Of a DNA stretch of 64,000 bases, positions 1-64,000 are shown piece after piece (position 1 is the first letter of the stretch; the number at the start of each line of letters is the position of its first letter). Both the position numbers and the translations under genes were made by a program. The DNA is taken from assembly GCA_016185545.1 (NCBI GenBank), contig JACPNJ010000005.1, positions 167,754 to 231,753 of the forward strand. The letters run 5' to 3'. The notes beneath the pieces were generated by a model. It was not told where the DNA came from. It saw only the letters and a program-made list of their open reading frames with translations, and searched no databases. This stretch comes from Candidatus Yanofskybacteria bacterium. Lineage in GTDB: Bacteria; Patescibacteriota; Minisyncoccia; 2-02-FULL-40-12; IGHO2-01-FULL-4-A.

Positions 1-156
1 ATCAAGATTCATTCCCTCCATTATTGCTTTGGTTAAATCCCGACCGCTTAAGTCAGCAAATTCCAAGTTGAACTTACGCAAGTCTTGGCCGATAAAAGAG
101 TCGTACGGATATGATAAGAGCAATTCTCTTGTGTGGCGGTGCAGAATTTTTATCAT
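1..156 (-). CDS. pentapeptide-repeat protein (5' partial; runs off window start)
   Basis: minus-strand ORF MIKILHRHTRELLLSYPYDSFIGQDLRKFNLEFADLSGRDL... continues to position 1; A(D/N)LxG pentapeptide repeats; lies 12 nt after the TAG stop of the upstream pentapeptide gene, in the same frame. Confidence 0.45.
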   Translation of the reverse strand, partial: MIKILHRHTRELLLSYPYDSFIGQDLRKFNLEFADLSGRDLTKAIMEGMNLD

Positions 157-168
157 TCGTCCCCTTTT

Positions 169-525
169 CTAAAACTTTGTATTTTCATCCCAGCGCCAAT
201 AAGATGTTCTGGCGCCATTTTTTTGAGCGCCAGTCAGATCAGCCCCACATATATTTATTCTTTCCATGTCCGCTCCTTCAAGGTTGGTGCCGATAAACTT
301 TGCGCCTTGGCATTGGGCATAAACCAGGCAGGTTTTCTGGCCAGACATATCCGCGCCGGAAAAATCAGCTTCACGGCAATGGGCGCCTCCGAGATTAATA
401 TTTCTCATGTCCCGGCCGTGGAAATCAGCCCGGCCCAAGTGTTTATTACTCAAATCAGCCCCCACCAGAGAGTCACCCGGAAAAACAAAAATAACCTTTC
501 CGTCCAAGTTTTTTATTTCAACCAC
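169..525 (-). CDS. pentapeptide-repeat protein
   Basis: 118 aa with repeated A(D/N)LxGA(D/N) pentapeptides (GADLSNKHLGRADFHGRDMRNINLGGAHCREADFSGADMSG). Confidence 0.6.
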   Translation of the reverse strand: MVEIKNLDGKVIFVFPGDSLVGADLSNKHLGRADFHGRDMRNINLGGAHCREADFSGADMSGQKTCLVYAQCQGAKFIGTNLEGADMERINICGADLTGAQKNGARTSYWRWDENTKF

Positions 526-602
526 AGAAAATTCCTTTCTTTATTAAATAACTATCATCCAAACAAGATAAACCAATTACCAACAAAAGTCAAAAATATC
601 TA

Positions 603-634
603 TTTGAAAAATAAAACAACGATCGCTCGTTGTT
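603..634 (-). terminator. rho-independent terminator after the GT2 gene
   Basis: 8-bp stem aacaacga/tcgttgtt followed on the minus strand by ttttattttt, directly after the stop at 634. Confidence 0.7.
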
Positions 635-1398
635 TAAGATTGCGTATTTTTAACCAGACGTTTCGGCTGGAATCGAACCAGCCAAAATAATCTCAAAAGC
701 GTTTTACCAACTTCGATAAAGTTATGCGGCTTAAGAACGAAGCCGCTTGGTTTCCCACGACTTAAAATGACTGGAATCTCCTTATATGTTAGATCAGGAT
801 GTGATTTAACAGCAGATACAAAGGCCTCAACATTATAGGCCAAACCGTTATTCCTCAAATCCAGTGATCGCAGAAGCTCCCTTTTATAAATAGAAGTTCC
901 ATTATAATAAATCACCTTAAGACCAAAAAGAAAATTGCACAGTCGGGTAAAAATTCGTGAAAGTATTCGTCTGAATAGCGTGCGCCATTCCATATTTGCC
1001 GTATATGATAATATAACATCTGCCTCGCCGATATGTGAAAAAATGGACGTAACCACTCCTTCATTAATCTCGTCGTCACAAAGGATGCAAGTTATATATT
1101 CTTTTGTGGCCAGATCAACTCCTTGCCTGTACTTAAATCCAAGATTAACATATCTGGCGTTATGAATATCTTTTATATTAGAATATCTAACCGCCAGTGC
1201 TTTAGCCACAGCAGGCGTTGCGTCGCAAACACCAGTTTTGTCGGTATTTGTAATGATTAAAATCTCTAAATCTTCAAAACCTAACTTGTTCAGAACGCCA
1301 ATCACTATTTCGGTAAATGGCTCCAGAATCCCGGCCTTTTTATAAGCCGGGACAATCACGGTTAATGACGGCATATTTTTTACATGTGTGTTTTGCAT
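634..1398 (-). CDS. family 2 glycosyltransferase
   Basis: N-terminal LTVIVPAYKKAG... GT2 (GT-A) signature; 254 aa. Confidence 0.7.
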   Translation of the reverse strand: MQNTHVKNMPSLTVIVPAYKKAGILEPFTEIVIGVLNKLGFEDLEILIITNTDKTGVCDATPAVAKALAVRYSNIKDIHNARYVNLGFKYRQGVDLATKEYITCILCDDEINEGVVTSIFSHIGEADVILSYTANMEWRTLFRRILSRIFTRLCNFLFGLKVIYYNGTSIYKRELLRSLDLRNNGLAYNVEAFVSAVKSHPDLTYKEIPVILSRGKPSGFVLKPHNFIEVGKTLLRLFWLVRFQPKRLVKNTQS

Positions 1399-1399
1399 A

Positions 1400-2077
1400 T
1401 TAGACGGATATCCTTAACTTATTGGCAACTTCGTTAATCAGCCTAGAGGTCCAGAGGTCAAAAACAATCTCGCCACTTTTTCTCATCTCAATTATTTCAA
1501 CAAGCGGCCTAACCACCAAAAGAGTAAATTCATTCTCTTGAGGCTCGCCATAAATTCTATCTGGCGGTAGATCATTCTTATTTATTTCTACAACTCCACC
1601 CCAACCGAAAGCATTAATTAGAGAAGGGAGCAAATATTCTTTAAAAACCACCTGAATATCTTCAAGATTTACTTTAACTCCAACCTCTTCTTCAAGTTCC
1701 CTAGCCATTGATTTTAACACGCCTTCAGGTCCGATTATGCCGCCGGGCGCTTCCCATGTAACAATCTCAACCGCATTCCTAAACTGAGCCACCAGAACAA
1801 TATAACATTTGCCCTCGGATACAAAATACGGCAGGACATTCGCCCCGCTTGGCCCTTCAACCGCCGGTAAAATTACGGTTCTGCTGAATTTACCGCCAAT
1901 CGTAATACGGGCCTGTTTTTCTACAAAACAAACAAGATTCCATCGTAAAAGTTCTTTTATGTCAACTATCTCGCCCGTTATACTCAGCATTGTATCTCCT
2001 TTCAATGATATCTCTCCACCGTTGTTTAGGGATCTCATTCTGATTATTTCAGCAAACGGTTTGATTATCAATGGCAA
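1400..2077 (-). CDS. Nudix hydrolase
   Basis: Nudix box GGIIGPEGVLKSMARELEEEVGV. Confidence 0.65.
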   Translation of the reverse strand: MPLIIKPFAEIIRMRSLNNGGEISLKGDTMLSITGEIVDIKELLRWNLVCFVEKQARITIGGKFSRTVILPAVEGPSGANVLPYFVSEGKCYIVLVAQFRNAVEIVTWEAPGGIIGPEGVLKSMARELEEEVGVKVNLEDIQVVFKEYLLPSLINAFGWGGVVEINKNDLPPDRIYGEPQENEFTLLVVRPLVEIIEMRKSGEIVFDLWTSRLINEVANKLRISV

Positions 2078-2091
2078 ACAGATTGACGGTC

Positions 2092-3015
2092 CTAAGCGGA
2101 TAAATTATTTTCGGCCTGTATTACTTGATTTAATTCGTTGTCTGAAATGTGGTGGACATGTTTGTCGCTTGGAAATCTTTTTTCTTTTACGGCTTTGACA
2201 TACCATCGAAAAGCATCCAGGGTCGCTTCTCCGACGGTAATGCCCTGTCTCTCCGTAAGATATTTTTCAAAGTGGATCGGCGGATTACCCGGCCATTCAA
2301 AAAATCCAAGCAAATCCGAACTGATAACAAGCTGGCCGTCAAGTTTGCGGCCGGCGGCGATGCCAAATACTGGAATATTAACTTTTGATTTCAGCATTTC
2401 GGCCACCTCTTCAGTAACCGCTTCAATTAAAATCATGCAGGCACCCGCTTTTTCGGCTTCAACGATTACTTTGCTTAATTCCAAAAAACTTTCTCTTGTC
2501 TTACCTTGAGTTCTGTAACCCCCGAGCATTTCAGCTTTATTCGGATTTAAGCCGATATGGGCTACCACCAGGCAAGCATTGGCAACGGCTTCAATGCGAT
2601 CAATATAGTTAAGATTGATTTCTTCTTTTACCGCATTGCAACCCCCTTCCTTGATAAAGCGCAAGGCATTGCGTACCGCTTCTTCTTTTGAAACCTCATA
2701 CGAACCAAGCGGCATATCGCCGACAACGAACAATCTGTCCGTACCTCTTCTCACCGCTTGGGTAAACATAATCATCTCGTCCATTGTCTCCGGTAAAGTA
2801 TTGGCCCGACCCTGCAGGGTCATACTCACAGAATCACCGACAATAATCATATCCCCGCCAGCTCTATCAAATAAACGGGCATGTAGAGCATCATAAATGC
2901 TCAGGGCACAAATAATTTCGGGGTCCGGCCTCTTTTTTTTCATGTCATGCAAAGTCTTAATAGTCACCCGTTTGGTTTTTGACTGAAGGGGAATGGCGCT
3001 TTTTTCGTCAGACAT
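2092..3015 (-). CDS. panB: 3-methyl-2-oxobutanoate hydroxymethyltransferase (ketopantoate hydroxymethyltransferase)
   Basis: PanB motifs MIIVGDSVSMTLQG, VVGDMPLGSY, VVAHIGLNPN. Confidence 0.7.
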   Translation of the reverse strand: MSDEKSAIPLQSKTKRVTIKTLHDMKKKRPDPEIICALSIYDALHARLFDRAGGDMIIVGDSVSMTLQGRANTLPETMDEMIMFTQAVRRGTDRLFVVGDMPLGSYEVSKEEAVRNALRFIKEGGCNAVKEEINLNYIDRIEAVANACLVVAHIGLNPNKAEMLGGYRTQGKTRESFLELSKVIVEAEKAGACMILIEAVTEEVAEMLKSKVNIPVFGIAAGRKLDGQLVISSDLLGFFEWPGNPPIHFEKYLTERQGITVGEATLDAFRWYVKAVKEKRFPSDKHVHHISDNELNQVIQAENNLSA

Positions 3016-3106
3016 TATTCTTCTCCTTTATGTAAAAGAGCGTCAATTCACAAAACAAGTAAACCAAATGTGTGTTTAAAAGTCAAAAACCCCTAATGGG
3101 GTTTAT

Positions 3107-4768
3107 CTAATCAAGTATTTTAAAAGGTTCGTCTTTCTTTTGCGGCTTTGGCGGCGGGGGTATCAGCCCGCCTTGCGGCAAACCGCCTAGCATCGGCGTT
3201 GTCGCTTGAGACATTGTTCTCTTGGGCTCGTAAAGACGCTCGCCGGGAGCATGTTTCTTGTACTCCAACTCTATGCTTCTGCGGATATTTAGCAGAAGAC
3301 TTACAATTGAAAATTTCATCGGATATATTTTGAAAACATTCAGATAACCCTTAACGAAAAAATAAAAAATGAAATAAAGTTTTGCCAGAGGCAGTTTGAA
3401 CAGAAATTCGGCAAATTTCCTGGAATATAAGAACGGGAAAGCAAGAAATACCGTTCCCAGCAACGACATGTTGCTTTGCATTCTTTTTTCCAGTGGGGTA
3501 AAACAATTTAACGGACTCTCGTTTTGATAACTTGCGTTAAGATTACCGAAATCAGAATAATCAAACCAGCCGTTTTCTACCACATAGTCGGAAAGTTCAC
3601 AGCCCGGATAAGGATAAACGGGCGAGAATTCTCCGAAAGTAACTTTGGATTTTATATTCAACTCCAAAGAATCAAAATCGTAATCAATCGCCGTTTTTCC
3701 CTGCTCGGTCATTACTTCACTTTTTATCGGAATGGCCAAGATTGAATTGGCAAAAGTTTTGACGCCCATTTCATTGCAAAGCGCGAAGGCCTCTTCAATT
3801 TCAGGCCGGGTCATGTGGCGTTTTATGATTTTTTCTCTGATATAATCGTTGCCCGACTCAATGGACATTGTTAATGAATGAAGGCCGGCTTTCTTCAGGG
3901 CGGTAAGATTCTCTCTGGTCAAAACGTTGCATCGCGTTAAGCAGAAAAACGGCAGGCCGACTTCTTGAGGGTAAATTTCGGCAAATTCAGCAAGCCAAAA
4001 ATCAACGCTCCGGCTTAAAATAAACATATCGTCATAAAATTTAATGAACTGGGTAGGATACCTGTGTTTTAATTCTTTAAGTTCGGCGCATAATCGTCTA
4101 GGAGAATATCTTCTGTATATCGAACCCAAACCGCGCTGCTGGATGTTCGTTTTGGGTTCAAAACAATAAGTACATTCAAACGGACAGCCCCACGAACTCA
4201 TGAAACAGCGCATTGGAAATTTGCCTAAATGCGTTTTGCTGTAAACAATCTCTCTGTCATAAAAAGGTAGCCCATCCAGAGGGTGAGTTAATTTGTGTCT
4301 GAAACGATTCCGATTCGCTTCCGTTTCGTTTTTCCATTTGGAAAGCCAAGTCTCTCTGGTAAAAATATTAGGAATATTACCGGCATCTTCTCCGGCCTGT
4401 AAAGCTTTAAGCAGTTTTGGCCAAGCAACATCGCATTCGCCTACACCAATCGCGTTTAAATCGCTTTCTTCAATAATATCGGGATTGAAGGTCGGATGAG
4501 GCCCACCCATAATTGTAATAATATTTTTGGAATAATCCTTTACTTTGTCGTTAGCTTTCAGAAAAAATTGCTGTTCGCCAGTTTTTACACTGCAATGTGC
4601 GACTATATCCGGTTTGATACGCTTTAATTCTTCGCCCAAGTCGTCCTGACTCAAAACGGTTAAAAATGTCGCGAATCCTTCCCGTTTTGCCAAGGCTGAC
4701 ATCAGCATTACACCCATCGGGTCAATGTAATCAACGTTATTTACAACAAAAAGAATTTTGTCGGCCAC
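3107..4768 (-). CDS. B12-binding domain radical SAM enzyme (class B radical-SAM methyltransferase-like)
   Basis: N-terminal B12-binding-like fold, then a CxxxCxxC cluster (WGCPFECTYCFEP); 553 aa with a Pro-rich C-terminal tail. Confidence 0.75.
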   Translation of the reverse strand: MADKILFVVNNVDYIDPMGVMLMSALAKREGFATFLTVLSQDDLGEELKRIKPDIVAHCSVKTGEQQFFLKANDKVKDYSKNIITIMGGPHPTFNPDIIEESDLNAIGVGECDVAWPKLLKALQAGEDAGNIPNIFTRETWLSKWKNETEANRNRFRHKLTHPLDGLPFYDREIVYSKTHLGKFPMRCFMSSWGCPFECTYCFEPKTNIQQRGLGSIYRRYSPRRLCAELKELKHRYPTQFIKFYDDMFILSRSVDFWLAEFAEIYPQEVGLPFFCLTRCNVLTRENLTALKKAGLHSLTMSIESGNDYIREKIIKRHMTRPEIEEAFALCNEMGVKTFANSILAIPIKSEVMTEQGKTAIDYDFDSLELNIKSKVTFGEFSPVYPYPGCELSDYVVENGWFDYSDFGNLNASYQNESPLNCFTPLEKRMQSNMSLLGTVFLAFPFLYSRKFAEFLFKLPLAKLYFIFYFFVKGYLNVFKIYPMKFSIVSLLLNIRRSIELEYKKHAPGERLYEPKRTMSQATTPMLGGLPQGGLIPPPPKPQKKDEPFKILD

Positions 4769-5193
4769 ATTTCACCTTCTCTCCAGCCATAATTTAATTT
4801 TCAAAAAACTTGTTATTGAGAGTAACACGAACTATCATATTTATCAAATTCTTCAGGGGTCAAAAATTACAAACCAAGCTCACCCCCCTAATTTTTCTTC
4901 CTGTATCATGCCTTCATTACAAATTGCGGTCACTGGCTAAATTGTCGGACACAGACCAGTTCTCCGTTTGCCGCTTGCCCGCCTAAATTTTGCTTCGCAA
5001 AACTTGGGCGGGCTGACGCGTTTTCCGACTAGTCCTAGTGTTACCCGACAATTCTTAACGCCAGTTCCCTTATTTGTATAATCGGCAGATAATGTCAGAA
5101 AAATAAGGGGGTTCCGCTTAGGTTGGGTTTGTAATTTTTTAATTTTAGAGTAATTTTGGAGATTAATTTTGGAGATTCAATCTCCAAAGAGTG

Positions 5194-5354
5194 GGCTTGG
5201 TGGGCAATGCCTCATAGCACCGTCAAAAGAGTGGGTTGCACGGTTTGCGAGCAGTATAATAGTAAAACACTGCGAGCAAAATCCACGCTTTTGACGGAAT
5301 GCAGTCCGCTCGCTGGGCGGACAAATGGTGCTATGAGACATTGCCCACCAAGCC
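5194..5354. repeat. long imperfect inverted repeat / structured non-coding element
   Basis: 'gggcttggtgggcaatgcctcatagcaccgtcaaaag' pairs with 'cttttgacgg...ggtgctatgagacattgcccaccaagccc' (~29 + 10 bp arms); internal hairpins; tandem 'aattttggagatt' x2 just upstream; no ORF. Confidence 0.55.
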
Positions 5355-5391
5355 CCGTTTAGCATTTATTAAAATGTTGTATAATAAAAAT

Positions 5392-5778
5392 ATGGAAAAC
5401 GTAAATCTAACCACAATGTTTGCCTCTGCTATTATACTCTCGGGGATTTTTGTTCTTAATTTGATTGTAGGTATGTACTACGGTTTTGGCGTTCGGCATT
5501 ACTGGTTTTTCCAGACATTGCATTTTTTGGGCGGGTTTTTTGTGGCTATGTTTTTCTCAAGCCTTTTCAACTCCACCGTTTTGATTTTAATAGGTCTTGG
5601 CGTCATCAGCATTTTGTGGGAATCGGCGGAGTTTTTGATTGCGTCTATTCCGACGCTTTCAAAATACGTAAAAGAGCAGTTCCGGCTTAAAAATGTGGAC
5701 TACAAATGGGCGGACGCCTTATTTGATCTTGCTTTAAATTCCACCGGCGCGATTCTGTTTATCTATATTTTTAAATGA
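5392..5778 (+). CDS. small integral membrane protein (hypothetical)
   Basis: hydrophobic segments; start moved to Met MENVNLTT because the 5' part of the ORF overlaps the inverted-repeat structure. Confidence 0.45.
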   Translation: MENVNLTTMFASAIILSGIFVLNLIVGMYYGFGVRHYWFFQTLHFLGGFFVAMFFSSLFNSTVLILIGLGVISILWESAEFLIASIPTLSKYVKEQFRLKNVDYKWADALFDLALNSTGAILFIYIFK

Positions 5779-6299
5779 CCAAGTGTATTTTTCTTGACCG
5801 TGATGGCGTGCTTGTTAAGAGCGTTTTAAGGAACGGGCAATTGGACGCGCCGTTTAATTTGGCTGAATTCGAAATTGTAAAGGATGCGCCGGACGCAGTA
5901 ACAAATTTTAAAAAATTGGGTTATCTTTGTATCGTAATTTCTAATCAGCCGGGTATCTCTCTAGGCCAGATTAGCCAGACGGAAGTTGAACTAATGAATC
6001 AAAAACTTCTAGCCCAATTGCTATTGGACGATATCTACATTTGTCCCCACTCTCATCTTGAGAATTGCGAGTGTCAAAAACCAAAAATCGGCCTTTTTTT
6101 AAAAGCAATCCAGAGATGGGAGATTGATCCCAAAATCTCGTTTATGATCGGAGACCGAGATACAGATATTCAAGCGGCCAAAAAAGTTGGTTGTCGCAGT
6201 ATTTTAATAACTGGCGGAGACGATTCTGGATTAACCGAGCCCGATTTTTATGCGACCAGTTTGACTGAGGCGGTTTTGGTGGTAGCTCAAAATAGCTAA
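5775..6299 (+). CDS. gmhB: D-glycero-D-manno-heptose 1,7-bisphosphate phosphatase-like HAD-IIIA phosphatase
   Basis: FLDRDGVL HAD motif I and the CxH...CxC zinc motif (CPHSHLENCECQKPK) typical of GmhB/histidinol-phosphatase-like enzymes. Confidence 0.7.
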   Translation: MTKCIFLDRDGVLVKSVLRNGQLDAPFNLAEFEIVKDAPDAVTNFKKLGYLCIVISNQPGISLGQISQTEVELMNQKLLAQLLLDDIYICPHSHLENCECQKPKIGLFLKAIQRWEIDPKISFMIGDRDTDIQAAKKVGCRSILITGGDDSGLTEPDFYATSLTEAVLVVAQNS

Positions 6300-6325
6300 G
6301 AAAAAAACTGAGCTTTTAAGCTCAG
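6298..6325 (-). terminator. rho-independent terminator (minus strand)
   Basis: hairpin ctgagcttttaagctcag preceded on the plus strand by an A7 tract (a U tract on the minus strand). Confidence 0.55.
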
Positions 6326-6497
6326 TCTGTAAAAGAAAAAAGTGTATAAGCTATGCGGGTTTTGTGCGGGTTTGTGATTTTCAAGTGATGGATCGGCGGC
6401 TGTACGGTACTATCCACGAACATCATCAATTACAGGGTCGAATCTTAGACAGCTAACAAATTAAAACTCCATTTCTCGCGAGAAATAGTGTCGTTTA

Positions 6498-6833
6498 TTA
6501 TGGGTTACCAAGTGCGTTCCAAAATTTTGCACTCATCTCTTTAGCACTAATTTTAGGATAAACCCCAATCCTGCCGTAATGGAGTATCAAAAAAGTACGA
6601 TCATCACAAGGAATTACTTTTAAATTTTCTGGTCGAACATCATTTTCATCTAAAAACCTCATTAGTCTATTACTTTTAACCCCCGAGGAATTCAGATCAT
6701 TGACATCCAAGAAAAAACCGTGCCACTTTATTTTTTTTCTATTTTTCTCTGCGACTTTTCCATTACCCAAACTTTTTTCTTTCATAGTTTGTTTCACTGT
6801 TTGTTTCACTTTTTCCTCTTTATTCAATTGCAA
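6498..6833 (-). CDS. hypothetical protein (TTG start)
   Basis: 111-aa ORF lying directly downstream (on the minus strand) of promoter-like repeat R1. Confidence 0.4.
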   Translation of the reverse strand: MQLNKEEKVKQTVKQTMKEKSLGNGKVAEKNRKKIKWHGFFLDVNDLNSSGVKSNRLMRFLDENDVRPENLKVIPCDDRTFLILHYGRIGVYPKISAKEMSAKFWNALGNP

Positions 6834-6917
6834 AAGACCAATCTGCCGGGGCTTTTATGGCTCCCCAGCATCATAAGTAGGTTAGCATACGAGCCTATGG
6901 CGTGTCAAGAGTAAAAG
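6818..6917 (-). promoter_or_regulatory. repeat R1 copy 1 (promoter-like cassette)
   Basis: ~95-bp sequence duplicated at 8404-8500; the minus strand carries TTGACA-N18-TAACCT. Confidence 0.5.
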
Positions 6918-7924
6918 GTAATGTGCAAGCACATATGGCGGTTTTCTCCTAACATGGAGAAATGGCCATATCTATGTCAAAAACAATCAAAGAAGAACGT
7001 TTAAGATGGGTACAGCCCATAGTCAGAAAAGAGGTAAAGTTGGTTGATGCGGCAAGGGTTTGTCTCTACGGCAAGCGTACTCTTGAGAGATGGGTTGCCG
7101 CATACAAAAAGAATGGTGAAAGCGGTTTAGAACCCAGGTCTACAGCACGCAAGACCCAAAACAACGAGACACCGATTCGTATTAAAGAGCATGTAATTGC
7201 GCTCCGCAAACAAACCCATAAATGCGCTTTGAAATTGTACTGGCACATGAAGAAGGAGGGATTGATTGTTCCAGCAAGAACCATCGGTAAAATCCTTAAA
7301 CAAGAAGGGCTGGTGCGAAAGTATCGGGTTAAACGAGTAAAGTATAAATATCTCAAAGCCACGCTCAAACCAGGCGAACTTGTGGAAATAGATGTTAAAT
7401 ATGTTCCCGGAGCTGTTGCGGGACGCCAATACTTTCAATATACCGCTGCCGACAAGGCTTCGCGGTGGAGACATCTTGAAATTTATGACGAGCAGGTCAA
7501 TCATCACAGCGTTTTGTTCCTTTCAGAAATAATCAGAAGGGCGCCATTTCATATTTTAGCAATCAAAACGGACAACCATTCAACATTTACTAATTACTAC
7601 ACCGGTACCAACAAAAGAAGCGACCTCTTGGTAAAGTCGCTTCATGCACTGGATATTGCCTGCCGAGAATATGGCATCAGACATTATTTAATTGACCCGG
7701 GCAAGCCGGCACAGAATGGCACAGTAGAACGAAGCCATCGTGAAGACCAAGAAAAGCTTTATGATAAACATTCGTTCGTTTCTGAAAAAGAGTTGCGCTA
7801 CCGCGTCAGATTGTGGAATATGTACTACAACAACCTTGAACACTGCGGGTTGAACGGAAAAACGCCAAATGAGTTTATCGCAAATTATCAACTAACCCAT
7901 CCGCCAAATGTGCCTGCCTAGAAC
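6918..7924 (+). mobile_element. IS481-family insertion sequence
   Basis: ~1 kb; terminal inverted repeats 'aatgtgcaagcacatatggcgg' vs the reverse complement of 'ccgccaaatgtgcctgcctagaac'; single DDE integrase-type transposase; interrupts an R1-R2 cassette that is intact at 8404-8529; short A-rich target duplication. Confidence 0.75.
6962..7921 (+). CDS. IS481-family transposase (integrase catalytic core, DDE)
   Basis: N-terminal HTH followed by an rve core with D (VEIDVKYV), D (IKTDNHSTF) and E (NGTVERSH). Confidence 0.85.
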   Translation: MAISMSKTIKEERLRWVQPIVRKEVKLVDAARVCLYGKRTLERWVAAYKKNGESGLEPRSTARKTQNNETPIRIKEHVIALRKQTHKCALKLYWHMKKEGLIVPARTIGKILKQEGLVRKYRVKRVKYKYLKATLKPGELVEIDVKYVPGAVAGRQYFQYTAADKASRWRHLEIYDEQVNHHSVLFLSEIIRRAPFHILAIKTDNHSTFTNYYTGTNKRSDLLVKSLHALDIACREYGIRHYLIDPGKPAQNGTVERSHREDQEKLYDKHSFVSEKELRYRVRLWNMYYNNLEHCGLNGKTPNEFIANYQLTHPPNVPA

Positions 7925-7957
7925 AAAAAAACAAAACCGCCAAATGGCGGCAAATCA
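7925..7957 (-). terminator. repeat R2 copy 1 (rho-independent terminator)
   Basis: minus strand: ccgccatttggcgg hairpin followed by ttttgtttt. Confidence 0.6.
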
Positions 7958-8042
7958 GTTGGTTAGTAATTTTTGATAAAGTAGGCCCAAGCGAAGTCGT
8001 AAAGACACTCCATAATAAAAAACGAGGTGTTTCCTCGTTCAA

Positions 8043-8390
8043 TTAATTCAACCTGTTTACTATAAAAGTTTTATCTAGTTTTTCTCCTAACATGGGGGAA
8101 TATTTTTTTGTTTTCCAGAAACCAGGTTTTTCTTTAGAAACCTTCCACCTGCTACCATTAGATAAAGTGACTATCCAATAATCTATTTCCCTAGTTATTG
8201 CAAATTGAGGGACGGTTGTTTCTATAAAACTATATGACTCAATTTTTGTTATGCTGTATTTGGAGTTTTCTAGAAGTACTCTTTGTATTACTTGACCGTT
8301 TCTCACAAAATAATAAAATGCTGGAATAGCAAATATAAGAAAAAATATCAGCATTTTTGCCCAAGGATTAATACTATTAAGTTTTAACAC
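8043..8390 (-). CDS. hypothetical membrane-anchored protein (GTG start)
   Basis: 115 aa with an N-terminal hydrophobic helix; downstream of R1 copy 2. Confidence 0.4.
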   Translation of the reverse strand: MLKLNSINPWAKMLIFFLIFAIPAFYYFVRNGQVIQRVLLENSKYSITKIESYSFIETTVPQFAITREIDYWIVTLSNGSRWKVSKEKPGFWKTKKYSPMLGEKLDKTFIVNRLN

Positions 8391-8403
8391 AATATCCTCC
8401 TTT

Positions 8404-8500
8404 TTTATTCAATTGAAAAAGATCAACCTGCCGGGGCTTTTATGGCTCCCCAGCATCATAAGTAGGTTAGCATACGAGCCTATGGCGTGTCAAGAGTAAA
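8404..8500 (-). promoter_or_regulatory. repeat R1 copy 2 (promoter-like cassette)
   Basis: near-identical to 6818-6917. Confidence 0.5.
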
Positions 8501-8529
8501 AAACAAAACCGCCAAATGGCGGCAAATCA
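8501..8529 (-). terminator. repeat R2 copy 2 (terminator; contiguous with R1 here)
   Basis: identical to 7925-7957; follows the stop of 8549..8863 on the minus strand. Confidence 0.6.
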
Positions 8530-8548
8530 TTTTTCTTTTCAAGATGAT

Positions 8549-8863
8549 TTACACCAATCTTTTTCCAATAGCCTTGACGGTGCGCTCAAGAATCTTAATC
8601 CTATGCTGCAAATCTAAAATATCACCTTCTTCAAAGCGAGTTAAGACCTCATAGATATCATCAATTTTAGCTTCTATTTTACCCGTACGAGATTGAAATT
8701 CTTCCTTTGTCACCATTCTCTGTTCCACTGATTCAAAACCCCTGGCCACCATATTTGCCAGATCATCAAGGGTTACCCCTTTTTTATTCTTGTTTGGCAT
8801 ATATGTAAATATATCTAGTGGTCGCCAACTTGCAAGATTGACAAGTAAGTATATGTTTTGCAA
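8549..8863 (-). CDS. hypothetical protein
   Basis: 104-aa ORF; likely start at the internal Met MPNKNKKG; coiled-coil-like. Confidence 0.4.
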   Translation of the reverse strand: MQNIYLLVNLASWRPLDIFTYMPNKNKKGVTLDDLANMVARGFESVEQRMVTKEEFQSRTGKIEAKIDDIYEVLTRFEEGDILDLQHRIKILERTVKAIGKRLV

Positions 8864-9065
8864 ATTAAAAAGCGGCTGACTGCACCGCTTGTTTATTTAT
8901 CTCTTATTTGATAAGCCCTTCTCTACATTTCCCACCAATTGCGAGGTTACCGAAGTAACCTGATGAAAAGTAATGCGTTGTTTTGCCAAACCATAGGTGA
9001 ATAATATGGCAAAAAGCAAAAAATGTGCACCTATTAAATCCATAACATCTTTTGTAATTTTGAAA

Positions 9066-9096
9066 ATAAAAAAACCCGGCTCATTGGCTGGGTTTA
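9066..9096 (-). terminator. rho-independent terminator after the TPP enzyme gene
   Basis: minus strand: cccagccaatgagccggg hairpin followed by tttttttatttt. Confidence 0.6.
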
Positions 9097-10923
9097 AATT
9101 CCTTGCATCCCCTCTTCTTCATTATTTTTCAAAATATCAATTAACATGACTTCTCTTAATTCTTCCCGTGGCAAAAGCGGGTGCTGGTCTTCAAGCGGAT
9201 TACCGAATTCCAGCCGCGGAGCGATTTTCTGGTGTTCATCCAACATCACATCGCAAACAACCGGACCGTTATAATCCATGGCTTCTCTTATGCTTGATTC
9301 CATTTCGGCATGGTTATTAATTCTGAAAGCGGCAACATCATAAGCCCGGGCAACTTTTACAAAATCAGGACAACTATAACCATCGCGGGACGACACCGCC
9401 AAGTACCTTTTTTCAAGCTCTTCCACGCTGGCAATACCAAACCAAGACTCAATTGTCTGTTTAATGATTCCGTAACTGCGATTATTCAAAACAAAAACTT
9501 TAATCGGCAGTCCCAGCCGCTTAATCGTTTCCAATTCCTGTATGTGAACCTGGAATCCCCCGTCGCCGATTATGCAAACTACCGGTTTTTTATCATTGGC
9601 AAGACAGACGCCGATACTCGCGGCAAGCGAATAGCCCATTGAAGACAAGCCCATATTGGAAAAAACCCTTTGGCCTTCTTTTACCTCAAAGGCCTGCATT
9701 GTCCAAATAAGATTTCCGCCGCAATCGGTAATTACTGAAACGGAAGCATTCAGCATATTGGAAAGGATCTTTAAAAAAACATAAACATTGACCGAATCTT
9801 TTTGCTGATAATATTCAGGTAAAACTTCAGTGTATTTGACTTTATAATCCGTTGTTTGATTGCGCCACTCACCAATATTAAGCTTCGGGAGATATTTGTT
9901 TTGACCGAACAAAAGATCAAAGAAGTCGCGCAGGTCGCATTTGATAGGTAAATCAATTTTGACTCGCGCTCTTTCCAGCTCAAATTCATCAATATCAACC
10001 ATGATTTTTTTGGCGGCTCGCGCGAATGTATGCGGGCTCCCGCCGGTTTGCCTGACATTTAACCGCGCTCCAAGAGCAATAACCAAATCGGCGTTTTGAA
10101 TGGTAAAATTAGCCCGTCTGTTGCCATAACTGCCTATATTGCCCAGATAAAGCGGATGATTGTGCGGCATATTATCAAAAGCGGCCCAAGTAGCAACCGT
10201 GGGAATACTAAGTGATTCAACAAATTTTCGCGCTTGTCCAATTGTACCAGATAGTCTTAAACCGCCGCCAAGCAAAACAACAGGACGTTTGGCTTTTTTG
10301 ATTATGGTTAAGGCTTCAGCAACTTTACCGGCAAGTTTATCAAGCTCATTTTGCGGCGTATAACACGTGACCTGATAAATACCAATAAGTTTTTCCGGTT
10401 CAATATTGGCTTTCTGCACATCCAAAGGTATCTCAAGAAGCACCGGTCCCGGTCTGTCTTCGTTAGCAATAAGAACGGCTTTCTCCAGGTAATATCTTAT
10501 CTTCTCCGGGTCTTCGACATATTGGGCATACTTGGTAATAGAACCGGCGATAGTAACCATGTCTACAATCTCTCGGCCATGCGAAGCTACTTCTTTGTTG
10601 CGGTTCCATCTTTCTCTGACTACCTGCCCACAGATAAAGATACACGGAATGGAATCGTTCCAACACCCATCAATACCATTAAGCAAATTAAGGGCGCCGG
10701 GAGCATTGGTGGTTATTACCGCTCCAAGACCGCAATCCGCAAATCGCGAATATCCTTCTGCCGCCATAGCCGCCACTTGTTCATGATTAACGCATACGTG
10801 TTTTAACCGTGGTTCGTGGTGCAGTGAATCTATCAGATTTACCGCGTAACCGCCGGTAACCACAAAGACATGTTTTAGTCCCAAATCAGCCAAAAAATGA
10901 ATCACATAATCAGAAAGTTTCAT
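9094..10923 (-). CDS. thiamine-diphosphate-dependent acetolactate-synthase-like enzyme
   Basis: N-terminal TPP pyrimidine-binding domain (HVFVVTGGYAVNLIDSL), central domain and C-terminal TPP-binding domain (GDGGFQ); 609 aa with a C-terminal extension. Confidence 0.75.
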   Translation of the reverse strand: MKLSDYVIHFLADLGLKHVFVVTGGYAVNLIDSLHHEPRLKHVCVNHEQVAAMAAEGYSRFADCGLGAVITTNAPGALNLLNGIDGCWNDSIPCIFICGQVVRERWNRNKEVASHGREIVDMVTIAGSITKYAQYVEDPEKIRYYLEKAVLIANEDRPGPVLLEIPLDVQKANIEPEKLIGIYQVTCYTPQNELDKLAGKVAEALTIIKKAKRPVVLLGGGLRLSGTIGQARKFVESLSIPTVATWAAFDNMPHNHPLYLGNIGSYGNRRANFTIQNADLVIALGARLNVRQTGGSPHTFARAAKKIMVDIDEFELERARVKIDLPIKCDLRDFFDLLFGQNKYLPKLNIGEWRNQTTDYKVKYTEVLPEYYQQKDSVNVYVFLKILSNMLNASVSVITDCGGNLIWTMQAFEVKEGQRVFSNMGLSSMGYSLAASIGVCLANDKKPVVCIIGDGGFQVHIQELETIKRLGLPIKVFVLNNRSYGIIKQTIESWFGIASVEELEKRYLAVSSRDGYSCPDFVKVARAYDVAAFRINNHAEMESSIREAMDYNGPVVCDVMLDEHQKIAPRLEFGNPLEDQHPLLPREELREVMLIDILKNNEEEGMQGI

Positions 10924-10984
10924 GAGCCTTTCTCCTCAAATTGTTAAATAACATTTGGTGCTAATATAACACAAAAAATACGGA

Positions 10985-11012
10985 AGGCAATAAAACCACC
11001 GTTTGGTGGTTT
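10985..11012. terminator. bidirectional terminator-like hairpin
   Basis: aaccaccgtttggtggtt flanked by A-rich and T-rich runs. Confidence 0.5.
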
Positions 11013-11548
11013 TAATTAAAAACTTCGGCATATCTTTCTTCCAGCCATCTTGTGATATTTATTTCTGTTTGCGTCCAAAAGTGCCATGGTAAACTGCAAT
11101 AGCCTAACTTTTTCATCTCGCGCCATGCATCTTTGACATCCCAACCCATCACTCCAACTCTGTATACAAAGCATAGGCACCCGGTGCGATCTCTGCCGAG
11201 AACGCAATGAACCAAGACCGGTTGATTTGACTTGCGGGAAACAAATTCAATGAATTTGTTTATTTCATCATCGCTGGGAGCACGACCTGATATGGGAATT
11301 TGCAGAACGGCAAGCTTGTGAGCCGATGCCCAATCAAATTCCCAATCTTCGGCATGTTTTAATAAAATAATAATAGAATTTATGCCATATTTTTCCACAA
11401 AATAAGACAATGCCTCCGGCGTGGGTTGAGACGATCGATACAGCTTCCCCGCTTCCACCTCGTAAAATCTAAATCTTTTTTCATACGACAACCAAGGAAT
11501 AAAATGTTTCAAACGCGTAACCACTTCGCGAAACATTGATTTAAGCAT
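11012..11548 (-). CDS. dual-specificity / tyrosine protein phosphatase
   Basis: CX5R P-loop VHCVLGRDRTG. Confidence 0.7.
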   Translation of the reverse strand: MLKSMFREVVTRLKHFIPWLSYEKRFRFYEVEAGKLYRSSQPTPEALSYFVEKYGINSIIILLKHAEDWEFDWASAHKLAVLQIPISGRAPSDDEINKFIEFVSRKSNQPVLVHCVLGRDRTGCLCFVYRVGVMGWDVKDAWREMKKLGYCSLPWHFWTQTEINITRWLEERYAEVFN

Positions 11549-11550
11549 TT

Positions 11551-12291
11551 CTACCCGCCTCTCCGAGAAAAGTATATTTTTTTAATGAGTTTGAGCACCG
11601 TCTTGGCAACGCTTATAATATTATCAATTCTCGTAGCATTAGTCCGTCCGTATTTACGGAGACCACGGGTATAAAACGGCGCTTCCGCATAGGAAAGGCG
11701 GTATTTTTTCAAAAGCATCACCAAGATCTCGGCCATATAAGCAAAATCATTGGCATCGGGGTTAAGCTCACGAAGTATTTTGGTCGGGATAATCGTCGTA
11801 CCGTTGTAGTAGCGAAGGCACAAATCGAAAATTAAATTCATGAATACGGTAAATGTTTTGGATATCAGGCGGCGCTTGAACGGCCGACGACTCATATCGG
11901 CTTGATAACCGATAACGATATCGGCGCGCTCCAGGCAATCAAAAAGGTTTTTCAAAGAATCGCCATGCAGGGTGTTTTTACCGGGCACCATCATAAAGTA
12001 ATCAAACCGCGCCGTTGCTAATCCTTGCTTATATTTTAAACCCAGATTGATGAAAGCTTGATTGTGAATAACACGCACTTTCTGATTTTGGCTTGCTAAC
12101 TGATTGGCAAGCTCTGGCGTGCCATCACTTGAACCGTCCGGCTCAAACGAGTCCACAATTATAATTTCCCAATCCACAACTTTGCCCTCTTGGACAAAAG
12201 TCATCATGTTTTCGTTAACATACCTGACCGCACCCTCCAAATTACCCGCTTCTTTGTGAGCGGGCATCACCACGCTCACAGAAACGGCCAT
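11551..12291 (-). CDS. family 2 glycosyltransferase
   Basis: VSVVMPAHKEAGNL N-terminus; GT-A fold. Confidence 0.7.
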   Translation of the reverse strand: MAVSVSVVMPAHKEAGNLEGAVRYVNENMMTFVQEGKVVDWEIIIVDSFEPDGSSDGTPELANQLASQNQKVRVIHNQAFINLGLKYKQGLATARFDYFMMVPGKNTLHGDSLKNLFDCLERADIVIGYQADMSRRPFKRRLISKTFTVFMNLIFDLCLRYYNGTTIIPTKILRELNPDANDFAYMAEILVMLLKKYRLSYAEAPFYTRGLRKYGRTNATRIDNIISVAKTVLKLIKKIYFSRRGG

Positions 12292-12418
12292 AAGACTCTC
12301 CTGTTGAATTATTTGTCAACGAACTTGACACAATAAATATCACAAAAGTGGCATATTGCCAATACGTCAAAATTATTATAAACTCACAAAAGCTATTTCA
12401 CAAAAAACAGGAGATGAA

Positions 12419-13630
12419 ATGGAAACTAGGCAAATTGACACACAATTTGATAGTCAAAAAATTATATATCATCCGGCTTGGCTGAAACGGTGGCTAAACG
12501 ACCCCTTTTCAGCGCCGCCGATTTATATGGAAATATCGCCTATCGGTCTTTGTAACCATCGCTGCACCTTCTGCGCCAAAGAAGTGATGGGGTATCCCGA
12601 CAGAAGTATCCCAAAAGAGAGGCTACTTTGGTTTGTCCAAGAACTGGCATATTTAAGATCTCATGATCCTGATGGCTTAGGCGTGAAAAGCCTAATGCAT
12701 GCTGGTGAAGGAGAACCGACACTCTATAAAGACCTTGCTGAAGTTATCGTGGAAACTACCAAATGCGGTATAGAAAGCGCGCTCACTACCAATGCCACCG
12801 GTTTAACGGAAAAATTTCTTGACACCGCTCTCCCGCATTTAAGCTGGATTAAGGCCAGCGTTAATGCCGGCAAGAAGGAGACCTATACAAAAATACACAA
12901 AGCCAAACCGAACCATTGGGATACCGTCTGGCGTAATCTTGAACGAGCAATAGAGATACGAGTAAAATTCGGTTATTCGTGCGAAATCGGTTGTCAAACG
13001 GTGCTTCTGGTAAATGACACAACAGACTTAGATGGCACAGTAGTGCCCGCCAACTGGCAAGAAGCTACTGATTTAGCAAAGAAGGCAAAAGAAACGGGCC
13101 TTGACCATGTGGTGATTAAGCCCTATGGCCAAAATCCATATAGCTTGGGAACCATGCAAAGATACGGCAACATGAAATATAACGGATTCTTAAAAGAACT
13201 GGAAGAAATGGACAAAGAACTACAGAAATTAAATAACGAAAATTTTAAAGTTGTTTTCAGATGGAATACTATACTTAGCTATGAAAAACCAAAACGGGAA
13301 TACGAAAAATGTCTGGCGACACCCATGTCCTGGGCATATCTCCAATCAGACGGCATGCTCATCAGTTGTGCCGCCCATAATAGCAACCCGGACTTTGACC
13401 TCGGCAACATAAAAGACAAAACCTTTAAAGAAATCTGGTGGGGCGAGCGCCGCCGCCGACACATTGAATTTATGAAAAATTTTGACATCTCCGCCTGCCG
13501 TAAAAATTGTAGGATGAATTTTGTAAACGAAGCCCTCTGGAATTTAGAAACGAAACGCCAATCCGGATTGGTAAGTATACAAGAAACTTTTCCGCCCGAT
13601 TCCTTACCCAAAAATGTTAATTTTATCTGA
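12419..13630 (+). CDS. radical SAM / SPASM-domain enzyme
   Basis: CNHRCTFC (Cx3Cx2C) cluster plus a C-terminal Cys-rich SPASM region; the ORF is open from 12356 (TTG) but AGGAG precedes the ATG at 12419. Confidence 0.7.
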   Translation: METRQIDTQFDSQKIIYHPAWLKRWLNDPFSAPPIYMEISPIGLCNHRCTFCAKEVMGYPDRSIPKERLLWFVQELAYLRSHDPDGLGVKSLMHAGEGEPTLYKDLAEVIVETTKCGIESALTTNATGLTEKFLDTALPHLSWIKASVNAGKKETYTKIHKAKPNHWDTVWRNLERAIEIRVKFGYSCEIGCQTVLLVNDTTDLDGTVVPANWQEATDLAKKAKETGLDHVVIKPYGQNPYSLGTMQRYGNMKYNGFLKELEEMDKELQKLNNENFKVVFRWNTILSYEKPKREYEKCLATPMSWAYLQSDGMLISCAAHNSNPDFDLGNIKDKTFKEIWWGERRRRHIEFMKNFDISACRKNCRMNFVNEALWNLETKRQSGLVSIQETFPPDSLPKNVNFI

Positions 13631-13648
13631 TGAAAGGAGCGAACAATT

Positions 13649-14230
13649 ATGCAACCGGTGCTGATTGTTTTTCTTGGAGTCCAGCTTTCAGGTAAAACAA
13701 CTCTGGCCCAAACAGTATCCCAAGAAACCGGCATTCCTTTTATCAATCTGGACCAAGTGAGAAAAGAACTATTTGGACCAGTTCTATCGGGACCAAAAGA
13801 TTGGCAAAATGCAGAAAAAGAAACCATAGAGAATGCGAAAACTGCGCAGGGCTATGAACGTCTTTTTACAATCATGGGAAACAGTGCCAAGCAAGGCAAA
13901 TCATTGATAGTAGAAATGCCATCGCTTACAAAAAAATGGGGCCTTGGCACCAGAGAAGATCAGCTTAAACAAATTGTTGAATTATCTTCGGCAAAATTAA
14001 AAATAATATGGTGCTACATTGCCAACAATGAAGAATCAGAAGTTAAAAAGAGATCCGATGAAAGATTAGAGGACATCCAAGCGGCTCCGATACGACCGGA
14101 AGATTATTATATGTTTAAAGCAAGATACGCAAGATGCGGAGGAAGGCCCGCGCTTGAACATTTAGCCATAGACACTTCGCAACCACAAGAAGTCTGTCTG
14201 GCGCAAATACGAAAATATCTGGACGCGTAA
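13649..14230 (+). CDS. P-loop kinase (AAA_33 / zeta-toxin-like fold)
   Basis: Walker A GVQLSGKTT. Confidence 0.55.
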   Translation: MQPVLIVFLGVQLSGKTTLAQTVSQETGIPFINLDQVRKELFGPVLSGPKDWQNAEKETIENAKTAQGYERLFTIMGNSAKQGKSLIVEMPSLTKKWGLGTREDQLKQIVELSSAKLKIIWCYIANNEESEVKKRSDERLEDIQAAPIRPEDYYMFKARYARCGGRPALEHLAIDTSQPQEVCLAQIRKYLDA

Positions 14231-14244
14231 GTCCTCCAAAAAAA

Positions 14245-14280
14245 AGAACCCGTTTTATAAGCGGGTTTTTATATTTTTTA
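14245..14280 (+). terminator. rho-independent terminator
   Basis: aacccgttttataagcgggtt hairpin followed by tttatatttttt. Confidence 0.75.
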
Positions 14281-14291
14281 CAAACTACCGA

Positions 14292-14462
14292 TTACCAGTT
14301 ACTAATATACCCGTCAATCGTCTTCTTGAGTCCCTTTCTGAAATCGGTTTTTGCTTTAAAACCGAATTCTTTTTTTGCCCTGTTGACATCAAGCATTCGG
14401 CGCGGCTGGCCATCGGGCTTGGTTTTGTCCCAAACAATTTTTCCTTTATATTGCGTAACCAT
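14292..14462 (-). pseudogene. C-terminal remnant of a GDP-L-fucose-synthase (Fcl)-like gene
   Basis: minus-strand translation [56 protein letters not shown] aligns with the C-terminus of the fcl gene at 17329..18258 ([38 protein letters not shown]); only the last ~57 codons are present. Confidence 0.6.
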
Positions 14463-14558
14463 AGTAGTTTCCTCAACGTCATAATAAAATAATACAGCCG
14501 TTTAACTGTTATTGGACTGTTTTTATTTAATTTGATATATTAGCTTCACTCAATTAAA

Positions 14559-15272
14559 ATGATAGATACAGCAATAATCTTAGCGGGTGGAAGAGGGCTA
14601 CGACTAATGCCCCAAACGGCCGAACAGCCAAAAGCTATGGTTAAAGTTTTGGGTCGCCCGATGATTGAATGGATAATACTTTGGCTTAAAAAAAATAAAA
14701 TAACGAACATAATCGTAAGTGTAGATTACAAAAAGGTAAAGTTGATGAAATATCTGGGAAATGGTAAAAAGTTTGGAGTAAATATATGCTATAACGACCA
14801 CGCGGGAGCGTCAGAAACAGGAGATGCATTTCGCAGTGTCTTTTTAAATATAAAATCTTTGCCAGATGTTTTTGTAGCGATGAATGGGGATCAAATTACA
14901 AATCTTCCAATCAAAAAACTTGTTGCCCACCACAAGAAACATGACCCGATAGCAACCATAGTGACCTGCCCTATAAAAAGTCCATACGGAATAGTCACTC
15001 ACAACAACCTTAATCACTTGGTCAAAGATTTCAAAGAAAAGCCTATTCTGCCGAATATTTACATGAATACCGGTATTTACATTTTCAACAAAAAAATCAT
15101 TAAGTATCTGCCGCAAAAAGGGTCAGTAGAGAGAACGACTTTCAAAAAATTAATCAGAGAACAAAAACTCAAAGCTTATATTCATAGGGGACTATTCGTC
15201 ACGATAAACGACAACAAAGACCTGCAAGATACTGAAAGTATTTTAACCAAATCAAAAATTAATTTTTTATGA
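14559..15272 (+). CDS. sugar-1-phosphate nucleotidyltransferase (GDP-heptose/mannose-1-P guanylyltransferase-like)
   Basis: N-terminal AIILAGGRGLRLMP nucleotidyltransferase motif. Confidence 0.7.
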   Translation: MIDTAIILAGGRGLRLMPQTAEQPKAMVKVLGRPMIEWIILWLKKNKITNIIVSVDYKKVKLMKYLGNGKKFGVNICYNDHAGASETGDAFRSVFLNIKSLPDVFVAMNGDQITNLPIKKLVAHHKKHDPIATIVTCPIKSPYGIVTHNNLNHLVKDFKEKPILPNIYMNTGIYIFNKKIIKYLPQKGSVERTTFKKLIREQKLKAYIHRGLFVTINDNKDLQDTESILTKSKINFL

Positions 15273-15274
15273 AT

Positions 15275-15381
15275 CCCGTTAGAAATTAATCCTAACGGGA
15301 ATAAAAGGTATTTTATTAATATAAGATTGTGAGCTTGCCACCTGTTTAAAGTGGTGGACAGTCCGCAAAACTTCTAACGGG
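15275..15381 (+). repeat. family A palindromic junction element, copy A1
   Basis: terminal inverted repeats cccgttagaa.../...acttctaacggg; inner stem ccacctgtttaaagtggtgg; sits between the TGA of the upstream gene and an ATG. Confidence 0.8.
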
Positions 15382-15669
15382 ATGAATCCCGTACGAACCA
15401 AAACGTTCTATTATGCATATGTAATACAAAGCAATAAAGATGGGCGTTTTTATACAGGTTTTACGGTGGATTTACGGAAGCGCCTTAAGGAGCATAATGA
15501 AAGTAAGTATATTTCTTGGACAAAAGGAAGGGGACCGTTTGACCTAATTTATTATGAAGCCTGCAAAAACAAAGAAGATGCCAGGCAAAGAGAAAAATAT
15601 CTTAAAACAGGACGAGGCAAGCGCTTTATTAAAGAAAGATTAAGGCGCTTCCTGGTTCGTACGGGATGA
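15382..15669 (+). CDS. GIY-YIG nuclease superfamily protein (YhbQ/COG2827-like, 95 aa)
   Basis: YYAYVIQSNKDGRFYTGFTVDLRKRLKEHN = GIY-YIG motif block; the ORF runs exactly between the 12-bp inverted repeats. Confidence 0.8.
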   Translation: MNPVRTKTFYYAYVIQSNKDGRFYTGFTVDLRKRLKEHNESKYISWTKGRGPFDLIYYEACKNKEDARQREKYLKTGRGKRFIKERLRRFLVRTG

Positions 15670-15671
15670 AA
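15382..15671 (+). mobile_element. inverted-repeat-bounded GIY-YIG unit flanked by ATGAA direct repeats
   Basis: ATGAAT-CCCGTACGAACC...GGTTCGTACGGG-ATGAAA; perfect 12-bp inverted repeat; 5-bp direct repeat. Confidence 0.65.
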
Positions 15672-16619
15672 GTATTAATAACCGGCATAACCGGATTTAT
15701 CGGAAGCGAACTTGCGCGCAAACTCTTAAAAGACGGGGACTTTGAAATCGCCGGTCTTTTGCGTACTTCTTCAAATCAGAAAAGAGTTGATGCTATAGAC
15801 GACATAATTAATAATATCAGGGTTTTTTATGCTAACTTCAATGACCACCATGCCATACGCAATGTAATAAAAACTTTCCGCCCTAATTATATACTTCACA
15901 TTGGCGCTCAAACTGCCGTGCGAGATTCTTTTGAAATGCCCCATGAGTTCAATGAAACAAACTATCTTGGCACCATCAATCTGATTCATGCGGCTCTTGA
16001 AGTGGCTGATTTTAAAAAATTTATATTCGCTTCCACGATGGAAGTCTACGGATTTCAGAAAGCTCGGAAGCCGTTTAGAGAAGATCTGCCGTTAAACCCG
16101 GGTAGTCCCTATGCTGCATCCAAGGCCGCCTGCGAACATTATCTGCGAATGGCTAATCAGGCTTTCGGCCTCCCCTATCTCATATCACGCGCCTGTAATA
16201 CGTATGGCAGAAAACATAACTCCGGATACATAGTTGAACATATCATTACATCCATGCTAGACCGAAAAAAGGTATACATAGGCACACCCAAAGCAGTACG
16301 CGATTTGATGCATGTAGATGACCATGTAAATGCCTACGTGACCCTGTTGAAATCTAATGTTGTTAATGAAACCTTTAACTTCGGCACCGGATCGGGCCTG
16401 ACCATGTTGGAGCTAGCCAACATTATCAAAAAAAGACTGGGTTACAAAGACAAAATAATCGCAAGATTTCCTTCGTGGTATCTTTTTCGTCCTTTGGCCG
16501 AGGAATATTTATCAATAGACAGTTTGAAAGCCAAAAAAATTCTTGGATGGGAACCGAGAATTTCTCTTGATAAGGGTCTGATTTCAACAATTGCATATTG
16601 GAAAAAGGTTAAAAAATAA
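15666..16619 (+). CDS. NAD-dependent sugar epimerase/dehydratase (extended SDR)
   Basis: ITGITGFIGSEL Rossmann motif; YAASK catalytic motif. Confidence 0.75.
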   Translation: MKVLITGITGFIGSELARKLLKDGDFEIAGLLRTSSNQKRVDAIDDIINNIRVFYANFNDHHAIRNVIKTFRPNYILHIGAQTAVRDSFEMPHEFNETNYLGTINLIHAALEVADFKKFIFASTMEVYGFQKARKPFREDLPLNPGSPYAASKAACEHYLRMANQAFGLPYLISRACNTYGRKHNSGYIVEHIITSMLDRKKVYIGTPKAVRDLMHVDDHVNAYVTLLKSNVVNETFNFGTGSGLTMLELANIIKKRLGYKDKIIARFPSWYLFRPLAEEYLSIDSLKAKKILGWEPRISLDKGLISTIAYWKKVKK

Positions 16620-16624
16620 AAAAG

Positions 16625-16650
16625 CGCTTTTGTAAGCGCAATGGCAACCA
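16625..16650 (-). terminator. rho-independent terminator (minus strand)
   Basis: gcgcttacaaaagcgc hairpin followed by ttttttatttttt on the minus strand, directly after the stop at 16673. Confidence 0.6.
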
Positions 16651-16672
16651 TTGACAATATCACATCATGCGG

Positions 16673-17260
16673 TTAGTACAATTTTGGTTGGATTGAATTC
16701 CAATATTTTATTTGACACGAAATAAGCTCTTTGGGACAACTATTGAACCATTTTCCACAAGTAGGCTTGGCATTTATAATTTCGCAAAGCATAAAATATG
16801 CTGAATCGTGCGACCTGTGATTATCTGGATTATTAAAGCAATCTATCTTCCTGACAACCCTTACTTTAATACCCAGCTCTGCGTCAGCGATTCTTTGTGC
16901 AGCCTCATCCAAGCTCTCTCCGGGACCCAAACATCCGCCAGGAAAATGCCATCCCTTGAAATACTTATCGTCTCGCCACGTGAGAAGAATGCGGCCTTCA
17001 TTTATGATAGCTAGATCAACATTTGTCCTTACGAGAAGCCGCGTCAATGGGACAAAGACGGGACCCCATATGCCCTTGTGAATCGGCGGTAAGTGCTGTA
17101 ATAACTCCGCCAATACCATCTTGCCCAGATCATTAAGCTCGTTGCTATTGCCTATCAAGTTTTTGCAAATGTTGTTTATATTTTCTTGCGTCGCCATCTC
17201 ACAGCCTCCAATTTTTAAATTACATATCCCAAATTTAACATTTATTATTTTAAAAGTCAA
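16673..17260 (-). CDS. Nudix hydrolase (GDP-mannose mannosyl hydrolase-like; adjacent to fcl)
   Basis: Nudix box GGCLGPGESLDEAAQRIADAELGI; its position next to fcl mirrors gmm-fcl. Confidence 0.6.
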   Translation of the reverse strand: MTFKIINVKFGICNLKIGGCEMATQENINNICKNLIGNSNELNDLGKMVLAELLQHLPPIHKGIWGPVFVPLTRLLVRTNVDLAIINEGRILLTWRDDKYFKGWHFPGGCLGPGESLDEAAQRIADAELGIKVRVVRKIDCFNNPDNHRSHDSAYFMLCEIINAKPTCGKWFNSCPKELISCQIKYWNSIQPKLY

Positions 17261-17319
17261 ACCTACGCATGCATCATGTAATAAAAATGTGCCAGATTGG
17301 TTTAAATAGTCATTATTAA

Positions 17320-18258
<939 letters not shown>

Positions 18259-18260
18259 AT

Positions 18261-18381
18261 CCCGTACGAGACACAATGAGTAAACACACAAAAATGGCCG
18301 GTGGCCGGAGTGTCTTTACTGGATAAAATGATAAACTAACTAGGCACGGTTGCGACAGAGTCGCAACCTGTCTCGTACGGG
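18261..18381 (+). repeat. family B palindromic junction element, copy B1
   Basis: terminal inverted repeats cccgtacgagaca.../...tgtctcgtacggg; internal ggttgcgacagagtcgcaacc hairpin; TGA-element-ATG placement. Confidence 0.8.
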
Positions 18382-19431
18382 ATGAAAATATGTTATCTAA
18401 ATATAACCAGGGAAATCCCCCAGCGGGATGTAGTTTATATAAACGGGTTAAAGGAAAATGGTGTTGAAGTAATAGAAATTTTAGATAATTCGCCAAAGTT
18501 AAAAAAATTCTGGCATATTTTTAAAAAACATCGCGCCTTAAACAACAACTACGACATTTTGTGGGTCGGATATTCTGCCCACATACTTGCGCCCTTCGCC
18601 CGTTTAATTTCCAGAAAAAAAATAGTTTTCAACGCACTCTGCTCATTGTACGAGGGACTGATTATATCGCGCAAACAAGCGCCACGGTTTTCACCAAAAG
18701 CTTTTTTGGTTTGGTTACAGGATTTTTTGTCATTTCATTGTTCCTCGTTAATACTTGTGGAAAGCGAGGAACAAAAAAAATTCCTTATCAAAAAGTTTTT
18801 TCTGAAAGAAAAAAAACTGCAAAAAGCTTGGACGGGAGTTAATGACAGGGACTTTTTTTATAATCCGGCAATCAAAAAATCGCCTGTCTTTTCTATAATT
18901 TTTCGCGGCGGATTTCTTCCCGAATCAGGAATTGAACACGTTGCTGAAGCCGCCTCACTTCTTCAAGATGAGAACATACGATTCAGAATTATAGGCACCG
19001 GTGTTATGGAAGATGCCCTAATCAACAAGCTCGCTACTTTTAATTCTAAAAATGTTGAATTTATTTCCGAAAAAATCAAAAGAGTCAGCCGCCCCGAACT
19101 TAACATTAAAATGCAGGAATGCCACATATCGTTAGGCCAGTTATCTGACCACGACCGCCTGAATAGAACCATTCCTCATAAGGCATTCGAGAGTATGGTT
19201 ATGAAAATTCCATATTTGACCGCGCGCAATAAAGCCGTACTGGAATTATTCGCCGAAAACGAAACTTGCTTTTGCTGTAACCCGGCTGACTCTCGTGATT
19301 TGGCCGATAAAATTATTTGGATAAAAAATAATTATGAAACGGCTCAAAAAATCGCCGAAAACGCTTATCAATTATACTCACGCGAACTAACCCCGAAAAT
19401 ACTTGCGAAAAAGGTATTAGAATTGTTTTGA
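18382..19431 (+). CDS. family 1 (GT4-like) glycosyltransferase
   Basis: GT-B C-terminal domain FISEKI...; 349 aa. Confidence 0.6.
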   Translation: MKICYLNITREIPQRDVVYINGLKENGVEVIEILDNSPKLKKFWHIFKKHRALNNNYDILWVGYSAHILAPFARLISRKKIVFNALCSLYEGLIISRKQAPRFSPKAFLVWLQDFLSFHCSSLILVESEEQKKFLIKKFFLKEKKLQKAWTGVNDRDFFYNPAIKKSPVFSIIFRGGFLPESGIEHVAEAASLLQDENIRFRIIGTGVMEDALINKLATFNSKNVEFISEKIKRVSRPELNIKMQECHISLGQLSDHDRLNRTIPHKAFESMVMKIPYLTARNKAVLELFAENETCFCCNPADSRDLADKIIWIKNNYETAQKIAENAYQLYSRELTPKILAKKVLELF

Positions 19432-19444
19432 TATTTGATAATTT

Positions 19445-20746
19445 TTGGATACACTACCAAATATAATCATGCCAAATAAAAACAAAATCGCAGAAAGGAA
19501 AACCTGTCGAATCTCCGGCGAAAAACTACGGTCGCTTTTTTCTTTGGGCAAAACCTATATTTCTGACTTTGTGTCACCTGACAAAAAACCGCATTTACCG
19601 CCGATCGATCTTAAACTTTGCCTTGCTCACAAATCAGGATTAGTTCAATTGGCCCATACAGCCCCAAGCGATGAAATGTATAGACACTATTGGTATAGAT
19701 CGGGCACTAATGCCACTATGACCAAAGAACTTGAAGAGATCGCACGCTCAATACAGAACCTTATCAAAACCAAACCGGGTGATGTTTTTATTGATATCGG
19801 CTGTAATGACGGCACTCTTTTGAGTTTTTTGGATAAAGGACTCATTCGAATCGGCTTTGACCCGGCTCAAAACGGTTTTAAGGAGCTTTCGAGCGAACAT
19901 GCTAATTTAATAATTGATGACTACTTTAGTTATAACGCTCTAAAAAAAAGCAAATACGGCAACAATAAAGCCATGGCAATAACATCTATTGCGATGTTCT
20001 ATGACCTGGAAGACCCAAATAAATTTGTGCGAGGCATTGCTCAAACCTTGCACAAAGACGGCTTGTGGGTACTGCAAATGAGCTACCTGCCGTTAATGCT
20101 CGAACAACTTGCTTTCGATAATTTGTGTCATGAGCATTTAGAATATTACAGCCTTGAATCCTTAAAATATTTATTGGATAAACATGGCCTAAAAATAGTA
20201 GACTGCCAGTTCAATGATGTTAATGGGGGAAGTTTTCGGGTGTATATCAGAAAAAACAATGCCGACGAATCAAGATTTTCCACTGCCCCATATCGATCAG
20301 TGGCTTCTTATCGAGTACTGTCGACTCTAAGCCACGAAAGATCTTTGAATCTCAAAAGCAAGAAAACCTACTTTGATTTCTACAAAAAATCTCTTGATTT
20401 AAAAAGGCAAACTGTGAGTTTTATAAAAAAGGAGAAAGCCAGGGGTAAAACCATTTGGGGCTACGGCGCCTCAACCAAGGGTAACACACTCTTACAGTGG
20501 TTTGGTTTGGATGGCTCGCTCATAGATGCCATCGCCGAAAGATCACCGGCCAAATTCGGCCTCAAAACCGTAGGCACCAACATTCCCATCACATCCGAAG
20601 AAGAGATGAGAAAAGCCCAACCCGACTATCTTTTAATCATGCCGTGGCATTTTATAAAAGAATTTAAGCAAAGAGAGGCAGAGTATTTAAAAAAAGGCGG
20701 CAAGTTCATCGTCCCATGCCCCAAGTTTGAAATAATTAGTATATGA
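19445..20746 (+). CDS. SAM-dependent sugar C-methyltransferase (TylCIII/NovU-like)
   Basis: N-terminal CRISGEKL...LGKTYISDF block; methyltransferase motif VFIDIGCNDGTLL; C-terminal C-methyltransferase-type domain. Confidence 0.6.
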   Translation: MDTLPNIIMPNKNKIAERKTCRISGEKLRSLFSLGKTYISDFVSPDKKPHLPPIDLKLCLAHKSGLVQLAHTAPSDEMYRHYWYRSGTNATMTKELEEIARSIQNLIKTKPGDVFIDIGCNDGTLLSFLDKGLIRIGFDPAQNGFKELSSEHANLIIDDYFSYNALKKSKYGNNKAMAITSIAMFYDLEDPNKFVRGIAQTLHKDGLWVLQMSYLPLMLEQLAFDNLCHEHLEYYSLESLKYLLDKHGLKIVDCQFNDVNGGSFRVYIRKNNADESRFSTAPYRSVASYRVLSTLSHERSLNLKSKKTYFDFYKKSLDLKRQTVSFIKKEKARGKTIWGYGASTKGNTLLQWFGLDGSLIDAIAERSPAKFGLKTVGTNIPITSEEEMRKAQPDYLLIMPWHFIKEFKQREAEYLKKGGKFIVPCPKFEIISI

Positions 20747-20917
20747 CTTACGCGCTTGAGCCACGAAGCCCAAGAAATGTAGGGCTTGGCGTGGCTCAAG
20801 CCACAAGGGTTTACCCAATTTCTTCGTTAAAAGGCTCCGGTTTGGCTCACCATACCTCTAGTATGGCTCGCCCAATCCTCGCCTTTTGCCTCGAACTTGG
20901 CTAAACGCATAAGTCCT

Positions 20918-20945
20918 ATAGCAATGTCCAGTTCAACTGGACATT
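20918..20945 (+). terminator. rho-independent terminator-like hairpin
   Basis: atgtccagttcaactggacat followed by tttattaat. Confidence 0.5.
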
Positions 20946-20948
20946 TTA

Positions 20949-21344
20949 TTAATACTTCTCATACGATTTTTCCTGAACAATATCGGACTTTAATAGCAGA
21001 TTAATTTCTCTCCAAACCGCCGCTCTTTCATCATTATTTTTAAAAGCGGCGCGGGCTGCTTCTATGAATTCCGGCCCAAAATCGCCATTGCGTTCGCAGA
21101 ACCGCTTTTTATCTTCAATATCCCAGCCCTTGGCGCTTAACTGGCGCAGTTTATCAAAAAGCCGTTTGAGTTCACCTGATGGCTGAATGCGTTTATTAAA
21201 AACTGCCAGATGTGTTTTGAGTTCGTGTTTGACGTTTTTTAGTTTTTCTTGATCCTTGATTCTTTCTGATTTCACTTCCAAAATCGCGATTTTATCCATC
21301 AATTCAGCCGGAGAAATAGGTATTAAGATTTTATTTTGTGTCAT
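20949..21344 (-). CDS. hypothetical protein
   Basis: 131-aa ORF; no motif recognised. Confidence 0.45.
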   Translation of the reverse strand: MTQNKILIPISPAELMDKIAILEVKSERIKDQEKLKNVKHELKTHLAVFNKRIQPSGELKRLFDKLRQLSAKGWDIEDKKRFCERNGDFGPEFIEAARAAFKNNDERAAVWREINLLLKSDIVQEKSYEKY

Positions 21345-21348
21345 GGTT

Positions 21349-22440
21349 TTACCCTTTTTTATTTAGATTACTTAATATAACATCAATTTCTTTTTTAGCC
21401 ATGTCAAGTGTTATATTTTTCACATCGCCATCGGTACCCTTGAGAACGCGATTAAGTGATCCTGGCGGGCGGTGATACTCTCGCTCATCGGTGGGCCCAA
21501 CTAAGACAAGGTTAGCCACATCAAAGGCATCAGCCGTTACCATTGGGCCGGAATCATTGCCTATGACAAGATCACACTTTGAAATCGCGGCCTTAAATTC
21601 ATCTAGGTTTTGATTAAGCAGGTTAACCGCCGGAACGCCGTCTAAAACCGCGAGCATTGCTGTTATCGGCCCCTCATCTTTACCGGCACCAACAAGCAAA
21701 ATCTTAGCGTTTTGTTCTTCGTAAAAAAATTTAGCTAATTCAGCAAATCTTTCCGCCGGCCACCAGCGCTCGGGCACCGCGCCACCCGGCGCAAAAGCAA
21801 CAATAAAATCGTCCACCGACATATTATTTTGAGTGAAAACATTGTTGATTTTATTTTCAGCTTCTTTGGAAAAATATAACCGGAAATGAGCATCGCCGGT
21901 ATTGGCATTAATTGGCTCCAGCAACTTAAGATATTGTGGCGGGACATATTGACCGGTATAAAACGGCGATGTGATTGCAAATGTTTTTAGAATTGAATAA
22001 GAAACCGAAGTATCTCCTTTGCCGCTCTCGAGTGAAAAAGTAGAAATGGTTTTAATGCCGGCAAGGTATAGCAGAGCAAAACCCATTGTACTGCCAAGAT
22101 TGGCCAAACAAGCAAAATCAATTTTTTCTTTTTTTAATAGTTTAACGACGGTCCAAAAGTTATTTTCGTAATTTATATATTTATCTATATCCGGGTTGTG
22201 TCTGATCACTTCTTCTACCCGACCAGCACCAATAACATATAGTCTGCTATCTGGATACCTGGTCTTAATGGCCCTGAACATGGGCGTGATATAAACAACA
22301 TCGCCCATGTGCGGTTTCCAGCGCAAGATAAGAATCCTTTTGGGGTTTGAGGTAATTTTTTTTGCTCTGCCGCGGAATAAATAATATAAAAGACACAATA
22401 ATAAACTGCCAAGATTTGTAAATTTACTGGATAATTTCAT
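21349..22440 (-). CDS. family 9 glycosyltransferase (ADP-heptose:acceptor heptosyltransferase-like)
   Basis: ILILRWKPHMGDVV and LVIGNDSGPMV GT9 motifs. Confidence 0.75.
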   Translation of the reverse strand: MKLSSKFTNLGSLLLCLLYYLFRGRAKKITSNPKRILILRWKPHMGDVVYITPMFRAIKTRYPDSRLYVIGAGRVEEVIRHNPDIDKYINYENNFWTVVKLLKKEKIDFACLANLGSTMGFALLYLAGIKTISTFSLESGKGDTSVSYSILKTFAITSPFYTGQYVPPQYLKLLEPINANTGDAHFRLYFSKEAENKINNVFTQNNMSVDDFIVAFAPGGAVPERWWPAERFAELAKFFYEEQNAKILLVGAGKDEGPITAMLAVLDGVPAVNLLNQNLDEFKAAISKCDLVIGNDSGPMVTADAFDVANLVLVGPTDEREYHRPPGSLNRVLKGTDGDVKNITLDMAKKEIDVILSNLNKKG

Positions 22441-22547
22441 CCCGTTAGAAGTTTTGCAAACCGGCCACCACTTTGAACAGGTGGCAAACTCACAAATTTT
22501 ATATCAATAAATGCCCTTTATTCCCGTTAGGATTAACTTCTAACGGG
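22441..22547 (-). repeat. family A element, copy A2
   Basis: near-identical reverse complement of A1. Confidence 0.8.
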
Positions 22548-22549
22548 AT

Positions 22550-23407
22550 TCATTTCCTTAAAGTTACGCAAGCCACTGCTCTGGCGGCGGCCACCCCGTC
22601 ATCGTTAATTTTTTTGCCGGTACGGATGTTAAAATATTCCAAACCATCGCATTGCTCCTGTTCACTTATCTGCCAACCATCTTTTGAGTACTTATAGAAA
22701 ACAGTATTAAATTCGGCGGCGCCGAAAGCATCGGCAACTTTTTGCACCATTTGTGAATTAAACTGCTGAAAAAAACCATGGTTTTCGTATCGGCCGAACG
22801 GTACGGTAATAAAAAGTGTTCCGCCCGGCTTCAACATTCTTTTCATTTCAAGAACCGCCGGCAGATAATCGCCGCTGTTTTCCTTGAACCGGTTTTCACC
22901 GGTATATATTTGCGTGTTATCCATTCCTATATGCTCAAGAGTGGAGACACAGGAAATTATATCAAAATTATCGCTTTTGAATGGTGCTTTTCTTATATCG
23001 CTATAAACATACGATACTCCTTTATTCCAAAAACAATTTGATTCCGGATTGAGATTCATTATAAAAAGATTCTTGGGGACAATATTTTTATGTTCAATAA
23101 TTTCCTTAAAATTAAGGGCCGAACCGGCATCCAACATTTCCACACGGTCACCACCGATTTGGGAAATAACCCATGGAATTTCAATGATTCTTTCATCAAT
23201 TCCAATGCCATATTTTTCGGGCAACTTCCCATTATTTTTAAACAGTCTCGATAGTTCATTATTTTTAAGAACTGCGCCAATTTCACGCCATTTATATTCA
23301 AAATAACCCCTGCTCCAAGGCTTGCGGCCGTGCAATTCGTAGGATAATAAATTTCTTCTAGCAATTAAACTTTTTGCAAAATATCTTAATTTTTTGTTAA
23401 ACCCCAT
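22550..23407 (-). CDS. SAM-dependent methyltransferase
   Basis: class I methyltransferase fold (LDAGSALNF...KPGGTLFITVP). Confidence 0.6.
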   Translation of the reverse strand: MGFNKKLRYFAKSLIARRNLLSYELHGRKPWSRGYFEYKWREIGAVLKNNELSRLFKNNGKLPEKYGIGIDERIIEIPWVISQIGGDRVEMLDAGSALNFKEIIEHKNIVPKNLFIMNLNPESNCFWNKGVSYVYSDIRKAPFKSDNFDIISCVSTLEHIGMDNTQIYTGENRFKENSGDYLPAVLEMKRMLKPGGTLFITVPFGRYENHGFFQQFNSQMVQKVADAFGAAEFNTVFYKYSKDGWQISEQEQCDGLEYFNIRTGKKINDDGVAAARAVACVTLRK

Positions 23408-23512
23408 CCCGTTAGAAGTTTTGCAGACCGTCCACCACTTTAAACAGGTGGCAAGTTCACAAGCCTTATATCAATAAATACTTTTTCCCCGTTAGGCTTA
23501 ACTTCTAACGGG
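23408..23512 (-). repeat. family A element, copy A3
   Basis: same termini and interior as A2. Confidence 0.8.
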
Positions 23513-23513
23513 A

Positions 23514-24725
23514 TTAAGCAATACAAATGAAAACTTTACTAAAAATCTCGTTAATCGGCTTCTGATATTTTATCACGAAAAGTTCGCCGTTGTCGTAAAT
23601 TTGGAACACGGTTTTATTGAGGCCCAAGAGCGGTTCCCAAATTTTATTATAAAACCAGCTTGCTTTGGTAAACCGGAAATCGTCATTGTTTGAATAAATC
23701 TGGTTTTCGGAATTGTAGTGGTAGTTGAAGTCCCTTTCGGTTATAAACCCGAGCTGCCTGTTACGCCGATGATATGACAGAAAACAATTTTCAAGAAAAT
23801 CCACTTGGGAAAAAGATATTATCATATCATCCGGATTGACATTCATTTTTTTAACGGCCAAAGCGATTTTGAAATTATTAAATAATTTGCGCGGTTCCAA
23901 TGAATAAAAGATTCTTGGAAAAAATTTAATCTCATCAAAGTACTCCCTTATATCGTCTGGTTTTACAAAATCCCAGCGAGGATGGCGGGAAACGACCAAG
24001 TTTATCTTGGTACTAGGCAAAAAAGACCTTATAAAACGCGCCAGGGATACCGCACTAACCACAAACTCCGTATGCGAAAGGACAAACCAAACTTTACCGT
24101 GAAAATCGGAAAATAGTTCGCGTATATTACGCTCAAAAAGTTCATCTTTTGCGGTGGCTATTCTATTTTCAACAAGCTCTTGTTTGAGGTCGGTTATAAA
24201 AAGTGAGCTTGGCACTTTTGCAAAATATGTTTCGGTAGTCTCAAAGTACTTGTCATTATAGACATTTTTAAAAAGCCGATAAAATAGGTAAGCATTCAGA
24301 CCGAAGCTATAGGCGGAAACCGCCGATGTTGAGTTCACGGCAAAAACACATTTAATTTTTGGAAGATTTTGCCACAAAAACAGTTCAGCCGTTGTTTTGT
24401 CTTGGATTAAATTAAAACCATTTAAGTTTAAAAATAATTGTTTTTTTTCATCAGATGGATGCGGTTTATAATAAAGATCGTACCCACCAAAATTCCGGCG
24501 AATATAATCAAGGCACTCGTTGCATTTAGCAACATAAAACTCCTTGTCTGCAAAACCTGAAGCCAGAATGCCTTTCATATCACTGCCCATAAAAACAACC
24601 ATTTTCGCGCTAAAACCGCTTTTAGAATCCGGTTCTTTTTTGTTTAAACTCAACAAATGAGGCAGTGAAATCCTGACGACATTATTTATTTTTTTATTTA
24701 TACCGACAAATTTTCTTATATCCAT
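23514..24725 (-). CDS. hypothetical GT-B-like transferase with a KPHP motif (paralog of 36483..37706)
   Basis: shares CLDYIR...YDLYYKPHP..FLNL with 36483..37706; HP motif as in CMP-sugar/CDP-alditol transferases. Confidence 0.45.
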   Translation of the reverse strand: MDIRKFVGINKKINNVVRISLPHLLSLNKKEPDSKSGFSAKMVVFMGSDMKGILASGFADKEFYVAKCNECLDYIRRNFGGYDLYYKPHPSDEKKQLFLNLNGFNLIQDKTTAELFLWQNLPKIKCVFAVNSTSAVSAYSFGLNAYLFYRLFKNVYNDKYFETTETYFAKVPSSLFITDLKQELVENRIATAKDELFERNIRELFSDFHGKVWFVLSHTEFVVSAVSLARFIRSFLPSTKINLVVSRHPRWDFVKPDDIREYFDEIKFFPRIFYSLEPRKLFNNFKIALAVKKMNVNPDDMIISFSQVDFLENCFLSYHRRNRQLGFITERDFNYHYNSENQIYSNNDDFRFTKASWFYNKIWEPLLGLNKTVFQIYDNGELFVIKYQKPINEIFSKVFICIA

Positions 24726-24845
24726 CCCGTATGAGACAGGCTGTGATTCTGTCGCAACCGTACCTAGTTAGTTTATCATTGTATCCCGTAAAGACACTTC
24801 GGCCACCAGACCTTCTTGTGTGTTTACCCTTCGTGTCTCGTACGG
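24726..24845 (-). repeat. family B element, copy B2
   Basis: cccgtatgagaca...tgtctcgtacgg; the interior matches the reverse complement of B1. Confidence 0.8.
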
Positions 24846-24871
24846 AATCCATGAGTAAATCTCCGAAAGCC

Positions 24872-26107
24872 CTATTTAGTTTTATAAGCAATGAAGTCTA
24901 CGTGACGAACACCGCATGCACCCTTGAAGAGGTGTTTACATGAATCAATATATGCCTTGACTTCATGTAGGTCTGAATTTTTAACCAAATATACAAATTG
25001 CTTCGCTTCTTTAATAAATTCTGATAACCGAGTTTGCAATGGCTCTAAAACCGATACTTCCTCAAAAGACATATCAACCGCATCAGCTAAATTATTAAAT
25101 TTATCCGCATTAAGTTGAGACTTGGAATTGAAATTTGCAACATAACTGGTCAAGTCTGATAATTCCTTTGAATATTTAAGATAGCCCCCGCCTAGCGCTT
25201 TAACATTTTCCAAATCACCATCTTTTTGTAACAGCCATACGGTTTCTGCAAGAGCAGGCATTCCCGGTATTTCGGCAACATCAAACTTTAACTTATGATG
25301 CACGGAATCTCCAATTACTGGCATTAAAAATGGCGGATAACTTGAATAAAGTTTCAAATTATTTTCTTTTAGCCATTTTAATGTCTCCGCTACGGAAGGA
25401 TCGTCTTGGCTTTGAATTACCCAACGGTCAAATATTATTGCTCTTCGGGTCCGTTTGATAGCCACCTGACTTCGGTCAATATCTTCCTTAAAAAGTTTTT
25501 CACATACATCCACCATATCATCCGGCGATTTGGCATAGTGATACACAGCAAAACGCTGAAGCATGTTTTGAAAACCACCTGCTTTATTAGGATCCCCAAA
25601 AATTAGAAAACCGCCCGGTTTAAGAAATTTGGCAATTTTCTTGAACGCTCCCCGGTTATCTGCAGTATGACTCAAAACTCCTCTACAATGGACGATATCG
25701 TACTTTACAGATGAATCATAATCAAAAATAGATGATTTGATAAACTTGTGCGTACCGCCATTAGAATAGCGCTTAAAAACTTTTTTTGCTATGGCAAGCG
25801 CTTGATCGTTCATCTCTACAAGCGTGCATTTGGCGCCCCATCGCGCTAAAGAAATCGTATTCTCTCCGGTACCAGCACCGAAGTCAATAAGATTGGCATT
25901 AGCAAACATTTTCGGCGGAAATTTAAACAAATCTCTATACATGTATAGCACATTAGCCGTATACTGACGGAATTCTTTTTCTGATTTATCAGAAAAATAA
26001 ATTGAGGGGATTTCCTCCTGAAATGTGCCGAGGGTAGCTTGTTCGACCCGCTTGATTTTAGCAAGTCTTATAGTTTTACTCTTGTGTTTAGTTGATATTT
26101 TTTTCAT
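24872..26107 (-). CDS. SAM-dependent methyltransferase
   Basis: LIDFGAGTGENTISLA motif I; 411 aa. Confidence 0.6.
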   Translation of the reverse strand: MKKISTKHKSKTIRLAKIKRVEQATLGTFQEEIPSIYFSDKSEKEFRQYTANVLYMYRDLFKFPPKMFANANLIDFGAGTGENTISLARWGAKCTLVEMNDQALAIAKKVFKRYSNGGTHKFIKSSIFDYDSSVKYDIVHCRGVLSHTADNRGAFKKIAKFLKPGGFLIFGDPNKAGGFQNMLQRFAVYHYAKSPDDMVDVCEKLFKEDIDRSQVAIKRTRRAIIFDRWVIQSQDDPSVAETLKWLKENNLKLYSSYPPFLMPVIGDSVHHKLKFDVAEIPGMPALAETVWLLQKDGDLENVKALGGGYLKYSKELSDLTSYVANFNSKSQLNADKFNNLADAVDMSFEEVSVLEPLQTRLSEFIKEAKQFVYLVKNSDLHEVKAYIDSCKHLFKGACGVRHVDFIAYKTK

Positions 26108-26213
26108 CCCGTTAGAAGTAGCAACAGCGACAAAAGTTTTAATTACGGCCGCAGTGTCTACTTGAAAAAAAATAACTTTAATTCGTGAACCCGCTAGGTC
26201 TACTTCTAACGGG
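26108..26213 (-). repeat. family A variant element, copy A4
   Basis: same 12-14-bp termini cccgttagaagtag/ctacttctaacggg; different interior. Confidence 0.7.
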
Positions 26214-26226
26214 ATACATTATTAAA

Positions 26227-27360
26227 TTAATCGCAGTAGCTTTCAAGCTTACTATCCCGAACCGTATCAAGAGTACTGCAATGAATACCACCCATAAAAT
26301 AAGAATGCCTGAATGATATCGGGATAGGAGTAATTCCGTGTTTCTCAAGTATTTTCATAAGAGGAATCTGAATTTTATCTACAATGACATGCCCGGGATC
26401 AATGGATAAAAAATTCATTCCAATCCAAGGAGAACTGATGGAGCCAAGGCCGGATTTAACTCCCAGCTTTTCAAGTTCCAGATGAGCCGGTTTTCTGACC
26501 TTTTCGTGAATATCCAAGGTCCTCTGTGGCGTCGGAACAATATCGGAAAAATATATCTTGTCCCATTTTTCAAAAACCGGCGGACAGGTCTCGGGACTGA
26601 CCCGTGTAGCATTCAGCATAACCAGACCCGGACGCAATGCCATGGCTGTTGAATCTATGTGGCTTGAGCGATAGATCTCGCTCGTAGTATGGACCCTATA
26701 TTCATCACCCAAAACACTCTGGAGCCATTTGGCGCCGATATTATTACCGGACCGAGAAACAAGATATAAAAGATCCTTGCCCATTCTTAAAGTATTAGCG
26801 GCTTCAAATAATATCTCATCTTCAGTCAGTCGTGTGTATTTTTGTCCGTCATCATATTGGGATTTACCCTCAACGGTATAAACTTCCATGTGGTCGCCTG
26901 GCACGCGCGGCTTAGGACCGGCTACCCACCTAAAACCGCCTTCTTTAAAATACTCGTACAAAACCGGATATAAACCCATGGCTTCAAAATACCTGTGCTG
27001 TTCCTGCGACGGTGATTCAATGACATTACCGCCGACCACTAAATGCAGATCCCTCATATTATAGACATGGTCACCGACTGCGGAGAAAAATGGTGTCGTA
27101 AATAATTTATTGTTATGGGAAATATCGGGACGAAACACTTTCACGCCAAACGATTTTAAAACATTACAAAGCCCCTCTAAATCTTCGTTAATTTCATCAG
27201 TAAGCCACTGGGGATAAGCCTGGCGGGCTAATTTAACTGATTTTTCTAAAAGATCTTCTGAAACTAAGCCATGTTTAAATACCAAGGGAGCATGGCCATC
27301 TCCCCGGCCAACAATTATTTCTCTCAATTTATCCCACTCATTGTGGCTGTTTATTTTCAT
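26227..27360 (-). CDS. amidinotransferase-family protein
   Basis: N-terminal INSHNEWDKLREIIVG (amidinotransferase signature) and C-terminal GGIHCST catalytic-Cys motif. Confidence 0.65.
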   Translation of the reverse strand: MKINSHNEWDKLREIIVGRGDGHAPLVFKHGLVSEDLLEKSVKLARQAYPQWLTDEINEDLEGLCNVLKSFGVKVFRPDISHNNKLFTTPFFSAVGDHVYNMRDLHLVVGGNVIESPSQEQHRYFEAMGLYPVLYEYFKEGGFRWVAGPKPRVPGDHMEVYTVEGKSQYDDGQKYTRLTEDEILFEAANTLRMGKDLLYLVSRSGNNIGAKWLQSVLGDEYRVHTTSEIYRSSHIDSTAMALRPGLVMLNATRVSPETCPPVFEKWDKIYFSDIVPTPQRTLDIHEKVRKPAHLELEKLGVKSGLGSISSPWIGMNFLSIDPGHVIVDKIQIPLMKILEKHGITPIPISFRHSYFMGGIHCSTLDTVRDSKLESYCD

Positions 27361-27483
27361 CCCGTTAGAGGCAGGTTACGCTCTTTGAGCGTAACCGTAC
27401 CCAAATAGTTTAAATGATAATTCCCGTTTGTATGTTTCTTGCACCGCTATTCTTGATTAATTGCCTGTTGTGCCTCTAACGGG
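27361..27483 (-). repeat. family A variant element, copy A5
   Basis: termini cccgttagaggc/gcctctaacggg; internal ggttacgctctttgagcgtaacc hairpin. Confidence 0.7.
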
Positions 27484-28584
27484 ACGAGTCATCATTCTCA
27501 TTATATTAGCATGGTCTTCTCTGGCAATCTCGTATTTGCTTTTATTCAACTGGCTTGGATCATCCCGTACGAGACAGGTTGCGACCCTGTCGCAACCGTG
27601 CCTAGTTAGTTTATCATTATCTCCAACAGGGACACTCCGACCACCGGCCTTTTTTGTGTGTTTATTCGTCGTGTCTCGTACGGGATCATCCCTAGGAAAC
27701 ATATTGGATTTAAAACCGCATTCAACGCCCAATTGACTTAAAATCTTAAGAGTACTGTCATTGTAAGAATTGGCAGGATGGGCCATGTCCACGGGCGGCC
27801 TGCCGCAAACTCTTTGTATGTGTTCATAATTTTTTTGATACTCTTCTTGCTGTCGTTCAAAAGGAAGTTCGGCAAGCATCATGGGGTGTGAATATGAATG
27901 CAGTCCGATTACATGGCCTTGCCTATTTAAGTAAGCAAGGTTTTCATTTGACATCCATATGTTTTTAGAAAGATCGGCCAAATTCAACCCTTGGTCTTGA
28001 ATAATCGCATCCATAATTATTTCAAATTCCTCACGGCTTAACACGCGATCCCTAATCAAACGAAAGCGCATGTCATTGGTTGAGTAAAACGGGAAAGTCT
28101 TGGAATACCTTACCATATCGGTCTCTTCTAAAACTTTCCTGGCATTATTTCCAAATTTTGATTGAAAAATTTTATCAAAAAAAATATTGTAAAAGTCATC
28201 AATATCTTTAAAAAACTTAGAGCGAAAAACCCGATAAATTTCAAATTTGCCAAGGCCGCCCTCAAATACACTGGAATAGACGAACCAAAATGCTTTTAGG
28301 TTGTACTTGTCCAAAACCGGCAAGACAACATCAAATTGACATAATAGCCCATCATCCAGGGTTATGCAAACATCCCGATTGGTTAATTGGTTCGCCCCCA
28401 ATCGCTTAAGCCATTCTTTAGGATCAAGTATCCGATCTAATCCTACAAACATAAGAATGGCTTCAAAATCCGACATTGATATCGAACCTTGCCCTTTGTA
28501 ATGTTTCCGTTCGTCATGAAAATGATGGAACATTATCCCGTGAGCAACCGAACTGAGATATTTTTTTTTAGATAATTCGCTCAA
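27457..28584 (-). CDS. polysaccharide deacetylase (NodB-homology domain); the 3' ~230 nt of the ORF reads through elements B3 and A5
   Basis: ITLDDG NodB motif and HSYSHP His motif; the frame stays open through the repeat elements, so the true C-terminus is uncertain. Confidence 0.6.
   Translation of the reverse strand: MSELSKKKYLSSVAHGIMFHHFHDERKHYKGQGSISMSDFEAILMFVGLDRILDPKEWLKRLGANQLTNRDVCITLDDGLLCQFDVVLPVLDKYNLKAFWFVYSSVFEGGLGKFEIYRVFRSKFFKDIDDFYNIFFDKIFQSKFGNNARKVLEETDMVRYSKTFPFYSTNDMRFRLIRDRVLSREEFEIIMDAIIQDQGLNLADLSKNIWMSNENLAYLNRQGHVIGLHSYSHPMMLAELPFERQQEEYQKNYEHIQRVCGRPPVDMAHPANSYNDSTLKILSQLGVECGFKSNMFPRDDPVRDTTNKHTKKAGGRSVPVGDNDKLTRHGCDRVATCLVRDDPSQLNKSKYEIAREDHANIMRMMTRPVRGTTGN
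27564..27684 (-). repeat. family B element, copy B3
   Basis: cccgtacgagaca...tgtctcgtacggg; in tandem with A5. Confidence 0.8.
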
Positions 28585-29725
28585 TTTTTTTAATATCTAA
28601 ATAATCCTCGGAAGAAAAACTTAAACCCGAGGTAATTTTTTGAAAGCCCTCGTAAAAACGCGGCTCACTGACAAGGTTATGAATATTGGCAGTTGGTACA
28701 AGAATCAACATTTCATTATTAACCCATGCTTCTTTATTGGAGTCGTTGGAACCCATAAGAGCTTCGTGCAGTTTGTCGCCGACACGATCTCCAATGTATT
28801 TTATTTTTATCACAGCCCCAGAAGACCGCTGCTTCAGTCGTGGATGATTGGGTCTTCTGGGGCTGGATTCCGCCCCACGGTCAAGCCGCCAAGCTTGACT
28901 GTGGGTGATGGTACCACGGGCTTGGCCGTGGGGCTCCATTTTTTTTCCAGAGTAATATTTTTTTATAAATATACTGGCTAGATCTCCCAAGCGGATTGAC
29001 GGCATTTTCAAAATAAAAATTTCACCGCCCGAACAAAGCTGGGCCGCTTTCAGAGTCAAACTAACGGCTTGTTTTATGGACATGAGAAAGCGGGTCGCGT
29101 CTTTGTTGGTAACATTAATCGCGCCGCTGGCTTCTACTTGTTTTACCCACATCGGCAGTACTGAACCATCGGCCCAGGCAACATTGCCGAATCTTACACA
29201 GGCAAGCTTCATTTTATCTCCCAGAAAAAAACTGGAATTTATAAAAAGCTTCTCCATCATAAGCTTGGAAGCGCCAAGCACATTTAAGGGGTTGGCAACT
29301 TTATCCGTGGAAATGGCAATAATTTTTTCAACACCGGCGTGCAAAGCCGCGTCAATAATATTATGTGAACCGACAATGTTAGTTTTCATCGCTTCTGACG
29401 GATTATACTCGCAAAACGGAACATGTTTTAAGGCGGCGGCGTGAAAAACTATGTCTACATTTTTAAAAGCAAGATGTAAACGCTCTTGGTCTCTTATGTC
29501 TCCAATCAACATCCTTAAGTTTTTTGGGTAACGAAGCGCCTCCAATAGGTGGTATTGGCGTGTTTCATTTCTGGATAAAACCCTGATCTGCTTCGGCTTG
29601 GACTTTAAAAGCTGGCGAACCAGTTCTGCGCCAATACTACCAGTGCCTCCAGTTACCAAAATGGTTTTATTTTGAAACTCGTTAATCATAGAAAACAACT
29701 TAAAAATGCAAACCTCAAATCTCAA
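28568..29725 (-). CDS. UDP-GlcNAc 4,6-dehydratase (PseB/FlaA1/CapD-like), with an in-frame 43-aa insertion
   Basis: ILVTGGTGSIG...VLSRNE...HAAALKHVP...YIGDRVGDKLHEAL; 385 aa versus ~335 for homologs. Confidence 0.75.
   Translation of the reverse strand: MRFEVCIFKLFSMINEFQNKTILVTGGTGSIGAELVRQLLKSKPKQIRVLSRNETRQYHLLEALRYPKNLRMLIGDIRDQERLHLAFKNVDIVFHAAALKHVPFCEYNPSEAMKTNIVGSHNIIDAALHAGVEKIIAISTDKVANPLNVLGASKLMMEKLFINSSFFLGDKMKLACVRFGNVAWADGSVLPMWVKQVEASGAINVTNKDATRFLMSIKQAVSLTLKAAQLCSGGEIFILKMPSIRLGDLASIFIKKYYSGKKMEPHGQARGTITHSQAWRLDRGAESSPRRPNHPRLKQRSSGAVIKIKYIGDRVGDKLHEALMGSNDSNKEAWVNNEMLILVPTANIHNLVSEPRFYEGFQKITSGLSFSSEDYLDIKKIERII
28811..28939 (-). repeat. GC-rich triple-hairpin element inserted in-frame in a coding sequence
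   Basis: 129 nt at ~62% GC versus ~40% background; stems gccccagaagacc/ggtcttctggggc, cccacggtcaagc/gcttgactgtggg, ccacgg/ccgtgg. Confidence 0.6.
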
Positions 29726-30150
29726 AATGTAATTTAAAATTCCAAACTATTTTCTGCCTTTCATGGTTAGTACGCCAGCGCCAATAATTTTAGAAATTTC
29801 TTCGGCTTCTTTAAGCAATGGGTTAATTTGATTTCTTAAATTAGGCGTACTTTCAATGAGCAAAATCAACCAATATTTTGTCTCATTAGAACTCTTAAGA
29901 GCAATCTGAAAAAATTTTAAATAATCCAATTTTGAGCTAGCGGCTCGAGCTTCGAAAACGTTGGCTCCAACTGAAGTTGCAGATCGAATCAGTTGATCGG
30001 CTATCGCCCACAAATTCCTACTTTTTCTTACTTCTCCACAAAGTTTAATTATTGCTAAAGAAAAATCAATAAGCCGTTTATTAAATTGCATTTTAAAATT
30101 TACATTTTCATTTTGCATTTTGAGATTTGAATTTTGAATTGGGTAATTTT
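29703..30150. mobile_element. inverted-repeat-bounded module carrying a four-helix-bundle (23S rRNA IVS-type) protein gene
   Basis: AT-rich inverted-repeat arms with core caaatctcaaaatg (29703-29746; 30092-30150, reverse complement) flank the ORF. Confidence 0.55.
29747..30118 (-). CDS. four-helix-bundle protein (23S rRNA intervening-sequence protein family)
   Basis: WAIADQLIRSATSVGANVFEA...YLKFFQIALKSSNETKYWL is characteristic; the first 9 codons lie in the inverted-repeat arm, so the probable start is MQFNK (~30091). Confidence 0.7.
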   Translation of the reverse strand: MQNENVNFKMQFNKRLIDFSLAIIKLCGEVRKSRNLWAIADQLIRSATSVGANVFEARAASSKLDYLKFFQIALKSSNETKYWLILLIESTPNLRNQINPLLKEAEEISKIIGAGVLTMKGRK

Positions 30151-31270
30151 AACTATACTTTTTCAGGACATTAGCAAGGGTATGTGAAATATACTTAATA
30201 TCTTTCTCTTTCAATCCTATATAAAAAGGCAGGGCCAGCGACGACTGACTGACCGCTTCCGAAACAGGAAAGTCCCCTTCTTTGAAACCAAATTTGTCTT
30301 TATAAAAACTGAACAGGTGAATAGACGGCAAATATGGCTTAGTGCTTATTCCTATTTTTTGTAAATCTTCTATAACTCGGTTTCTATCGGTTTTCTTATT
30401 TTTTATCTTTATCACATACACAAACCAGGTAGGATTATTACCTTCGGCTATCTTTGGGGCCTCTACAAGACCAGAAAACGTCTCTAAATGCTTGCTATAC
30501 CAGCCAGCGAGCGCTTGTCTATGTTTTATCATAAAATCGAGCTTCTGCAATTGGGCAGTACCCAAAGCCGCACTCATTTCGTCCATTCTATAATTATATC
30601 CAAGATACTGATGGTCTAACCATTGCATATTCTCGGCTCGACCCTGATTGCGCAAGCTCGCACAAAGCTCATATATTTTCCTGTTGTTTGTTACGACCAT
30701 CCCGCCTTCAGCTGTGGTTATTTGCTTATTGGGGTAGAAAGCAAAAACAGCCGATTCGCCAAAAGTGCCGACCTTTTTCCCCTTATATTCAGCACAAATG
30801 CTTTCGCAGGCATCTTCAATTATTTTAAGTTTATGTTTTTTGGCAATTTTAATTATCGGGTCCATGTCCACCGCCTGGCCGAAAATATGGACTACCAAAA
30901 TGGCTTTTGTTCTTTTAGTAAGACGTTTCTCAATTTCGGCCGGTTCCATGTTATAAGTAACAGGGTCTATATCAACAAAAACCGGCTTCGCGCCGACATA
31001 CAAAATACAATTTGCTGACGCAATAAAAGAAAATGGGGTAGTTATCACTTCGTCGCCTGGACCGATACCAGCAGCGATCATTGCTAGATGCAGACCGGCC
31101 GTACCGCTTGATACGGCACAGGCGTATTTTGTGCCGATTTTTCTGGCAAACAACATTTCAAATTCTTTATACTTGGGGCCTAAGCTTAAATTTCCAGAAC
31201 GCAAAACTTCGAGAACTGTTCGTTCTTCTGATTTCGTTATGTAAGGTTTTGCCAGTTGATATTTAGACAT
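30149..31270 (-). CDS. DegT/DnrJ/EryC1/StrS-family PLP-dependent sugar aminotransferase
   Basis: AFYPNKQITTAEGGMVVTN (Lys/PLP motif); 373 aa. Confidence 0.8.
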   Translation of the reverse strand: MSKYQLAKPYITKSEERTVLEVLRSGNLSLGPKYKEFEMLFARKIGTKYACAVSSGTAGLHLAMIAAGIGPGDEVITTPFSFIASANCILYVGAKPVFVDIDPVTYNMEPAEIEKRLTKRTKAILVVHIFGQAVDMDPIIKIAKKHKLKIIEDACESICAEYKGKKVGTFGESAVFAFYPNKQITTAEGGMVVTNNRKIYELCASLRNQGRAENMQWLDHQYLGYNYRMDEMSAALGTAQLQKLDFMIKHRQALAGWYSKHLETFSGLVEAPKIAEGNNPTWFVYVIKIKNKKTDRNRVIEDLQKIGISTKPYLPSIHLFSFYKDKFGFKEGDFPVSEAVSQSSLALPFYIGLKEKDIKYISHTLANVLKKYS

Positions 31271-31303
31271 TTTGATATTTAAAAACCCAACTAAAAAGTC
31301 GGG

Positions 31304-31705
31304 TTATTTTAATTTACTCACTATCTTGGCCGGACATCCGAAAGCAATAACGTTTGGGGGTAAATTCTTGGTAACTAAACTGCATGCCCCAACGGTCGTA
31401 TTTCTTCCAACCCTTACTCCGGGCAATACGACACTATGGGCCCCGATTCTGCAACCTTCTTCCAACACGACTCTTCCCCTTTTCCCGTCTATTGTTGACA
31501 CTGAATATATATGGCAACCGCCACCGATCTCAACCCGATCTCCTATCTCAACCCCAGCCTGAGCGTTGATATAGGTAAAAGCCCCGATGTCAGTCTCTTT
31601 GCCCAATTTTAAGCCGGAAAGACCCTGAACCATCCAATTCCATTTAGTTAACTTGCCTTCTTTAATTATCGGTTTTTTCCAATTTTTAAATCTTTGTTTT
31701 GCCAT
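31304..31705 (-). CDS. left-handed beta-helix (hexapeptide) N-acetyltransferase (PglD/NeuD/LegH-like)
   Basis: hexapeptide repeats IGDRVEIGGGCHI...IGAHSVVLPGVRVG. Confidence 0.7.
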   Translation of the reverse strand: MAKQRFKNWKKPIIKEGKLTKWNWMVQGLSGLKLGKETDIGAFTYINAQAGVEIGDRVEIGGGCHIYSVSTIDGKRGRVVLEEGCRIGAHSVVLPGVRVGRNTTVGACSLVTKNLPPNVIAFGCPAKIVSKLK

Positions 31706-31716
31706 ATACCGTCCTC

Positions 31717-32874
31717 TTAGTATGTTATTTGCTTTGTTAATAATCTGGAGTTGATATTAATATTTTCCAGTATTTTTGCAACTCTCGGACCGGTCTTGCC
31801 ATCCCCCCAAGGATTTTTAATTTTCTTGAGCCGCTTTAAATATGCTTGATCATTAATAGATTTATAAACGGCTTTTTCTATTTCTTTCTTGTTATAGCCA
31901 ACGTCAATAACATTGGCACCGCGTTGCCGTCCCGTCTGACGAGTACCGACATTCACCACCGGGGTTTGGAAAGAAGACGACTCTATTATAGCGCCGCTTG
32001 AATTCCCCACCCAAACCGCGGTTTCCCGTTCCAGAGCAAGAAATTGCTTGTATTCCAAACTTGGAAATATATGAAAAAGCGGATTGTTTTTTTCTTTTTC
32101 TATGACACTTATAATTTTTCTGCCGCCGGCATCAGCGTGGGGATAAGTTATCACAACAGGCAAATTGAATTTTTTTACTGCCGCCAAGGTTTCTTCCATC
32201 TGCAGACCGGCGTTTTCTACTTCTTCGCTGACGGGGTGCTGAGTCACCAAAATAACATTCTTGCTTGGATCAAGATTCAATTTTTTAAAAAATTCCTTTT
32301 TTGTCGGCAGTTTCTCATTTAATATTACGTCCAATGCCGGCGCGCCCACAATATGGATTCTCCATTTTTCCTCGCCCATTTTTTGAATACGGTCAGCCGA
32401 TTCTTGAATCGCCGGAAAATGAATATGTGATAATTTCGTAATGGCGTGGCGGGCCAGCTCATCAACGGTGGAAGTTTTGTCGCCTCCATGAACATGGCCG
32501 GTGGGAATTCCAAGGTATAAGCAAGCCATGGCCGTGCAAAGCATCTCCGGCCTATCACCAAGAGTCAAAACAAAATCAGGCCTATTTTTGCTAAAAGCCC
32601 CTACCAATCTACTTAAAAAAACGCCTGTAAATTTCGTCATGCCCGGTCTGTCACCTGTTTCAAATCTTGCTTCTATATTTATTGCATTGGGAAATTCTTT
32701 TCTGACATACTGCACTGTTTCTCCAAATTCCGGCATCAGATGAGTCCCCGCGGCATAAACTTGTAAATCAAGCTGCTTGCTTCGGCTAATGGCCTTGAGT
32801 ATTGGGGTCATCAATCCAAAATCAGCGCGAGTACCGGATATATATGCAATTTTTTTCTTATTTTTTAAAATCAT
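31717..32874 (-). CDS. neuC: UDP-N-acetylglucosamine 2-epimerase (hydrolysing), NeuC/LegG-like
   Basis: YISGTRADFG...HVHGGD signature. Confidence 0.8.
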   Translation of the reverse strand: MILKNKKKIAYISGTRADFGLMTPILKAISRSKQLDLQVYAAGTHLMPEFGETVQYVRKEFPNAINIEARFETGDRPGMTKFTGVFLSRLVGAFSKNRPDFVLTLGDRPEMLCTAMACLYLGIPTGHVHGGDKTSTVDELARHAITKLSHIHFPAIQESADRIQKMGEEKWRIHIVGAPALDVILNEKLPTKKEFFKKLNLDPSKNVILVTQHPVSEEVENAGLQMEETLAAVKKFNLPVVITYPHADAGGRKIISVIEKEKNNPLFHIFPSLEYKQFLALERETAVWVGNSSGAIIESSSFQTPVVNVGTRQTGRQRGANVIDVGYNKKEIEKAVYKSINDQAYLKRLKKIKNPWGDGKTGPRVAKILENININSRLLTKQITY

Positions 32875-33913
32875 TTTTTGATATTAAAACATCGGCTTTT
32901 ATATCTTTTACTGCTTTACTGCCTAAAACTTTAAAATAATATTTTGGCTCAAGTCCGGTTCCAGGACGTTTTATGCCTATATTATTGGCAGTAAATAACT
33001 CCCCTCTTTTTGTATCCTTTATAGAAACAATGCTTTTTCTGGCTATGTTCCTTAATGAAAGTTCCTCTGGGGTTGGTTTTTTAACCCGAGATCCCAGTAT
33101 AGCTCCGGTATTTTTAATAGCCGAGATCATTTGACGCAGTTCTTCCGATTCAACAGAGGCATTGTGGTCGGGACCTGGCATATTTTTATCCAAGGTCATA
33201 TGCTTTTCTATTAAAACAGCACCTAGGGTAGCAGCCATAATCGGTACATTAATTCCCAAAGTGTGGTCGGAGTATCCAACTAGAACGCCGAATTTTTCTT
33301 TTAACGCGGCCATTGCCCGAAGATTTACATTTTCAGGCGGACAGGGATATTCAGTGGTGCAATGGAGGAGGATTATTTTATTGTTGCCAGTTTTTTTAAT
33401 ATGGCTTACGGCTCTTTTCACTTCTTCCGTGGTTGCCATTCCAGTGCTTATAATCATCGGCTTGCCTATTTTTGCGGCATATTCCAATACAGGAAGATTC
33501 GTCAAATCACCAGAGCCAAACTTAAAAGCCGGGACTCCTAAGTCATTAAGAAAACCAACGGATTCAAATCCTCCATGGGGAGTAGATAAAAAAATGATGC
33601 CAATTTTTTTACAATGGGCCATAATAGGTTGGTAAAATTTTTCGTTTAGTTCCAGTTTTTTGAGCATTGCCACCTGGCTTTCAATTTTTCCGATGTTTTT
33701 TATTTGGTAAGCAGCCATGGGAACGCTAGCCAGAGCTACTTGTTCGGCTTTGAAAGTTTCAAATTTTACCGCATCCGCGCCCGAATTTTTTGCGACATCA
33801 ATCAATTTAAGAGCCAGCTCAATAGAGCCATTATGATTAACCCCGGCTTCAGCAATAACAAAAACCGGTTTATTAAAACCGACTTCTTTATTTCCGATTT
33901 TTATCGTCTCCAT
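32858..33913 (-). CDS. neuB: N-acetylneuraminate-synthase-family nonulosonic acid synthase (NeuB/LegI/PseI) with a C-terminal SAF domain
   Basis: VFVIAEAGVNHNGS...DAVKFE. Confidence 0.85.
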   Translation of the reverse strand: METIKIGNKEVGFNKPVFVIAEAGVNHNGSIELALKLIDVAKNSGADAVKFETFKAEQVALASVPMAAYQIKNIGKIESQVAMLKKLELNEKFYQPIMAHCKKIGIIFLSTPHGGFESVGFLNDLGVPAFKFGSGDLTNLPVLEYAAKIGKPMIISTGMATTEEVKRAVSHIKKTGNNKIILLHCTTEYPCPPENVNLRAMAALKEKFGVLVGYSDHTLGINVPIMAATLGAVLIEKHMTLDKNMPGPDHNASVESEELRQMISAIKNTGAILGSRVKKPTPEELSLRNIARKSIVSIKDTKRGELFTANNIGIKRPGTGLEPKYYFKVLGSKAVKDIKADVLISKNDFKK

Positions 33914-33955
33914 AATTACCGATTACCAATTACTGATTACTAATTACCGGTTCCC
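33914..33955. repeat. array of five (N)ATTAC(C/T) heptamer direct repeats in the SDR-neuB intergenic spacer
   Basis: attacc-g-attacc-a-attact-g-attact-a-attacc. Confidence 0.5.
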
Positions 33956-34738
33956 CTATATCGTCCACCCGCCGTCAACGACAATATTCTGGCCGGTAAT
34001 ATAAGCGGAAGCATCGGATAACAAAAACAGCAGCGCTCCGGCAACATCTTCCTGTTTGGCCATGCGGCGCGGCGCCAATTTGACTTTCCCAACATATCTT
34101 TTTACAAACGATTCCGGCTGATTATCAAACACCCCCCCGGGAGATATGGCGTTAACCCGGATGCCGTGCGGCCCCAAGTAAGACGCAAGATATCTAGCCA
34201 GGTTGACGATGCCGCCCTTTATTGCCGCGTATTCCACCGGCATGGTCATATGCGTCCCTTCGTAAATTTCAAATTTAGGAGCGGCTATTCCATAGATTGA
34301 GCCCATCAATACGATACTGCCTCCCTTTTGTTCTTTCATTGTCCGCGACACTTCCTTGGTCATCAGGAAATATCCCCCCAAATGAGTTGACAGGTTGTCG
34401 CAAAAATCCTCATAAGTCACATCTTCAAACTTTCTCCCATAATTTTTGTTTCTGGGATAAGCGCAATTTACCAGAGCATCAATTCTTCTAAATTTTTTGA
34501 GAATATTTTTAATGGCTCTTTTAACGCTCGCCGGTTTGGTAATGTCGCATTGCTGAAATAAAATATTTTTATTTTTGGTATCACGGACAAGGCGGCCAGC
34601 GAGATTTTTGCCCGTTTTAGGATTGGTATCAATGATAACCACCTTGGCCCCGTTTTCGGCGCAAGCTCTGCAAAAAGCCGAGCCAATTAGACCGGCCCCG
34701 CCGGTAATAACACAAACTTTCCTCGCGATATTAAACAT
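33956..34738 (-). CDS. short-chain dehydrogenase/reductase
   Basis: VITGGAGLIGSA Rossmann motif. Confidence 0.7.
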   Translation of the reverse strand: MFNIARKVCVITGGAGLIGSAFCRACAENGAKVVIIDTNPKTGKNLAGRLVRDTKNKNILFQQCDITKPASVKRAIKNILKKFRRIDALVNCAYPRNKNYGRKFEDVTYEDFCDNLSTHLGGYFLMTKEVSRTMKEQKGGSIVLMGSIYGIAAPKFEIYEGTHMTMPVEYAAIKGGIVNLARYLASYLGPHGIRVNAISPGGVFDNQPESFVKRYVGKVKLAPRRMAKQEDVAGALLFLLSDASAYITGQNIVVDGGWTI

Positions 34739-35678
34739 TGTTTTGTTTTAACGCTAGGGCATTTTTCAAATCCCCTAGCGCCTCGTTAAAATTACTATGC
34801 TTCACGCGTTTTAAAACTTTTTTAATAAAAAACGATAGCTCGTTAAGATACATTTTATTTCCGTCAACTTTAACATTTATAAACGATTCTCTTTTCGGCA
34901 ATCTTACGGCTATTTCGTTTTTTAAACTGTCCCAAGTGGCTGTTCCCTTGTCTCCGATTATTTCGCAGTATCTCCGACCCGGATATCGAAGGTAATCTTG
35001 GTGAATTGAAACCACGGTTCCTGTTTTTGACTCAAATACTCCTTCGGCTATATCCTCCGATTTTATATTAAACATTCCCGCTCTTTTTACCAGTCCGGCT
35101 TTAAATTTTATATTTTCATCAATCAGCCAAGCCGGATAATTTATTTCGTGAATCAGGTCCAGCACTACGCCTCCGCCCCTTTGGGCATCATACGAATATA
35201 TTTTTTTATAATCTCTTTTTCGCCAAGTCCTTAAATCTTGGCCGACTGAAGCTCTTATAAAAACCGGCCGGCCGATTATTTTCTTTTTTATTATCTTTTT
35301 TAATTCAATAATCGGTTTATGAAACTGGAGGCAATAGCCGACAAAAAATACCGGCGTCCTGCTTAGAAGTTTTTTTATTTCATTTGCTTTTTTCAAATTA
35401 TGAAATAGCGGTTTCTCAACAAATATTCCTTTTGGCTTTTGCTTTAGGCATTTAATTATCGCGTCAGCGTGTTTGTATGTTTCATTGGTTATGAAAAATA
35501 CATCGGCCGTATTTTTGAAAAATTCATTTTCTGATTTAAAAATTTCGTCCTTTAAAAATAAATCAGTCCTTTTGGTTAGAATTTTAACCTTGACCCTTGG
35601 ATAGAGTTTTTTAATATTCCGGTAATGCCTTCCACCGATTGAACCGAATCCAATTATGCCAATAGTTTTTATCATCAT
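34731..35678 (-). CDS. Gfo/Idh/MocA-family oxidoreductase
   Basis: N-terminal IGIIGFGSIGGRH NAD-binding motif. Confidence 0.7.
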   Translation of the reverse strand: MMIKTIGIIGFGSIGGRHYRNIKKLYPRVKVKILTKRTDLFLKDEIFKSENEFFKNTADVFFITNETYKHADAIIKCLKQKPKGIFVEKPLFHNLKKANEIKKLLSRTPVFFVGYCLQFHKPIIELKKIIKKKIIGRPVFIRASVGQDLRTWRKRDYKKIYSYDAQRGGGVVLDLIHEINYPAWLIDENIKFKAGLVKRAGMFNIKSEDIAEGVFESKTGTVVSIHQDYLRYPGRRYCEIIGDKGTATWDSLKNEIAVRLPKRESFINVKVDGNKMYLNELSFFIKKVLKRVKHSNFNEALGDLKNALALKQNNV

Positions 35679-35680
35679 CT

Positions 35681-35768
35681 AAATTCAAAAAGCAAATCTC
35701 AAATCTCAAAATCTAATTTATAATTAAAAACTTTCATTTTGGATTTTGAGATTGAAATTTTGAATTTT
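35681..35768. repeat. 'caaatctcaaaat' AT-rich palindromic hairpin (empty copy of the 4HB-module inverted repeat)
   Basis: gcaaatctcaaatctcaaaatc ... gattttgagattg. Confidence 0.65.
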
Positions 35769-36476
35769 TTTCTCTATTTTCTTTTTGTGGGCAAATATAG
35801 TTTCCGCCAAAATCCAATCTTCTATGCCGTCCAAATCAATTGAGCGCCATTTCGGACAGACAACGCCGCGGGTATCGGCATTAATAAATTTTCTGGTTTT
35901 TATAAATTCATTGATTCTTATCATATAGACCATACAGCCATTGAGCAAATAACCGGCGGGCCAAACCTGCCTATTGGTGCTTTCTTTTTCAATTTTATTT
36001 GCCAAAATTAATTTGCCTTGGTCATCTAAATGATAAAGACGCGGATGCGTGTCACATATTGTACAGACGGATCTGACCTTGGAATCTAGCATCCGTTTCC
36101 AGCATTTTTTGATATCGGATATTTCTCTCAATGGCGAAGTTGTTTGTAAAAGAGTTATTATATCCGGCTCATAACCATCCTCTTCTTTTAGTCTTTTAAG
36201 TAGAAGTAAAACGGCGTCAACGACAGGCGATTTATCACCAGCCAACTCCTTGGGCCTTAAAAACGGCACCTCGGCGCCGTATTTTCTGGCCACTGCGGCG
36301 ATTTTCTCATCTTCTGTATCTACAACAATCCTATCAAACAAGCCGGTTTCCCTGGCTTGCTCTATGGCATGTGCAATTAGCGGTTTACCATGAAAAATTT
36401 TGATATTCTTGCCGGGTATGCCTTTAGACCCGCCTCTGGCCGGAATAATGGCTAAATTTTTTATTGATTTTTGCAT
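35724..36476 (-). CDS. neuA: acylneuraminate cytidylyltransferase (CMP-nonulosonic acid synthetase, NeuA/LegF/PseF-like)
   Basis: AIIPARGGSKGIPGKNI...TSPLR; the last ~14 codons are encoded by the palindromic repeat. Confidence 0.8.
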   Translation of the reverse strand: MQKSIKNLAIIPARGGSKGIPGKNIKIFHGKPLIAHAIEQARETGLFDRIVVDTEDEKIAAVARKYGAEVPFLRPKELAGDKSPVVDAVLLLLKRLKEEDGYEPDIITLLQTTSPLREISDIKKCWKRMLDSKVRSVCTICDTHPRLYHLDDQGKLILANKIEKESTNRQVWPAGYLLNGCMVYMIRINEFIKTRKFINADTRGVVCPKWRSIDLDGIEDWILAETIFAHKKKIEKKIQNFNLKIQNESF

Positions 36477-36482
36477 AGCTAA

Positions 36483-37706
36483 TTATTTGACTTGAAATTT
36501 TCCGTTTTCAAATAGATAAACCTTGTCATACACATCATTAAGCGGTTTCTCATAACGGCTGATATTTAAAACGGTTCCGTCTCCGTATTTCAAATACAGT
36601 GTCCTATTCAGTCCCAATAACGGCTCCAGAATTCTGTTATAAAAAATATTTGATTTAATCTGATAAAATTTGTCATCACTCAAAACTTCCGATCTTTTAA
36701 CGCTATACATCCATTCCGGATTGAGTTTATTCTGACAAGATATTTTCATGGCCTTCTTATTGTAAGAAATCAGGCAATTTTCCAAAAAACCGGAATGGGT
36801 AAAACCGAAAATAATGTCTTCACTGCCAATCGGTAATCTTTTGGCCGAAAAAGCGATCTTAACGGCATCAAAAATCTTTCGCGGCCTAAAAGAATAAAAG
36901 GTTCTTTTAAATGTATGGACCGCATCAAAATACGGCCCAACCTCCTCAATATTCATCTTACCCCACCTATTATGACGATAAATAATTAAGTTGGTGTTAC
37001 GGTTGGAACTAATGCTTTTTATCAAACTGGTCATAGCAATTATAGTGGGCAGGAATCCGGGGTCGGCAATAATAAACCAAATAGCGCCCTTTTTTGAAGA
37101 AATCGCGTTTCTAATCTCTTTTTCCAATAATTCATTTTTTGCGGGAATGATTTTATTCTGGGTCAACTTTTCATCAAAATTGTTTATAAAAAATTGAGGC
37201 GGCATTTCTTTGAAATAATCCTCATAAAAACCGGCTCGCGCTTCACCCATGGCCGTTTTAAATAATCGGGAAAAAACATAAGAATTTAATCCCATGGCAT
37301 AAGCCGGTACGGAAATCCAGGAAAACGGAGAAAAGACGCACTGAATCTTATCAAGATTTTTCATAAGAAAAAATTCGCTGATTGAAGTATCCTCAATGAA
37401 TTTAAAAGACGCTAGGTTAAGGAAATCTCGTTCATCTTTCTCCGCCGGATGCGGCTTATAATAAAAGTCATAACCCGCGCATTCTTTTCTAATGTAATCG
37501 AGGCATTTGTTTTCAATGTCTATGTAATTTTTTTGGTCTAATTCGGGAAAAAGACGAAAATCAAGGCCCATAAAAATGACCATTTTCTTTTCGTCTTTTC
37601 CTTGGCCTAAATTGTTAAAAACAGGATAGGGCGTTTTAAAAACGGCAATATTATTTTTTGCTGTGTTCAGTTTTTTCAATTTTCTGATGTCTTTGGCTAA
37701 AAACAT
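36483..37706 (-). CDS. hypothetical GT-B-like transferase with a KPHP motif (paralog of 23514..24725)
   Basis: CLDYIRKECAGYDFYYKPHPAEKDERDFLNL. Confidence 0.45.
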   Translation of the reverse strand: MFLAKDIRKLKKLNTAKNNIAVFKTPYPVFNNLGQGKDEKKMVIFMGLDFRLFPELDQKNYIDIENKCLDYIRKECAGYDFYYKPHPAEKDERDFLNLASFKFIEDTSISEFFLMKNLDKIQCVFSPFSWISVPAYAMGLNSYVFSRLFKTAMGEARAGFYEDYFKEMPPQFFINNFDEKLTQNKIIPAKNELLEKEIRNAISSKKGAIWFIIADPGFLPTIIAMTSLIKSISSNRNTNLIIYRHNRWGKMNIEEVGPYFDAVHTFKRTFYSFRPRKIFDAVKIAFSAKRLPIGSEDIIFGFTHSGFLENCLISYNKKAMKISCQNKLNPEWMYSVKRSEVLSDDKFYQIKSNIFYNRILEPLLGLNRTLYLKYGDGTVLNISRYEKPLNDVYDKVYLFENGKFQVK

Positions 37707-37715
37707 GAGTAGAAT

Positions 37716-37800
37716 AATTTAAACCTCAAATCTCAAAACTCAAAATTTAAATTTTGAATTTTAAATTACATTTTGAGATTTGAGATTTGCATTTTGAATT
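37716..37800. repeat. 'caaatctcaaaat' AT-rich palindromic hairpin (second empty copy)
   Basis: aacctcaaatctcaaaactcaaaattt ... cattttgagatttgagatttgcatttt. Confidence 0.65.
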
Positions 37801-37876
37801 CATTAAAAATACGGCTCTTTTAATGCCGTATTAATTTACCATAAAAACAAGGGTATGGCTAGATCAAAATATACTC

Positions 37877-38839
37877 TTACTCCAGGGTATTTTTTCTCCT
37901 TAATTTGGCCTCAATGGGTTTTTCTGAATCCAATAAAACTTTTGCGGGTTGGCCCAAATAAATAGGTAAATCCCTAAGCTGTACCGTCAATCTGCCCAAA
38001 CCGTATAATTCAAGACTGGCCGCTTGGTCTGTCCCCCACATAGCCCTATCCAGCGTAATGTGCCGCTCAATGACGCAGGCGCCTAATGAGGCGGCGACCA
38101 ATGAAGAATATACCCCGACCTCATGACCGGAGTAGCCGATATGAACCTTGGGGTATTTTTTAATCAGCCGGGGAATATTGGCTAAATGCAATTCATTGTC
38201 TTTACCGGGGTAAGTGGAGGTGCAATGCAAAATTACAAGATTTTCTTTCCCTAAAAATTTAACGATTTTTTCAATTCTCTCATCGTCGGTCATACCAACC
38301 GAGACTATAATAGGCTTACCCTTGGCTTTGATATGGGCCATCAGATTCCTGTCCAGGTTACATGCAGAAGCGATTTTGTAACAGGGCAGGTCAAACTGTT
38401 CAAGAAAGTCAACGCTTCCTTCATCCCATGGTGAAGCAAACCATAAAATTCCTTTCTGCCGGCAATATCGGTCAATTTCCCGATATTCTTTTTGCGTCAG
38501 CTCCAAAGCCCATTTAAGATCCCCGTTCGTAGAATTTTCAAAATCGGAATTGGTCAGTCGCTTGACGGCTTCATCGGAAAGGACTCCTCGTCTAACGGCA
38601 TTTCTCAACACGCCTTCGTTAACTTGGCGCGGCTTTGCCAATTCTTCAGCGGTATAGACAACCGGCACGGTTCTTTTTTGAAATTTAACCGCGTCACATC
38701 TCTGCGCAACTGCCCCGTCAATAAGCTTTTTAGCAATCTCAATATCGCCGTTATGGTTTATTCCAATCTCCGCAACTATAAAAACCGGCTGGTTGTATCC
38801 AATCTCTTTGCTTCCTATTTTCAACATCTCGGCTCCCAA
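37877..38839 (-). CDS. NeuB-family (sialic-acid-synthase-like) enzyme without a SAF domain
   Basis: VFIVAEIGINHNGD...DAVKFQKR. Confidence 0.7.
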   Translation of the reverse strand: MGAEMLKIGSKEIGYNQPVFIVAEIGINHNGDIEIAKKLIDGAVAQRCDAVKFQKRTVPVVYTAEELAKPRQVNEGVLRNAVRRGVLSDEAVKRLTNSDFENSTNGDLKWALELTQKEYREIDRYCRQKGILWFASPWDEGSVDFLEQFDLPCYKIASACNLDRNLMAHIKAKGKPIIVSVGMTDDERIEKIVKFLGKENLVILHCTSTYPGKDNELHLANIPRLIKKYPKVHIGYSGHEVGVYSSLVAASLGACVIERHITLDRAMWGTDQAASLELYGLGRLTVQLRDLPIYLGQPAKVLLDSEKPIEAKLRRKNTLE

Positions 38840-38975
38840 TTTTTTGTCAAAGAAACAATAAAGTCATCAAAGCAACCTAGAAATTTAAGTCAATCTTGAC
38901 TAAAAAAATTATTCTGTTTTTGCTTCTCGTTCGGTAAAATAAAACCGCGCAAATGCGTGGTTTATTAGTAAAAAC

Positions 38976-39554
38976 TTATAGTTCACTTTCTACCAAAGAA
39001 CAGAGCAGATGTATAATCATCTGGTGAACCTCTTGGATTAAGGCGGTATTGGTTGCTGGCACGATAATTGCAACATCAACCAGCGATAATAGATTTTTAG
39101 TTTTTTGACTGAATAATCCGATTGATTTGGCACCATGATTTTTAGCGGCCAGGAAAGCATTATAAATATTTAAAGAATGACTGCTACCGGCAGTTACATC
39201 ACTCGTGGTTAATCCTATTACCAAATCACCTGGACAACATAGCGCTTCAATCTGTCTTGAAAAAACCAACTCAAATCCATCATCATTGCTTTGGGCCGTC
39301 AAAATTGAGGAATTGGTAGTTATGGCAATAGCGGGAATAGCTCGCCGGTTTTTTTCAAACTTGCAAACCAACTCAGCTGCAAAATGTTGGGCTTGAGCTG
39401 CCGAACCGCCGTTGCCTAAAATTAAAACCTTTTTACCTGAATTGATAGTCTTTTTAATAAGTTCATGGGCATTTAAAATCTGCTGCTTAAATTCTAACGA
39501 TTCGCTTATTTTCTGATATAAAAGTTTCCTTTGAACCAAAAGCTCATCCAACAT
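38976..39554 (-). CDS. gmhA: SIS-domain sedoheptulose-7-phosphate isomerase-like
   Basis: VLILGNGGSAAQAQHFAAEL... Confidence 0.7.
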   Translation of the reverse strand: MLDELLVQRKLLYQKISESLEFKQQILNAHELIKKTINSGKKVLILGNGGSAAQAQHFAAELVCKFEKNRRAIPAIAITTNSSILTAQSNDDGFELVFSRQIEALCCPGDLVIGLTTSDVTAGSSHSLNIYNAFLAAKNHGAKSIGLFSQKTKNLLSLVDVAIIVPATNTALIQEVHQMIIHLLCSLVESEL

Positions 39555-39704
39555 GATTAAACTCCTTTTTTAAAAGTGCTGTTCTTCTGCTGATTGCATT
39601 ATTTTTACACGACAAACCGATTACTAGCAATATCTTGACTTGTTTCAACAAAATGGTAGATTATTTAGAATGCGGAATTGGTCTTTTAAAAACAGGAGAA
39701 AATT

Positions 39705-40934
39705 ATGGGTTGGAGATTTAAGGGCAATGAGCTCAAATACTTAAAAGAAGTTCTGGATTCCGATTTCAAACTTACCGGTGGAAGCATGGTTAAAAGATTT
39801 GAAGACAAGTTCAAGCAAGTATTCGGCATGCCGTACGCGATAGCTACCACATCAGGGACGGCCGCGCTTCATCAAGCTCTTCTTGCCTGCGGCATTCGTC
39901 CTGGCGACGAGGTGATCGTACCGCCTCTGACGCCGCTTATGTGCACTTTGGCGGTAATTTATTGTCGAGCCAAACCGGTTTTCGCCGATGTCAGGCCTGA
40001 TACATTTTTACTTGATCCAGAGGATGTCAAAAGAAAAATAACACCCAAAACTAAAGTCATCATGCCCGTCCATCTGTGCGGTCATATATGCGATATGGAC
40101 GAAATCATGTCCGTAGCAAGAGGGGCTGATCTTCGGGTAATTGAAGATTGTGCTCAATGTTGTTTTGGGCTAGATCATAAAGATCGCGTAGCGGGAACAA
40201 TCGGCGACATCGGTATTTTCAGTTTTGGCGAATATAAAATGCTTTCAAGCGGCGAAGGAGGCGCACTTATAACAAAAAATGTTGGTCTTGCCGAGAAGAT
40301 TCGCAAAGTAGGACATTTGGGTTTTAAAAATGTTTCCGCTGAAAGCGCTGGATCAGTAGGCAAAAACCCGTTGAGAATTCAGGACCCAAGCTTTTTGAGA
40401 CACGACTCCATAGGTTTAAATTATATAATGTCAGAATTTACGGGAGCCGTGGCCATGGCTCAATTGGAAAGAATCCATTGGTTCCTAAATAAAAGAATTG
40501 CCATGGCGGCTTGGTATGATCAAGCCATAAGGAATTGTGAATGGCTAATAAAACCGCAATCTGCACCACCTGGTTCTAAGCCGACATTTTGGACTTACGC
40601 AGTTTTGTTTGAAGGCCAGAAAAAACTTGGAATCAGTTGGTATGAATTCAGAGATAAGTTTATTCATTTCGGCGGAGATAAAATCAGGGCGGCTCTGGCC
40701 TTGGTTTATAATGATCCGGCAATTTTTAATCTTAGCCGGACCGGATGTTTATTTCATGACCAGTACGAGCAAGGAAAGGACCTGAAAGATTTTCTAAAAG
40801 ATAATCAATACTGCCCTAACGCCGAATATCTTCAGCCACGATTAATGTATTTCACGACCAATCAAAAAAATCAAAGGGGGATGCAAAAGCAAGCTGAAGC
40901 ACTACGCAAAACAATAGAATATTTTGGAATTTAA
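39705..40934 (+). CDS. DegT/DnrJ/EryC1/StrS-family aminotransferase
   Basis: ATTSGTAALHQAL...GDEVIVPPLT...SFGEYKMLSSGEGG. Confidence 0.75.
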   Translation: MGWRFKGNELKYLKEVLDSDFKLTGGSMVKRFEDKFKQVFGMPYAIATTSGTAALHQALLACGIRPGDEVIVPPLTPLMCTLAVIYCRAKPVFADVRPDTFLLDPEDVKRKITPKTKVIMPVHLCGHICDMDEIMSVARGADLRVIEDCAQCCFGLDHKDRVAGTIGDIGIFSFGEYKMLSSGEGGALITKNVGLAEKIRKVGHLGFKNVSAESAGSVGKNPLRIQDPSFLRHDSIGLNYIMSEFTGAVAMAQLERIHWFLNKRIAMAAWYDQAIRNCEWLIKPQSAPPGSKPTFWTYAVLFEGQKKLGISWYEFRDKFIHFGGDKIRAALALVYNDPAIFNLSRTGCLFHDQYEQGKDLKDFLKDNQYCPNAEYLQPRLMYFTTNQKNQRGMQKQAEALRKTIEYFGI

Positions 40935-40955
40935 AACCGGCATAAAACCGGTTTT

Positions 40956-42005
40956 TTAAATACAGTATTTTTTAAATTCCGACATCGCAACAATTCTTTT
41001 TTGCTGTGAGCTTTGCCAACAGGCCTCAATCACCGCAAGCGCATTTAATGCTTCCTGATAGCCGGTTTCAACATTTTTTTTCTTGCCTTCAATAACATCA
41101 AAAAACTCATTGATTTCTTCGGCTATCGTGTCAATTGGATTTAAATCAATTTCTAATTCAGGTGATGACACCTTGTTTATATCCCTTCCATTTCGTAGCC
41201 ACATCTGATCACCGAGAATATTTATAATGCCATCCGTTCCATAGATATTAAATACGTCCACCGACGGCATATTATAATTGGCCTCAATGAACGCGGTCGC
41301 GTCTTTTTCCAAACAAAGCATAGTAGCATTAGAATCGGGTACGGCTGATAGTCTGGATATGTTTTTAAGCACTGACGAAACAGAATCAACTCTTCCTGCC
41401 AGGTAATGAATGGCTTCAATTAAATGAATGCCGACCGTAATCAAGGGCCCTTCTCGGTGGCGAGTTTTCTGGAAACGCCAGTTAGATTGGTCCATTTGAT
41501 AGGCAATCCCCTTTGAATCGTTGGCATAGATGCTTACAACTTCACCAATAACCCCGTCGGATATTAACTCCTTGGCTTTTCTTATTGGTGCTTCACGCCG
41601 CTTATTGTGTCCCACCATGAATACTTTGTCTTTTTGCAAAAGCGCTTTTAACGGCAATGCTTCGTGATAATAGCCGGCGATGGGTTTTTCAACAAAAACG
41701 TGTTTTTTTGCTCGCAGGCAATGCTCCAAATAAAAAGCGTGGCTGTCATTGGGCGTTGTAATAAATACAATATCAGTGTCAGGATCAGCTAACGCTTCGC
41801 TTAAATCCCAGCTTGCCTCTGAACCGAAATGTTTTATTGCCTCCACTTTATCTGGATAAAAAAATGATATTTCCACTTTTTCCGACCAATCTATTACAAT
41901 ACGGCCAATCTTTTGGGCAAAGTTGCCATATCCTATCCATAGTATTTTGTGTTTCATGTCCTGTTTCATGTGCCTCCCTTCTAAAACCCGCAACAGCGGT
42001 TGCAA
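40956..42005 (-). CDS. Gfo/Idh/MocA-family oxidoreductase
   Basis: ILWIGYGNFAQK NAD-binding N-terminus. Confidence 0.65.
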   Translation of the reverse strand: MQPLLRVLEGRHMKQDMKHKILWIGYGNFAQKIGRIVIDWSEKVEISFFYPDKVEAIKHFGSEASWDLSEALADPDTDIVFITTPNDSHAFYLEHCLRAKKHVFVEKPIAGYYHEALPLKALLQKDKVFMVGHNKRREAPIRKAKELISDGVIGEVVSIYANDSKGIAYQMDQSNWRFQKTRHREGPLITVGIHLIEAIHYLAGRVDSVSSVLKNISRLSAVPDSNATMLCLEKDATAFIEANYNMPSVDVFNIYGTDGIINILGDQMWLRNGRDINKVSSPELEIDLNPIDTIAEEINEFFDVIEGKKKNVETGYQEALNALAVIEACWQSSQQKRIVAMSEFKKYCI

Positions 42006-43237
42006 GGCGAGTAATTATTCTTCAATTTTGCCAAGTGGTCAGTCCTCATTTTTTGGAGTTTTTCACCAAGCCAAATAGATCTAACCGCATGGTCTTGATC
42101 TAGCTTTCCCAAACAAAGCATTGATTTGTAGTCCTCGTCGCATGGATTAATCCTGCCATCCCACAGAATATAGAGTCTTTCCCACAAAAAAGAACATGGG
42201 GAGTTTTCGGTAGGACGCAGGGGGCTTTCATAAATTCCCAAACGTTCAGTTGCTCTTTCGCTTGCGAATTCATCCGCTAACCCGTTCCAGAAAACCTTTG
42301 CTTGCTCAATATCCTGACTTTTTTTAAAAACAACCATTGACACTCTGGATAAAGTCGGGGAATTTGGAAACACATTTTTCTTCAATTCCGTAAATCGCTT
42401 GAGATTTTTAGTCACCTCTTCAAATTTAGCTCCTCGGCGGATTTCTTCATAACTCTCTTTCGTATGCGCGTCAATTGAAAAAACTATGAGCGCCGGACCT
42501 GCTTCAAGCAGTTCCCTCGCCATTTTGTCCGTTAGTTTGGTCGCATTAGTGTTAATCTTTACGTCAATGATGCCTTTTTGAGTGGCATAAGCGACCATCT
42601 TGGAAAAATCAGGATGAAGGGTCGGTTCGCCCCTTCCGGCAAAAACCATAGAACATAAGCCGGCTTCTGACGCCTCATCTACAACAGCTTTAAATAAACC
42701 AAAGTCCATCCAGCCCATATGCGATCTTTCCGAAGTAAAACTCTTGTCTGACCACCAACACATCTCACACCTTAAGTTACAAATACTGGTTGGCTCTATC
42801 ACCAAAACAATCGGAAAATGATCAAGTATCTTCTGCGCCGGGTATTGGCAAAATTTATACCGATAAGCCAGATATTTTATCCTAGTAGAAGCATCATGAT
42901 ACGAAAGCGAGCGCGCCAATTCAGATGTAGCAAAAGAGTTTTTCTTAAAATTATCGGATCTGCCGGCAAATTCATGGAAACTGTGGTTTTCTAGAAAACT
43001 GATAATGCCCTCAAGCACTGTCTTTGGGTAAGACGAGGCGGAAGCATTAATTTCAGCCCGCACGATGCTAATTAGCTCTCGAATAGACGACTCGGTTAAT
43101 GGAGTATTGGCAGTGGAGCAATGAAATCGAAGCTCGTCTTCAGAATATAAGCTGTTGCTTGAATCTGACATCACGCCTTCCTTTCCTGTTGTCAAAATAT
43201 CTTGGTTAATTATAATATATTTTGCCCAAAATGGCAA
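41981..43237 (-). CDS. radical SAM / SPASM-domain enzyme
   Basis: CNLRCEMC (Cx3Cx2C) plus a C-terminal Cys-rich SPASM region. Confidence 0.7.
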   Translation of the reverse strand: MPFWAKYIIINQDILTTGKEGVMSDSSNSLYSEDELRFHCSTANTPLTESSIRELISIVRAEINASASSYPKTVLEGIISFLENHSFHEFAGRSDNFKKNSFATSELARSLSYHDASTRIKYLAYRYKFCQYPAQKILDHFPIVLVIEPTSICNLRCEMCWWSDKSFTSERSHMGWMDFGLFKAVVDEASEAGLCSMVFAGRGEPTLHPDFSKMVAYATQKGIIDVKINTNATKLTDKMARELLEAGPALIVFSIDAHTKESYEEIRRGAKFEEVTKNLKRFTELKKNVFPNSPTLSRVSMVVFKKSQDIEQAKVFWNGLADEFASERATERLGIYESPLRPTENSPCSFLWERLYILWDGRINPCDEDYKSMLCLGKLDQDHAVRSIWLGEKLQKMRTDHLAKLKNNYSPCNRCCGF

Positions 43238-43264
43238 CTTTACGTTATTTTTGCAGAAAATAAA

Positions 43265-43291
43265 AAAGAGTAGGGAAATCCTACTCTGGAA
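43265..43291 (-). terminator. rho-independent terminator (minus strand)
   Basis: agagtaggatttccctactct followed by tttttatttt on the minus strand. Confidence 0.65.
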
Positions 43292-43873
43292 CTATTGAGG
43301 GGAAAGCGTAAACGGATCTACTCCCCGACACTCAAGTATGAAATTTGCAAAATCTCGAATGGCCCCATTACCACCGGGACGTTCAGAAATAAAATGGGCA
43401 ATGTCTTTAACAATCTTCTCGGCAGATATTGGCGCTGCCCTTAAAGCCACGCGCCGTAGCAATGGAACGTCAACCAGATCATCTCCCATAAAGGCGGCAT
43501 CATCAAAAGATAGTCCAACCTCGGCTAAATATTCCTCAGCAGCAATGATTTTTTTGGTCCCCCCCATGCCAGTATACAATTTTACGTGATGCCAACCTCC
43601 ATCACCAGGATTTTTTTCCGAAGATGGTAGTTTATTAAGTTTTGCCACTACATCAGAAATGGCTTTAGCAGACTCGTCTTTCTCGTTAGTAATGAAACAA
43701 ACTCTAATACCTATGGCTCTAAGCAAAGAGGTCCCCTGTCCATCATAATAGCTACGCCATTTTCCTTTGTGTGTGGCGCCTTCCAAAACTTGATTGTTGG
43801 TAAAAACACCATCCACATCCGAAAAAAATATTTTGACTCTCTCAACTAGCTTTTTATCTGCATTAAAAACCAT
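43292..43873 (-). CDS. KdsC-family HAD phosphatase (sugar-acid phosphate phosphatase)
   Basis: FFSDVDGVFT HAD motif I; YrbI/KdsC-like layout. Confidence 0.65.
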   Translation of the reverse strand: MVFNADKKLVERVKIFFSDVDGVFTNNQVLEGATHKGKWRSYYDGQGTSLLRAIGIRVCFITNEKDESAKAISDVVAKLNKLPSSEKNPGDGGWHHVKLYTGMGGTKKIIAAEEYLAEVGLSFDDAAFMGDDLVDVPLLRRVALRAAPISAEKIVKDIAHFISERPGGNGAIRDFANFILECRGVDPFTLSPQ

Positions 43874-44069
43874 GGGTATTTTTACCTCCTTTTTTAAAAA
43901 ACAATCTTCTATAACTTAGCAAATACCCAAAAACTTGTCAAATCATGGGTCGCTACAGTCGTCTTGCCTTTATGAAAACTTAAAGGTATACTTAAAAAGT
44001 CTACGCAGTTCGGCTGACCAAAGGGTCTTTTAAAATATGTACTGCTTAAAACCAAGAAAGGGGAAATCT

Positions 44070-45161
44070 ATGGATAATATTTATGTTTTTAAACCAAATA
44101 ATCACAGCAAGTGGCAGATTAGCTGGAACCCGGTTTCAAGTGCTGTGGTAGAAGAGATTAAAAAGGTTCTACTTGAAGGATACGGCCTTTTTGACACAGT
44201 AGAGGTTTGCCAGGTTGATGAGTGGGAAAAGATGAGCAATAACTTTAAAATTATACTCGCCACAGAAAACGGTTTTAAAAAATTCCTGCTTAGAAAAAAT
44301 ATAGTTATTAAATCTGAACATAATCTTGATATGATGGAAAAACTGTCTTCTTTCTTGCGACAAGATGGAGAAATCCCAACTCCACGAATTATCAAAACCA
44401 GCAATGAAAGTTTCTTCTTTCATTATCAAGGATTTTTCTACCAGCTTTTTGAATTCATTGGGGGTGATCATTTCCGAGGAACAAAAGAAGAGCTGGCTGA
44501 TTTTGCAGAAAATCTTGCTCATGTTCACACAGCTTTATCCCATTTTCCCTTTGCTGAAGAAATGAAAATCTTGAAGTCAGCAATCCTTATGCCGTGGAAT
44601 GCGGCTGGCTGGAAAGAAATATTTTCTTGTTGCCAGAGAAAAAGTACAGAAATTGATTTAGCTGTTGTGTCTGCTCAAGATTTAATCCTCAAAGCATCTG
44701 CCTGTGCAAAGATAGACTCCTCAAAAAATACCAGAAAACAGGTTATAAAGGGCGACCAACATCCGCTTAATACTTTATATGAGAATAATAAGCTTACGGC
44801 GTTACTTGATTTTGCTGATGCTGAATTCGGCGAGCTGGTCAAAGATATTGGCAATGCCTGCCATAGATTCGTGCGCCAATTTGTAGTTTTTCGGGAAGGC
44901 GATTGGCAAAAAACACTCCCACTCGGACTTGAGGTTTTTTTCAATCATTATCAATCAATTAACCCGCTAACGGAAGAGGAAAAGCTATCAGTTCCTTCGG
45001 CTATATTAGATGGCCTTCTTCAAAAAATTTATACACGATTATATTTTTACTATATGACTACTGAATCAGAAAAATATGATGACATAGCGGAAGTTAGAAA
45101 GTTATTAGGATTGCTTAAAGAAGCTTGCATAATAAATGAATATATAGCAAAGAAAATATAA
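44070..45161 (+). CDS. APH/choline-kinase-fold phosphotransferase
   Basis: Brenner-like KGDQHPLN and DFADAEFG motifs; AAGGGG SD before the ATG at 44070. Confidence 0.6.
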   Translation: MDNIYVFKPNNHSKWQISWNPVSSAVVEEIKKVLLEGYGLFDTVEVCQVDEWEKMSNNFKIILATENGFKKFLLRKNIVIKSEHNLDMMEKLSSFLRQDGEIPTPRIIKTSNESFFFHYQGFFYQLFEFIGGDHFRGTKEELADFAENLAHVHTALSHFPFAEEMKILKSAILMPWNAAGWKEIFSCCQRKSTEIDLAVVSAQDLILKASACAKIDSSKNTRKQVIKGDQHPLNTLYENNKLTALLDFADAEFGELVKDIGNACHRFVRQFVVFREGDWQKTLPLGLEVFFNHYQSINPLTEEEKLSVPSAILDGLLQKIYTRLYFYYMTTESEKYDDIAEVRKLLGLLKEACIINEYIAKKI

Positions 45162-45190
45162 AATCGGCATTATGCCGATTTTTGTTTATT
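45162..45190 (+). terminator. rho-independent terminator
   Basis: aatcggcattatgccgatt followed by tttgtttatt. Confidence 0.8.
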
Positions 45191-45201
45191 AAAAATTAAT
45201 A

Positions 45202-46035
45202 CTACCAAGAAGTAAACCCACCATCTAAAACCAAAGTAGTTCCGGTCATATATGAAGCCGCCCCGGAAGCCAGGAAAAGTATTGCTCCGTTATATTCATC
45301 TACATTGGCCATTCTACCAAGAGGTACGCGCTGACTGTAACTTTCTATGAATTCTTTATCGCTGGCCGGATTGAGAACTCCACCGAACGCGACTGCCACC
45401 ACTCTTATCCCGCGAGGAGCCCATTGTATGGCTAAATCTCGGGTCATTGCCACAAGAGCGGCCTTAGAGGCACCATAAGAAGCGTCTTTAACGAATTTAT
45501 TTTTACCAATTTTTTGCCTATAATCGTAAATCCTTTGATCGGGAGCAACCAGGGCATATTGTGATACAATATTTATAATTACTCCGTTTTTTTCTGCCTC
45601 AATAATTCTTTTGCCAATTATCTTTGCGCAAATCGCCGCGCCGGTCACATTCACTTTAAAAACTCGCTCCCACAAATCAATGGGATATTCCTCAAAAGCT
45701 TCTCCCGCGCCCTGTGGATTATTGGGCGATGCTTTCCAGCCGGCATTATTAATTAGTATAGTGGGAATGCCCCACTGTTTTTCTATGGCTATTAAACCCT
45801 TTTTTACGCTATTCTCGCTGGTGATATCTACTTTTAAAAAAAGAAGCGGATACTCTCGGGCTAATTCTTCCAATTCTTGGTTTGGTTTTTCAGTTATATC
45901 AAATGTTGCCACCTTTGCGTTCGCCTGAACCAAGGTTTTGGCAAATTGACTACCCAGTTTGCCAAGACCGCCGGTTATAATAACAACTTGCCCGTTCAAA
46001 TCAAACAGATTGAAAGGATATGCCAACTCTCTCAT
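45202..46035 (-). CDS. short-chain dehydrogenase/reductase
   Basis: VIITGGLGKLGSQ Rossmann motif. Confidence 0.7.
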   Translation of the reverse strand: MRELAYPFNLFDLNGQVVIITGGLGKLGSQFAKTLVQANAKVATFDITEKPNQELEELAREYPLLFLKVDITSENSVKKGLIAIEKQWGIPTILINNAGWKASPNNPQGAGEAFEEYPIDLWERVFKVNVTGAAICAKIIGKRIIEAEKNGVIINIVSQYALVAPDQRIYDYRQKIGKNKFVKDASYGASKAALVAMTRDLAIQWAPRGIRVVAVAFGGVLNPASDKEFIESYSQRVPLGRMANVDEYNGAILFLASGAASYMTGTTLVLDGGFTSW

Positions 46036-46616
46036 AATAAGCCCTCCTTCGTTGATGATTTAAAAGCAAAGCTAGAAGCGTACCATTCTACATATTTACA
46101 CCAAGTTCCCTGTGCTGTCATTAAAATCTCAATTGCTTCAGACACAGCTCCGCATCCGCCTTTAGATTTTGTGATTATATGGGCAATTTTTTTATTTTCA
46201 TTTGAACCGTCTTCTGGCGTCATGGCGACACCGACCTGTTTCATGACGTGCAAATCGCACCAATCATCACCAATATACATTATGTTTTCTGGACTTGCGT
46301 CATATTCTTTTTTCATAAACTCAAAAAAATCTATTTTTTGTTCGATGAGTTCCGCTTTAAATACAAGGCGCACGCCGGTAACTTCTTTGCTACGCCTGAT
46401 AACCGCAGCGCATTTGCGTCCGGTAAACCAAGCAATTTTTAAACCGCTTCTCATGGCTACCATCATCCTTGGTTTGTCTTTTGCCCAAAAAGCTTTGGTT
46501 TCTTCAGGATGGTCACTCAGATAAATCTTACCGTCCGTGAGCACCCCATCTACATCTGTAACAATTACCCTGATTTTCTTTAATTTATTCTTAAGATTTT
46601 GGGCGTTAAGTTCCAC
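46032..46616 (-). CDS. KdsC-family HAD phosphatase
   Basis: VIVTDVDGVLTDGKIY...IGDDWCDL. Confidence 0.7.
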   Translation of the reverse strand: MELNAQNLKNKLKKIRVIVTDVDGVLTDGKIYLSDHPEETKAFWAKDKPRMMVAMRSGLKIAWFTGRKCAAVIRRSKEVTGVRLVFKAELIEQKIDFFEFMKKEYDASPENIMYIGDDWCDLHVMKQVGVAMTPEDGSNENKKIAHIITKSKGGCGAVSEAIEILMTAQGTWCKYVEWYASSFAFKSSTKEGLL

Positions 46617-46793
46617 GGTTGCCTCCCAGGATTTAAGTTATTAAAGTTCTCTCTTTAATTTTAAAGATACGGCCTGACATTAAATTTGTCAAGATTTTTA
46701 TTTTACAAAACATACAGTATATGTTATTCTAAAGATAACTGTTCTTTCACAAATACACACCGCACATTAGAAAAAACAAGGGGTGGAGAGAAT

Positions 46794-47855
46794 ATGGGGA
46801 TTTTTAGGTTTTGGTCGTCTGTCGGCTGGCTGATAGTTCTTGGAACAGTAGCCATAGCGTTCATTAACATTATAAACAGGGCGATTATGAAAAAGAAGTG
46901 CGCTTCACCATTGCAATTTCTTGTGCTTTGGTACGCTACTACTACAGTTCTTTTTGGCACTATCTACATATTGTTTTGGGGATTAAACGCCCCGGATTTG
47001 TTACCAGGGTTTTGGATAGCACTTGGGGCTGGCGTTCTGGTTGGTCTCGGAATCCATTTTTGCGAAGCCAGAGCCGCAACTATTGATGCGGGGGAAACAT
47101 CACTCACCGCTCCTTTTCAAGCAATGACACCCGGCCTTATTGCAATTGTTGCGCTGACTTTGGGAGAATTTCCGAGCAAACTTGGCATCTTGGGAATCTT
47201 TTTTATGGCATCCGGCTCCTGGATTTTATTGGTCCAAAAAAAATCCTCCGGCGTTTACGAATATTTGGGGCCATTAAGGCAACTGCGATTTTTATTGCCC
47301 CCAGCAATTAAAAGGAAAATAAATGCCGGACCATTGCCACTGGAACTGAAAAATAAGGCTTTGGCCGTGCGGCTATCTATCATTTCTGCATGCATGGGTA
47401 CATTCGGATTATTAATGGATGGTCTTTATACGCGGCGAGCCGTTACTCTACAAGGATTAGCTCTCGCTTGCATGGTGTATATGGCCAGCTCCGCGGTTTT
47501 GTTTTTGTTTTGGTATTTAATTAAAAACGATGCCACGCCAGAGCAGAAAAGAGGAGCTTTATCTTTTTTTATCAAATATCCCGGACTTCTGCTTTTACTC
47601 GGCATAAGCACAGCCTGGATAGCACACGTCTTTTTAATTTTACCGGCATTTTCCAGCACTTATGTGGCATATGTTGGAACGCTTAAACGATTGAGCATCA
47701 TTATTTCTGTCATTCTCGGACGCATTCTTCTTGGTGAGGGCCAATTTAGAAAACGCTTCTTGGCGGCCTGCCTTGTTTTATTTGGAGCAATACTTATATC
47801 AACTGATGACTTACCGACGCTTCTTTCGGTAAAGATAGAAGGGTTTGGATTTTAA
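46794..47855 (+). CDS. polytopic membrane protein (possible DMT/EamA-like permease)
   Basis: ~10 hydrophobic segments; GGAG SD 5 nt before the ATG at 46794; the upstream in-frame ORF portion lies in the promoter region. Confidence 0.55.
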   Translation: MGIFRFWSSVGWLIVLGTVAIAFINIINRAIMKKKCASPLQFLVLWYATTTVLFGTIYILFWGLNAPDLLPGFWIALGAGVLVGLGIHFCEARAATIDAGETSLTAPFQAMTPGLIAIVALTLGEFPSKLGILGIFFMASGSWILLVQKKSSGVYEYLGPLRQLRFLLPPAIKRKINAGPLPLELKNKALAVRLSIISACMGTFGLLMDGLYTRRAVTLQGLALACMVYMASSAVLFLFWYLIKNDATPEQKRGALSFFIKYPGLLLLLGISTAWIAHVFLILPAFSSTYVAYVGTLKRLSIIISVILGRILLGEGQFRKRFLAACLVLFGAILISTDDLPTLLSVKIEGFGF

Positions 47856-47861
47856 AACTAG

Positions 47862-47895
47862 TGACCTGCGATAAGCGGGTCTTTTAATCAGAAAA
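47862..47895 (+). terminator. rho-independent terminator
   Basis: gacctgcgataagcgggtc followed by ttttaat. Confidence 0.6.
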
Positions 47896-47918
47896 GTTTC
47901 CTAGGCAAAAATCTTATA

Positions 47919-48635
47919 TTATTTCCAATAGGTTACATCGTAACTACAGAGAATGAGTTTACCAAGATCTGGCTTATATTTGTATTCCGTAACACCGCAA
48001 TTTGCCGGGTCGGTTTTAGAAATCAGCCCAGTCTTCTCAAACGATAATTCTTCGTTTACCATGCGAAAAGCATCAGTTGTCCTTGCATGGCTTACAACTA
48101 ATACTTTTTTATCTGGATAATCTAATCGCAGTTTAACTAAAAACACGTTAATCCGCGTACACACATCCGCAACGCTTTCGCCACCAGGCGGCACCGCAAA
48201 CATGGGATGGCTATTATCCCAATAATTCTTTCTCCAAGGAAAATGTTTTCGTACTTCTTCTGCCAGCATATTCCGCGTATAGCCGCCCGCGCGTTCGCGA
48301 AGCAATATATCAGAATGTGCCCGTGATTCAATTTTGACACGATCTCTTCCATAACCTTCTAAAATATACTTGACCGTTTCCTCGGCACGAACATATCCCG
48401 AATGAAATACGACATCAAACAGACCATATGCCTTTCGTAATGCTACCCCTGTCTGACGCGCTTGTTCAATACCACGCTCAGTAAGCGAAATGTTTTCATC
48501 AGAAAGTTCGCCTGCGACAATTTTTTCGGCTTGATCTTTAAAGAAAACTCCCTTCTTTTTAGTATTACGGGCAGATTCGGCATGCCGCACTAAAACTAAT
48601 AATTTTGGGAAATTAATTTTTTTCATTTTTTCCAC
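47919..48635 (-). CDS. histidine-phosphatase (phosphoglycerate-mutase-like) family protein
   Basis: LVLVRHAESARN RHG motif. Confidence 0.65.
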   Translation of the reverse strand: MEKMKKINFPKLLVLVRHAESARNTKKKGVFFKDQAEKIVAGELSDENISLTERGIEQARQTGVALRKAYGLFDVVFHSGYVRAEETVKYILEGYGRDRVKIESRAHSDILLRERAGGYTRNMLAEEVRKHFPWRKNYWDNSHPMFAVPPGGESVADVCTRINVFLVKLRLDYPDKKVLVVSHARTTDAFRMVNEELSFEKTGLISKTDPANCGVTEYKYKPDLGKLILCSYDVTYWK

Positions 48636-49429
48636 AGACCTCGCGTTTTAATATTTTCTACTGCCAAATCGGCCTTGTTTTTTTGATTGCCAAGGAAATC
48701 TTTTTGTCTAAAAAAATTAATATCTGCCAATTCCGGCTTTTTTTCTATTAGTTCAATGATTTCTTTTGTGGGAGTAAGGTTTCGATCTGTTCCAAGTTCA
48801 TTAAAAATCGTTTTAAAAAAATCTAGATCCTCCGGATAATCCAGAGTCATCCTGATATTTTTGTTGTAATAAATCGAATTTTCCACGAATAAATCCCTAA
48901 TGTCAAATAGACCGGTCTCTGTAAAATACTTGGACATTTGATCGCCGGTATGCATGCCCTTAATCTCACAAGCCTTTTTAATGGCCGAACGTGAAATGCC
49001 CTTGGTGAAAGAACCGCAAACTAAACCCTCTGGGGCTTTTATATAATCACAGGGGTTGCTAATGATTTGTTCTACGGCAAGATCTATGAGTTCGGGATCG
49101 CAAAAAAGATCGTCGCCATCAAAATTAATCAAATAATCTATTTTGAATTTTTCTGCTGCGCCAAGCCATCTGACAAACTTGTCTTGTAAAGGACCCCTGT
49201 AACTTTCTATTTTTTCTTTTCTCGCGATTTCTTCCAGAATATTGTCTTCCGAACAATCGCTAGTGCACAAAACTATTAAATCTATTTTTTTTGCCAGCTT
49301 AGCTCTATCAATATCATGCTCAATCACTTTTCTACCTTGGATCGGCAAAAGCATCTTCTGCGGCAATCTGGTTGAACTCGTCCTGGCTGTAATAAAAAGT
49401 CCGAATTTTAGTTTTTTGTTTTTAGACAT
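48623..49429 (-). CDS. cytidylyltransferase (CTP_transf_3/SpsF-like)
   Basis: FITARTSSTRLPQKML. Confidence 0.6.
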   Translation of the reverse strand: MSKNKKLKFGLFITARTSSTRLPQKMLLPIQGRKVIEHDIDRAKLAKKIDLIVLCTSDCSEDNILEEIARKEKIESYRGPLQDKFVRWLGAAEKFKIDYLINFDGDDLFCDPELIDLAVEQIISNPCDYIKAPEGLVCGSFTKGISRSAIKKACEIKGMHTGDQMSKYFTETGLFDIRDLFVENSIYYNKNIRMTLDYPEDLDFFKTIFNELGTDRNLTPTKEIIELIEKKPELADINFFRQKDFLGNQKNKADLAVENIKTRGLWKK

Positions 49430-50753
49430 GGCTGTTTGTTATTTGGTTCACTAATTTTTCCAGTTCCAAGGGATAATTGGGAGTATCCGGCGATATAAAA
49501 TCAAAAATATTGGCATATTTAACACCATCGGCCTCTGATATTTGCGAAAATGATTCCGTGAAAATTTTTTCCAAATCATCGGTGTTTTCAATCAGATAAA
49601 TATTTTTAAATTTATTAATATCTTTGAAGTGCGTATGGCGGGCAAGCAGATTTTTGGGATTGGTAAAGTGAACGCCGTCATCATAAACCGGCACAAAAAC
49701 TTTTTTTCCAAACAGCAATCCTTCAATCATCATCGTGGAAAGCGGGCAAATCATAAACTCCATATTGGCCAAGAGTTTCGGATAATACTTCAGGTCTGGC
49801 ATAAAAACATCATTGAACTCGTCCATTTCATCGCGTTTATAATAAAGTTTGGCTTGCTCATCTATCACAATGTGCTTGAAGTCATACTCAAAAAAAGTAT
49901 CGGCACATTTGCGATGCTTTCTCCAGGGGTGAGGACGATAGATAATTTTGATGCCAATCCCTTTTCGGTCAATTATTTCTTCCAGCTTCTTCAGCGTAGA
50001 AAGCTCATCAAACGGCGCGGCAATTCCGGCAAAAAGAATATATTTAAAATTATATGGCGAGGGTAGGTCGCGTCCATCACGATTCATATATTCCATAAAA
50101 CGTGGAGTGCCCAATGGAAAAACATGGCTTCTTTCCATATTGTGAATGCGAACGGCATCCTCAACCGCTTGCTTTCCCCAAACTACTAGATAATCGGGTC
50201 TCCTGGTAAGAACAGTTTTGCTTGTTAAATTATCCCAATTGTCAATAAGTAAGCAGGTCGGAATTTTTTTCTTTTTTGCTATTCTGATAATTTCAAAGGA
50301 TAGGCCGTCATAGCCGCCAGACGGTAAAAGTATGGCTTGCGGGTTTATCACTGAAAGAATCCCCTCCAGATTTTTGTCCCGAGTAATTTTAAAAACAAAA
50401 AATTTAACTAAGTTATATATAACGGGTAAAGAGGCCAGCTTATAATAAAATTTGCGGCGTCGACTGGATAATTGCTCAAATCGGAAAGCAAAGGAACTGC
50501 TTTTATGCCTGTATCTCCACGCATCTACGTAGAAAAAATGGCGATACCAAGATTTGTATCTCTCCGGATAAAGATACGGCACCAATTGTTCTCTTTTTAT
50601 ACCGAGAAAGTCTTTAACCATTAACTTTTCATGGACAATAAAAACACACCTATCTTTGATCTTATACAACGCGGGAGAGGAAATAAAGTTACGATAATAT
50701 TCGGGTGTAGAAATGACAACAAGTATTGTTGAATTTTTATGCGGATTGACCAA
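49422..50753 (-). CDS. hypothetical transferase-like protein with an RPHP motif
   Basis: 443 aa; IIYRPHPW HP motif as in the two KPHP paralogs. Confidence 0.4.
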   Translation of the reverse strand: MVNPHKNSTILVVISTPEYYRNFISSPALYKIKDRCVFIVHEKLMVKDFLGIKREQLVPYLYPERYKSWYRHFFYVDAWRYRHKSSSFAFRFEQLSSRRRKFYYKLASLPVIYNLVKFFVFKITRDKNLEGILSVINPQAILLPSGGYDGLSFEIIRIAKKKKIPTCLLIDNWDNLTSKTVLTRRPDYLVVWGKQAVEDAVRIHNMERSHVFPLGTPRFMEYMNRDGRDLPSPYNFKYILFAGIAAPFDELSTLKKLEEIIDRKGIGIKIIYRPHPWRKHRKCADTFFEYDFKHIVIDEQAKLYYKRDEMDEFNDVFMPDLKYYPKLLANMEFMICPLSTMMIEGLLFGKKVFVPVYDDGVHFTNPKNLLARHTHFKDINKFKNIYLIENTDDLEKIFTESFSQISEADGVKYANIFDFISPDTPNYPLELEKLVNQITNSHV

Positions 50754-50760
50754 TGTTATA

Positions 50761-51513
50761 TTAGACGCTTACCTTCGGCAAAAGGTTATGATTTTGTTCA
50801 ACCAAATGCTCGGCAACTATCCAATCTTCGGGCCTATTTATATCAAAACCTTCATGGCCTTCGGTAAAAAACGGGATAATCTCATCGCCGGCAATTGCAC
50901 CTTTTTCTAAAACCGTCCTGCACCAAGCTATTTCAATACTGGCGTTTTGGGCGTAAACCTCCGGCAATGACTGATATTGCATACTGTGCCAAGGCACCTC
51001 GTGCTTGGCCGGATTAACCAGCACTGGCTTCATCCGATTCGCGGCTAAATCAACATGCCACATCTTAGCCGGATGCTGTTTGCACTTTTCCACGGCTCTC
51101 AATGAATCAGCCCGATTATCTGATAAAAATTGCCGCCAAGCCCGATGGATAGTTTCCGACTGACGGAAGGGACTTGTCGGACGCAATATAGAAAAACAAT
51201 CGGCTACATTGCCTTTTTTGAAAAGTTTGCCCAATAGGTGCTTGACCCAATCTATATCCGGCGAATGGTCACCGGCAAATTTAGCGGGACGCAGAAAAGG
51301 AATTTCCGCTCCGTATTTTTGGGCAATATCGGCAATCTCACGGCTATCGGTGGAAACAATAACTTTTGCGAATATCCCCGAATCAATCGCTGCCCGAATC
51401 GTATAAGCCAAAAGCGGATGCCCGCCAAGCAACTTGATGTTTTTATTAGGTATTCTTTTTGAACCTGCCCGGGCCGGAATTAACGCCCAGCAAGTTGGAG
51501 TTTTTGAAGACAT
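50761..51513 (-). CDS. acylneuraminate cytidylyltransferase-family (CMP-sugar synthetase)
   Basis: ALIPARAGSKRIPNKNI...RPTSPFR. Confidence 0.8.
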   Translation of the reverse strand: MSSKTPTCWALIPARAGSKRIPNKNIKLLGGHPLLAYTIRAAIDSGIFAKVIVSTDSREIADIAQKYGAEIPFLRPAKFAGDHSPDIDWVKHLLGKLFKKGNVADCFSILRPTSPFRQSETIHRAWRQFLSDNRADSLRAVEKCKQHPAKMWHVDLAANRMKPVLVNPAKHEVPWHSMQYQSLPEVYAQNASIEIAWCRTVLEKGAIAGDEIIPFFTEGHEGFDINRPEDWIVAEHLVEQNHNLLPKVSV

Positions 51514-51697
51514 TGTCTTTGTAAATTAATCACAAATTAGGATATTTTTCAATATCGGGCGTAACCTTAAACTTGACCCCGTAAGAGGCAGAGGCACGCT
51601 GCGTGCCCTCGCGGCCTTGTTCGGGGTTGACCTAACGTCCAATATCATGTAAACATAGCTCATCTTTAACAACTAAATAAATTGAGGTAGAGTAGAA

Positions 51698-52510
51698 ATG
51701 GAAGAAAGAAGCAACATCAGTCAAAAATTTGACCTTACCGGCCGGATCGCTATAGTTACCGGCGGCTTAGGAATGTTGGGAAACCAGTTTGCGGATACTC
51801 TGACTACAGCTGGCGCAACCGTGGCACTGGTAGACATCAAACAGCAAAATAAATCAGCAGATTCGCGCAAATTTTCTCACCAAGCGGATATTACCAAATT
51901 TGATGAAGTCAAAACTGCTTTGAGTCAGATTAGAAAAGATCTTGGCGTTCCTTCAATACTAATCAATAGTGCTGGACTTGATTCTCCTCCCGACGCGCCC
52001 ATCAATGTAAACGGCCCCTTCGAAGATTATACTGAAGAAACTTGGGATGCCGTTATTGATTCGCATCTTAAGGGAGCCTTCCTGGTTTCTCGGGAATTCC
52101 TTCGCCATTTCAGGTCAGCCGGATTAAATAAGGGCAGTATAATCAATATTTCTTCGGATCTGGGATTGGTTGCCCCAAATCAAAAAATATACGAATATCG
52201 CCGCAAAAAAGGTGAAAACTTTTATAAGCCCGTCGCTTACTCTGTGGCAAAGGCCGGCATGATTGGATTTACGAAGTGGTTGGCCGGATACTCTGCTCCA
52301 CTTGGAATCAGGGTAAATGCCCTTGCACCGGGAGGAGTTTATAATCAACAAGATCCGGAATTCGTCCAAGCGTACAATCAAAGAACAATGCTAGATAGAA
52401 TGGCAAACATTGATGACTATAACGGAGCAATACTTTTTCTTGCATCTGACGCTTCCGAGTATATGACTGGGACCATTCTTTCCGTTGATGGCGGTTCAAC
52501 TGCCCTTTAG
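51698..52510 (+). CDS. short-chain dehydrogenase/reductase
   Basis: AIVTGGLGMLGNQ. Confidence 0.7.
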   Translation: MEERSNISQKFDLTGRIAIVTGGLGMLGNQFADTLTTAGATVALVDIKQQNKSADSRKFSHQADITKFDEVKTALSQIRKDLGVPSILINSAGLDSPPDAPINVNGPFEDYTEETWDAVIDSHLKGAFLVSREFLRHFRSAGLNKGSIINISSDLGLVAPNQKIYEYRRKKGENFYKPVAYSVAKAGMIGFTKWLAGYSAPLGIRVNALAPGGVYNQQDPEFVQAYNQRTMLDRMANIDDYNGAILFLASDASEYMTGTILSVDGGSTAL

Positions 52511-52523
52511 AAAGGAACTGGCA

Positions 52524-54434
52524 ATGACTGAAAAAAACAAGCTCTATTTCCTACCGCTTGAAGAAATGCGCAGAATCAGGCAAATTGCAACCGACCGTTT
52601 CACTCTTTGCAAGATTTTATCCCAAGCACTTAGAATCAACATACTCTATATGATAAAGTATGCCGGCTCAGGCCACATCGGCACAAGTTTCAGTTCAATT
52701 GATATTATGCTTTGGTTGTGGTTTATGGAAATGAGAAATGCCAACCAGCCGTGGCTATCATATTCCGACACGTTTTTTTCTTCCAAAGGCCATGACGCTC
52801 CGGCGCTTTATTCAATTCTGACCGCTTTGGAAAAAATAGATTTTGACTACATCCACAAATTTCGCAGGTTAGGCGGTCTCCCCGGCCATCCTGATATCCA
52901 TACGCCATTTATCGCGACCAATACCGGTTCTCTAGGTATGGGCATATCTAAAGCCAGAGGAATGGCAATTGCTAACAGATTAAATGGAAAACGGGGCGGG
53001 TTTTTTGTCTTAACGGGTGATGGCGAATTGCAAGAAGGCCAGATTTGGGAATCTCTGCAACCAACGGCAAATGGCCGTTTTGACAAAATAACCGTAATTG
53101 TTGATTTTAACCGCATCCAGTCGGATACGGCAGTCAAAAACACAAGCTGTCTTGGAAATATTGTTCAAAAATTTAAGGCCTTTGGCTGGCAAGTCGAAAC
53201 CTGTAATGGTCATAATTTTATTAACCTCGCCGCAGCTTTCAATAGAACCAGAAATAATGCGGGAATCCCCCATATAATTATTGCCAACACCTATAAGGGT
53301 AGCGGTGTTTCTTTTATGGAACGGCTTGGTGATGACGGCTTGTACCACTATCACGGTGGGGCGCCAACAGATGAAGATTATGTAGCGGCATTAAATGAGT
53401 TGCTAGCAAACGCAAATCAAAAACTTCAAGAAATAGGCGAGCCCCCGCTGTCATTGCAAGCAGCTGAAAAACCGACTGCTGTTGCTACAATAACAAATCT
53501 GGATAACTTGATAGCAGCTTATGGCGACGAACTATGCAAACTCGGGTCCGAGAAAAACAACATTGTTGTTTTGGATGCCGATTTGGCAAAGGATTGCGGT
53601 TTATTGAAATTCAAGAAACAATTCCCAGACAAGTTTATTGAGTGTGGCATCGCCGAACAAGACATGGTTTCAGTTGCCGGCGGTTTGGCTTTACGCGATA
53701 AATTACCGATTGTCCATTCATTCGCCTGTTTTCTCTCAACGAGACCCAACGAGCAAATTTACAACAATGCCACCGAGGGCAATAAAATCATTTATGTCGG
53801 CTCTCTAGCCGGATTGTTACCGGCAGGACCTGGACACTCTCACCAGTCCGTCCGCGATATTTCATGTTTGGGTGCAATTCCTGGCCTGACCCTGATAGAA
53901 CCGTGCAATGAACAAGAAACACGCGTAGCTTTGCGTTGGGCAGTCGAAGAAAACGAAGAAAGCACCTACATACGCCTAGTCAGTATTCCAAGAAAATTAA
54001 CTTATAACTTGCCATGCAATTATAGAATGAAAAAGGGTTGCGGCGTGAGATTGCGCGATGGATCGCAAGTTGCGTTGATTGCTTACGGACCGGTTATGCT
54101 GGAAAAAGCGGTAGGTGCCGCCAGGCTACTTGATAATGGGTACATGAGTATCGCTGTATATAATTTCCCGTGGCTTAATTTTATAGATACCGAATGGCTG
54201 GTTAAAGAACTATATACTTTCAAAACTTTGGTTACAATAGACGACCATTATGTAAATTCTGGATTAGGCGCACTGATTACGGCCGAAATAGCGCGAACAT
54301 TTGTTAGGGTACCAAAGATTATAAATCTCGGCTTAAATGAAATTCCCGCTTGCGGACAAAATGATGAAGTATTGCAATATCATCAACTGGATGGATTATC
54401 AATTGCAGAAAAAATTACAAAAGCATTAAAATAA
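52524..54434 (+). CDS. transketolase (fused N- and C-terminal halves)
   Basis: TPP-binding GHIGTSFS, GDGELQEG; pyrimidine-binding and C-terminal domains; the ORF is open from 52485 but AGGAA precedes the ATG at 52524. Confidence 0.7.
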   Translation: MTEKNKLYFLPLEEMRRIRQIATDRFTLCKILSQALRINILYMIKYAGSGHIGTSFSSIDIMLWLWFMEMRNANQPWLSYSDTFFSSKGHDAPALYSILTALEKIDFDYIHKFRRLGGLPGHPDIHTPFIATNTGSLGMGISKARGMAIANRLNGKRGGFFVLTGDGELQEGQIWESLQPTANGRFDKITVIVDFNRIQSDTAVKNTSCLGNIVQKFKAFGWQVETCNGHNFINLAAAFNRTRNNAGIPHIIIANTYKGSGVSFMERLGDDGLYHYHGGAPTDEDYVAALNELLANANQKLQEIGEPPLSLQAAEKPTAVATITNLDNLIAAYGDELCKLGSEKNNIVVLDADLAKDCGLLKFKKQFPDKFIECGIAEQDMVSVAGGLALRDKLPIVHSFACFLSTRPNEQIYNNATEGNKIIYVGSLAGLLPAGPGHSHQSVRDISCLGAIPGLTLIEPCNEQETRVALRWAVEENEESTYIRLVSIPRKLTYNLPCNYRMKKGCGVRLRDGSQVALIAYGPVMLEKAVGAARLLDNGYMSIAVYNFPWLNFIDTEWLVKELYTFKTLVTIDDHYVNSGLGALITAEIARTFVRVPKIINLGLNEIPACGQNDEVLQYHQLDGLSIAEKITKALK

Positions 54435-54436
54435 GC

Positions 54437-54515
54437 TCCCTACCGGGGGCTTTTGTTTGTATTTATCCCCACACTCTCATGTAAATGTGGGGGTTTACTT
54501 TTTTTAAAAATTAAT
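54437..54515 (+). terminator. tandem rho-independent terminators
   Basis: gctccctaccgggggc followed by ttttgtttgtattt, then ccccacac...tgtggggg followed by tttactttttttaaa. Confidence 0.7.
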
Positions 54516-54557
54516 GTACGGTTTAGCAAAAGTTCATTTAAAAAATGAGGGAAATCA

Positions 54558-56015
54558 GTGAAATATCCTGAAAAAATTCACCACTGGATAGCCGACAATG
54601 ATGTTATTCTGTCGGGCACAGAAACATATTTGCCCAAATACAATCCGTCAAACGGGTCTCAACTAGGTTTGGTCGCCGAGGGTAAAGAACATCAAATAAT
54701 TTTTATGACCGCAGTGGTGGCTTTTGAAAATTGGTCACATACACCTGTTGTTAAAAGGGGCGAAATTTTAAGAACGGCAACCCAGCTTATGGAATCACGC
54801 AAACAAGAAATAGTTGGAATTGTCGCTCTTGAAACAGGGAAATCGCCCAAAGATGCCGCAGGTGAAACACGAGCTGCCATTGAGCTGGGTTATTTTATAG
54901 CCGGTGAGGGTAGACGATTTTACGGCCAGACAACGACAAGCGCAGTCCCCAACAGATTCGCCTACACAACGCGCCAACCGGTGGGAGTCTGCGCTTTAAT
55001 TACTTCCTTTAATACTCCTATCGCCAATGCGGCTTGGAAAGCGTTTCCGGCATTATTGTGTGGAAATACAGTAATTATGAAGCCATCGGAATATACACCA
55101 TATACTGCCATATGGTTTGCTAAAATATTAAAAGAAGCAGGATTGCCAATAGGAGTTTTTTCAGTAATTCAGGGCGGCACTCAAACAGGCGGATTTTTGG
55201 TCAGCAATAAGGATGTTAATCTTGTCAGTTTTACGGGTTCAGTAGCAACAGGCAAGGAAATTGCCGAAATAGCCAGCAAAAGACTTGCCAGGGTTTGTCT
55301 GGAACTCGGTGGTAAAAATCCTCTCGTTGTTTGTGATGACGCCGATATTGATTGGGCGGTTGAATGCGCCGTTTTGTCGGCATTCAGCAATGCCGGCCAA
55401 CGATGCGCCTCGGCGAGCAGAATTATTGTTTTTGACTCAATTTACGAAAAATTCAAACAAAAAATGTGCGACAAAACATTGGCACTTAAAATCGGGCCTA
55501 CCGATGAAGATGATTTTGGACCGGTTATCAGTTTGACCCAACTCAAAAAAGTTTTAAACGCTGTTAATGAAGCAACGAGCGGGAAGGAAATTTTACTTAC
55601 CGGCGGTAGCCGTTTCTTTCACTGCGATTATCCGAACGGTTACTATATTCAACCGACTATTCTAGAAAATATTCCAGCAAATGATCCGATATCGCAAGAA
55701 GAATTATTCGGACCGATAACATGCTTGTATAGAGTAAAAGATCTAGCGGAAGCAATAGTGCTTGCCAACAACTCTAAATTCGGCCTAACTGGCGCCATTC
55801 ACACTAGCAGCATCCACCGTAAGGAATATTTCAAAAACCACTATCGTGCCGGTGTGGTTTCAATTAACGGCCAGACTTACGGAAGCGAGCCGCATTTACC
55901 GTTCGGCGGATTGCGCGATTCAGGCAATGGCTGGCGCGAACCCGGCGCTCAAGCGCTTGACGCTTATTCAGAATGGCAAACTGTTTACGAAAAATACGAC
56001 CCGAACCTTGTTTAA
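54558..56015 (+). CDS. aldehyde dehydrogenase-family protein (GTG start)
   Basis: ELGGKNP and GQRCASASR catalytic Glu/Cys motifs; GAGGG SD upstream. Confidence 0.8.
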   Translation: MKYPEKIHHWIADNDVILSGTETYLPKYNPSNGSQLGLVAEGKEHQIIFMTAVVAFENWSHTPVVKRGEILRTATQLMESRKQEIVGIVALETGKSPKDAAGETRAAIELGYFIAGEGRRFYGQTTTSAVPNRFAYTTRQPVGVCALITSFNTPIANAAWKAFPALLCGNTVIMKPSEYTPYTAIWFAKILKEAGLPIGVFSVIQGGTQTGGFLVSNKDVNLVSFTGSVATGKEIAEIASKRLARVCLELGGKNPLVVCDDADIDWAVECAVLSAFSNAGQRCASASRIIVFDSIYEKFKQKMCDKTLALKIGPTDEDDFGPVISLTQLKKVLNAVNEATSGKEILLTGGSRFFHCDYPNGYYIQPTILENIPANDPISQEELFGPITCLYRVKDLAEAIVLANNSKFGLTGAIHTSSIHRKEYFKNHYRAGVVSINGQTYGSEPHLPFGGLRDSGNGWREPGAQALDAYSEWQTVYEKYDPNLV

Positions 56016-56040
56016 AAAACCCCAATCGGGGTTTTTAAAT
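56013..56040. terminator. bidirectional rho-independent terminator
   Basis: aaaccccaatcggggttt flanked by A and T runs between convergent genes. Confidence 0.8.
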
Positions 56041-57078
56041 ATGTTCAAAACTTATAGCTTCATCTTTTATGAGCGCAACTTTTAGAACCTTATCATAAAA
56101 ATATTCAGCACAATACGGTTCCAGGCCGTCACCCGGCGATTTAAACGCCAAGTCGCCTTCGCTCAAAATATGACCGGCCGATAAGTCACGGGCGGCAACA
56201 ATTTTCTTGCCCATTTTCAAACGGGCCGGTTTTTCTTCAGGATAAAAATTCTTGGTGCCATCACCAAGCGCGGCATGCGTCCGTCTCAAATCACGAACCA
56301 ATCTGCGCATACCCACCGGTTCAATGGAAAAGGCATGGTCAGTGCCTTTAGTGGTATGATTTAGTGTAAAATGTTTTTCTAAAATTCTGGCCCCCAAAAC
56401 ATAAGCGGCAATCGGAAGAGCGATACCATTATAATGGTCGGATAGTCCAATAATGGCTTGCGGAAATTTTTTTAAATATGTACCAATTACATTCAAATCA
56501 AGTTTTTCAGGTTCGGTAGGATAAATAGCCGTGCATTGAAGCAGGGCAATCTGATTGTTGATTGGTAGAACGGCCTTGAATGCCCTTTCCACGTCCACCA
56601 TCTGCGCGGCGCCGGTGCTAATTATCATCGGTTTACCGAAACTGGCAATATGCTTAAGCAGTGGGGTATTGGTCAAATCACCGGAGGCAATTTTAAAACA
56701 TGGAATATCTAATTCACGCAAAAAATCAGCACTGGTAAAATCAAATGCCGTCGCGAAGAAAACCAAACCCAGTTCTTCAGCATATCGCTTGAGTTCTCGA
56801 TACTCCGCATCGCCCAATTCTAGGGCTTCGCGATGGAGCCCATAAGTGGGACCAAAAGCATTTTCTGAATTATACGGGAGATTGTAAAATTCTTCGGTAT
56901 AAAGCTCGCGGTTACACCGTTTTTGTAATTTTACGGCGTCAACTCCGCAATCTTTTGCCGCTTTAAACATTCGCTTGCAAATTTCTAAACTGCCCTGATG
57001 GTTATGCCCGATTTCCGCGATTATAAAACAGGGAGAACGGTTATTGATTATTCTATTTCCTATGAGAAGTTCCGTCAC
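56035..57078 (-). CDS. NeuB-family nonulosonic acid synthase (third copy, with SAF domain)
   Basis: CFIIAEIGHNHQGS...DAVKLQKR. Confidence 0.8.
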   Translation of the reverse strand: MTELLIGNRIINNRSPCFIIAEIGHNHQGSLEICKRMFKAAKDCGVDAVKLQKRCNRELYTEEFYNLPYNSENAFGPTYGLHREALELGDAEYRELKRYAEELGLVFFATAFDFTSADFLRELDIPCFKIASGDLTNTPLLKHIASFGKPMIISTGAAQMVDVERAFKAVLPINNQIALLQCTAIYPTEPEKLDLNVIGTYLKKFPQAIIGLSDHYNGIALPIAAYVLGARILEKHFTLNHTTKGTDHAFSIEPVGMRRLVRDLRRTHAALGDGTKNFYPEEKPARLKMGKKIVAARDLSAGHILSEGDLAFKSPGDGLEPYCAEYFYDKVLKVALIKDEAISFEHI

Positions 57079-57188
57079 TTGAACTCCGTTTTTAAATAAC
57101 TACTAAATCACTATTAGAACGTAAAACGAACTCGGAATTGAGTAAAGATTGACGATTTTTAAAAATAGTTTATGGTAAAAATCTGATT

Positions 57189-58451
57189 TTAATCATGAAT
57201 GGCCTTCGTTGTCCAAGCCAACTTGGGCCTGATTATCCCATTATAAGACGAGGTATAAAATGGCGTAACCGATGGCACTGGACCTTCATATACTTTAAAC
57301 GTCAGCAGATTGTCTTCTTTAATATGCCTAATCTTAGCCACGGTTTTGGTCCAAACAAAAAATCCAACGCGATAAATGCCGGCAATCAATAAGTTTTTGG
57401 GGACAACGATCTTTTTTTCATATTCGCCTTTTAAGTACTTCCGATTTAATTCGTCCGTGGTTGAAAACAACACTTCTCCGGATTCGTTGTACAAGTACAA
57501 GAACGGCGTCAACGGTGTAGTTTCATCCGTTACTGAAATTTTAACTTTTATTATTATATCGTCTTGTAATTCAAAACTGTCTTTTTGTTCTCCCTCTACC
57601 CCCTCCAAACCGATAGAAAGCAAACGAACAGATTCGTCACCTGGTGCAGTTAGAGGGTTATCCCAATTCCTGCTACCAACAGTCCTGTGGTCCGACCTCA
57701 AATATCGGTCTATCGCCGTATGGGCATCGGCGTCAATCACAATCTTGCCTTCCTTAAGCACGATAACCCTTTTACAAAGCCGTGAAATTGATTCCATGTT
57801 GTGGCTTACGAATAAAATAGTCCTATCTTCCTGCTGTGTTACTTCCTCCATCTTGCTTAAAGATTTTTTTTGAAATTCAGCATCGCCAACCGCCAGAACT
57901 TCGTCAACAACCAAAATATCAGGGTCCATGTGAGCCGCCACGGAAAAAGCCAGCCTTACGCTCATGCCGGATGAGTAACGTTTAACCGGTATGTCAATGA
58001 ATTTTTCCACACCGGCAAAAGAAACAATTTCATCAAATTTTTCTTCTATTTCCTTTTTTTTCATACCCAAAATTGAACCGCTAAAAAAGACATTTTCCCT
58101 GCCCGTTAACTCCGGATGAAAACCGGTTCCCACTTCAAGCAGAGAAGCCAGTTTGCCTCCGATTCTTATTTCGCCTTTGGTTGGTGGTGTGATCCGGCTT
58201 AAAATTTTAAGAAGGGTTGACTTACCGGCGCCGTTGGGACCGATTATTCCCACTATTTCACCCTTATTAATTGAAATATTTATGTCTTTCAGAGCCCAGA
58301 ATTCTCCTTTCTTAAAGTCTTCTTCGCCGCCAAAAATCCTGAAAGGATTTTGGAAAAAAGATGCAATTACATCGCGCAACGCAAGATACCTGCGCTGACG
58401 ATGCGCGATGTTATATTTTTTAGAAACATTGTTGATTTCAATAATCGGCAT
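57189..58451 (-). CDS. ABC transporter ATP-binding protein, Wzt/TagH-type, with a C-terminal substrate-binding extension
   Basis: Walker A GPNGAGKST, LSGGQ-like, Walker B ILVVDE; an extra ~170-aa C-terminal domain. Confidence 0.8.
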   Translation of the reverse strand: MPIIEINNVSKKYNIAHRQRRYLALRDVIASFFQNPFRIFGGEEDFKKGEFWALKDINISINKGEIVGIIGPNGAGKSTLLKILSRITPPTKGEIRIGGKLASLLEVGTGFHPELTGRENVFFSGSILGMKKKEIEEKFDEIVSFAGVEKFIDIPVKRYSSGMSVRLAFSVAAHMDPDILVVDEVLAVGDAEFQKKSLSKMEEVTQQEDRTILFVSHNMESISRLCKRVIVLKEGKIVIDADAHTAIDRYLRSDHRTVGSRNWDNPLTAPGDESVRLLSIGLEGVEGEQKDSFELQDDIIIKVKISVTDETTPLTPFLYLYNESGEVLFSTTDELNRKYLKGEYEKKIVVPKNLLIAGIYRVGFFVWTKTVAKIRHIKEDNLLTFKVYEGPVPSVTPFYTSSYNGIIRPKLAWTTKAIHD

Positions 58452-58475
58452 GAATTAAAAGATGGAAGCTCGGGA

Positions 58476-59291
58476 TTAGACAATGTCGGCAAAATATTTT
58501 TCGGTGTTTCTGAAAACCACAATTCCAACCATGAAAATAGCCATGCCAACCGCTCCCGATATGGCGAGTAGTGTCCAATTGACGGGCGAGCCGCCCAAAA
58601 TGGCCGACCGGGCCGCTTTTATCACTCCGGTCATGGGATTAGCCGCAAGTATCCAGGAATATTTGTGCAAAATACTGGAAGGATAAATAACCGGAGTTAC
58701 AAAAAGCAATGTTTGAATAAAAAATGGAAGGGCATACCGCACATCTCTATATTTGACGTTAATCGCCGCAAGTATCATGCCTCCGCCGACTGAAATTAAG
58801 AAAGTGATTAACAACAGCAGGGGCAAAATTAAAAGGCCGGCTAAATTTGGCAGATATCCGTAATATATCATCAGGATTACGAGCATCCCCGAAGCAATAA
58901 AAAAATCCACAAACTGGGTAACCGTAGATGATATGGGCATGAGCAAGCGTGGAAAATAAACTTTGGTGATGATACCCTGATTGCCGACTAAACTGTTGCT
59001 TGCGCCGGATAAAGACGCGGAAAAAAACTGCCACAAAAGAAGTCCGACGAAAACAAATATGGGATAAGGAATGCCGTCCGATGGCATTTTGGCAAAATTA
59101 CCAAAAAAAATGCTAAAAATAACCATTGTGATAAAAGGCTGGAAAAGCGCCCACAAAATACCGATGGCCGTTTGTTTGTAACGAATCTTGATATCACGCC
59201 ATGTAAAAAAATAGAGAAGCTCGCGATAATCCCAAATCTCAGCGATCTCGCGCCAAGAAAATTTCTTTTTTGGTTTTATGATTATTTCCAT
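58476..59291 (-). CDS. ABC-2 type polysaccharide export permease (Wzm/TagG-like)
   Basis: 6 transmembrane segments; ABC-2 family; adjacent to the Wzt gene. Confidence 0.75.
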   Translation of the reverse strand: MEIIIKPKKKFSWREIAEIWDYRELLYFFTWRDIKIRYKQTAIGILWALFQPFITMVIFSIFFGNFAKMPSDGIPYPIFVFVGLLLWQFFSASLSGASNSLVGNQGIITKVYFPRLLMPISSTVTQFVDFFIASGMLVILMIYYGYLPNLAGLLILPLLLLITFLISVGGGMILAAINVKYRDVRYALPFFIQTLLFVTPVIYPSSILHKYSWILAANPMTGVIKAARSAILGGSPVNWTLLAISGAVGMAIFMVGIVVFRNTEKYFADIV

Positions 59292-59296
59292 AGCCT

Positions 59297-59330
59297 AATT
59301 CAAAATGCAAACCTCAAATCTCAAAATTAC
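59297..59330. repeat. single arm of the 'caaatctcaaaat' repeat family
   Basis: caaaatgcaaacctcaaatctcaaaattacag. Confidence 0.5.
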
Positions 59331-60997
59331 AGACTTGCAGTTTTTCTGCAATCATAGATCCGAGCCGGAATTTTACCAGAATATTCCTCATAAACCTTTC
59401 TACATGACGAAAAATATTTTACATAAGGGCTGTCGGAATGCAAGCGAGGAATTTCAATTATTAAATAATGGCCTTTGAAATTTTTAAGAATATCGGTATA
59501 ACTTGACTCAAATTTCGGCGCGGCATAAAGTCGTCTTTGATATTTGTCTATTTTTAACAATTCGCGGTAGCCGATGTTGTTATAAGTGATTACTTTTTCT
59601 ATATCCGGATCGTTTTTTATAAAGTCAACGGCATTTTTTAATACTACAGTGGGGCTACCGTTGATCTTGCCAAATAGGTACTCTTCAACAAAAATACCGT
59701 TATAGAAAAATCCAAGAATTAGAATTATCGCTAAAAATGACTTTTGCCATTTTGTCTTTATAAACGACAAAATTACCAGAATTAACGCTATTAGCCAAGC
59801 CAATGCCATAAACAACCAGGAAACATAAAAACCCATCGGCCCCGAACCGCCGATGAACGGAAACAGGAAATTCCATTTTAAACTCAAAATTCGGTTAAAC
59901 CATTCTGTTTTGGGATATAGTGCTGGTACAAAATGAGGCAAAAACTGCAGGAAAAACAAAGCCAATCCGATAGCACAACCAAACACTATGACCCTCCACT
60001 TGTTATAGACGCTCTGCCCTTCAAAAATGTTGCTCACAACAACACCTGAAATAACAGACAAAGGCACAATCATGAATTGAAAATAACGATCCAGCGCGCC
60101 AGATGAAAAATCAAAAAGTACCAAATAAAAAATCAGGCCGAGGATAAGAAAAATTATAAAAAGACGCAATTTTCTCGCCAAATCTTTTGTTAAAAATAAA
60201 AGAGGCAATAAGAGAAGCGGCGAACTGTAAAGCAGGGCTTTGAAAAACTGAATTGAAATCTGGAGATAATTTCTGTCAGAAAAAACGACAAAATGCTTCC
60301 AATAAGAAAGTGGCCTTGAAATGTCGGCATTAGGCAAAATATGCATAATACCCAAAATCAATAAAAATAATGAGGCAAGTATGCCAATACCAATTGAGGC
60401 AAACTTAAACAATTTCCGACGGGATAACAGGTGTTTTTGCGAATACAAAAAATCCAAGGCAATGGCGCCAAGCGCTATAACAAAGCTAACTTTTGTTAAG
60501 GAACCGAGAAAAATAAAAACCGCCAAAACGCTCCCCAAAATCAGTTTTTTCTTTAAATTTATGCTTTCTCTCCATTTATAATAAAAAAGGGCTGAAAGTA
60601 AAAAAAAGAAGGGCAAAACCTGCCCATCGGTATCAATCATCAAAGAAGCCAAAACGCTAAAAAAACCGGCGCTAAAAAATAAAACGCTCCAAAGAGCGGC
60701 TTTTGTGGAAAACCTGCGTTTTACCAGAACAAAAAGAAGCCAAAAATTAGCAATGCCGAACAAAAACGGCAAATGGCGCAAATTATCTTCACCAAACGCC
60801 TTTACCGCCACAAAAAAAATTAAGGGGGTAAGCGGCGGATGAACAAACCCGCCTAAACCCCCTAATCCCGCACTGCCAAAGCCAGGCCAAACCCGTTCAT
60901 CCTGATGATATGGTAAGTCCAAACCTGGAATTCTTAAAATCAAAAACAAAATAAAAATTATAACCAGTATTGCACGCGTATTCATCTTTTGAAGCAT
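59327..60997 (-). CDS. GT-C fold membrane glycosyltransferase (ArnT/PMT, GT39/GT83-like)
   Basis: ~12 transmembrane segments; DE motif in the first loop (HQDERVWPG). Confidence 0.6.
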   Translation of the reverse strand: MLQKMNTRAILVIIFILFLILRIPGLDLPYHQDERVWPGFGSAGLGGLGGFVHPPLTPLIFFVAVKAFGEDNLRHLPFLFGIANFWLLFVLVKRRFSTKAALWSVLFFSAGFFSVLASLMIDTDGQVLPFFFLLSALFYYKWRESINLKKKLILGSVLAVFIFLGSLTKVSFVIALGAIALDFLYSQKHLLSRRKLFKFASIGIGILASLFLLILGIMHILPNADISRPLSYWKHFVVFSDRNYLQISIQFFKALLYSSPLLLLPLLFLTKDLARKLRLFIIFLILGLIFYLVLFDFSSGALDRYFQFMIVPLSVISGVVVSNIFEGQSVYNKWRVIVFGCAIGLALFFLQFLPHFVPALYPKTEWFNRILSLKWNFLFPFIGGSGPMGFYVSWLFMALAWLIALILVILSFIKTKWQKSFLAIILILGFFYNGIFVEEYLFGKINGSPTVVLKNAVDFIKNDPDIEKVITYNNIGYRELLKIDKYQRRLYAAPKFESSYTDILKNFKGHYLIIEIPRLHSDSPYVKYFSSCRKVYEEYSGKIPARIYDCRKTASL

Positions 60998-61050
60998 ACT
61001 TGAAGTATAAAATACTGGCGATTTTAGTCAATCTATGTTTTAATTGGCTA

Positions 61051-61791
61051 ATGTGGCAAAACAAAACCATCTCGGTTATAATCTCAACTTACAGGGAAAA
61101 AAATTCCGTTAGAAAGGTCGCGGATGATTTTTTTAATACAGGATGTGTTGATGAGGTAATAGTGGTTAATAATAATGCGGAACCAGGAACAGATGATGAA
61201 ATCCGCAAAACCAGGTCACGACTTATACATGAACCCAAACAGGGTTACGGCTACGGTTACCGGCGGGGTATCAAGGAAGCCACTAGCGATTATGTCGTTT
61301 TGTGTGAAGCCGATAATACCTACGCCGCGGAAGACCTGGAACGGTTTTTAGTCTTTGCCAAGGATTTTCCGATTGTAGTCGGATCACGTACCAATCGCAG
61401 TACGATTTTTGATACCAAAACCATGAATCTCTTAAGAAGACTGAGCAATGTAATCTATGCCAAAGTTATAGAGATTATCTACTCCACCACGACCTTAACT
61501 GACGTCGGCTGCACCTATAAACTTTTTCATAAAGAGGCTTTGCGGAAACTTGAACCGCAATTCCAAACCACCAATTCGCTTTTCGCGACCGAACTTGTTC
61601 TTCTTGCGGCCGTAAATCGCATTCCATTCGTGGAAATACCGGTTACATTCCGTGAGCGGATTGGGATTTCAGGAACAATTCCCCATTTTGGCAAACTCAT
61701 TGAATGGGCAATCCGTATTTGGATTTTCATCTGGACCTACTGGTGGAAATGGCAGTGGAAAAAACTTTTCCTACGCAACTCAAATTTCTAA
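61051..61791 (+). CDS. family 2 glycosyltransferase
   Basis: ISVIISTYREKN...; start set at Met 61051 to avoid overlap with the convergent upstream gene (the ORF is open from 60970). Confidence 0.65.
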   Translation: MWQNKTISVIISTYREKNSVRKVADDFFNTGCVDEVIVVNNNAEPGTDDEIRKTRSRLIHEPKQGYGYGYRRGIKEATSDYVVLCEADNTYAAEDLERFLVFAKDFPIVVGSRTNRSTIFDTKTMNLLRRLSNVIYAKVIEIIYSTTTLTDVGCTYKLFHKEALRKLEPQFQTTNSLFATELVLLAAVNRIPFVEIPVTFRERIGISGTIPHFGKLIEWAIRIWIFIWTYWWKWQWKKLFLRNSNF

Positions 61792-62913
61792 AATGTTGCG
61801 GTGAGAATTTATCACCTTATCCCAGGTTTGGTTTAACGCCATTTCATCTACAACCGTTTTGGCTCTCTTATAAAATTCTGCGTTAAAAAACTGGCTCATT
61901 TTTAATTGAAACTCCTGTTCGTTTTGCGGGTCAAACAAAAATTCGTCTGGTAATTTGACCGACAAACCGTTCTCGCGGCTTAAAAGCACCGGCTTTCCCA
62001 AAGACAAACATTCTAAAATAAAATTGGGATTAAACTCGGTAAGAGCCGGCCCAATACCCACCCACGAAGAACAGATATATTCAAACAATTTATCCTGATT
62101 TATTTTGGGAATAATTTCTATATGACCCGCGGAGGGCAAGCTAGTTATAATCTTTTCCAGTTTTTCTTTGTCCGGACCCGCGCCTATTAAAATCAATCTG
62201 CCCTTATTCAATTTGACTCTCACTCGGTCAAAAACCATGATTACCAACTCCAGATTTTTATATGCCACAAAGCGTCCGGCAAATAAAACAGTCGGCTCAT
62301 TGCCTAACTCAACATTTAGTGGCTGTCGCCTAAAAACCGGATTCGGTATAATTGTAATTTTGCCGGCTGGAATTTTATAAAATTTCTGATAGATATCCGA
62401 TAGAAATGGGGTATAAAAAACAATTTTATCAAATTTCGGCAGGACGAATTTAATGATCCTAAAAAGCCACGGACGGTCAGCTAGATAAAGTCCTTGTTTA
62501 TAATAATCCGCGAAAGAAACCAAGCGCTGGCCTCTCTCAACAATTCTTTCCCAAATCGGATCGCCGGGAACGCGTATCAGTATCTTTTTGACTAGCATTT
62601 TACCAACAATAAAAACTGGGAGGCCAGCCGTAGCCAAATTGAAGGCGTAGAGCGTTCTCGCGCTAATGGCTTCTTTGAAAATAGTCAGAAGATATTTCGT
62701 GCGCCTCAAAAATGGATTTAACTTATTTGAAATTCTTATTACCCTAAATGGAAACTGCTCTTGTCCGTCGTAATCGCCATAGGAAACAACGACGACCCGC
62801 CAGCCGTCTTGATGTAAAGCTTCAGCGATTTTGCGGACATGTATTGCCGGTCCACCAACGTCAGGAAAAAAAATTCCGGTCGCCAATACAATTTTACTTG
62901 ATTTTTCAGGCAT
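61780..62913 (-). CDS. family 1 (GT4-like) glycosyltransferase
   Basis: GT-B C-terminal domain with the EFNPNFILECLSLGKPVL motif. Confidence 0.65.
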   Translation of the reverse strand: MPEKSSKIVLATGIFFPDVGGPAIHVRKIAEALHQDGWRVVVVSYGDYDGQEQFPFRVIRISNKLNPFLRRTKYLLTIFKEAISARTLYAFNLATAGLPVFIVGKMLVKKILIRVPGDPIWERIVERGQRLVSFADYYKQGLYLADRPWLFRIIKFVLPKFDKIVFYTPFLSDIYQKFYKIPAGKITIIPNPVFRRQPLNVELGNEPTVLFAGRFVAYKNLELVIMVFDRVRVKLNKGRLILIGAGPDKEKLEKIITSLPSAGHIEIIPKINQDKLFEYICSSWVGIGPALTEFNPNFILECLSLGKPVLLSRENGLSVKLPDEFLFDPQNEQEFQLKMSQFFNAEFYKRAKTVVDEMALNQTWDKVINSHRNILEI

Positions 62914-62914
62914 T

Positions 62915-64000
62915 TTATTGCATTTTAAATACTAAGTTCACAGTGGCCAACACTTCATCGGCCGCTTCGACGCAATTACCGATTTTGCCGGAGAATATAG
63001 AAACAGTTTTATCGTCAATCTTGGAAACCACAGTCGGTCTCTCATCGGTTTTTTCTTTATGAGGCAGGACCGTCCGAAAAGTGAACATTGAACCGACATG
63101 TGTTGCTTTAACCAAGCCTGGGATAAATTCCGAACCGGATTCAATGAATTTTTTAAAATTAGTAACCGATGGGTTGCTTACTATTCCCCTATTCAGTAGG
63201 GGTTTGAATTTTTTATCAAATTCCGGTTTTTTACCAATGTTAGTTTGATGAATCGCATGCACCACATTTCCCAACAAAAACATGCCAGTCTTACCAAGAG
63301 GGTCAACGCACATGAACGGTCCGTCCATTACGACAAGACATTTGCGATTGAACTCGCGAGGCAGACGAACAACCGGTTTTTCGCAAAGTTCAAACTGATA
63401 ATTTTTGCGTTGTGTTTGCGGAAGCAGTTCATTAATCGACGCGTAAGTCGCAATAACCGCAAAATTGTATTTTTTTAATTTATTCTGATTTGCAATCTCG
63501 CCCAATCTCACATTAACTTTTGCTTTCTTCAATTTCTGCCAGCAAATTTTTCGTAGAGCTGTCGGATCAATTCTTTTTTCTTCACCCCTAGCGGATAATT
63601 CAAGTTTGTCGTGATTAACAAGGTTCGGCTTGGCCATAACATATTCTAAACCTATTTTTCGGCAGACATTTTTGTATTCGTTCGCCGAAACCAAACTGCC
63701 TTGCTTGGCAATACAATAATAATGTTCTTCGTTGTCGATTGTTGCTCCGCCATATTCTTTCAAAAAACTCCTTTCAGCTCTCAGGCAATCACGCATTGTT
63801 TCCGCACTGCGCGGATAATGGTAACCGCGATGCAGACGAAACTGGTTAATTCCCGATGCTGCCTGTAAAATGTCTTTTTCTTTTTCAAAAAGGTCAACAT
63901 TAAAACCCGCTCTCGCCATATGCACTGCTGCCGTTACGCCAAAAATACCGCCTCCCACAACGGCAATTTTAGCTTTTTTTTTTGTGGCTTGACTCTTTTC
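62915..64000 (-). CDS. FAD-dependent oxidoreductase (5' end beyond the window)
   Basis: KIAVVGGGIFGVTAA dinucleotide-binding motif is encoded at 63950-64000 with no start codon in the window. Confidence 0.55.
   Translation of the reverse strand, partial: EKSQATKKKAKIAVVGGGIFGVTAAVHMARAGFNVDLFEKEKDILQAASGINQFRLHRGYHYPRSAETMRDCLRAERSFLKEYGGATIDNEEHYYCIAKQGSLVSANEYKNVCRKIGLEYVMAKPNLVNHDKLELSARGEEKRIDPTALRKICWQKLKKAKVNVRLGEIANQNKLKKYNFAVIATYASINELLPQTQRKNYQFELCEKPVVRLPREFNRKCLVVMDGPFMCVDPLGKTGMFLLGNVVHAIHQTNIGKKPEFDKKFKPLLNRGIVSNPSVTNFKKFIESGSEFIPGLVKATHVGSMFTFRTVLPHKEKTDERPTVVSKIDDKTVSIFSGKIGNCVEAADEVLATVNLVFKMQ

What the first reader, a model, noticed from the sequence alone, without database searches (positions are those of the whole stretch)
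3107..4768. Three radical-SAM enzymes in the island (a B12-binding class-B type at 3107..4768; SPASM types at 12419..13630 and 41981..43237)
B12-dependent radical-SAM methyltransferases methylate unactivated carbons, and SPASM/twitch radical-SAM enzymes perform sugar dehydrogenation or epimerisation (BtrN-like). Together with a C-methyltransferase (19445) and two other methyltransferases, this suggests heavily C-/O-methylated or epimerised sugars.
Basis: partly seen in the sequence, partly recalled or inferred. Interest (0 to 1): 0.5.

Follow-up and report, generated by a model that had tools for sequence, protein, structure and literature searches.

The report
Three radical-SAM sugar-tailoring enzymes, two cassettes
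The three radical-SAM genes are real and almost certainly modify sugars, but they belong to two conserved, undescribed gene cassettes: one appears to build a carbon-branched sugar, the other to alter a sialic-acid-like sugar.

Summary
Observation confirmed. The window holds exactly three CxxxCxxC radical-SAM genes: 3107-4768(-), with a B12-binding domain; 12419-13630(+); and 41981-43171(-).

The two "SPASM" enzymes keep only four conserved auxiliary cysteines, so they are twitch-type like BtrN, not full SPASM. The sugar 3-C-methyltransferase at 19445-20746 is also real.

The sugar context is strong and there is no sign of a RiPP system, but neither methylation nor epimerisation is shown.

New here is that the three genes fall into two conserved cassettes.
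- **Cassette A.** Twitch rSAM#1, a YerE-like ThDP carboligase (9094-10923), a small GT2 and the B12-rSAM recur together across phyla. The ThDP partner is swapped among the three ThDP classes (YerE-like, E1 alpha/beta, split transketolase) reported or proposed to C-branch keto-sugars. Heptose-activation genes are often adjacent. This points to an acyl-branched, further alkylated sugar.
- **Cassette B.** rSAM#2 has a GFO/IDH oxidoreductase directly downstream in 43 of 61 related loci. It lies near NeuB in 27 of 40 loci and near a CMP-transferase in 29 of 40, against 0 of 80 control glycan loci. This points to a radical step in nonulosonic-acid synthesis.

No paper found describes either cassette. 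The nearest genome is a "Candidatus Yanofskybacteria" (CPR) MAG. The chemistries are inferred, not shown.

The parts
3107..4768 (-). B12-binding-domain (class-B architecture) radical-SAM enzyme, 553 aa. Uncharacterised family with a disordered Pro-rich tail (507-553).
   Evidence: Pfam. CPFECTYC motif. Family alignment A1 has 61% mean column identity, with an invariant GGPHxTF in the N-domain. AF2 pLDDT 80.8. Foldseek hits: AprD4, MgmA, TsrM, CysS, TokK. No NCBIfam cutoff reached.
2092..3015 (-). PanB-like ketopantoate hydroxymethyltransferase, directly downstream of the B12-rSAM. Possible maker of a hydroxy-2-oxo-acid donor (speculative).
   Evidence: Pfam 252 bits. TIGR00222 209.4 vs cutoff 207.55. 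Same position in L001. The donor logic comes from PMC9306805.
634..1398 (-). Small GT2 glycosyltransferase (copy a), at the end of the B12-rSAM operon.
   Evidence: Pfam. A GT2 of this type lies directly upstream of the B12-rSAM in 7 of the 13 closest loci and is present in 8.
5775..6299 (+). GmhB-like HAD-IIIA heptose-bisphosphate phosphatase.
   Evidence: NCBIfam: histidinol-ppas domain 116.4 > 84.15; GmhB models 113 and 90.6 bits, below their cutoffs.
6962..7921 (+). IS481-family transposase that splits cassette A. Absent from the sister MAG.
   Evidence: NCBIfam 194 bits. Flanking 98-nt direct repeats. L001 lacks it.
9094..10923 (-). YerE-like ThDP-dependent carboligase, candidate sugar C-branching enzyme.
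   Evidence: TPP_enzyme N/M/C domains. Best PDB matches are JanthE 8rph (347.7 bits) and 5ahk (313), against at most 243.6 for ALS. JanthE is a YerE-like enzyme (PMC12188165). ALS equivalog not reached: 371 < 538.
11012..11548 (-). Dual-specificity/PTP-type phosphatase.
   Evidence: Pfam. Syntenic in L001.
11551..12291 (-). Small GT2 glycosyltransferase (copy b), divergent from rSAM#1.
   Evidence: Pfam. Co-occurrence.
12419..13630 (+). Twitch-type radical-SAM enzyme #1, 403 aa.
   Evidence: Pfam. Invariant Cys pattern. A ThDP enzyme lies within about 6 kb in most orthologue loci. SIS or HldE is directly adjacent in L090 and L173 and within 2 kb in L174. Fusions to CTP_transf_like exist.
13649..14230 (+). 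AAA_33 P-loop kinase, 19 bp downstream of rSAM#1.
   Evidence: Pfam. Same pairing in L001.
14559..15272 (+). Sugar-1-phosphate nucleotidyltransferase (HddC/ManC-like).
   Evidence: Pfam. NCBIfam sub-cutoff hits include heptose-1-P guanylyltransferase, 85.8 bits. The sister MAG has an HldE-like gene here instead.
15666..16619 (+). NDP-sugar 4,6-dehydratase, a source of a 4-keto sugar.
   Evidence: Pfam GDP_Man_Dehyd 205 bits. NCBIfam dTDP-glucose dehydratase 181.9 bits, sub-cutoff.
17329..18258 (+). GDP-fucose-synthase-like epimerase/reductase.
   Evidence: Pfam. NCBIfam 250 bits, cutoff 500.
19445..20746 (+). NDP-sugar 3-C-methyltransferase family enzyme.
   Evidence: Pfam. PDB 4rv9, TcaB9 and 5t6b.
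37877..38839 (-). Divergent short NeuB-family synthase without a SAF domain (NeuB2).
   Evidence: Pfam. NCBIfam 209.5 < 399.65. Short NeuB genes lie next to rSAM#2 homologues in L005-L009 and L171.
38976..39554 (-). GmhA-like SIS sugar-phosphate isomerase.
   Evidence: Pfam SIS_2. NCBIfam gmhA 158.9 < 209.45.
39705..40934 (+). DegT/LegC/PseC-family sugar aminotransferase (DegT2).
   Evidence: Pfam. NCBIfam LegC family 212 < 420. A DegT gene lies within 8 kb of rSAM#2 in 7 of the 10 closest metagenome loci with enough flank (at least 45% identity) and in L171.
40956..42005 (-). GFO/IDH/MocA NAD(P)-dependent sugar oxidoreductase. Its start overlaps the end of rSAM#2 by 25 nt.
   Evidence: Pfam. 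Directly downstream of rSAM#2 in 43 of 61 related loci.
41981..43171 (-). BtrN-like twitch radical-SAM enzyme #2, 396 aa, with an alpha-helical N-terminal domain of about 110 aa.
   Evidence: Pfam. Invariant Cys pattern. AF2 pLDDT 88.6. Foldseek top hit BtrN 4m7t, then DesII, SuiB and BlsE. NeuB, CMP-transferase and GFO association.
43292..43873 (-). KdsC / KDN-9-P-phosphatase-like HAD.
   Evidence: Pfam. NCBIfam 78.9 bits, cutoff 180. Also beside rSAM#2 in L009, L092 and L171.

Best explanation
All three radical-SAM enzymes tailor glycan precursors, in two separate conserved cassettes.

**Cassette A (about 634-20746, split by an IS481).** It combines twitch rSAM#1 (12419-13630), a YerE-like ThDP carboligase (9094-10923), a small GT2 (11551-12291, with a second copy at 634-1398) and the B12-domain rSAM (3107-4768). 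Sugar-activation genes accompany them. The proposed route is:
1. A nucleotide-activated heptose or 6-deoxyhexose is made. This is shown only as gene content.
2. A ring ketone is generated, by the 4,6-dehydratase and/or by BtrN-like radical oxidation by rSAM#1. This is inferred.
3. The ThDP enzyme adds an acyl anion equivalent to that ketone, giving a C-branched sugar with a tertiary alcohol. This is inferred from homology to JanthE/YerE and from non-orthologous replacement by the two other ThDP classes linked to sugar branching.
4. The PanB-like enzyme may supply a hydroxylated 2-oxo-acid donor. This is speculative.
5. The B12-domain rSAM then modifies an unactivated carbon of the sugar or its branch. 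C-methylation is the most likely reaction, but a B12-independent dehydratase or rearrangement is not excluded.
6. The adjacent GT2 transfers the product.

**Cassette B (37877-43873).** BtrN-like twitch rSAM#2 (41981-43171) and the overlapping GFO/IDH oxidoreductase (40956-42005) work as a pair inside a NeuB/CMP-transferase locus. The radical enzyme oxidises, or eliminates DesII-style, at an unactivated sugar carbon. The resulting ketone is then either reduced by the GFO enzyme (net epimerisation or deoxygenation) or transaminated by DegT2. The outcome would be a non-canonical nonulosonic or ulosonic acid.
For: Sugar context, not peptide:
- The gene map of the whole window is made of glycan genes.
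- No SPASM 7-Cys motif is conserved.

Cassette A:
- The order rSAM#1, GT2, phosphatase, ThDP, B12-rSAM, PanB is syntenic in the Yanofskybacteria MAG.
- A GT2 is directly upstream of the B12-rSAM in L010, L012-L016 and L018.
- A ThDP enzyme lies near rSAM#1 in most orthologue loci. It is YerE/ALS-like in the window, L001, L002, L019 and L021. It is E1 alpha/beta in L013, L014, L174 and the P0227 locus. It is a split transketolase in L018, L020, L053 and L090.
- L174 shows the whole set as one operon: epimerase, HldE, SIS, two unknowns, rSAM#1, E1a, E1b, GT2, B12-rSAM.
- The window's ThDP enzyme matches JanthE and 5ahk better than any ALS.
- Review PMC12247030 names exactly these three ThDP classes as known or proposed natural sugar C-branching enzymes. 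For the miharamycin transketolase it notes a preceding oxidoreductase that makes the ketone.
- rSAM#1 is fused to a CTP_transf_like nucleotidyltransferase in P0181, P0200 and P0227.

Cassette B:
- In loci with at least 6 kb of flank, GFO occurs in 30 of 40, a CMP-transferase in 29 and NeuB in 27, all within 8 kb.
- GFO is directly downstream in 43 of 61 loci.
- 0 of 80 B12-rSAM glycan loci contain NeuB or a CMP-transferase.
- The same cassette occurs in Bacillus pseudomycoides, a second Yanofskybacteria MAG and others.
- P0429 is a natural fusion of a CMP-transferase-like domain with an rSAM#2-like enzyme.
- The fold is closest to BtrN, DesII and BlsE, all sugar-acting enzymes.
Against: - There is no biochemical or glycan-structure data.
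- None of the three reaches any NCBIfam equivalog cutoff.
- The B12-binding Pfam score is marginal: 32.8 vs 32.1.
- The closest solved structure to the B12-rSAM, AprD4, is a dehydratase rather than a methylase. From memory it does not use cobalamin.
- A ThDP enzyme is missing beside rSAM#1 in L173 and L175.
- Most cassette-A loci were fetched through the B12-rSAM, so B12/rSAM#1 co-occurrence is biased. In loci fetched through rSAM#1, a B12-rSAM is present in 3 of 5.
- The NeuB association of rSAM#2 is 27 of 40, not universal.
- Neighbour calling used tblastn with the window's own proteins, so divergent neighbours are missed.
- rSAM#1 carries an extra invariant core Cys (C188). That would fit an epimerase as well as a dehydrogenase.
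Confidence: 0.6

Rival explanations
1. The B12-rSAM is a sugar C-methyltransferase, and the two SPASM/twitch enzymes are stand-alone hexose dehydrogenases or epimerases. They act independently on ordinary NDP-hexoses of one O-antigen-like glycan and have no dedicated partner enzymes.
For: Glycan gene context. BtrN is the top fold match for rSAM#2. The B12-rSAM shares its architecture with the methylases TsrM, TokK, CysS and MgmA. A conventional 3-C-methyltransferase and two other methyltransferases are present.
Against: Tight, recurrent partner genes argue for dedicated multi-enzyme cassettes and for different substrates:
- GT2 beside the B12-rSAM.
- A ThDP enzyme beside rSAM#1.
- GFO/IDH overlapping rSAM#2.
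- NeuB and a CMP-transferase nearby.
Confidence: 0.2
2. The B12-domain enzyme is not a methyltransferase. It would be a cobalamin-independent diol dehydratase like AprD4, or a rearrangement or ring-contraction enzyme (as recalled for HpnJ and OxsB), acting on the sugar that the neighbouring GT2 handles. This rival concerns one step of the main model only.
For: AprD4 is the only PDB sequence hit (E 3e-14) and the top Foldseek hit. The best NCBIfam hit is HpnJ (77.8 bits). From memory, HpnJ works after the GT2 enzyme HpnI, which mirrors the GT2/B12-rSAM gene pair.
Against: All these matches are far below family cutoffs (77.8 vs 577.6; 49.1 vs 500) and at 15-17% identity. The N-terminal domain is strongly conserved across the family, including an invariant GGPHxTF, and superposes on corrinoid proteins (1y80, MttC, MtaC). 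This suggests a functional cofactor domain.
Confidence: 0.25
3. The SPASM-domain enzymes are RiPP maturases acting on an unannotated precursor peptide.
For: Pfam SPASM hits. Weak NCBIfam hits to peptide maturases and the SuiB and SkfB fold matches. In B. pseudomycoides an NRPS lies about 6 kb away.
Against: - Only four auxiliary Cys are conserved.
- No PqqD/RRE Pfam hit.
- The N-terminal domain of rSAM#2 is predicted to be mostly helical, without the three-stranded sheet of an RRE.
- Flanking gaps are 19-128 bp, or overlapping genes.
- Conserved neighbours are sugar enzymes in dozens of loci.
- The short ORF upstream of the B12-rSAM in L001 is not conserved in the window.
Confidence: 0.03
4. 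The twitch enzymes are viperin-like antiviral nucleotide-modifying enzymes, with the adjacent AAA_33 kinase as the partner kinase.
For: The best NCBIfam hit of rSAM#1 is prokaryotic viperin (53 bits). PADLOC pVip hits score 50-56 bits. A kinase is adjacent.
Against: The scores are far below cutoff (53 vs 180) and cover only the rSAM core (profile positions 9-122 of 257). Both twitch enzymes give the same partial hit. The twitch domain and the conserved glycan neighbours do not fit.
Confidence: 0.02

Closest known systems
BtrN (butirosin 2-deoxy-scyllo-inosamine dehydrogenase; twitch radical SAM)
   Same: It is the top structural match of rSAM#2 (4m7t, E 6e-12, TM 0.72 normalised to BtrN). The auxiliary Cys spacing C-x17-C-x45-C-x2-C resembles BtrN's four-Cys single cluster (BtrN spacing from memory). 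An aminotransferase lies nearby; from memory, BtrN is followed by the aminotransferase BtrS.
   Different: Identity is 19%. rSAM#2 has an extra helical N-terminal domain of about 110 aa. It has an obligatory GFO/IDH neighbour and sits in NeuB/CMP-transferase loci, not aminoglycoside clusters. The substrate is unknown.
DesII (with DesI) and AprD4 (with AprD3): radical-SAM lyase or dehydratase plus partner enzyme for sugar deoxygenation
   Same: DesII is the best PDB sequence hit of rSAM#2 (E 5e-8). AprD4 is the best hit of the B12-rSAM. The gene logic of aminotransferase, rSAM and NAD(P)H oxidoreductase parallels DesI/DesII and AprD4/AprD3 (pathway roles from memory).
   Different: NCBIfam equivalog scores are far below cutoff: DesII gives 22.8 vs 450 for rSAM#1 and is not in the displayed top 25 of 56 hits for rSAM#2, and AprD4 gives 49.1 vs 500. 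The contexts are different.
Class-B cobalamin-dependent radical-SAM methylases (TsrM, TokK, CysS, MgmA; sugar-acting GenK, GenD1 and MoeK5 from memory)
   Same: N-terminal Rossmann-type B12-binding domain followed by the rSAM barrel. Foldseek E values are 1e-12 to 3e-16.
   Different: Identity is 15-17%. No family cutoff is met. The Pfam B12 score is marginal. The family has its own conserved C-terminal helical domain of about 100 aa and a constant GT2 neighbour.
YerE-type acyl-branched-sugar pathways (yersiniose, erwiniose, caryophyllose; JanthE and PpYerE structures)
   Same: The window's ThDP enzyme is closest to JanthE and 5ahk. The cluster also holds deoxy-keto-sugar genes, reductases, a candidate donor-forming enzyme and GTs, as in the unifying scheme of PMC9306805.
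   Different: The described pathways contain no radical-SAM enzymes. Here two rSAM families travel with the ThDP enzyme. In relatives the ThDP enzyme is an E1 alpha/beta or split-transketolase type, outside the actinomycete secondary-metabolite clusters where those types were reported. Heptose-activation genes are adjacent in several loci.
Legionaminic, pseudaminic and Kdn nonulosonic-acid pathways
   Same: The island has a canonical Leg/Neu-type set: NeuB 438.6 > 399.65 and NeuC 392.6 > 235.9. It also has KdsC / KDN-9-P-phosphatase-like HADs and three CMP-transferases.
   Different: No radical-SAM step was found in the searchable literature on these pathways. NeuB2 and NeuB3 fall below the equivalog cutoffs.

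Membership tests
Radical SAM superfamily | CxxxCxxC cluster motif and a PF04055 score above the gathering cutoff | tested here: met
   Motifs CPFECTYC, CNHRCTFC and CNLRCEMC. PF04055 scores 64.9, 58.3 and 78.4 vs cutoff 29.5.
Class B (cobalamin-dependent) radical SAM | N-terminal B12-binding Rossmann domain | tested here: met
   PF02310 32.8 vs 32.1, which is marginal. The precomputed Pfam of nearly all listed homologues agrees. The N-domain superposes on corrinoid proteins and the whole model on TsrM, TokK and CysS.
Class B (cobalamin-dependent) radical SAM | Actual cobalamin binding and methyl transfer | not testable with these tools
   No sequence motif decides this. The closest structure, AprD4, is a diol dehydratase (6fd2 entry title) and from memory lacks B12.
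SPASM (two auxiliary clusters) | Seven-Cys motif CX9-15GX4C...CX2CX5CX3C...C (motif recalled from memory) | tested here: not met
   Only four auxiliary Cys are invariant in each family. The PF13186 hits (33.4 and 42.8 bits) cover the shared N-terminal part of the motif.
Twitch radical SAM (BtrN/MoaA type) | Abbreviated SPASM domain with one four-Cys auxiliary cluster | tested here: met
   C326/C344/C390/C393 in rSAM#2 and C298/C317/C360/C364 in rSAM#1, both with GX4C. BtrN is the top fold match for rSAM#2.
NCBIfam N_Twi_rSAM (NF033640) | Score of at least 170 bits over the whole model | tested here: not met
   rSAM#2 scores 73.1 bits, matching core positions 105-294 only.
AprD4 (NF033070), HpnJ (TIGR03471), PhpK (TIGR04479), BchE (TIGR02026) | Equivalog cutoff | tested here: not met
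   49.1 vs 500, 77.8 vs 577.6, 50.9 vs 600 and 58.2 vs 481.
DesII (TIGR04426), BlsE (TIGR04466), MoaA, viperin | Equivalog cutoff | tested here: not met
   All hits are far below cutoff. Examples: viperin 53 vs 180, MoaA 59 vs 284, BlsE 35 vs 400. The PADLOC pVip hits are partial only.
RiPP radical-SAM maturase | Adjacent precursor peptide gene and an RRE/PqqD-like leader-binding domain | tested here: not met
   No PqqD hit. Tight or overlapping gene junctions. The N-domain is helical. Conserved neighbours are sugar enzymes.
YerE-like ketone-accepting ThDP carboligase (9094-10923) | Closer to characterised YerE-like enzymes than to ALS, and located in a keto-sugar gene cluster | tested here: met
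   JanthE 347.7 and 5ahk 313 bits, against at most 243.6 for ALS. The ALS equivalog is not met: 371 < 538. A 4,6-dehydratase and an NTP-transferase lie in the cluster.
YerE-like ketone-accepting ThDP carboligase (9094-10923) | Acceptance of a keto-sugar as acyl acceptor | not testable with these tools
   Needs an enzyme assay.
NDP-sugar 3-C-methyltransferase (TcaB9/TylC3 type) for 19445-20746 | Zn-binding N-domain, SAM domain and C-terminal C-methyltransferase domain | tested here: met
   PF08421 (30.2 bits, just under its 31.3 cutoff), PF13489 and PF08484 at 153 bits. Full-length PDB matches.

The most novel reading that the evidence does not exclude
Two undescribed radical-SAM-dependent sugar pathways are encoded here and are widespread in uncultured microbes.
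1. The rSAM#2/GFO-IDH pair would be a previously unrecognised radical step in nonulosonic-acid biosynthesis. It would create new sialic-acid-like sugars. The family has about 3,180 50%-identity cluster representatives at E <= 1e-30, found in marine and groundwater metagenomes, CPR bacteria and Bacillus.
2. The quartet of twitch rSAM, ThDP carboligase, GT2 and B12-rSAM would make a C-branched, radical-alkylated heptose or hexose of a type not yet seen in any glycan. It is used by CPR bacteria, DPANN archaea and, for the rSAM#1/transketolase pair only (no GT2 or B12-rSAM detected in that locus), a cultured Campylobacterota species in its flagellin glycosylation island.
Probability: 0.35. Interest if true: 0.7.

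Novelty: new variant of a known kind. Interest (0 to 1): 0.55.

Why it matters
Radical-SAM sugar tailoring is known from a handful of antibiotic pathways, such as BtrN, DesII, AprD4 and GenK. Here it appears as a conserved part of cell-surface glycan synthesis.

If cassette B is confirmed, the textbook nonulosonic-acid pathways would gain a radical step. That would predict new sialic-acid-like epitopes in many environmental bacteria.

If cassette A is confirmed, the recently proposed "unifying scheme" for acyl-branched sugars would extend in three directions:
- to radical chemistry;
- to heptoses;
- to E1-type and split-transketolase branching enzymes outside actinomycete secondary metabolism.

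Both cassettes have homologues in cultured organisms: Malaciobacter molluscorum for rSAM#1 with a transketolase, and Bacillus pseudomycoides for rSAM#2. The hypotheses are therefore directly testable.

The nearest genome is labelled as a CPR bacterium. That would mean a lineage known for small genomes devotes at least 64 kb and three oxygen-sensitive, cofactor-hungry enzymes to surface glycans.

Tried and rejected
- **RiPP reading.** Rejected. There is no precursor and no RRE, the Cys pattern is twitch-type, and the conserved neighbours are sugar genes.
- **Viperin or defence reading.** Rejected. The pVip matches are partial and cover only the rSAM core.
- **Phosphonate (Fom3/PhpK-like) reading of B12-rSAM, ThDP enzyme and 'PEP-mutase-like' gene.** Rejected. 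The PanB-like protein scores as PanB (252 bits Pfam, TIGR00222 met). The ThDP enzyme has the ALS/YerE three-domain layout and matches JanthE rather than a phosphonopyruvate decarboxylase. PhpK scores 50.9 vs 600.
- **Hopanoid HpnI/HpnJ analogy for GT2 plus B12-rSAM.** Kept only as a mechanistic analogy. Membership is not met (77.8 vs 577.6).
- **Membrane anchoring of the B12-rSAM C-terminal helices.** No TM-grade hydropathy; the maximum is 1.42.
- **Structured RNAs.** No Rfam family anywhere in the window.
- **Literature.** Six searches combined radical SAM, or CPR bacteria, with nonulosonic, ulosonic, flagellin glycosylation, branched sugar and related terms. None found a paper describing these enzymes. 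The C. jejuni HS:19 paper only lists unrelated rSAM genes. The Acinetobacter K12 paper gave nothing on oxidoreductase steps.
- **N-terminal part of fusion protein P0363.** No PDB match.
- **Genome scan.** The genome-contig scan did not recover the source genome or the closest MAG, so the organism is inferred only from the NCBI label of the nearest MAG.


Full report
**1. Observation**

The ORF table and Pfam confirm three radical-SAM genes.
- 3107-4768(-), 553 aa: B12-binding 32.8 bits (cutoff 32.1) and Radical_SAM 64.9 bits.
- 12356/12419-13630(+): Radical_SAM 58.3 and SPASM 33.4 bits.
- 41981-43237(-): Radical_SAM 78.4 and SPASM 42.8 bits.

A six-frame scan finds exactly three CxxxCxxC motifs in ORFs of at least 100 aa, one per gene.

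Homologue lengths fix the starts at 12419 (403 aa) and 43171 (396 aa). The C-methyltransferase at 19445-20746 is a full-length relative of the solved sugar 3-C-methyltransferases 4rv9, TcaB9 and 5t6b. Two further methyltransferases are present.

None of the three rSAM proteins reaches the curated cutoff of any NCBIfam model. They belong to unnamed families.

**2. The island**

Pfam and NCBIfam scans of about 58 ORFs show a glycan island from end to end. It contains:
- glycosyltransferases GT2, GT1/GT4 and GT9, and a GT-C (PMT_2);
- a Wzm/Wzt ABC exporter;
- a canonical Leg/Neu-type nonulosonic pathway at 28568-36476, with the NeuB and NeuC equivalog cutoffs met;
- two further divergent NeuB paralogues, three CMP-transferases and two KdsC-like phosphatases;
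- three ThDP enzymes.

All three rSAM proteins have their closest relatives (87-92% identity) on one 374-kb contig of a MAG labelled Candidatus Yanofskybacteria, GCA_016181175.1. Shared blocks are 80-88% identical at the DNA level.

**3. SPASM or twitch**

In a 22-sequence alignment of the rSAM#2 family, the only invariant Cys outside the SAM cluster are C326, C344, C390 and C393, spaced C-x17-C-x45-C-x2-C.

In a 19-sequence alignment of the rSAM#1 family they are C298, C317, C360 and C364, plus one invariant core Cys, C188.

Both are therefore single-auxiliary-cluster 'twitch' enzymes, the kind that acts on small molecules. The AF2 model of rSAM#2 (pLDDT 88.6) matches BtrN best, followed by DesII, SuiB and BlsE. 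By sequence, DesII, BtrN and BlsE are its top PDB hits.

**4. The B12-domain enzyme**

The family is tightly conserved at 47-63% identity across Rokubacteria, NC10, Elusimicrobia, Brocadiales and Parcubacteria. The N-terminal domain carries many invariant residues, including GGPHxTF.

The AF2 model (pLDDT 80.8) matches AprD4, MgmA, TsrM, CysS and TokK at 15-17% identity. Its N-domain alone matches corrinoid proteins.

The architecture is therefore class B. Whether it methylates, or behaves like AprD4 (by memory cobalamin-free), cannot be decided from sequence.

**5. Cassette A**

Neighbourhoods were taken from the look-up of encoding contigs and from a scan of 80 GTDB-genome loci. They were annotated by tblastn with the window's proteins and by Pfam.

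- A small GT2 lies directly upstream of the B12-rSAM in 7 of the 13 closest loci and is present in 8.
- rSAM#1 orthologues lie in the same loci.
- A ThDP enzyme lies next to rSAM#1 in most loci, and it comes in three unrelated types:
  - YerE/ALS-like in the window, L001, L002 and the archaeal L019 and L021;
  - E1 alpha/beta in L013, L014, L174 and the P0227 locus;
  - split transketolase in L018, L020, L053 and L090.
- L174 is a clean operon: epimerase, HldE, SIS, two unknowns, rSAM#1, E1a, E1b, GT2, B12-rSAM.

The window's ThDP protein is nearer to JanthE (8rph, 347.7 bits) and 5ahk (313 bits) than to any acetolactate synthase (at most 243.6 bits). JanthE is a characterised YerE-like, ketone-accepting carboligase (PMC12188165).

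A 2025 review lists exactly these three ThDP classes (YerE-like, alpha-KADH2 and split-gene transketolases) as the enzymes reported or proposed to C-branch keto-sugars in nature. In the transketolase case it notes that an oxidoreductase first installs the ketone (PMC12247030).

Non-orthologous replacement among those three classes, next to the same rSAM, is the strongest argument that cassette A makes a C-branched sugar.

Several observations point to a nucleotide-activated heptose as the scaffold in many members:
- GmhA-like SIS and HldE-like genes are directly adjacent to rSAM#1 in L090 and L173 and within 2 kb in L174.
- rSAM#1 is fused to a CTP_transf_like nucleotidyltransferase in P0181, P0200 and P0227.
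- The window itself has an HddC/ManC-like transferase, a GmhB-like phosphatase and a 4,6-dehydratase.

The scheme for acyl-branched sugars also requires an enzyme that makes the hydroxylated 2-oxo-acid donor (PMC9306805). The PanB-like gene, which follows the B12-rSAM here and in L001, could play that part. This is speculation.

My working order of reactions is in the Best explanation section. Only gene content and homology are shown; every chemical step is inferred.

**6. Cassette B**

rSAM#2 overlaps the start of a GFO/IDH oxidoreductase by 25 nt. It sits among a short NeuB, a GmhA-like SIS, a DegT aminotransferase and a KdsC-like HAD.

The same set appears in Bacillus pseudomycoides, in another Yanofskybacteria MAG, in an unrelated 733-kb scaffold and in the sister MAG.

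A metagenome scan gave 80 more loci.
- Among the 40 with at least 6 kb of flank, GFO/IDH is present in 30, a CMP-transferase in 29 and NeuB in 27, all within 8 kb.
- GFO/IDH is directly downstream on the same strand in 43 of 61 loci.
- As a control, none of the 80 B12-rSAM glycan loci has a NeuB or CMP-transferase hit.

An exhaustive profile search finds 3,180 50%-identity cluster representatives at E <= 1e-30. These include a natural fusion of a CMP-transferase-like domain with an rSAM#2-like enzyme (P0429) and a fusion with a D-2-hydroxyacid dehydrogenase (P0434).

I conclude that the rSAM#2/GFO pair is a dedicated two-enzyme step of nonulosonic or ulosonic-acid biosynthesis. Candidate chemistries are:
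- BtrN-type oxidation followed by stereo-inverting reduction, giving an epimer;
- BtrN-type oxidation followed by transamination;
- DesI/DesII-type amino-elimination followed by reduction, giving a deoxy sugar.

The data do not choose among them.

**7. Rivals**

- A RiPP role is excluded as far as sequence can show: no precursor, no RRE, twitch Cys pattern, sugar neighbours.
- Viperin-like hits cover only the rSAM core.
- A phosphonate reading fails, because the PanB-like and ThDP proteins match PanB and YerE-like enzymes rather than PEP mutase and phosphonopyruvate decarboxylase.
- A non-methylating role for the B12-domain enzyme remains a live alternative, at about 0.25.

**8. Novelty and verdict**

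Six literature searches found no paper linking radical-SAM enzymes, or CPR bacteria, to nonulosonic-acid synthesis, flagellin glycosylation or ThDP sugar branching.

The enzymes are new members of known superfamilies. The two cassettes are new variants of known pathway types: acyl-branched sugars and nonulosonic acids.

The finding is real and moderately interesting. Its value is that it turns three anonymous rSAM genes into two specific hypotheses that can be tested in culture. Interest 0.55.

Noticed in passing
window 6819-8532: An IS481-family transposase (6962-7921) interrupts cassette A between the GmhB-like gene and the ThDP gene. It is bracketed by a 98-nt direct repeat (6819-6916 and 8404-8501, 97%) and a 35-nt repeat (7926-7960 and 8498-8532). 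The sister MAG lacks the insertion.
   Followed up: partly
window 5193-5355: A nested inverted repeat lies in the 531-bp gap between the B12-rSAM and the divergent small membrane protein gene (5299-5778). The outer arms are 29 nt and 97% complementary; the inner arms are 18 nt. It has no Rfam match and could be a MITE or a regulatory hairpin.
   Followed up: partly
window 51698-57078: A third ThDP enzyme (transketolase/DXS-like, 52485-54434) lies with an SDR and an aldehyde dehydrogenase next to the divergent NeuB3. The block is conserved in the sister MAG (L171). It may be a third, unexplored ulosonic-acid route.
   Followed up: partly
window 2092-3015: A PanB-like ketopantoate hydroxymethyltransferase just reaches the TIGR00222 cutoff (209.4 vs 207.55) yet sits in a glycan operon directly after the B12-rSAM. 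The same is true in L001. This is an odd place for a pantothenate enzyme.
   Followed up: partly
window 29747-30118: A small gene of the 23S-rRNA-intervening-sequence protein family (PF05635) is embedded in the Leg-type nonulosonic-acid operon.
   Followed up: no
window 40966-43140 vs L171 10032-12199: The rSAM#2/GFO2 gene pair is inverted as a unit relative to the sister MAG. The window also carries five extra genes (APH-type kinase, SDR, KdsC-like HAD, EamA-family transporter, histidine phosphatase; 44037-48635) that the MAG lacks.
   Followed up: partly
L175 1-15083; L002 1-21590: Related glycan loci are extremely rich in radical-SAM genes. L175 holds six rSAM genes (five with a SPASM-domain hit) plus two B12-rSAM genes in 15 kb. 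L002 holds four B12-rSAM genes plus one twitch rSAM.
   Followed up: no
L090 1-21089 (Malaciobacter molluscorum): In a cultured Campylobacterota species, the rSAM#1 homologue with a split transketolase lies in a flagellin glycosylation island. The island has three flagellins, a Maf gene, a short NeuB, a CMP-transferase fused to a HAD, and two more rSAM-SPASM genes.
   Followed up: partly
proteins P0429, P0434, P0417, P0363: rSAM#2-family enzymes occur fused to other domains: a CMP-transferase-like domain (P0429), a D-2-hydroxyacid dehydrogenase (P0434), and two N-terminal domains I could not identify by homology (P0417, whose sequence looked methyltransferase-like by eye only, and P0363).
   Followed up: partly
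window 57189-60997: A Wzm/Wzt ABC exporter (Wzt has a weak C-terminal glycan-binding domain hit) lies next to an 11-TM GT-C (PMT_2) protein. If the CPR assignment holds and the cell has no outer membrane, the glycan's acceptor (S-layer, pilin or wall polymer) is an open question.
   Followed up: no

Follow-up and report, generated by a model that had tools for sequence, protein, structure and literature searches.

The genomes of CPR/Patescibacteria are small (~1 Mb) and streamlined, and are thought to be poor in repeats and in known non-coding RNAs. In a 64-kb stretch of DNA from one such bacterium, Candidatus Yanofskybacteria, which was analysed at its full length and is hereafter called the window, two divergent genes are separated by a gap of ~620 bp (4769-5391) that an original prediction, made from the letters, had read as either a structured non-coding RNA or the remnant of a hairpin-ended mobile element. 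What is this DNA: an RNA gene, a regulatory device for the two genes, or a repeat that has come to rest between them?

Results

The gap is non-coding and folds with record stability

We examined the gap together with its surroundings. On the left it is flanked by a gene for a B12-binding radical-SAM protein (3107-4768, minus strand), as originally predicted, and on the right by an ORF for a 128-aa membrane protein (5392-5778, plus strand); the gmhB-like HAD phosphatase gene that had been taken for the right-hand neighbour starts only at 5775 (5775-6299), after the membrane ORF. No ORF longer than 68 aa was listed inside 4769-5391. A large surface-glycan cluster of ~60 kb (three NeuB paralogues, DegT aminotransferases, epimerases, glycosyltransferases, radical-SAM/SPASM enzymes and an ABC-2 exporter) takes up the remainder of the window, and the gap sits at the edge of this cluster. 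Among 58 window ORFs scanned with Pfam, one rve-type IS was the sole mobile-element gene, and no reverse transcriptase, Y1 transposase (Y1_Tnp), RAYT or invertase was found. The ends of this IS (GCAAGCACATATGGCGG) differ from those of the material in the gap; kinship between the two was rejected, and no transposase of a fitting type was found. Synteny could not be followed through GTDB genomes, where the best relative of the radical-SAM protein was just 58% identical and not syntenic, and exact-protein look-ups of the radical-SAM protein (with a V or an M start) and of the 128-aa ORF returned no match.

Folding set the gap apart from the rest of the window. The entire gap (624 nt) folded with z of about -11 on both strands, and its right-hand part (5180-5360) reached z = -10.4 on the plus strand, -12.3 on the minus strand and -11.7 with DNA parameters; no shuffled sequence folded as stably as either, and in a sliding scan the gap held the most stable 200-nt window of the whole 64 kb. 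This record stability, the membrane ORF at the right and the rod-like module described below had been overlooked in the original prediction. Rfam 15, the check that it had proposed, gave 0 matches at gathering threshold across the 64 kb (with families that include 6S, SRP, RNase P, tmRNA, riboswitches, ribozymes, group I/II introns and HEARO/OLE/GOLLD/ROOL), and ARAGORN found no tRNA or tmRNA, so the claim that no known housekeeping RNA lies here stands. At E<10, Rfam returned within 4600-5600 merely microRNA- and snoRNA-type noise reflecting the long hairpin, and on seven other loci that carry the element it gave no match overlapping it. Hammerhead and other ribozyme cores were absent by eye and by Rfam.

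Two self-complementary modules and a linker

Two modules, which we designate D1 and D2, make up the gap between its conserved edges. D1 (4860-5141) is a 280-nt rod-like imperfect palindrome (inverted repeats I1 and I5) with inverted termini TCAAAAATTACAAACC (4860-4875) and GGTTTGTAATTTTTTA (5126-5141). It folds into one rod (z -7.9), as does its homologue in a second Yanofskybacteria genome (GCA_016181175.1; L024; z -6.3). Between the two, the outer ~70 nt of each arm are conserved and the differences compensated; the central ~100-130 nt are unlike, yet palindromic in each. The apex of D1 in the window is a GC-clamp hairpin (GCCCGCC...GGCGGGC; inverted repeat I4) with 17-nt arms, 88% complementary, and a 3-nt loop; it had been predicted at 4986-5022 and lies 9 nt further left, at 4977-5013. 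The clamp is not conserved in L024.

Between D1 and D2 runs a linker (5139-5177, plus strand) of 3.2 copies of the 13-nt tandem repeat TTAATTTTGGAGA (TRF score 57; direct repeats D1/D6), which bears out the predicted tandem repeats and widens their earlier limits of 5140-5170. Its L024 counterpart is just loosely similar, so the repeat is probably a local duplication. The last tandem unit and its own inverted copy form a small hairpin, TTTGGAGATT-c-AATCTCCAAA (5168-5188; I12; 10/10 complementary), which is present in the MFE folds.

D2 (5193-5355, plus strand) is a 163-nt three-way-junction hairpin. It corresponds to the ~160-nt imperfect long hairpin of the original prediction, whose 29-nt arms (5193-5221/5327-5355), 97% complementary and 105 nt apart, form the closing stem P1; across related copies, P1 spans 18-29 bp. 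P2 (5222-5237/5280-5295) pairs CCGUCAAAAG-R-GUGGAUU with AAUCCAC-G-CUUUUGACGG. P3 (5245-5255/5269-5279) pairs UUGC-GA-GCAGU with ACUGC-GA-GCAA through a tandem G.A, and its loop opens with GUAUAAU. After P2 and P3 the junction GGAAUGCA (GGAAYRCA in its family form) leads into P4 (5304-5309/5317-5322; 5-6 bp in the family), which is capped by the invariant loop TCGCTGG (5310-5316; UCGCUGG as RNA), and a second junction segment, AARU, returns from P4 to P1.

D2 is one copy of a dispersed family

A 22-mer from D2 matched 17 metagenome loci on groundwater-type contigs and had no match in viral contigs. A covariance model built from 14 copies (R1) recovered 21 copies in 19 loci with scores of 43-184 bits; the loci came from two Candidatus Yanofskybacteria MAGs, one other MAG (L044) and groundwater metagenome contigs. 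The D2 of the window scored 177.6 bits (E ~1e-45), and the family unit measures ~157 nt. Neighbouring genes were unlike at every metagenome locus, and copies occurred in both orientations. Pfam tests identified neighbours as an rpmF operon, a transketolase subunit and a TPR membrane protein, and inspection of the sequence by eye added polA-like, tgt-like and RNase J-like genes. D2 copies lay between co-directional, divergent and convergent genes, some of them after terminators, and between co-directional genes there was no orientation bias (4 sense, 3 antisense). The distance to a start codon was often 9-40 nt, on either side and in either orientation.

Copy density was low where longer sequence was available. 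Both blastn and R1 with filters off found one D2 in the 64 kb of the window, and ~40 kb from four further CPR loci (L025, L026, L046 and L047) held none; two other strong folds in the window, at 20.75 kb and 28.8 kb, were rejected as relatives (14 bits or less in R1). Elsewhere copies were paired: two inverted copies lie 1.9 kb apart around one TPR membrane-protein gene (L034, within 7 kb), two inverted copies, the second partial, lie 1.5 kb apart around rpmF-nusB-rnc (L040, within 3.4 kb), and L024 carries a second, diverged copy (two in 12 kb; 46.8 bits) with the same architecture and an unrelated P2 sequence.

The copies vary in ways that leave the architecture recognisable. Size variants carry extra hairpins nested at fixed places (L024, L041 and L037). 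L027 has no P3 at all, the second L034 copy has a disrupted P4, and the L031 copy is chimeric, its left part being D1-like. Shuffled combinations of P1 type, P3-loop type and P4 stem argue for recombination or gene conversion among copies. Short-read assemblies break at the element in five loci (L001, L029, L035, L043 and L048), as expected of a repeat or a long palindrome. The pentamer GCGAG occurs 5-6 times per unit and also at unit borders; as a genome-wide signal it was rejected, since its background matches expectation (~1 per kb) and it clusters only at D2 copies. In keeping with the predicted absence of a convincing ORF, no reading frame was open across all D2 copies, and a protein-coding D2 was rejected because frames are not conserved and indel lengths are not divisible by 3.

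D1 and D2 are also connected through their ends. The termini of D1, TCAAAAATTACAAACC/GGTTTGTAATTTTT, recur in inverted arrangement on the outer sides of one D2 subtype (L028, L033, L037, L040 and L043), and more generally the 'GCGAGGCCATTATGCC' subtype (these five and L044) and D1 are bounded by TCAAAAATTAY/RTAATTT(TT)GA; the D2 of the window and the remaining D2 subtype are not. A D1-type terminus also forms the left end of composite units that end in D2 (L044, L043 and the second L024 copy), and composites that begin with TCAAAAATTACAAACC and have D2 at one end are found in the window, L024, L044 and L043. The D1 terminus motif occurs once more in the window, at 7959-7976 on the minus strand. 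The junctions of the window, L024, L028, L033, L037 and L044 showed no target-site duplication.

D2 stems covary around invariant loops and mismatches

We then compared the copies for compensated changes. With a hand-drawn structure, 94.6% of cells were paired vs 83.4% in shuffles, 22 pairs had changed on both sides, and none of 500 shuffles equalled the observed values; slid controls gave 36-43% paired. In the 21-copy alignment, which is model-based and so leans towards the model, 97.5% of cells were paired and 18 pairs had changed on both sides (0/500 shuffles). Comparative alignment, also proposed in the original prediction, thus revealed a conserved and covarying secondary structure. Covariation was strong in P1 and P4: at least 7 different, fully complementary P4 stems surround the invariant loop, and P1 is similarly variable. 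There is little variation in P2 and P3, in part because retrieval of the copies relied on the P2 22-mer, but the diverged L024 copy substitutes another helix for P2.

Five purine-purine oppositions (A.G, G.A, R.G) are kept in 12-14 of the 14 copies, and the window copy alone has both P1 mismatches turned into Watson-Crick pairs. Three loop sequences, UCGCUGG, GUAUAAU and CAYGGUUU, are invariant. Such loops, and the conserved A.G/G.A mismatches, are seen more typically in functional RNAs than in plain palindromes. On the other strand the purine-purine sites would be pyrimidine-pyrimidine, which mildly favours the plus orientation as that of the functional strand and makes it the more likely one; G.U vs A.C counts (14 vs 8) are too weak to assign a strand. 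A K-turn in P3 was rejected by eye, the tandem G.A lacking a 3-nt bulge and the P1 mismatches lying two pairs apart.

The site is empty, inverted or filled in relatives

Loci around homologues of the membrane ORF showed the same site in several relatives. One protein identical to the 128-aa product is assigned by NCBI to a Candidatus Yanofskybacteria MAG. In L024 the same gene pair is separated by 625 bp; the flanks align at ~90%, and the central ~520 bp aligns only as the reverse complement, D1, linker and D2 being inverted as one block. In L026 the same two genes lie 139 bp apart with the flanks joined, an empty site, and the comparison of filled and empty sites revealed no target-site duplication. 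In L048, which has a membrane-ORF orthologue 77% identical to that of the window, D2 occupies the same position and orientation and ends 34 nt ahead of a conserved TTGTATAAT-N6-ATG; its P1 sequence differs from that of the window and is fully compensated. The D2 core is almost identical between the window and L048, whereas the adjacent spacer has diverged. L050 (orthologue 76% identical) showed no D2 in the 127 nt of upstream sequence present on its contig. From the empty site, the inverted block and the compensated copy it follows that neither gene needs the block, that it has long been present at this site and that it has been rearranged.

What is conserved on either side of the block includes the signals of the two genes. 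The left flank (4769-4859, minus strand), comprising the 5' leader and promoter-like region of the radical-SAM gene, lies outside the inserted material and aligns at ~90% with both L024 and L026 as far as TTTATCAAATTC (4840-4851); a promoter scan placed TTGACC/TATGAT at 4863-4834 on the minus strand. The right flank (5356-5391, plus strand) holds the core promoter of the membrane ORF, and its TTGTATAATAAAA(A)TATGG is kept in L024 and L048 and similar in L026 and L050. Here TATAAT (5380-5385) stands 6 nt ahead of the ATG at 5392, so the membrane-ORF mRNA is probably leaderless. The scan reported one further promoter-like site at 5055-5082 (plus strand). Promoter-like sites border the block, none was found within D2, and no terminator-like site was found in 4600-5600.

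Comparison with known element classes

We weighed the family against classes that might account for it. A riboswitch or cis-regulatory leader was rejected, as neighbours differ from locus to locus, orientation is not fixed and some copies lie between convergent genes. An intrinsic terminator was rejected as well: besides the negative scan, the sequences that follow the copies on their 3' side are unrelated to one another and are not rich in U. Neither a retron (msr-msd) nor a DGR fits, since none of the 58 window ORFs has an RVT domain by Pfam, and the neighbours of other D2 copies are unrelated housekeeping genes. A promoter within D2 built on the TATAAT of the P3 loop was rejected because no -35 is conserved and the scan reported none; insertions in L024, L041 and L037 disrupt any -35 spacing to it. 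Plasmid and phage sequences gave no match to D2, and an origin from either was rejected.

Among repeat classes, D2 resembles MITEs in being small, non-coding and present or absent at an orthologous site (empty in L026; filled in the window, L024 and L048). Unlike a MITE, it showed no target-site duplication at the junctions examined. Membership in ERIC/IRU was rejected, as blastn found no match in 5,426 complete E. coli genomes and the host is Candidatus Yanofskybacteria rather than an enterobacterium or a vibrio. An inverton was set aside because there are no inverted repeats at the block borders and the sole recombinase of the window is the rve transposase.

Discussion

We propose that D2 represents a new family of non-autonomous intergenic repeats, interspersed and selected for their structure, that can be compared with ERIC, REPIN or MITE elements, a reading to which we give a probability of about 0.6. 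The family is previously undescribed, and its hosts are Parcubacteria (Candidatus Yanofskybacteria and relatives); a literature search found nothing on CPR MITEs, CPR REPINs or the D2 motif. D2 recurs at unrelated sites, keeps its fold, is polymorphic at an orthologous site and has no coding capacity. Both halves of the original prediction, structured RNA and mobile element, survive in part: the fold covaries and the block behaves like a repeat or mobile element, but it is neither a telomere-like hairpin-ended element nor the remnant of a recognisable IS.

On the repeat reading, the gap between the divergent radical-SAM and membrane-protein genes would be filled by ~500 bp of self-complementary, non-coding repeat DNA in two adjacent modules, a composite of D1 and D2 that was presumably inserted between two divergent promoters, with D1 as the rod-like palindrome whose TCAAAAATTAC-type inverted termini recur on either side of one D2 subtype. 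Copies would spread to unrelated intergenic sites in either orientation, would be gained, lost and inverted at orthologous sites, and would recombine into mosaics of P1, P3-loop and P4 while accepting further nested hairpins. Compensated stem changes together with fixed loops and mismatches point to the folded single strand as the object of selection. As DNA, this strand might be acted on by an enzyme working in trans to move or recombine the unit; as RNA, read through from neighbouring promoters, it might form a stable RNase III-type hairpin in UTRs; or it might do both.

The low density of copies, the lack of target-site duplications and of a linked transposase, and the near-identical core at an orthologous site lead us to keep a real probability for a functional element. 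It is thus conceivable, though we would not bet on it, that D2 defines a new class of structured RNA with a function, or of single-stranded DNA ligand, in CPR/Parcubacteria and is held by purifying selection at orthologous sites. The three-way junction, invariant loops, tandem G.A and GCGAG boxes would then be bound by a dedicated protein, for example as the platform of an RNA-protein system in these reduced genomes. A core that stays nearly identical between the window and L048 while its flanks diverge has the look of purifying selection on behalf of the host, but gene conversion between copies would leave the same pattern.

A narrower version, in which D2 is the gene for a new class of trans-acting or protein-binding small RNA with few paralogues per genome and its repeat traits are secondary, appears rather improbable. 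It would account well for the three-way-junction fold, the covariation in P1 and P4, the invariant loops, the five purine-purine mismatches including the tandem G.A, the core kept at an orthologous site and the diverged L024 copy that retains the architecture with a different P2, and the G.U pairs slightly favour one strand. That signal is weak, however, and a gene of this kind would not be expected to lack a conserved upstream promoter or downstream terminator, to have unrelated flanks from copy to copy, to lie so often near start codons on either side and in either orientation, or to occur as chimeric and broken copies. The L027 copy, moreover, lacks P3, and the element is absent from the otherwise syntenic L026.

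The presence of the block in both orientations beside a glycan cluster makes an inverton attractive, and the block might act more broadly as a DNA-level regulatory device for the two divergent genes, either by inversion or as a platform just upstream of both core promoters that binds protein or forms a cruciform. Both orientations do occur between identical flanks in two related genomes, the block abuts both core promoters, and the surrounding 60 kb belong to a usual target of phase variation. In the window, the D1 terminus supplies the TTGACC -35-like hexamer to the radical-SAM gene, and the conserved TATAAT in the P3 loop and the plus-strand site at 5055-5082 might provide further signals. 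We nevertheless consider such a device unlikely. The inverted block lacks bounding inverted repeats and the window lacks an invertase gene; the conserved flanks retain intact ancestral promoters, which, to judge from the sequence, would work without the block in L026; the spacing from any -35 to the P3 TATAAT is broken in three loci; and other D2 copies lie between convergent genes or after terminators.

Also to be weighed is an origin in transposition, with the region as a remnant or non-autonomous derivative of an HUH transposon of the IS200/IS605 type, or as a scaffold like reRNA, omega-RNA or bridge RNA. Structure is kept while stem sequence is not, as in the hairpins recognised by Y1 transposases; GCGAG recurs within and at the borders of the unit; and D2 stands at one end of the TCAAAAATTACAAACC-led composites. 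Such an origin nevertheless seems quite unlikely, as the ORFs flanking the 21 copies, some of them tested with Pfam, include no TnpA, TnpB, IscB or IS110-type gene, the variable parts are paired stems rather than guide-like loops, and the inverted termini of some copies are not an IS200/IS605 trait. An assembly artefact or chance palindrome, which the tendency of assemblies to break at the element might suggest, is already refuted by the D2 units in independent assemblies (NCBI MAGs, JGI, ENA, Logan), their R1 matches and consistent covariation, and the failure of any shuffle to fold as well.

Returning to the repeat family, a conserved, structure-selected intergenic element offers a useful handle in genomes thought to be poor in repeats and non-coding RNAs. 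It marks hotspots of recombination and rearrangement, here at the edge of a ~60-kb surface-glycan cluster, and explains assembly breaks in MAGs; copies within 9-40 nt of start codons may alter the expression of the adjacent gene. The D2 covariance model is ready for use in finding the enzyme or binding protein that recognises the element. Should D2 prove to be a true functional RNA, it would be among the very few lineage-specific non-coding RNAs known for this large uncultured radiation.

Of the known systems, intergenic non-coding RNA motifs of the Rfam type share with D2 a covarying multi-stem fold, conserved loops, non-canonical G.A pairs and variable insertions at stem tips, but D2 matches no Rfam 15 family and has no consistent context, orientation, promoter or terminator. 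Correia/NEMIS elements, the MITEs of Neisseria, are likewise small and non-coding, show presence/absence polymorphism at orthologous sites, and lie near promoters or start codons, where they are co-transcribed and their long RNA hairpins are plausible RNase III substrates. D1 and some D2 copies carry terminal inverted repeats, TCAAAAATTAY...RTAATTTTTGA. Unlike MITEs, D2 shows no target-site duplication, the window copy lacks terminal inverted repeats, and the internal structure covaries, which is unexpected for a passively decaying MITE.

In REPINs, which have been named beside ERIC and NEMIS, the extragenic hairpin is the unit of selection, and mobilisation in trans through a single-stranded folded intermediate has been proposed (PMC3116915). 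D2 resembles them as a non-coding extragenic hairpin that forms clusters by insertion into or next to existing units. REPINs, however, consist of two short REPs (~20-40 nt), number in the hundreds and are accompanied by a cognate RAYT with REPs on both sides, whereas D2 is one complex fold of ~157 nt, was seen at low density and had no RAYT in the DNA examined.

D2 also invites comparison with ERIC/IRU. ERIC elements are imperfect palindromes of ~130-160 nt that are exclusively intergenic, are found in both orientations and are conserved between species; size variants arise from additional insertions at set internal positions, copy number is modest in some genomes, and no transposase is known for them. 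D2 shares the palindrome size, the intergenic location in both orientations, the conservation across species, the insertion size variants and the lack of a known transposase. It has no sequence relationship to ERIC, and its host belongs to CPR/Parcubacteria. D2 also differs in form: in place of a simple foldback it has a three-way junction, from which P4 projects as an asymmetric side hairpin, and its purine-purine mismatches are conserved.

Assembly breaks and gene starts beside D2

D2, a 163-nt three-way-junction hairpin that is one copy of an interspersed structured intergenic repeat family, is a recurrent breakpoint of metagenome assemblies. At five loci (L001, L048, L029, L035 and L043) the short-read contig begins or ends inside D2 or a few nucleotides away from it, with the L001 contig beginning at window position 5301. 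We also examined the start of the 128-aa membrane ORF to the right of D2 (window 5392-5778, + strand), where TTGTATAAT lies 6 nt upstream of the ATG and is kept in three genomes: the window (5376-5394), L024 (5990-6003), a second Yanofskybacteria locus carrying the same gene pair, and L048 (186-203), which has D2 at the orthologous site. A Shine-Dalgarno sequence is absent before the ATG in all three, and the mRNA of this ORF is probably leaderless.

A repeated promoter unit, and mobile or palindromic DNA

The window holds two copies of a ~120-bp promoter/5′-leader unit (TTGACAC...TATGCTAACCT, - strand), each with a small - strand ORF downstream. Copy 2 occupies 8410-8528 (- strand). Copy 1 (- strand) is interrupted between its parts at 6826-6913 and 7929-7957 by an rve-type IS that spans about 6914-7928, has its transposase at 6962-7921 and carries the ends GCAAGCACATATGGCGG / CCGCCAAATGTGCCTGC. 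Part of an end of this IS recurs at about 8088-8110. The terminus motif of D1, the 280-nt rod-like imperfect palindrome beside D2, also adjoins the promoter unit in three genomes (TCAAAAATTAC(A/T)AACC; window 7959-7976, - strand; L024 7071-7094; and 7461-7476 in L044, a locus of another MAG with its own D2 copy). In L024 and L044 the motif is placed ~10 nt upstream of the unit's -35. The motif may serve as an A/T-rich UP-like element or be a preferred junction.

L024 further carries a GIY-YIG endonuclease gene between panB and the radical-SAM gene (3364-3639) that is missing from the window, a further sign of a mobile-DNA hotspot around this neighbourhood. D2-bearing genomes hold more palindromic elements, as in L036, where another long hairpin of ~220 nt (2114-2334) lies ~750 nt from that contig's D2 copy and returned only plant-microRNA-like noise in Rfam.

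Within the window, a 200-nt intergenic stretch at 20750-20950, between the convergent genes for a C-methyltransferase (19445-20746) and a DUF6165 protein (20949-21344), is predicted to fold strongly (z -7.5). It was rejected as a D2 relative (≤9.5 bits); on its - strand is a mini-hairpin, GCGAGCCATAC...GTATGGTGAGC, similar to the D2 borders.

The surface-glycan cluster and a possible in-frame hairpin insertion

Nearly all of window 9000-64000 is one surface-glycan/nonulosonic-acid biosynthesis cluster, which is large by CPR genome standards. It encodes three NeuB paralogues, two DegT aminotransferases and four cytidylyltransferases, together with several radical-SAM/SPASM enzymes, an ABC-2 exporter and a PMT_2 transferase. 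Also within it is a 123-aa '23S rRNA intervening sequence protein' (29747-30118, - strand) of PF05635, the fold family to which the Avd proteins of DGRs belong. The scan of 58 window ORFs detected no reverse transcriptase.

Three GC-rich hairpins, e.g. CAGCCCCAGAAGACC...GGTCTTCTGGGGCTG, lie at window 28810-28940 (fold z -5.3), enclosed by a PseB/Polysacc_synt_2-type dehydratase ORF (28568-29725, - strand). The Pfam match of this ORF ends at residue 258 (profile position 248 of 293), where the hairpins start, and its reading frame runs uninterrupted through them. The block looks like an in-frame palindromic insertion in a coding gene, and in this it resembles the Rickettsia RPEs.

Follow-up and report, generated by a model that had tools for sequence, protein, structure and literature searches.

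Probable local reuse of a predicted terminator-promoter module, and its interruption by an IS481-like element that appears to insert beside -35 boxes, in a Candidatus Yanofskybacteria genome

In a Candidatus Yanofskybacteria (Patescibacteria) MAG, the genes for a HAD phosphatase and a TPP enzyme stand on either side of a small low-GC islet of three mini-genes, all on the minus strand (ORF C, ORF A and ORF B). Nearly the same intergenic sequence stands before both ORF A and ORF B, with an insertion sequence inside one of the two copies. Is this repeat a portable promoter module, as the first-pass annotation of the sequence had proposed, and is there a rule behind the place where the insertion sequence entered it? 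We addressed both questions in the window, by which we mean the whole 64-kb stretch of DNA that was analysed, and in related loci.

A repeat search of the window yielded two pairs of copies, R1 (98 nt, 97% identity) at 8404..8501 and 6819-6916, and R2 (35 nt, 97% identity) at 8498..8532 and 7926-7960, all of them with features reading on the minus strand; a 30-mer of R1 occurred exactly twice in the window versus 0 occurrences expected in shuffled sequences. Since R1 and R2 overlap at 8498-8501, they form a single unit of 129 nt at 8404-8532, which is uninterrupted, and the second unit (6819-7960) is split by an IS481-like element. The R1 copies are spaced by 1585 bp and the R2 copies by 572 bp, which leaves 1013 bp, the length of an insertion sequence of 1009 bp together with a 4-bp target-site duplication. 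The repeats and the ends of the element thus agree with the earlier claim that one of two copies had been split by IS481. That claim had also called the copies tandem, and here only the number stood: they are not adjacent but repeat directly at a period of 572 bp, with ORF A in between.

From its 5′ side, the 129-nt module is laid out as the predicted terminator R2, a putative sigma-70-type promoter, a stem-loop, a Shine-Dalgarno sequence and a GTG start. R2 had been described as a minus-strand terminator, and a predicted intrinsic terminator was indeed called on that strand in both copies, with stems at 8523-8508 and 7951-7936 and the tail TTTGTTTTTT. In the intact copy, 26 nt after the stop codon of ORF C, the stem-loop (8508-8523) reads GCCGCCATTTGGCGG, and in both copies a 6-bp stem with 5 GC pairs and a 4-nt loop is followed by TTTTGTTTTTT; the T-tract of the split copy is intact because the 4-bp duplication at 7926-7929 restores it. 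Given its position downstream of ORF C, the intact R2 would end the ORF C transcript.

The minus-strand pattern TTGACA-N18-TAACCT previously noted in R1 was likewise present in both copies. In intact R1, the -35 hexamer TTGACA (8488-8493) is followed by an 18-nt spacer, a TG at 8471-8472 and the -10 hexamer TAACCT (8464-8469), and in split R1 the two hexamers lie at 6903-6908 and 6879-6884, so that the extended form of the motif is TTGACA-N18-TG-c-TAACCT, with the TG one base 5′ of the -10. A consensus promoter scan made no call for this sequence, because TAACCT retains only T1, A2 and T6 and hence fits 3 of the 6 positions of the -10 consensus, although the -35 is perfect. Downstream, a hairpin identical in both R1 copies, CUGGGGAGCC-AUAAAA-GCCCCGGCAG (8428-8453 and 6843-6868), would fall near the 5′ end of the transcript, given the start site that the promoter implies. 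Just past R1 come the Shine-Dalgarno sequences, AGGAGG (8395-8400) before GTG 8390 in the intact copy and GAGG (6816-6819) before GTG 6810 in the split copy. We infer promoter activity for R1 and terminator activity for R2 from these sequence features.

The ORFs preceded by the two copies are small and of low GC (30-35% versus a background of 41-43%). ORF A (8043..8390, minus strand, 115 aa, GTG start, GC ~30%) is annotated as a hypothetical protein (MBI2670075.1, HYX20_02955); its N-terminal hydrophobic stretch looks like a membrane helix, and a terminator-like hairpin of its own, GAACGAGGAAACACCTCGTTT followed by TTTATT, lies at 8020..8040 on the same strand. ORF B (6498..6810, minus strand, 103 aa from its GTG, GC ~35%) was called in Logan assemblies only and is absent from the NCBI annotation. 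Its start had been placed at a TTG (6833) that lies inside R1, but gene callers put it at GTG 6810 behind the GAGG, which is most likely the correct one. The third member of the islet, ORF C (8549..8800, minus strand, 83 aa from ATG 8800), would encode a small coiled-coil-like protein. ORF A and ORF B are both orphans, for which no homologues were found among 5.8 billion proteins and no match in NCBIfam, PADLOC or PHROGs; Pfam returned only a chance-level hit of ORF B to DUF3258 (E = 0.055, below cut-off), and the AlphaFold2 model of ORF B (pLDDT 56) was too low in quality for a fold search. As first described, the two copies precede unrelated ORFs (BLASTP E = 0.67 over 6 residues). Because neither has homologues and NCBI does not annotate ORF B, the two ORFs are perhaps not genuine genes.

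Sequences shared upstream of unrelated genes have been defined as putative mobile promoters where non-homologous genes of one genome have upstream regions that are at least 80% identical over 50-100 nt, with families counted from two members (Matus-Garcia, Nijveen and van Passel 2012, PMC3488235). R1, with 97% identity over 98 nt before non-homologous genes and a promoter predicted from sequence, falls within this definition, and R1-R2 may be regarded as a two-member family of this kind. It differs from the published families in that the unit adds an upstream terminator and a full leader down to the start codon, and in that its two members are neighbours rather than dispersed, with no evident mechanism of mobilisation.

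Could the unit nevertheless be a truly portable, multi-copy terminator-promoter cassette, which spreads and puts varied small genes under the same control? The copies are 97-100% identical over 129 nt despite the unrelated ORFs downstream, the edges of the repeat match the functional edges from terminator to start codon, and many genomes have been shown to contain families of reused promoters (PMC3488235). Against this, no copy was found beyond the two neighbours in the 64-kb window of the 339-kb contig, after ORF B, in 444 kb of fetched related loci, or on a Logan contig (L087) that reaches 4.3 kb beyond the start of the window. Look-ups with exact proteins otherwise gave only short Logan contigs, with the same sequence as the window. 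One exact R1 24-mer was absent from 185,579 species-representative genomes (GTDB), and two exact R1 24-mers were both absent from JGI metagenomes, scans that diverged copies would escape. The unit lacks terminal inverted repeats, is not flanked by a duplication that belongs to it and has no associated recombinase; with no inverted repeat pairing its ends and two copies only, it does not resemble a MITE or another non-autonomous transposon. We therefore consider a spreading cassette unlikely. The first-pass annotation, which had called for a search for further copies and had taken restriction to this locus as the sign of a simple local duplication, is by its own measure turned toward the latter in all sets searched, and its portable module is not supported. 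The best reading of R1-R2 is local, two-copy reuse of a promoter rather than an autonomous or dispersed mobile cassette.

A structured regulatory RNA, either a small RNA or a riboswitch-like leader, would be another reason for conservation of the unit, and the leader hairpin shared by both copies fits it. Yet R1-R2 matched no Rfam family, whether at the gathering threshold or with E ≤ 1, except for one chance-level miRNA match, the fold of the whole module is not significantly more stable than that of shuffled sequence (z = -1.24), and two near-identical copies offer no covariation. We hold this explanation to be quite improbable.

The element that splits the second unit is an IS481-like insertion sequence of 1009 bp (6917..7925, plus strand). 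Its left (6917-6941) and right (7901-7925) inverted repeats, GGTAATGTGCAAGCACATATGGCGG and CCGCCAAATGTGCCTGCCTAGAACA, are 25 bp long and match at 18 of 25 positions, and the AAAA on either side (6913..6916 and 7926-7929) is its 4-bp target-site duplication, as indicated by the sequence and by the spacing arithmetic; the positions of the ends and the length of the duplication were set by 70 related copies. The inverted repeats and A-rich duplication reported earlier are thus real, with their lengths now refined to imperfect 25-bp repeats and a 4-bp AAAA. A single ORF without frameshift (315-319 aa) encodes the transposase, whose gene is 6974-7921 (plus strand, 315 aa, MBI2670074.1) and has its stop codon within the right inverted repeat. 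The protein carries the Pfam domains rve (E = 2e-9), rve_3 (6e-11), HTH_28 and HTH_32, and its top NCBIfam model is IS481 (NF033577, 194.1 bits, E = 3.4e-57; ISNCY_2 reached 55.8 bits), at a score below the curated cut-off of 224 bits for NF033577. No solved structure is related to it by sequence, and its N terminus matched only generic HTH families, even at E ≤ 10, and no sigma-70 region-4-like domain. Relatives of the transposase on plasmids are annotated as IS481 family at no more than 33% identity, and a distant blastn search of 6800-8560 against plasmids gave no match. Hits to this IS family numbered at least 261.

Members of the IS481 family measure ~0.95-1.3 kb and have terminal inverted repeats and short direct target repeats. 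The window element fits this description in its size, its 25-bp ends (18/25) and its 4-bp duplication, and like IS481 of Bordetella pertussis it is ~1 kb long, has a single DDE (rve) transposase ORF with an N-terminal HTH, imperfect ~25-bp inverted repeats, a stop codon inside the right repeat and a short target duplication. Unlike other members, its left end starts with GG rather than TGT, and both the 194-bit score against the 224-bit cut-off and the identity of at most 33% to plasmid-borne members set it apart. By sequence, it classifies as a distant lineage of the IS481 family.

The site chosen by this lineage was examined in its relatives, at 69 distinct insertion sites that come from about 50 assemblies and for the most part from Patescibacteria. 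Outward from the left end, the order was insertion sequence, 4-bp duplication, N4 and TTGACA. The hexamer, 8 bp outside the left end, was exact at 38/69 sites and carried one mismatch at another 17 (together 55/69), with at least two mismatches at the remaining 14. Base counts at positions 9-14 were T66, T65, G64, A59, C55 and A44, so that information declines from T to A in the manner of a -35 logo. The duplicated positions 1-4 held almost no information (IC ≤ 0.10), the 4-bp duplications themselves were identical at 40 of 56 related sites, and the right flank had no positional information. Further from the left end, TAnnnT at a spacer of 16-18 nt was present at 70% of sites versus 12% of shuffled flanks, a match of at least 5/6 to TATAAT at 53% versus 6%, and an extended -10 TG at 42% versus 6%; an ORF of at least 60 aa read away from the element at 55 of 63 sites. 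In one genome with 14 near-identical copies, the flanks were all different and the TTG lay at the same offset in every one.

The window element obeys the same rule, its left end lying 8 bp from the TTGACA of split R1, and since the intact copy at 8404-8532, whose R1 constitutes a vacant target site, also carries TTGACA, the hexamer predates the insertion. These results indicated that the lineage appears to insert at about -40 (-40 to -43) of predicted sigma-70 promoters, and that promoter and transposase gene are then divergent. The offset of TTGACA and the -10 spacing across the family lend independent support to R1 as a promoter, and the R1 pattern agrees with that of the 69 sites marked in this way. 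The enrichment of -10 sequences could in part reflect survival of harmless insertions, not recognition of a whole promoter.

In a rival explanation, the element came to lie between R2 and R1 by chance or purifying selection alone, with a transposase indifferent to promoters. Patescibacterial genomes are densely coded, so that surviving insertions are expected to be intergenic, and the 14 sites with at least two mismatches to TTGACA are in keeping with it. Selection, however, is unable to yield a fixed 8-bp offset to TTGACA (55/69), a single orientation, the T-to-A profile and a flat right flank, and the 14 near-identical copies in one genome follow the rule without exception. We thus find this explanation very unlikely.

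Other candidate determinants of the site were also considered. The terminator as target was rejected, as a terminator-like site was seen in only 10 of 59 right flanks and these had no positional signal. IS911 (IS3 family) inserts beside sequences resembling its own inverted repeats, and, similarly, R2 carries CCGCCAAATG, which is identical to the inner part of the right repeat of the window element; in contrast to IS911, such a repeat-like flank motif occurred only in the window and at L070 (there as a full duplicated right repeat), and with 2/70 sites it was discarded as a general determinant. A 14-mer of R2, AAAACCGCCAAATG, which lies 8 bp from the end of the element, agrees at every base with the consensus that the family has for its inner inverted repeat. 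R2 was not accepted as a remnant of such an end, the likeness being confined to 14/17 nt of the inner repeat with no outward extension, and the match stands unexplained by local duplication followed by targeted insertion. The first-pass annotation had also pointed to a 16-mer from the left end that recurs nearby. The exact repeat is real, lying at 8080-8095 rather than 8078-8093, but the weight given to it was not justified: in 64 kb, chance alone should give about one such exact repeat (4.1e9 position pairs on both strands versus 4.3e9 possible 16-mers). With no similarity past 22 nt and a chance-level frequency, it was dismissed as a remnant of an IS end.

Least credible of all is an integron-like array in which the repeats are recombination sites between promoterless ORFs, for although the period of 572 bp, the ~129-nt repeats and the small orphan ORFs, which share one orientation, recall chromosomal cassette arrays such as those with the ~126-nt VCRs of Vibrio, the unit has no end-to-end symmetry of the attC kind (no imperfect palindrome, with the fold as weak as given above), carries a predicted terminator and promoter itself, lies upstream of ORF A and ORF B with none after ORF B, is present in two copies only, and has no integrase among the ORFs within ~3 kb.

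Local reuse of the 129-nt module, with a later, targeted insertion of the IS481-like element into the ORF B copy, is in our view the likely explanation. The intergenic expression module would have been duplicated as a direct repeat, coming to stand before ORF A and before ORF B, possibly by Campbell-type or unequal homologous recombination that placed ORF A beside a copy of it. After the duplication, the 1009-bp element entered the copy before ORF B and duplicated 4 bp (AAAA) there, at a site that was not random; the transposase may find the -35 box either by reading TTGACA directly or through DNA bound and bent by RNA polymerase. Because the AAAA keeps the T-tract and both -35 and -10 stay intact, the two halves of the module should still work after the insertion, and the element would occupy an intergenic site of low cost.

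The fixed offset from the -35 across about 50 assemblies points to a promoter-selecting transposase. We tentatively propose, as a possibility that we rate at somewhat below even, that this IS481-like lineage, widespread in Patescibacteria, picks its site by reading the promoter, either with a transposase HTH that would recognise TTGACA or through contact with promoter-bound RNA polymerase holoenzyme (sigma region 4 or alpha-CTD), and that integration follows at about -40, with the orientation fixed. The target reported for IS481 itself is NCTAGN, unlike that of the window lineage, which is keyed to a spot 8 bp upstream of TTGACA in a fixed orientation. Fixed position relative to an expression signal has parallels: IS900 and IS901 (IS110 family) integrate beside ribosome-binding sites, and promoters, or positions upstream of them, are the targets of yeast Ty3 and S. 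pombe Tf1. The window lineage shares with them the fixed position and orientation and, as the effect, a "safe haven" that costs a compact genome little, and differs in enzyme class or host factors. We know of no bacterial insertion sequence keyed to the -35 hexamer, and our literature searches found no published account of such a rule.

The duplication of R1-R2 is a small and fairly ordinary case of promoter reuse, by which an orphan mini-gene gains a full expression module in a streamlined genome. The insertion rule would explain how an insertion sequence persists in genomes nearly without spare DNA, and it hints at a compact means of inserting DNA close to promoters. Promoters of Patescibacteria are hardly mapped, and the 69 independently marked putative promoters give an empirical consensus for them of TTGACA, 17 nt and TGnTAnnnT. 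If the lineage does read promoters, it would be a bacterial counterpart of the promoter-guided integration of Ty3 or Tf1, and every copy of it would be a natural mark of a real promoter in uncultivated bacteria.

Both repeats reported by the first-pass annotation proved real. The copies of R1, the putative promoter-plus-leader repeat (98 nt; 6819-6916 and 8404-8501), and of R2, the terminator repeat (35 nt; 7926-7960 and 8498-8532), all on the minus strand, were 97% identical in each case. One 30-mer of R1 had exactly two occurrences in the 64-kb window, versus zero predicted from shuffled sequence. R1 and R2 are joined in a contiguous 129-nt unit at 8404-8532. The R1 copies are 1585 bp apart versus 572 bp for those of R2, and hence the inserted DNA and its duplication amount to 1013 bp. 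The two units do not differ over 6843-6916 plus 7926-7957, and the three differences between the R1 copies all lie close to the ribosome-binding site. The R1-R2 repeat itself is ordinary.

On the minus strand, the unit starts 3′ of the stop codon of the mini-gene ORF C with a terminator segment (GCCGCCATTTGGCGG then TTTTGTTTTTT), followed by a promoter segment (ACTC, TTGACA, 18 nt ending in TG-c, and TAACCT), a leader hairpin (CTGGGGAGCC-ATAAAA-GCCCCGGCAG), and a Shine-Dalgarno motif, AGGAGG in copy A and GAGG in copy B, set 5 nt ahead of GTG. A consensus scan called R2 a terminator in both copies, in line with its earlier reading as a minus-strand terminator, and called a separate ORF A terminator at 8040-8020. 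The R1 promoter had been proposed as TTGACA-N18-TAACCT; this sequence is present, with TTGACA at the offset typical of the IS family, but the scan did not call it, because TAACCT agrees with TATAAT at three positions only (T1, A2, and T6, with a TG one base upstream). The whole unit matched no Rfam family, and its fold was no more stable than those of shuffled sequences (z = -1.24).

ORF A (8043-8390) and ORF B, the mini-genes behind the two R1 copies, were mutually unrelated by sequence comparison, as had been claimed. A 339-kb contig from a Candidatus Yanofskybacteria MAG carries both ORF A, listed at NCBI as MBI2670075.1 (HYX20_02955), and the transposase gene (MBI2670074.1). For ORF B, the TTG start first assigned (6833) lies inside R1, and independent assemblies call GTG 6810 (103 aa), which lies behind GAGG and is the more credible start. 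Each ORF matched nothing except itself among 5.8 billion proteins, and neither had a credible family match in Pfam, NCBIfam, PADLOC, or PHROGs, with none at all in the last three and a single chance-level Pfam match of ORF B to DUF3258 (E = 0.055, below the cut-off). The single-sequence structure model of ORF B was too poor in quality for use. The GC content of both ORFs was 30-35% versus 41-43% in the surroundings.

The unit had also been regarded as a portable module. No R1-R2 copy was found beyond the two within the 64-kb window or in 444 kb of fetched loci, exact 24-mers had no match in GTDB representatives or JGI metagenomes, and the unit is without transposon-like ends. The observation of a duplicated, IS-split unit stands and its original interpretation is supported in part; portability is not supported by these searches. 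By the criteria published in PMC3488235, R1 counts as a two-member family of putative mobile promoters. In the simplest history, the module would have stood ahead of one mini-gene, after which recombination, a step we infer from the sequence, would have set the second mini-gene behind a module copy, with direct repeats flanking ORF A at a 572-bp period; the IS would have arrived after this recombination.

Other repeats and hairpins were present in the window. Intergenic family Y (18259-18381, plus; 24726-24852 and 27560-27686, minus) has copies of about 125 nt that are 82-91% identical, each ending ACGGG-ATG-A, a motif that includes the start codon at 18382. The fold of family Y has a 15-bp closing stem (ATCCCGTACGAGACA / TGTCTCGTACGGGAT) enclosing two hairpins; no Rfam family matched, and the repeat could represent a MITE or a leader RNA not described before. 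Intergenic family Z (15269-15386, plus; 22436-22553 and 23405-23515, minus; about 118 nt), whose ends are related to those of family Y (ATCCCGT...ACGGGAT), lies upstream of glycan-biosynthesis cluster genes, and two CTAACGGG segments are available as alternative pairing partners for CCCGTTAG, suggesting that more than one structure can form. A near-perfect rod-like hairpin of 163 nt (5193-5355, plus; 29-nt arms 97% complementary; -100 kcal/mol, z = -12.2), matching no Rfam family, lies in a region of some 600 nt (4770-5390) where no ORF is convincing. An AT-rich intergenic family (AAATGCAAACCTCAAATCTCAAAATG...) occurs as direct and inverted copies at 29697-30140, 35681-35769, 37713-37800, and 59296-59347.

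The transposase ORF (6974-7921, plus) carries rve, rve_3, and two HTH domains by domain search. IS481, the original assignment, was the best-scoring model, although its 194 bits fall under the family's curated cut-off of 224, and plasmid relatives, which reach 33% identity, bear an IS481-family annotation; by these comparisons, the element is a distant member of that family. It does not use NCTAGN, the IS481 target. At least 261 relatives, mostly from Patescibacteria, were detected in species-representative genomes, and 80 of these loci were retrieved. Since the ends (GGTAATGTGC... and ...CCTAAAACA) and the length (about 1007-1009 bp) are sharply conserved, the window IS was delimited to 6917-7925 with an AAAA duplication; 4-bp duplications were identical at 40 of 56 related sites. 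The same IS is found on a Logan contig from SRR12113422, whose end coincides exactly with the branch point that the k-mer graph would have to contain were both R2 contexts present in the sample. Positions 1-12 of this contig (L001) read GTGCACACACAT versus GTGCAAGCACAT at window 6923-6934, a left-repeat difference that points to another copy of the IS or to strain variation within the sample. In the MAG MFD01231.bin.1.77 (L039-L048, L050, L057, L058, L060; contigs up to 1.26 Mb), a related IS is present in 14 or more near-identical copies, indicating that the lineage is active and not limited to small Patescibacteria genomes. At another related locus, L070, a second full 31-nt right inverted repeat (about 3940-3971) abuts the right end of the IS on its outer side, so that the end is repeated in tandem.

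The insertion point is inside the R2 terminator T-tract. Because four target bases were duplicated, R2 retains its T-tract and R1 its -35 and -10 elements, and both halves should still be functional. R2 also has CCGCCAAATG, the same as the inner part of the IS right repeat, the shared motif lying within the terminator hairpin of R2 (7933-7946 and 8505-8518) and in the right (7897-7910) and left (6932-6945) inverted repeats. A 14-mer in R2 equals the family-consensus inner repeat (e.g., L049) and lies 8 bp from the IS end; the 10-mer CCGCCAAATG is confined in the window to the right repeat and both R2 copies, with a one-mismatch inverted form in the left repeat. Among 69 related sites, only L070, with its duplicated right repeat, had a similar flank feature. 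The motif may have helped to draw in the transposase, much as IS911 inserts beside sequences similar to its inverted repeats, or it may be a post hoc coincidence. A separate 22-nt match (8080-8101 versus 6942-6963; 16 nt exact) joins the ORF A 3′ end, where the consensus scan found it terminator-like on the plus strand, with a hairpin covering the transposase ribosome-binding site; it is probably fortuitous, as 64 kb of sequence should contain about one exact 16-mer repeat by chance.

Target sites (69 distinct, from about 50 assemblies) were numbered from the IS left end outward, on the strand opposite to that of the transposase gene. Positions 1-8 held almost no information, and positions 9-14 read T66 T65 G64 A59 C55 A44, with information content dropping from T to A as in -35 logos; TTGACA was exact at 38 of the 69 sites and had a single mismatch at another 17 (55 in total). 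With a spacer of 16-18 nt, TAnnnT followed at 70% of sites versus 12% of shuffled flanks, and at least five matches to TATAAT at 53% versus 6%; an extended -10 TG was found at 42% versus 6%. An ORF of at least 60 aa was directed away from the IS at 55 of 63 sites, its median start 85 nt from the IS end. Right flanks carried no positional signal, and only 10 of 59 had a terminator-like site. In one large genome, 14 near-identical copies with unrelated flanks all had TTG at the same offset. The window IS conforms exactly (IS, TTTT, ACTC, TTGACA-N18-TAACCT; window 6903-6916), and its TTGACA predates the insertion, as the intact copy at 8404-8532 has it too. Judged from these flanks, insertion by this IS lineage duplicates 4 bp and appears to place the element precisely 8 bp upstream of a TTGACA -35 hexamer, its transposase gene divergent from the promoter; the same flanks give a Patescibacteria promoter consensus of TTGACA, 17 nt, TGnTAnnnT, and the rule independently supports a promoter-like setting for the R1 TTGACA.

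A constant 8-bp offset combined with one invariable orientation cannot be explained by the survival of harmless insertions, so the lineage must select its site mechanistically. It may do so by reading TTGACA directly or by recognizing polymerase-bound DNA; the transposase N-terminus matched generic HTH families only. Full-text searches of a limited library turned up no account of an IS tied to the -35 hexamer, which is no proof of novelty. Analogies are offered by IS900-type insertion adjoining ribosome-binding sites and by Ty3 or Tf1 integration at promoters. The target rule of this IS lineage is the part of the finding worth pursuing.
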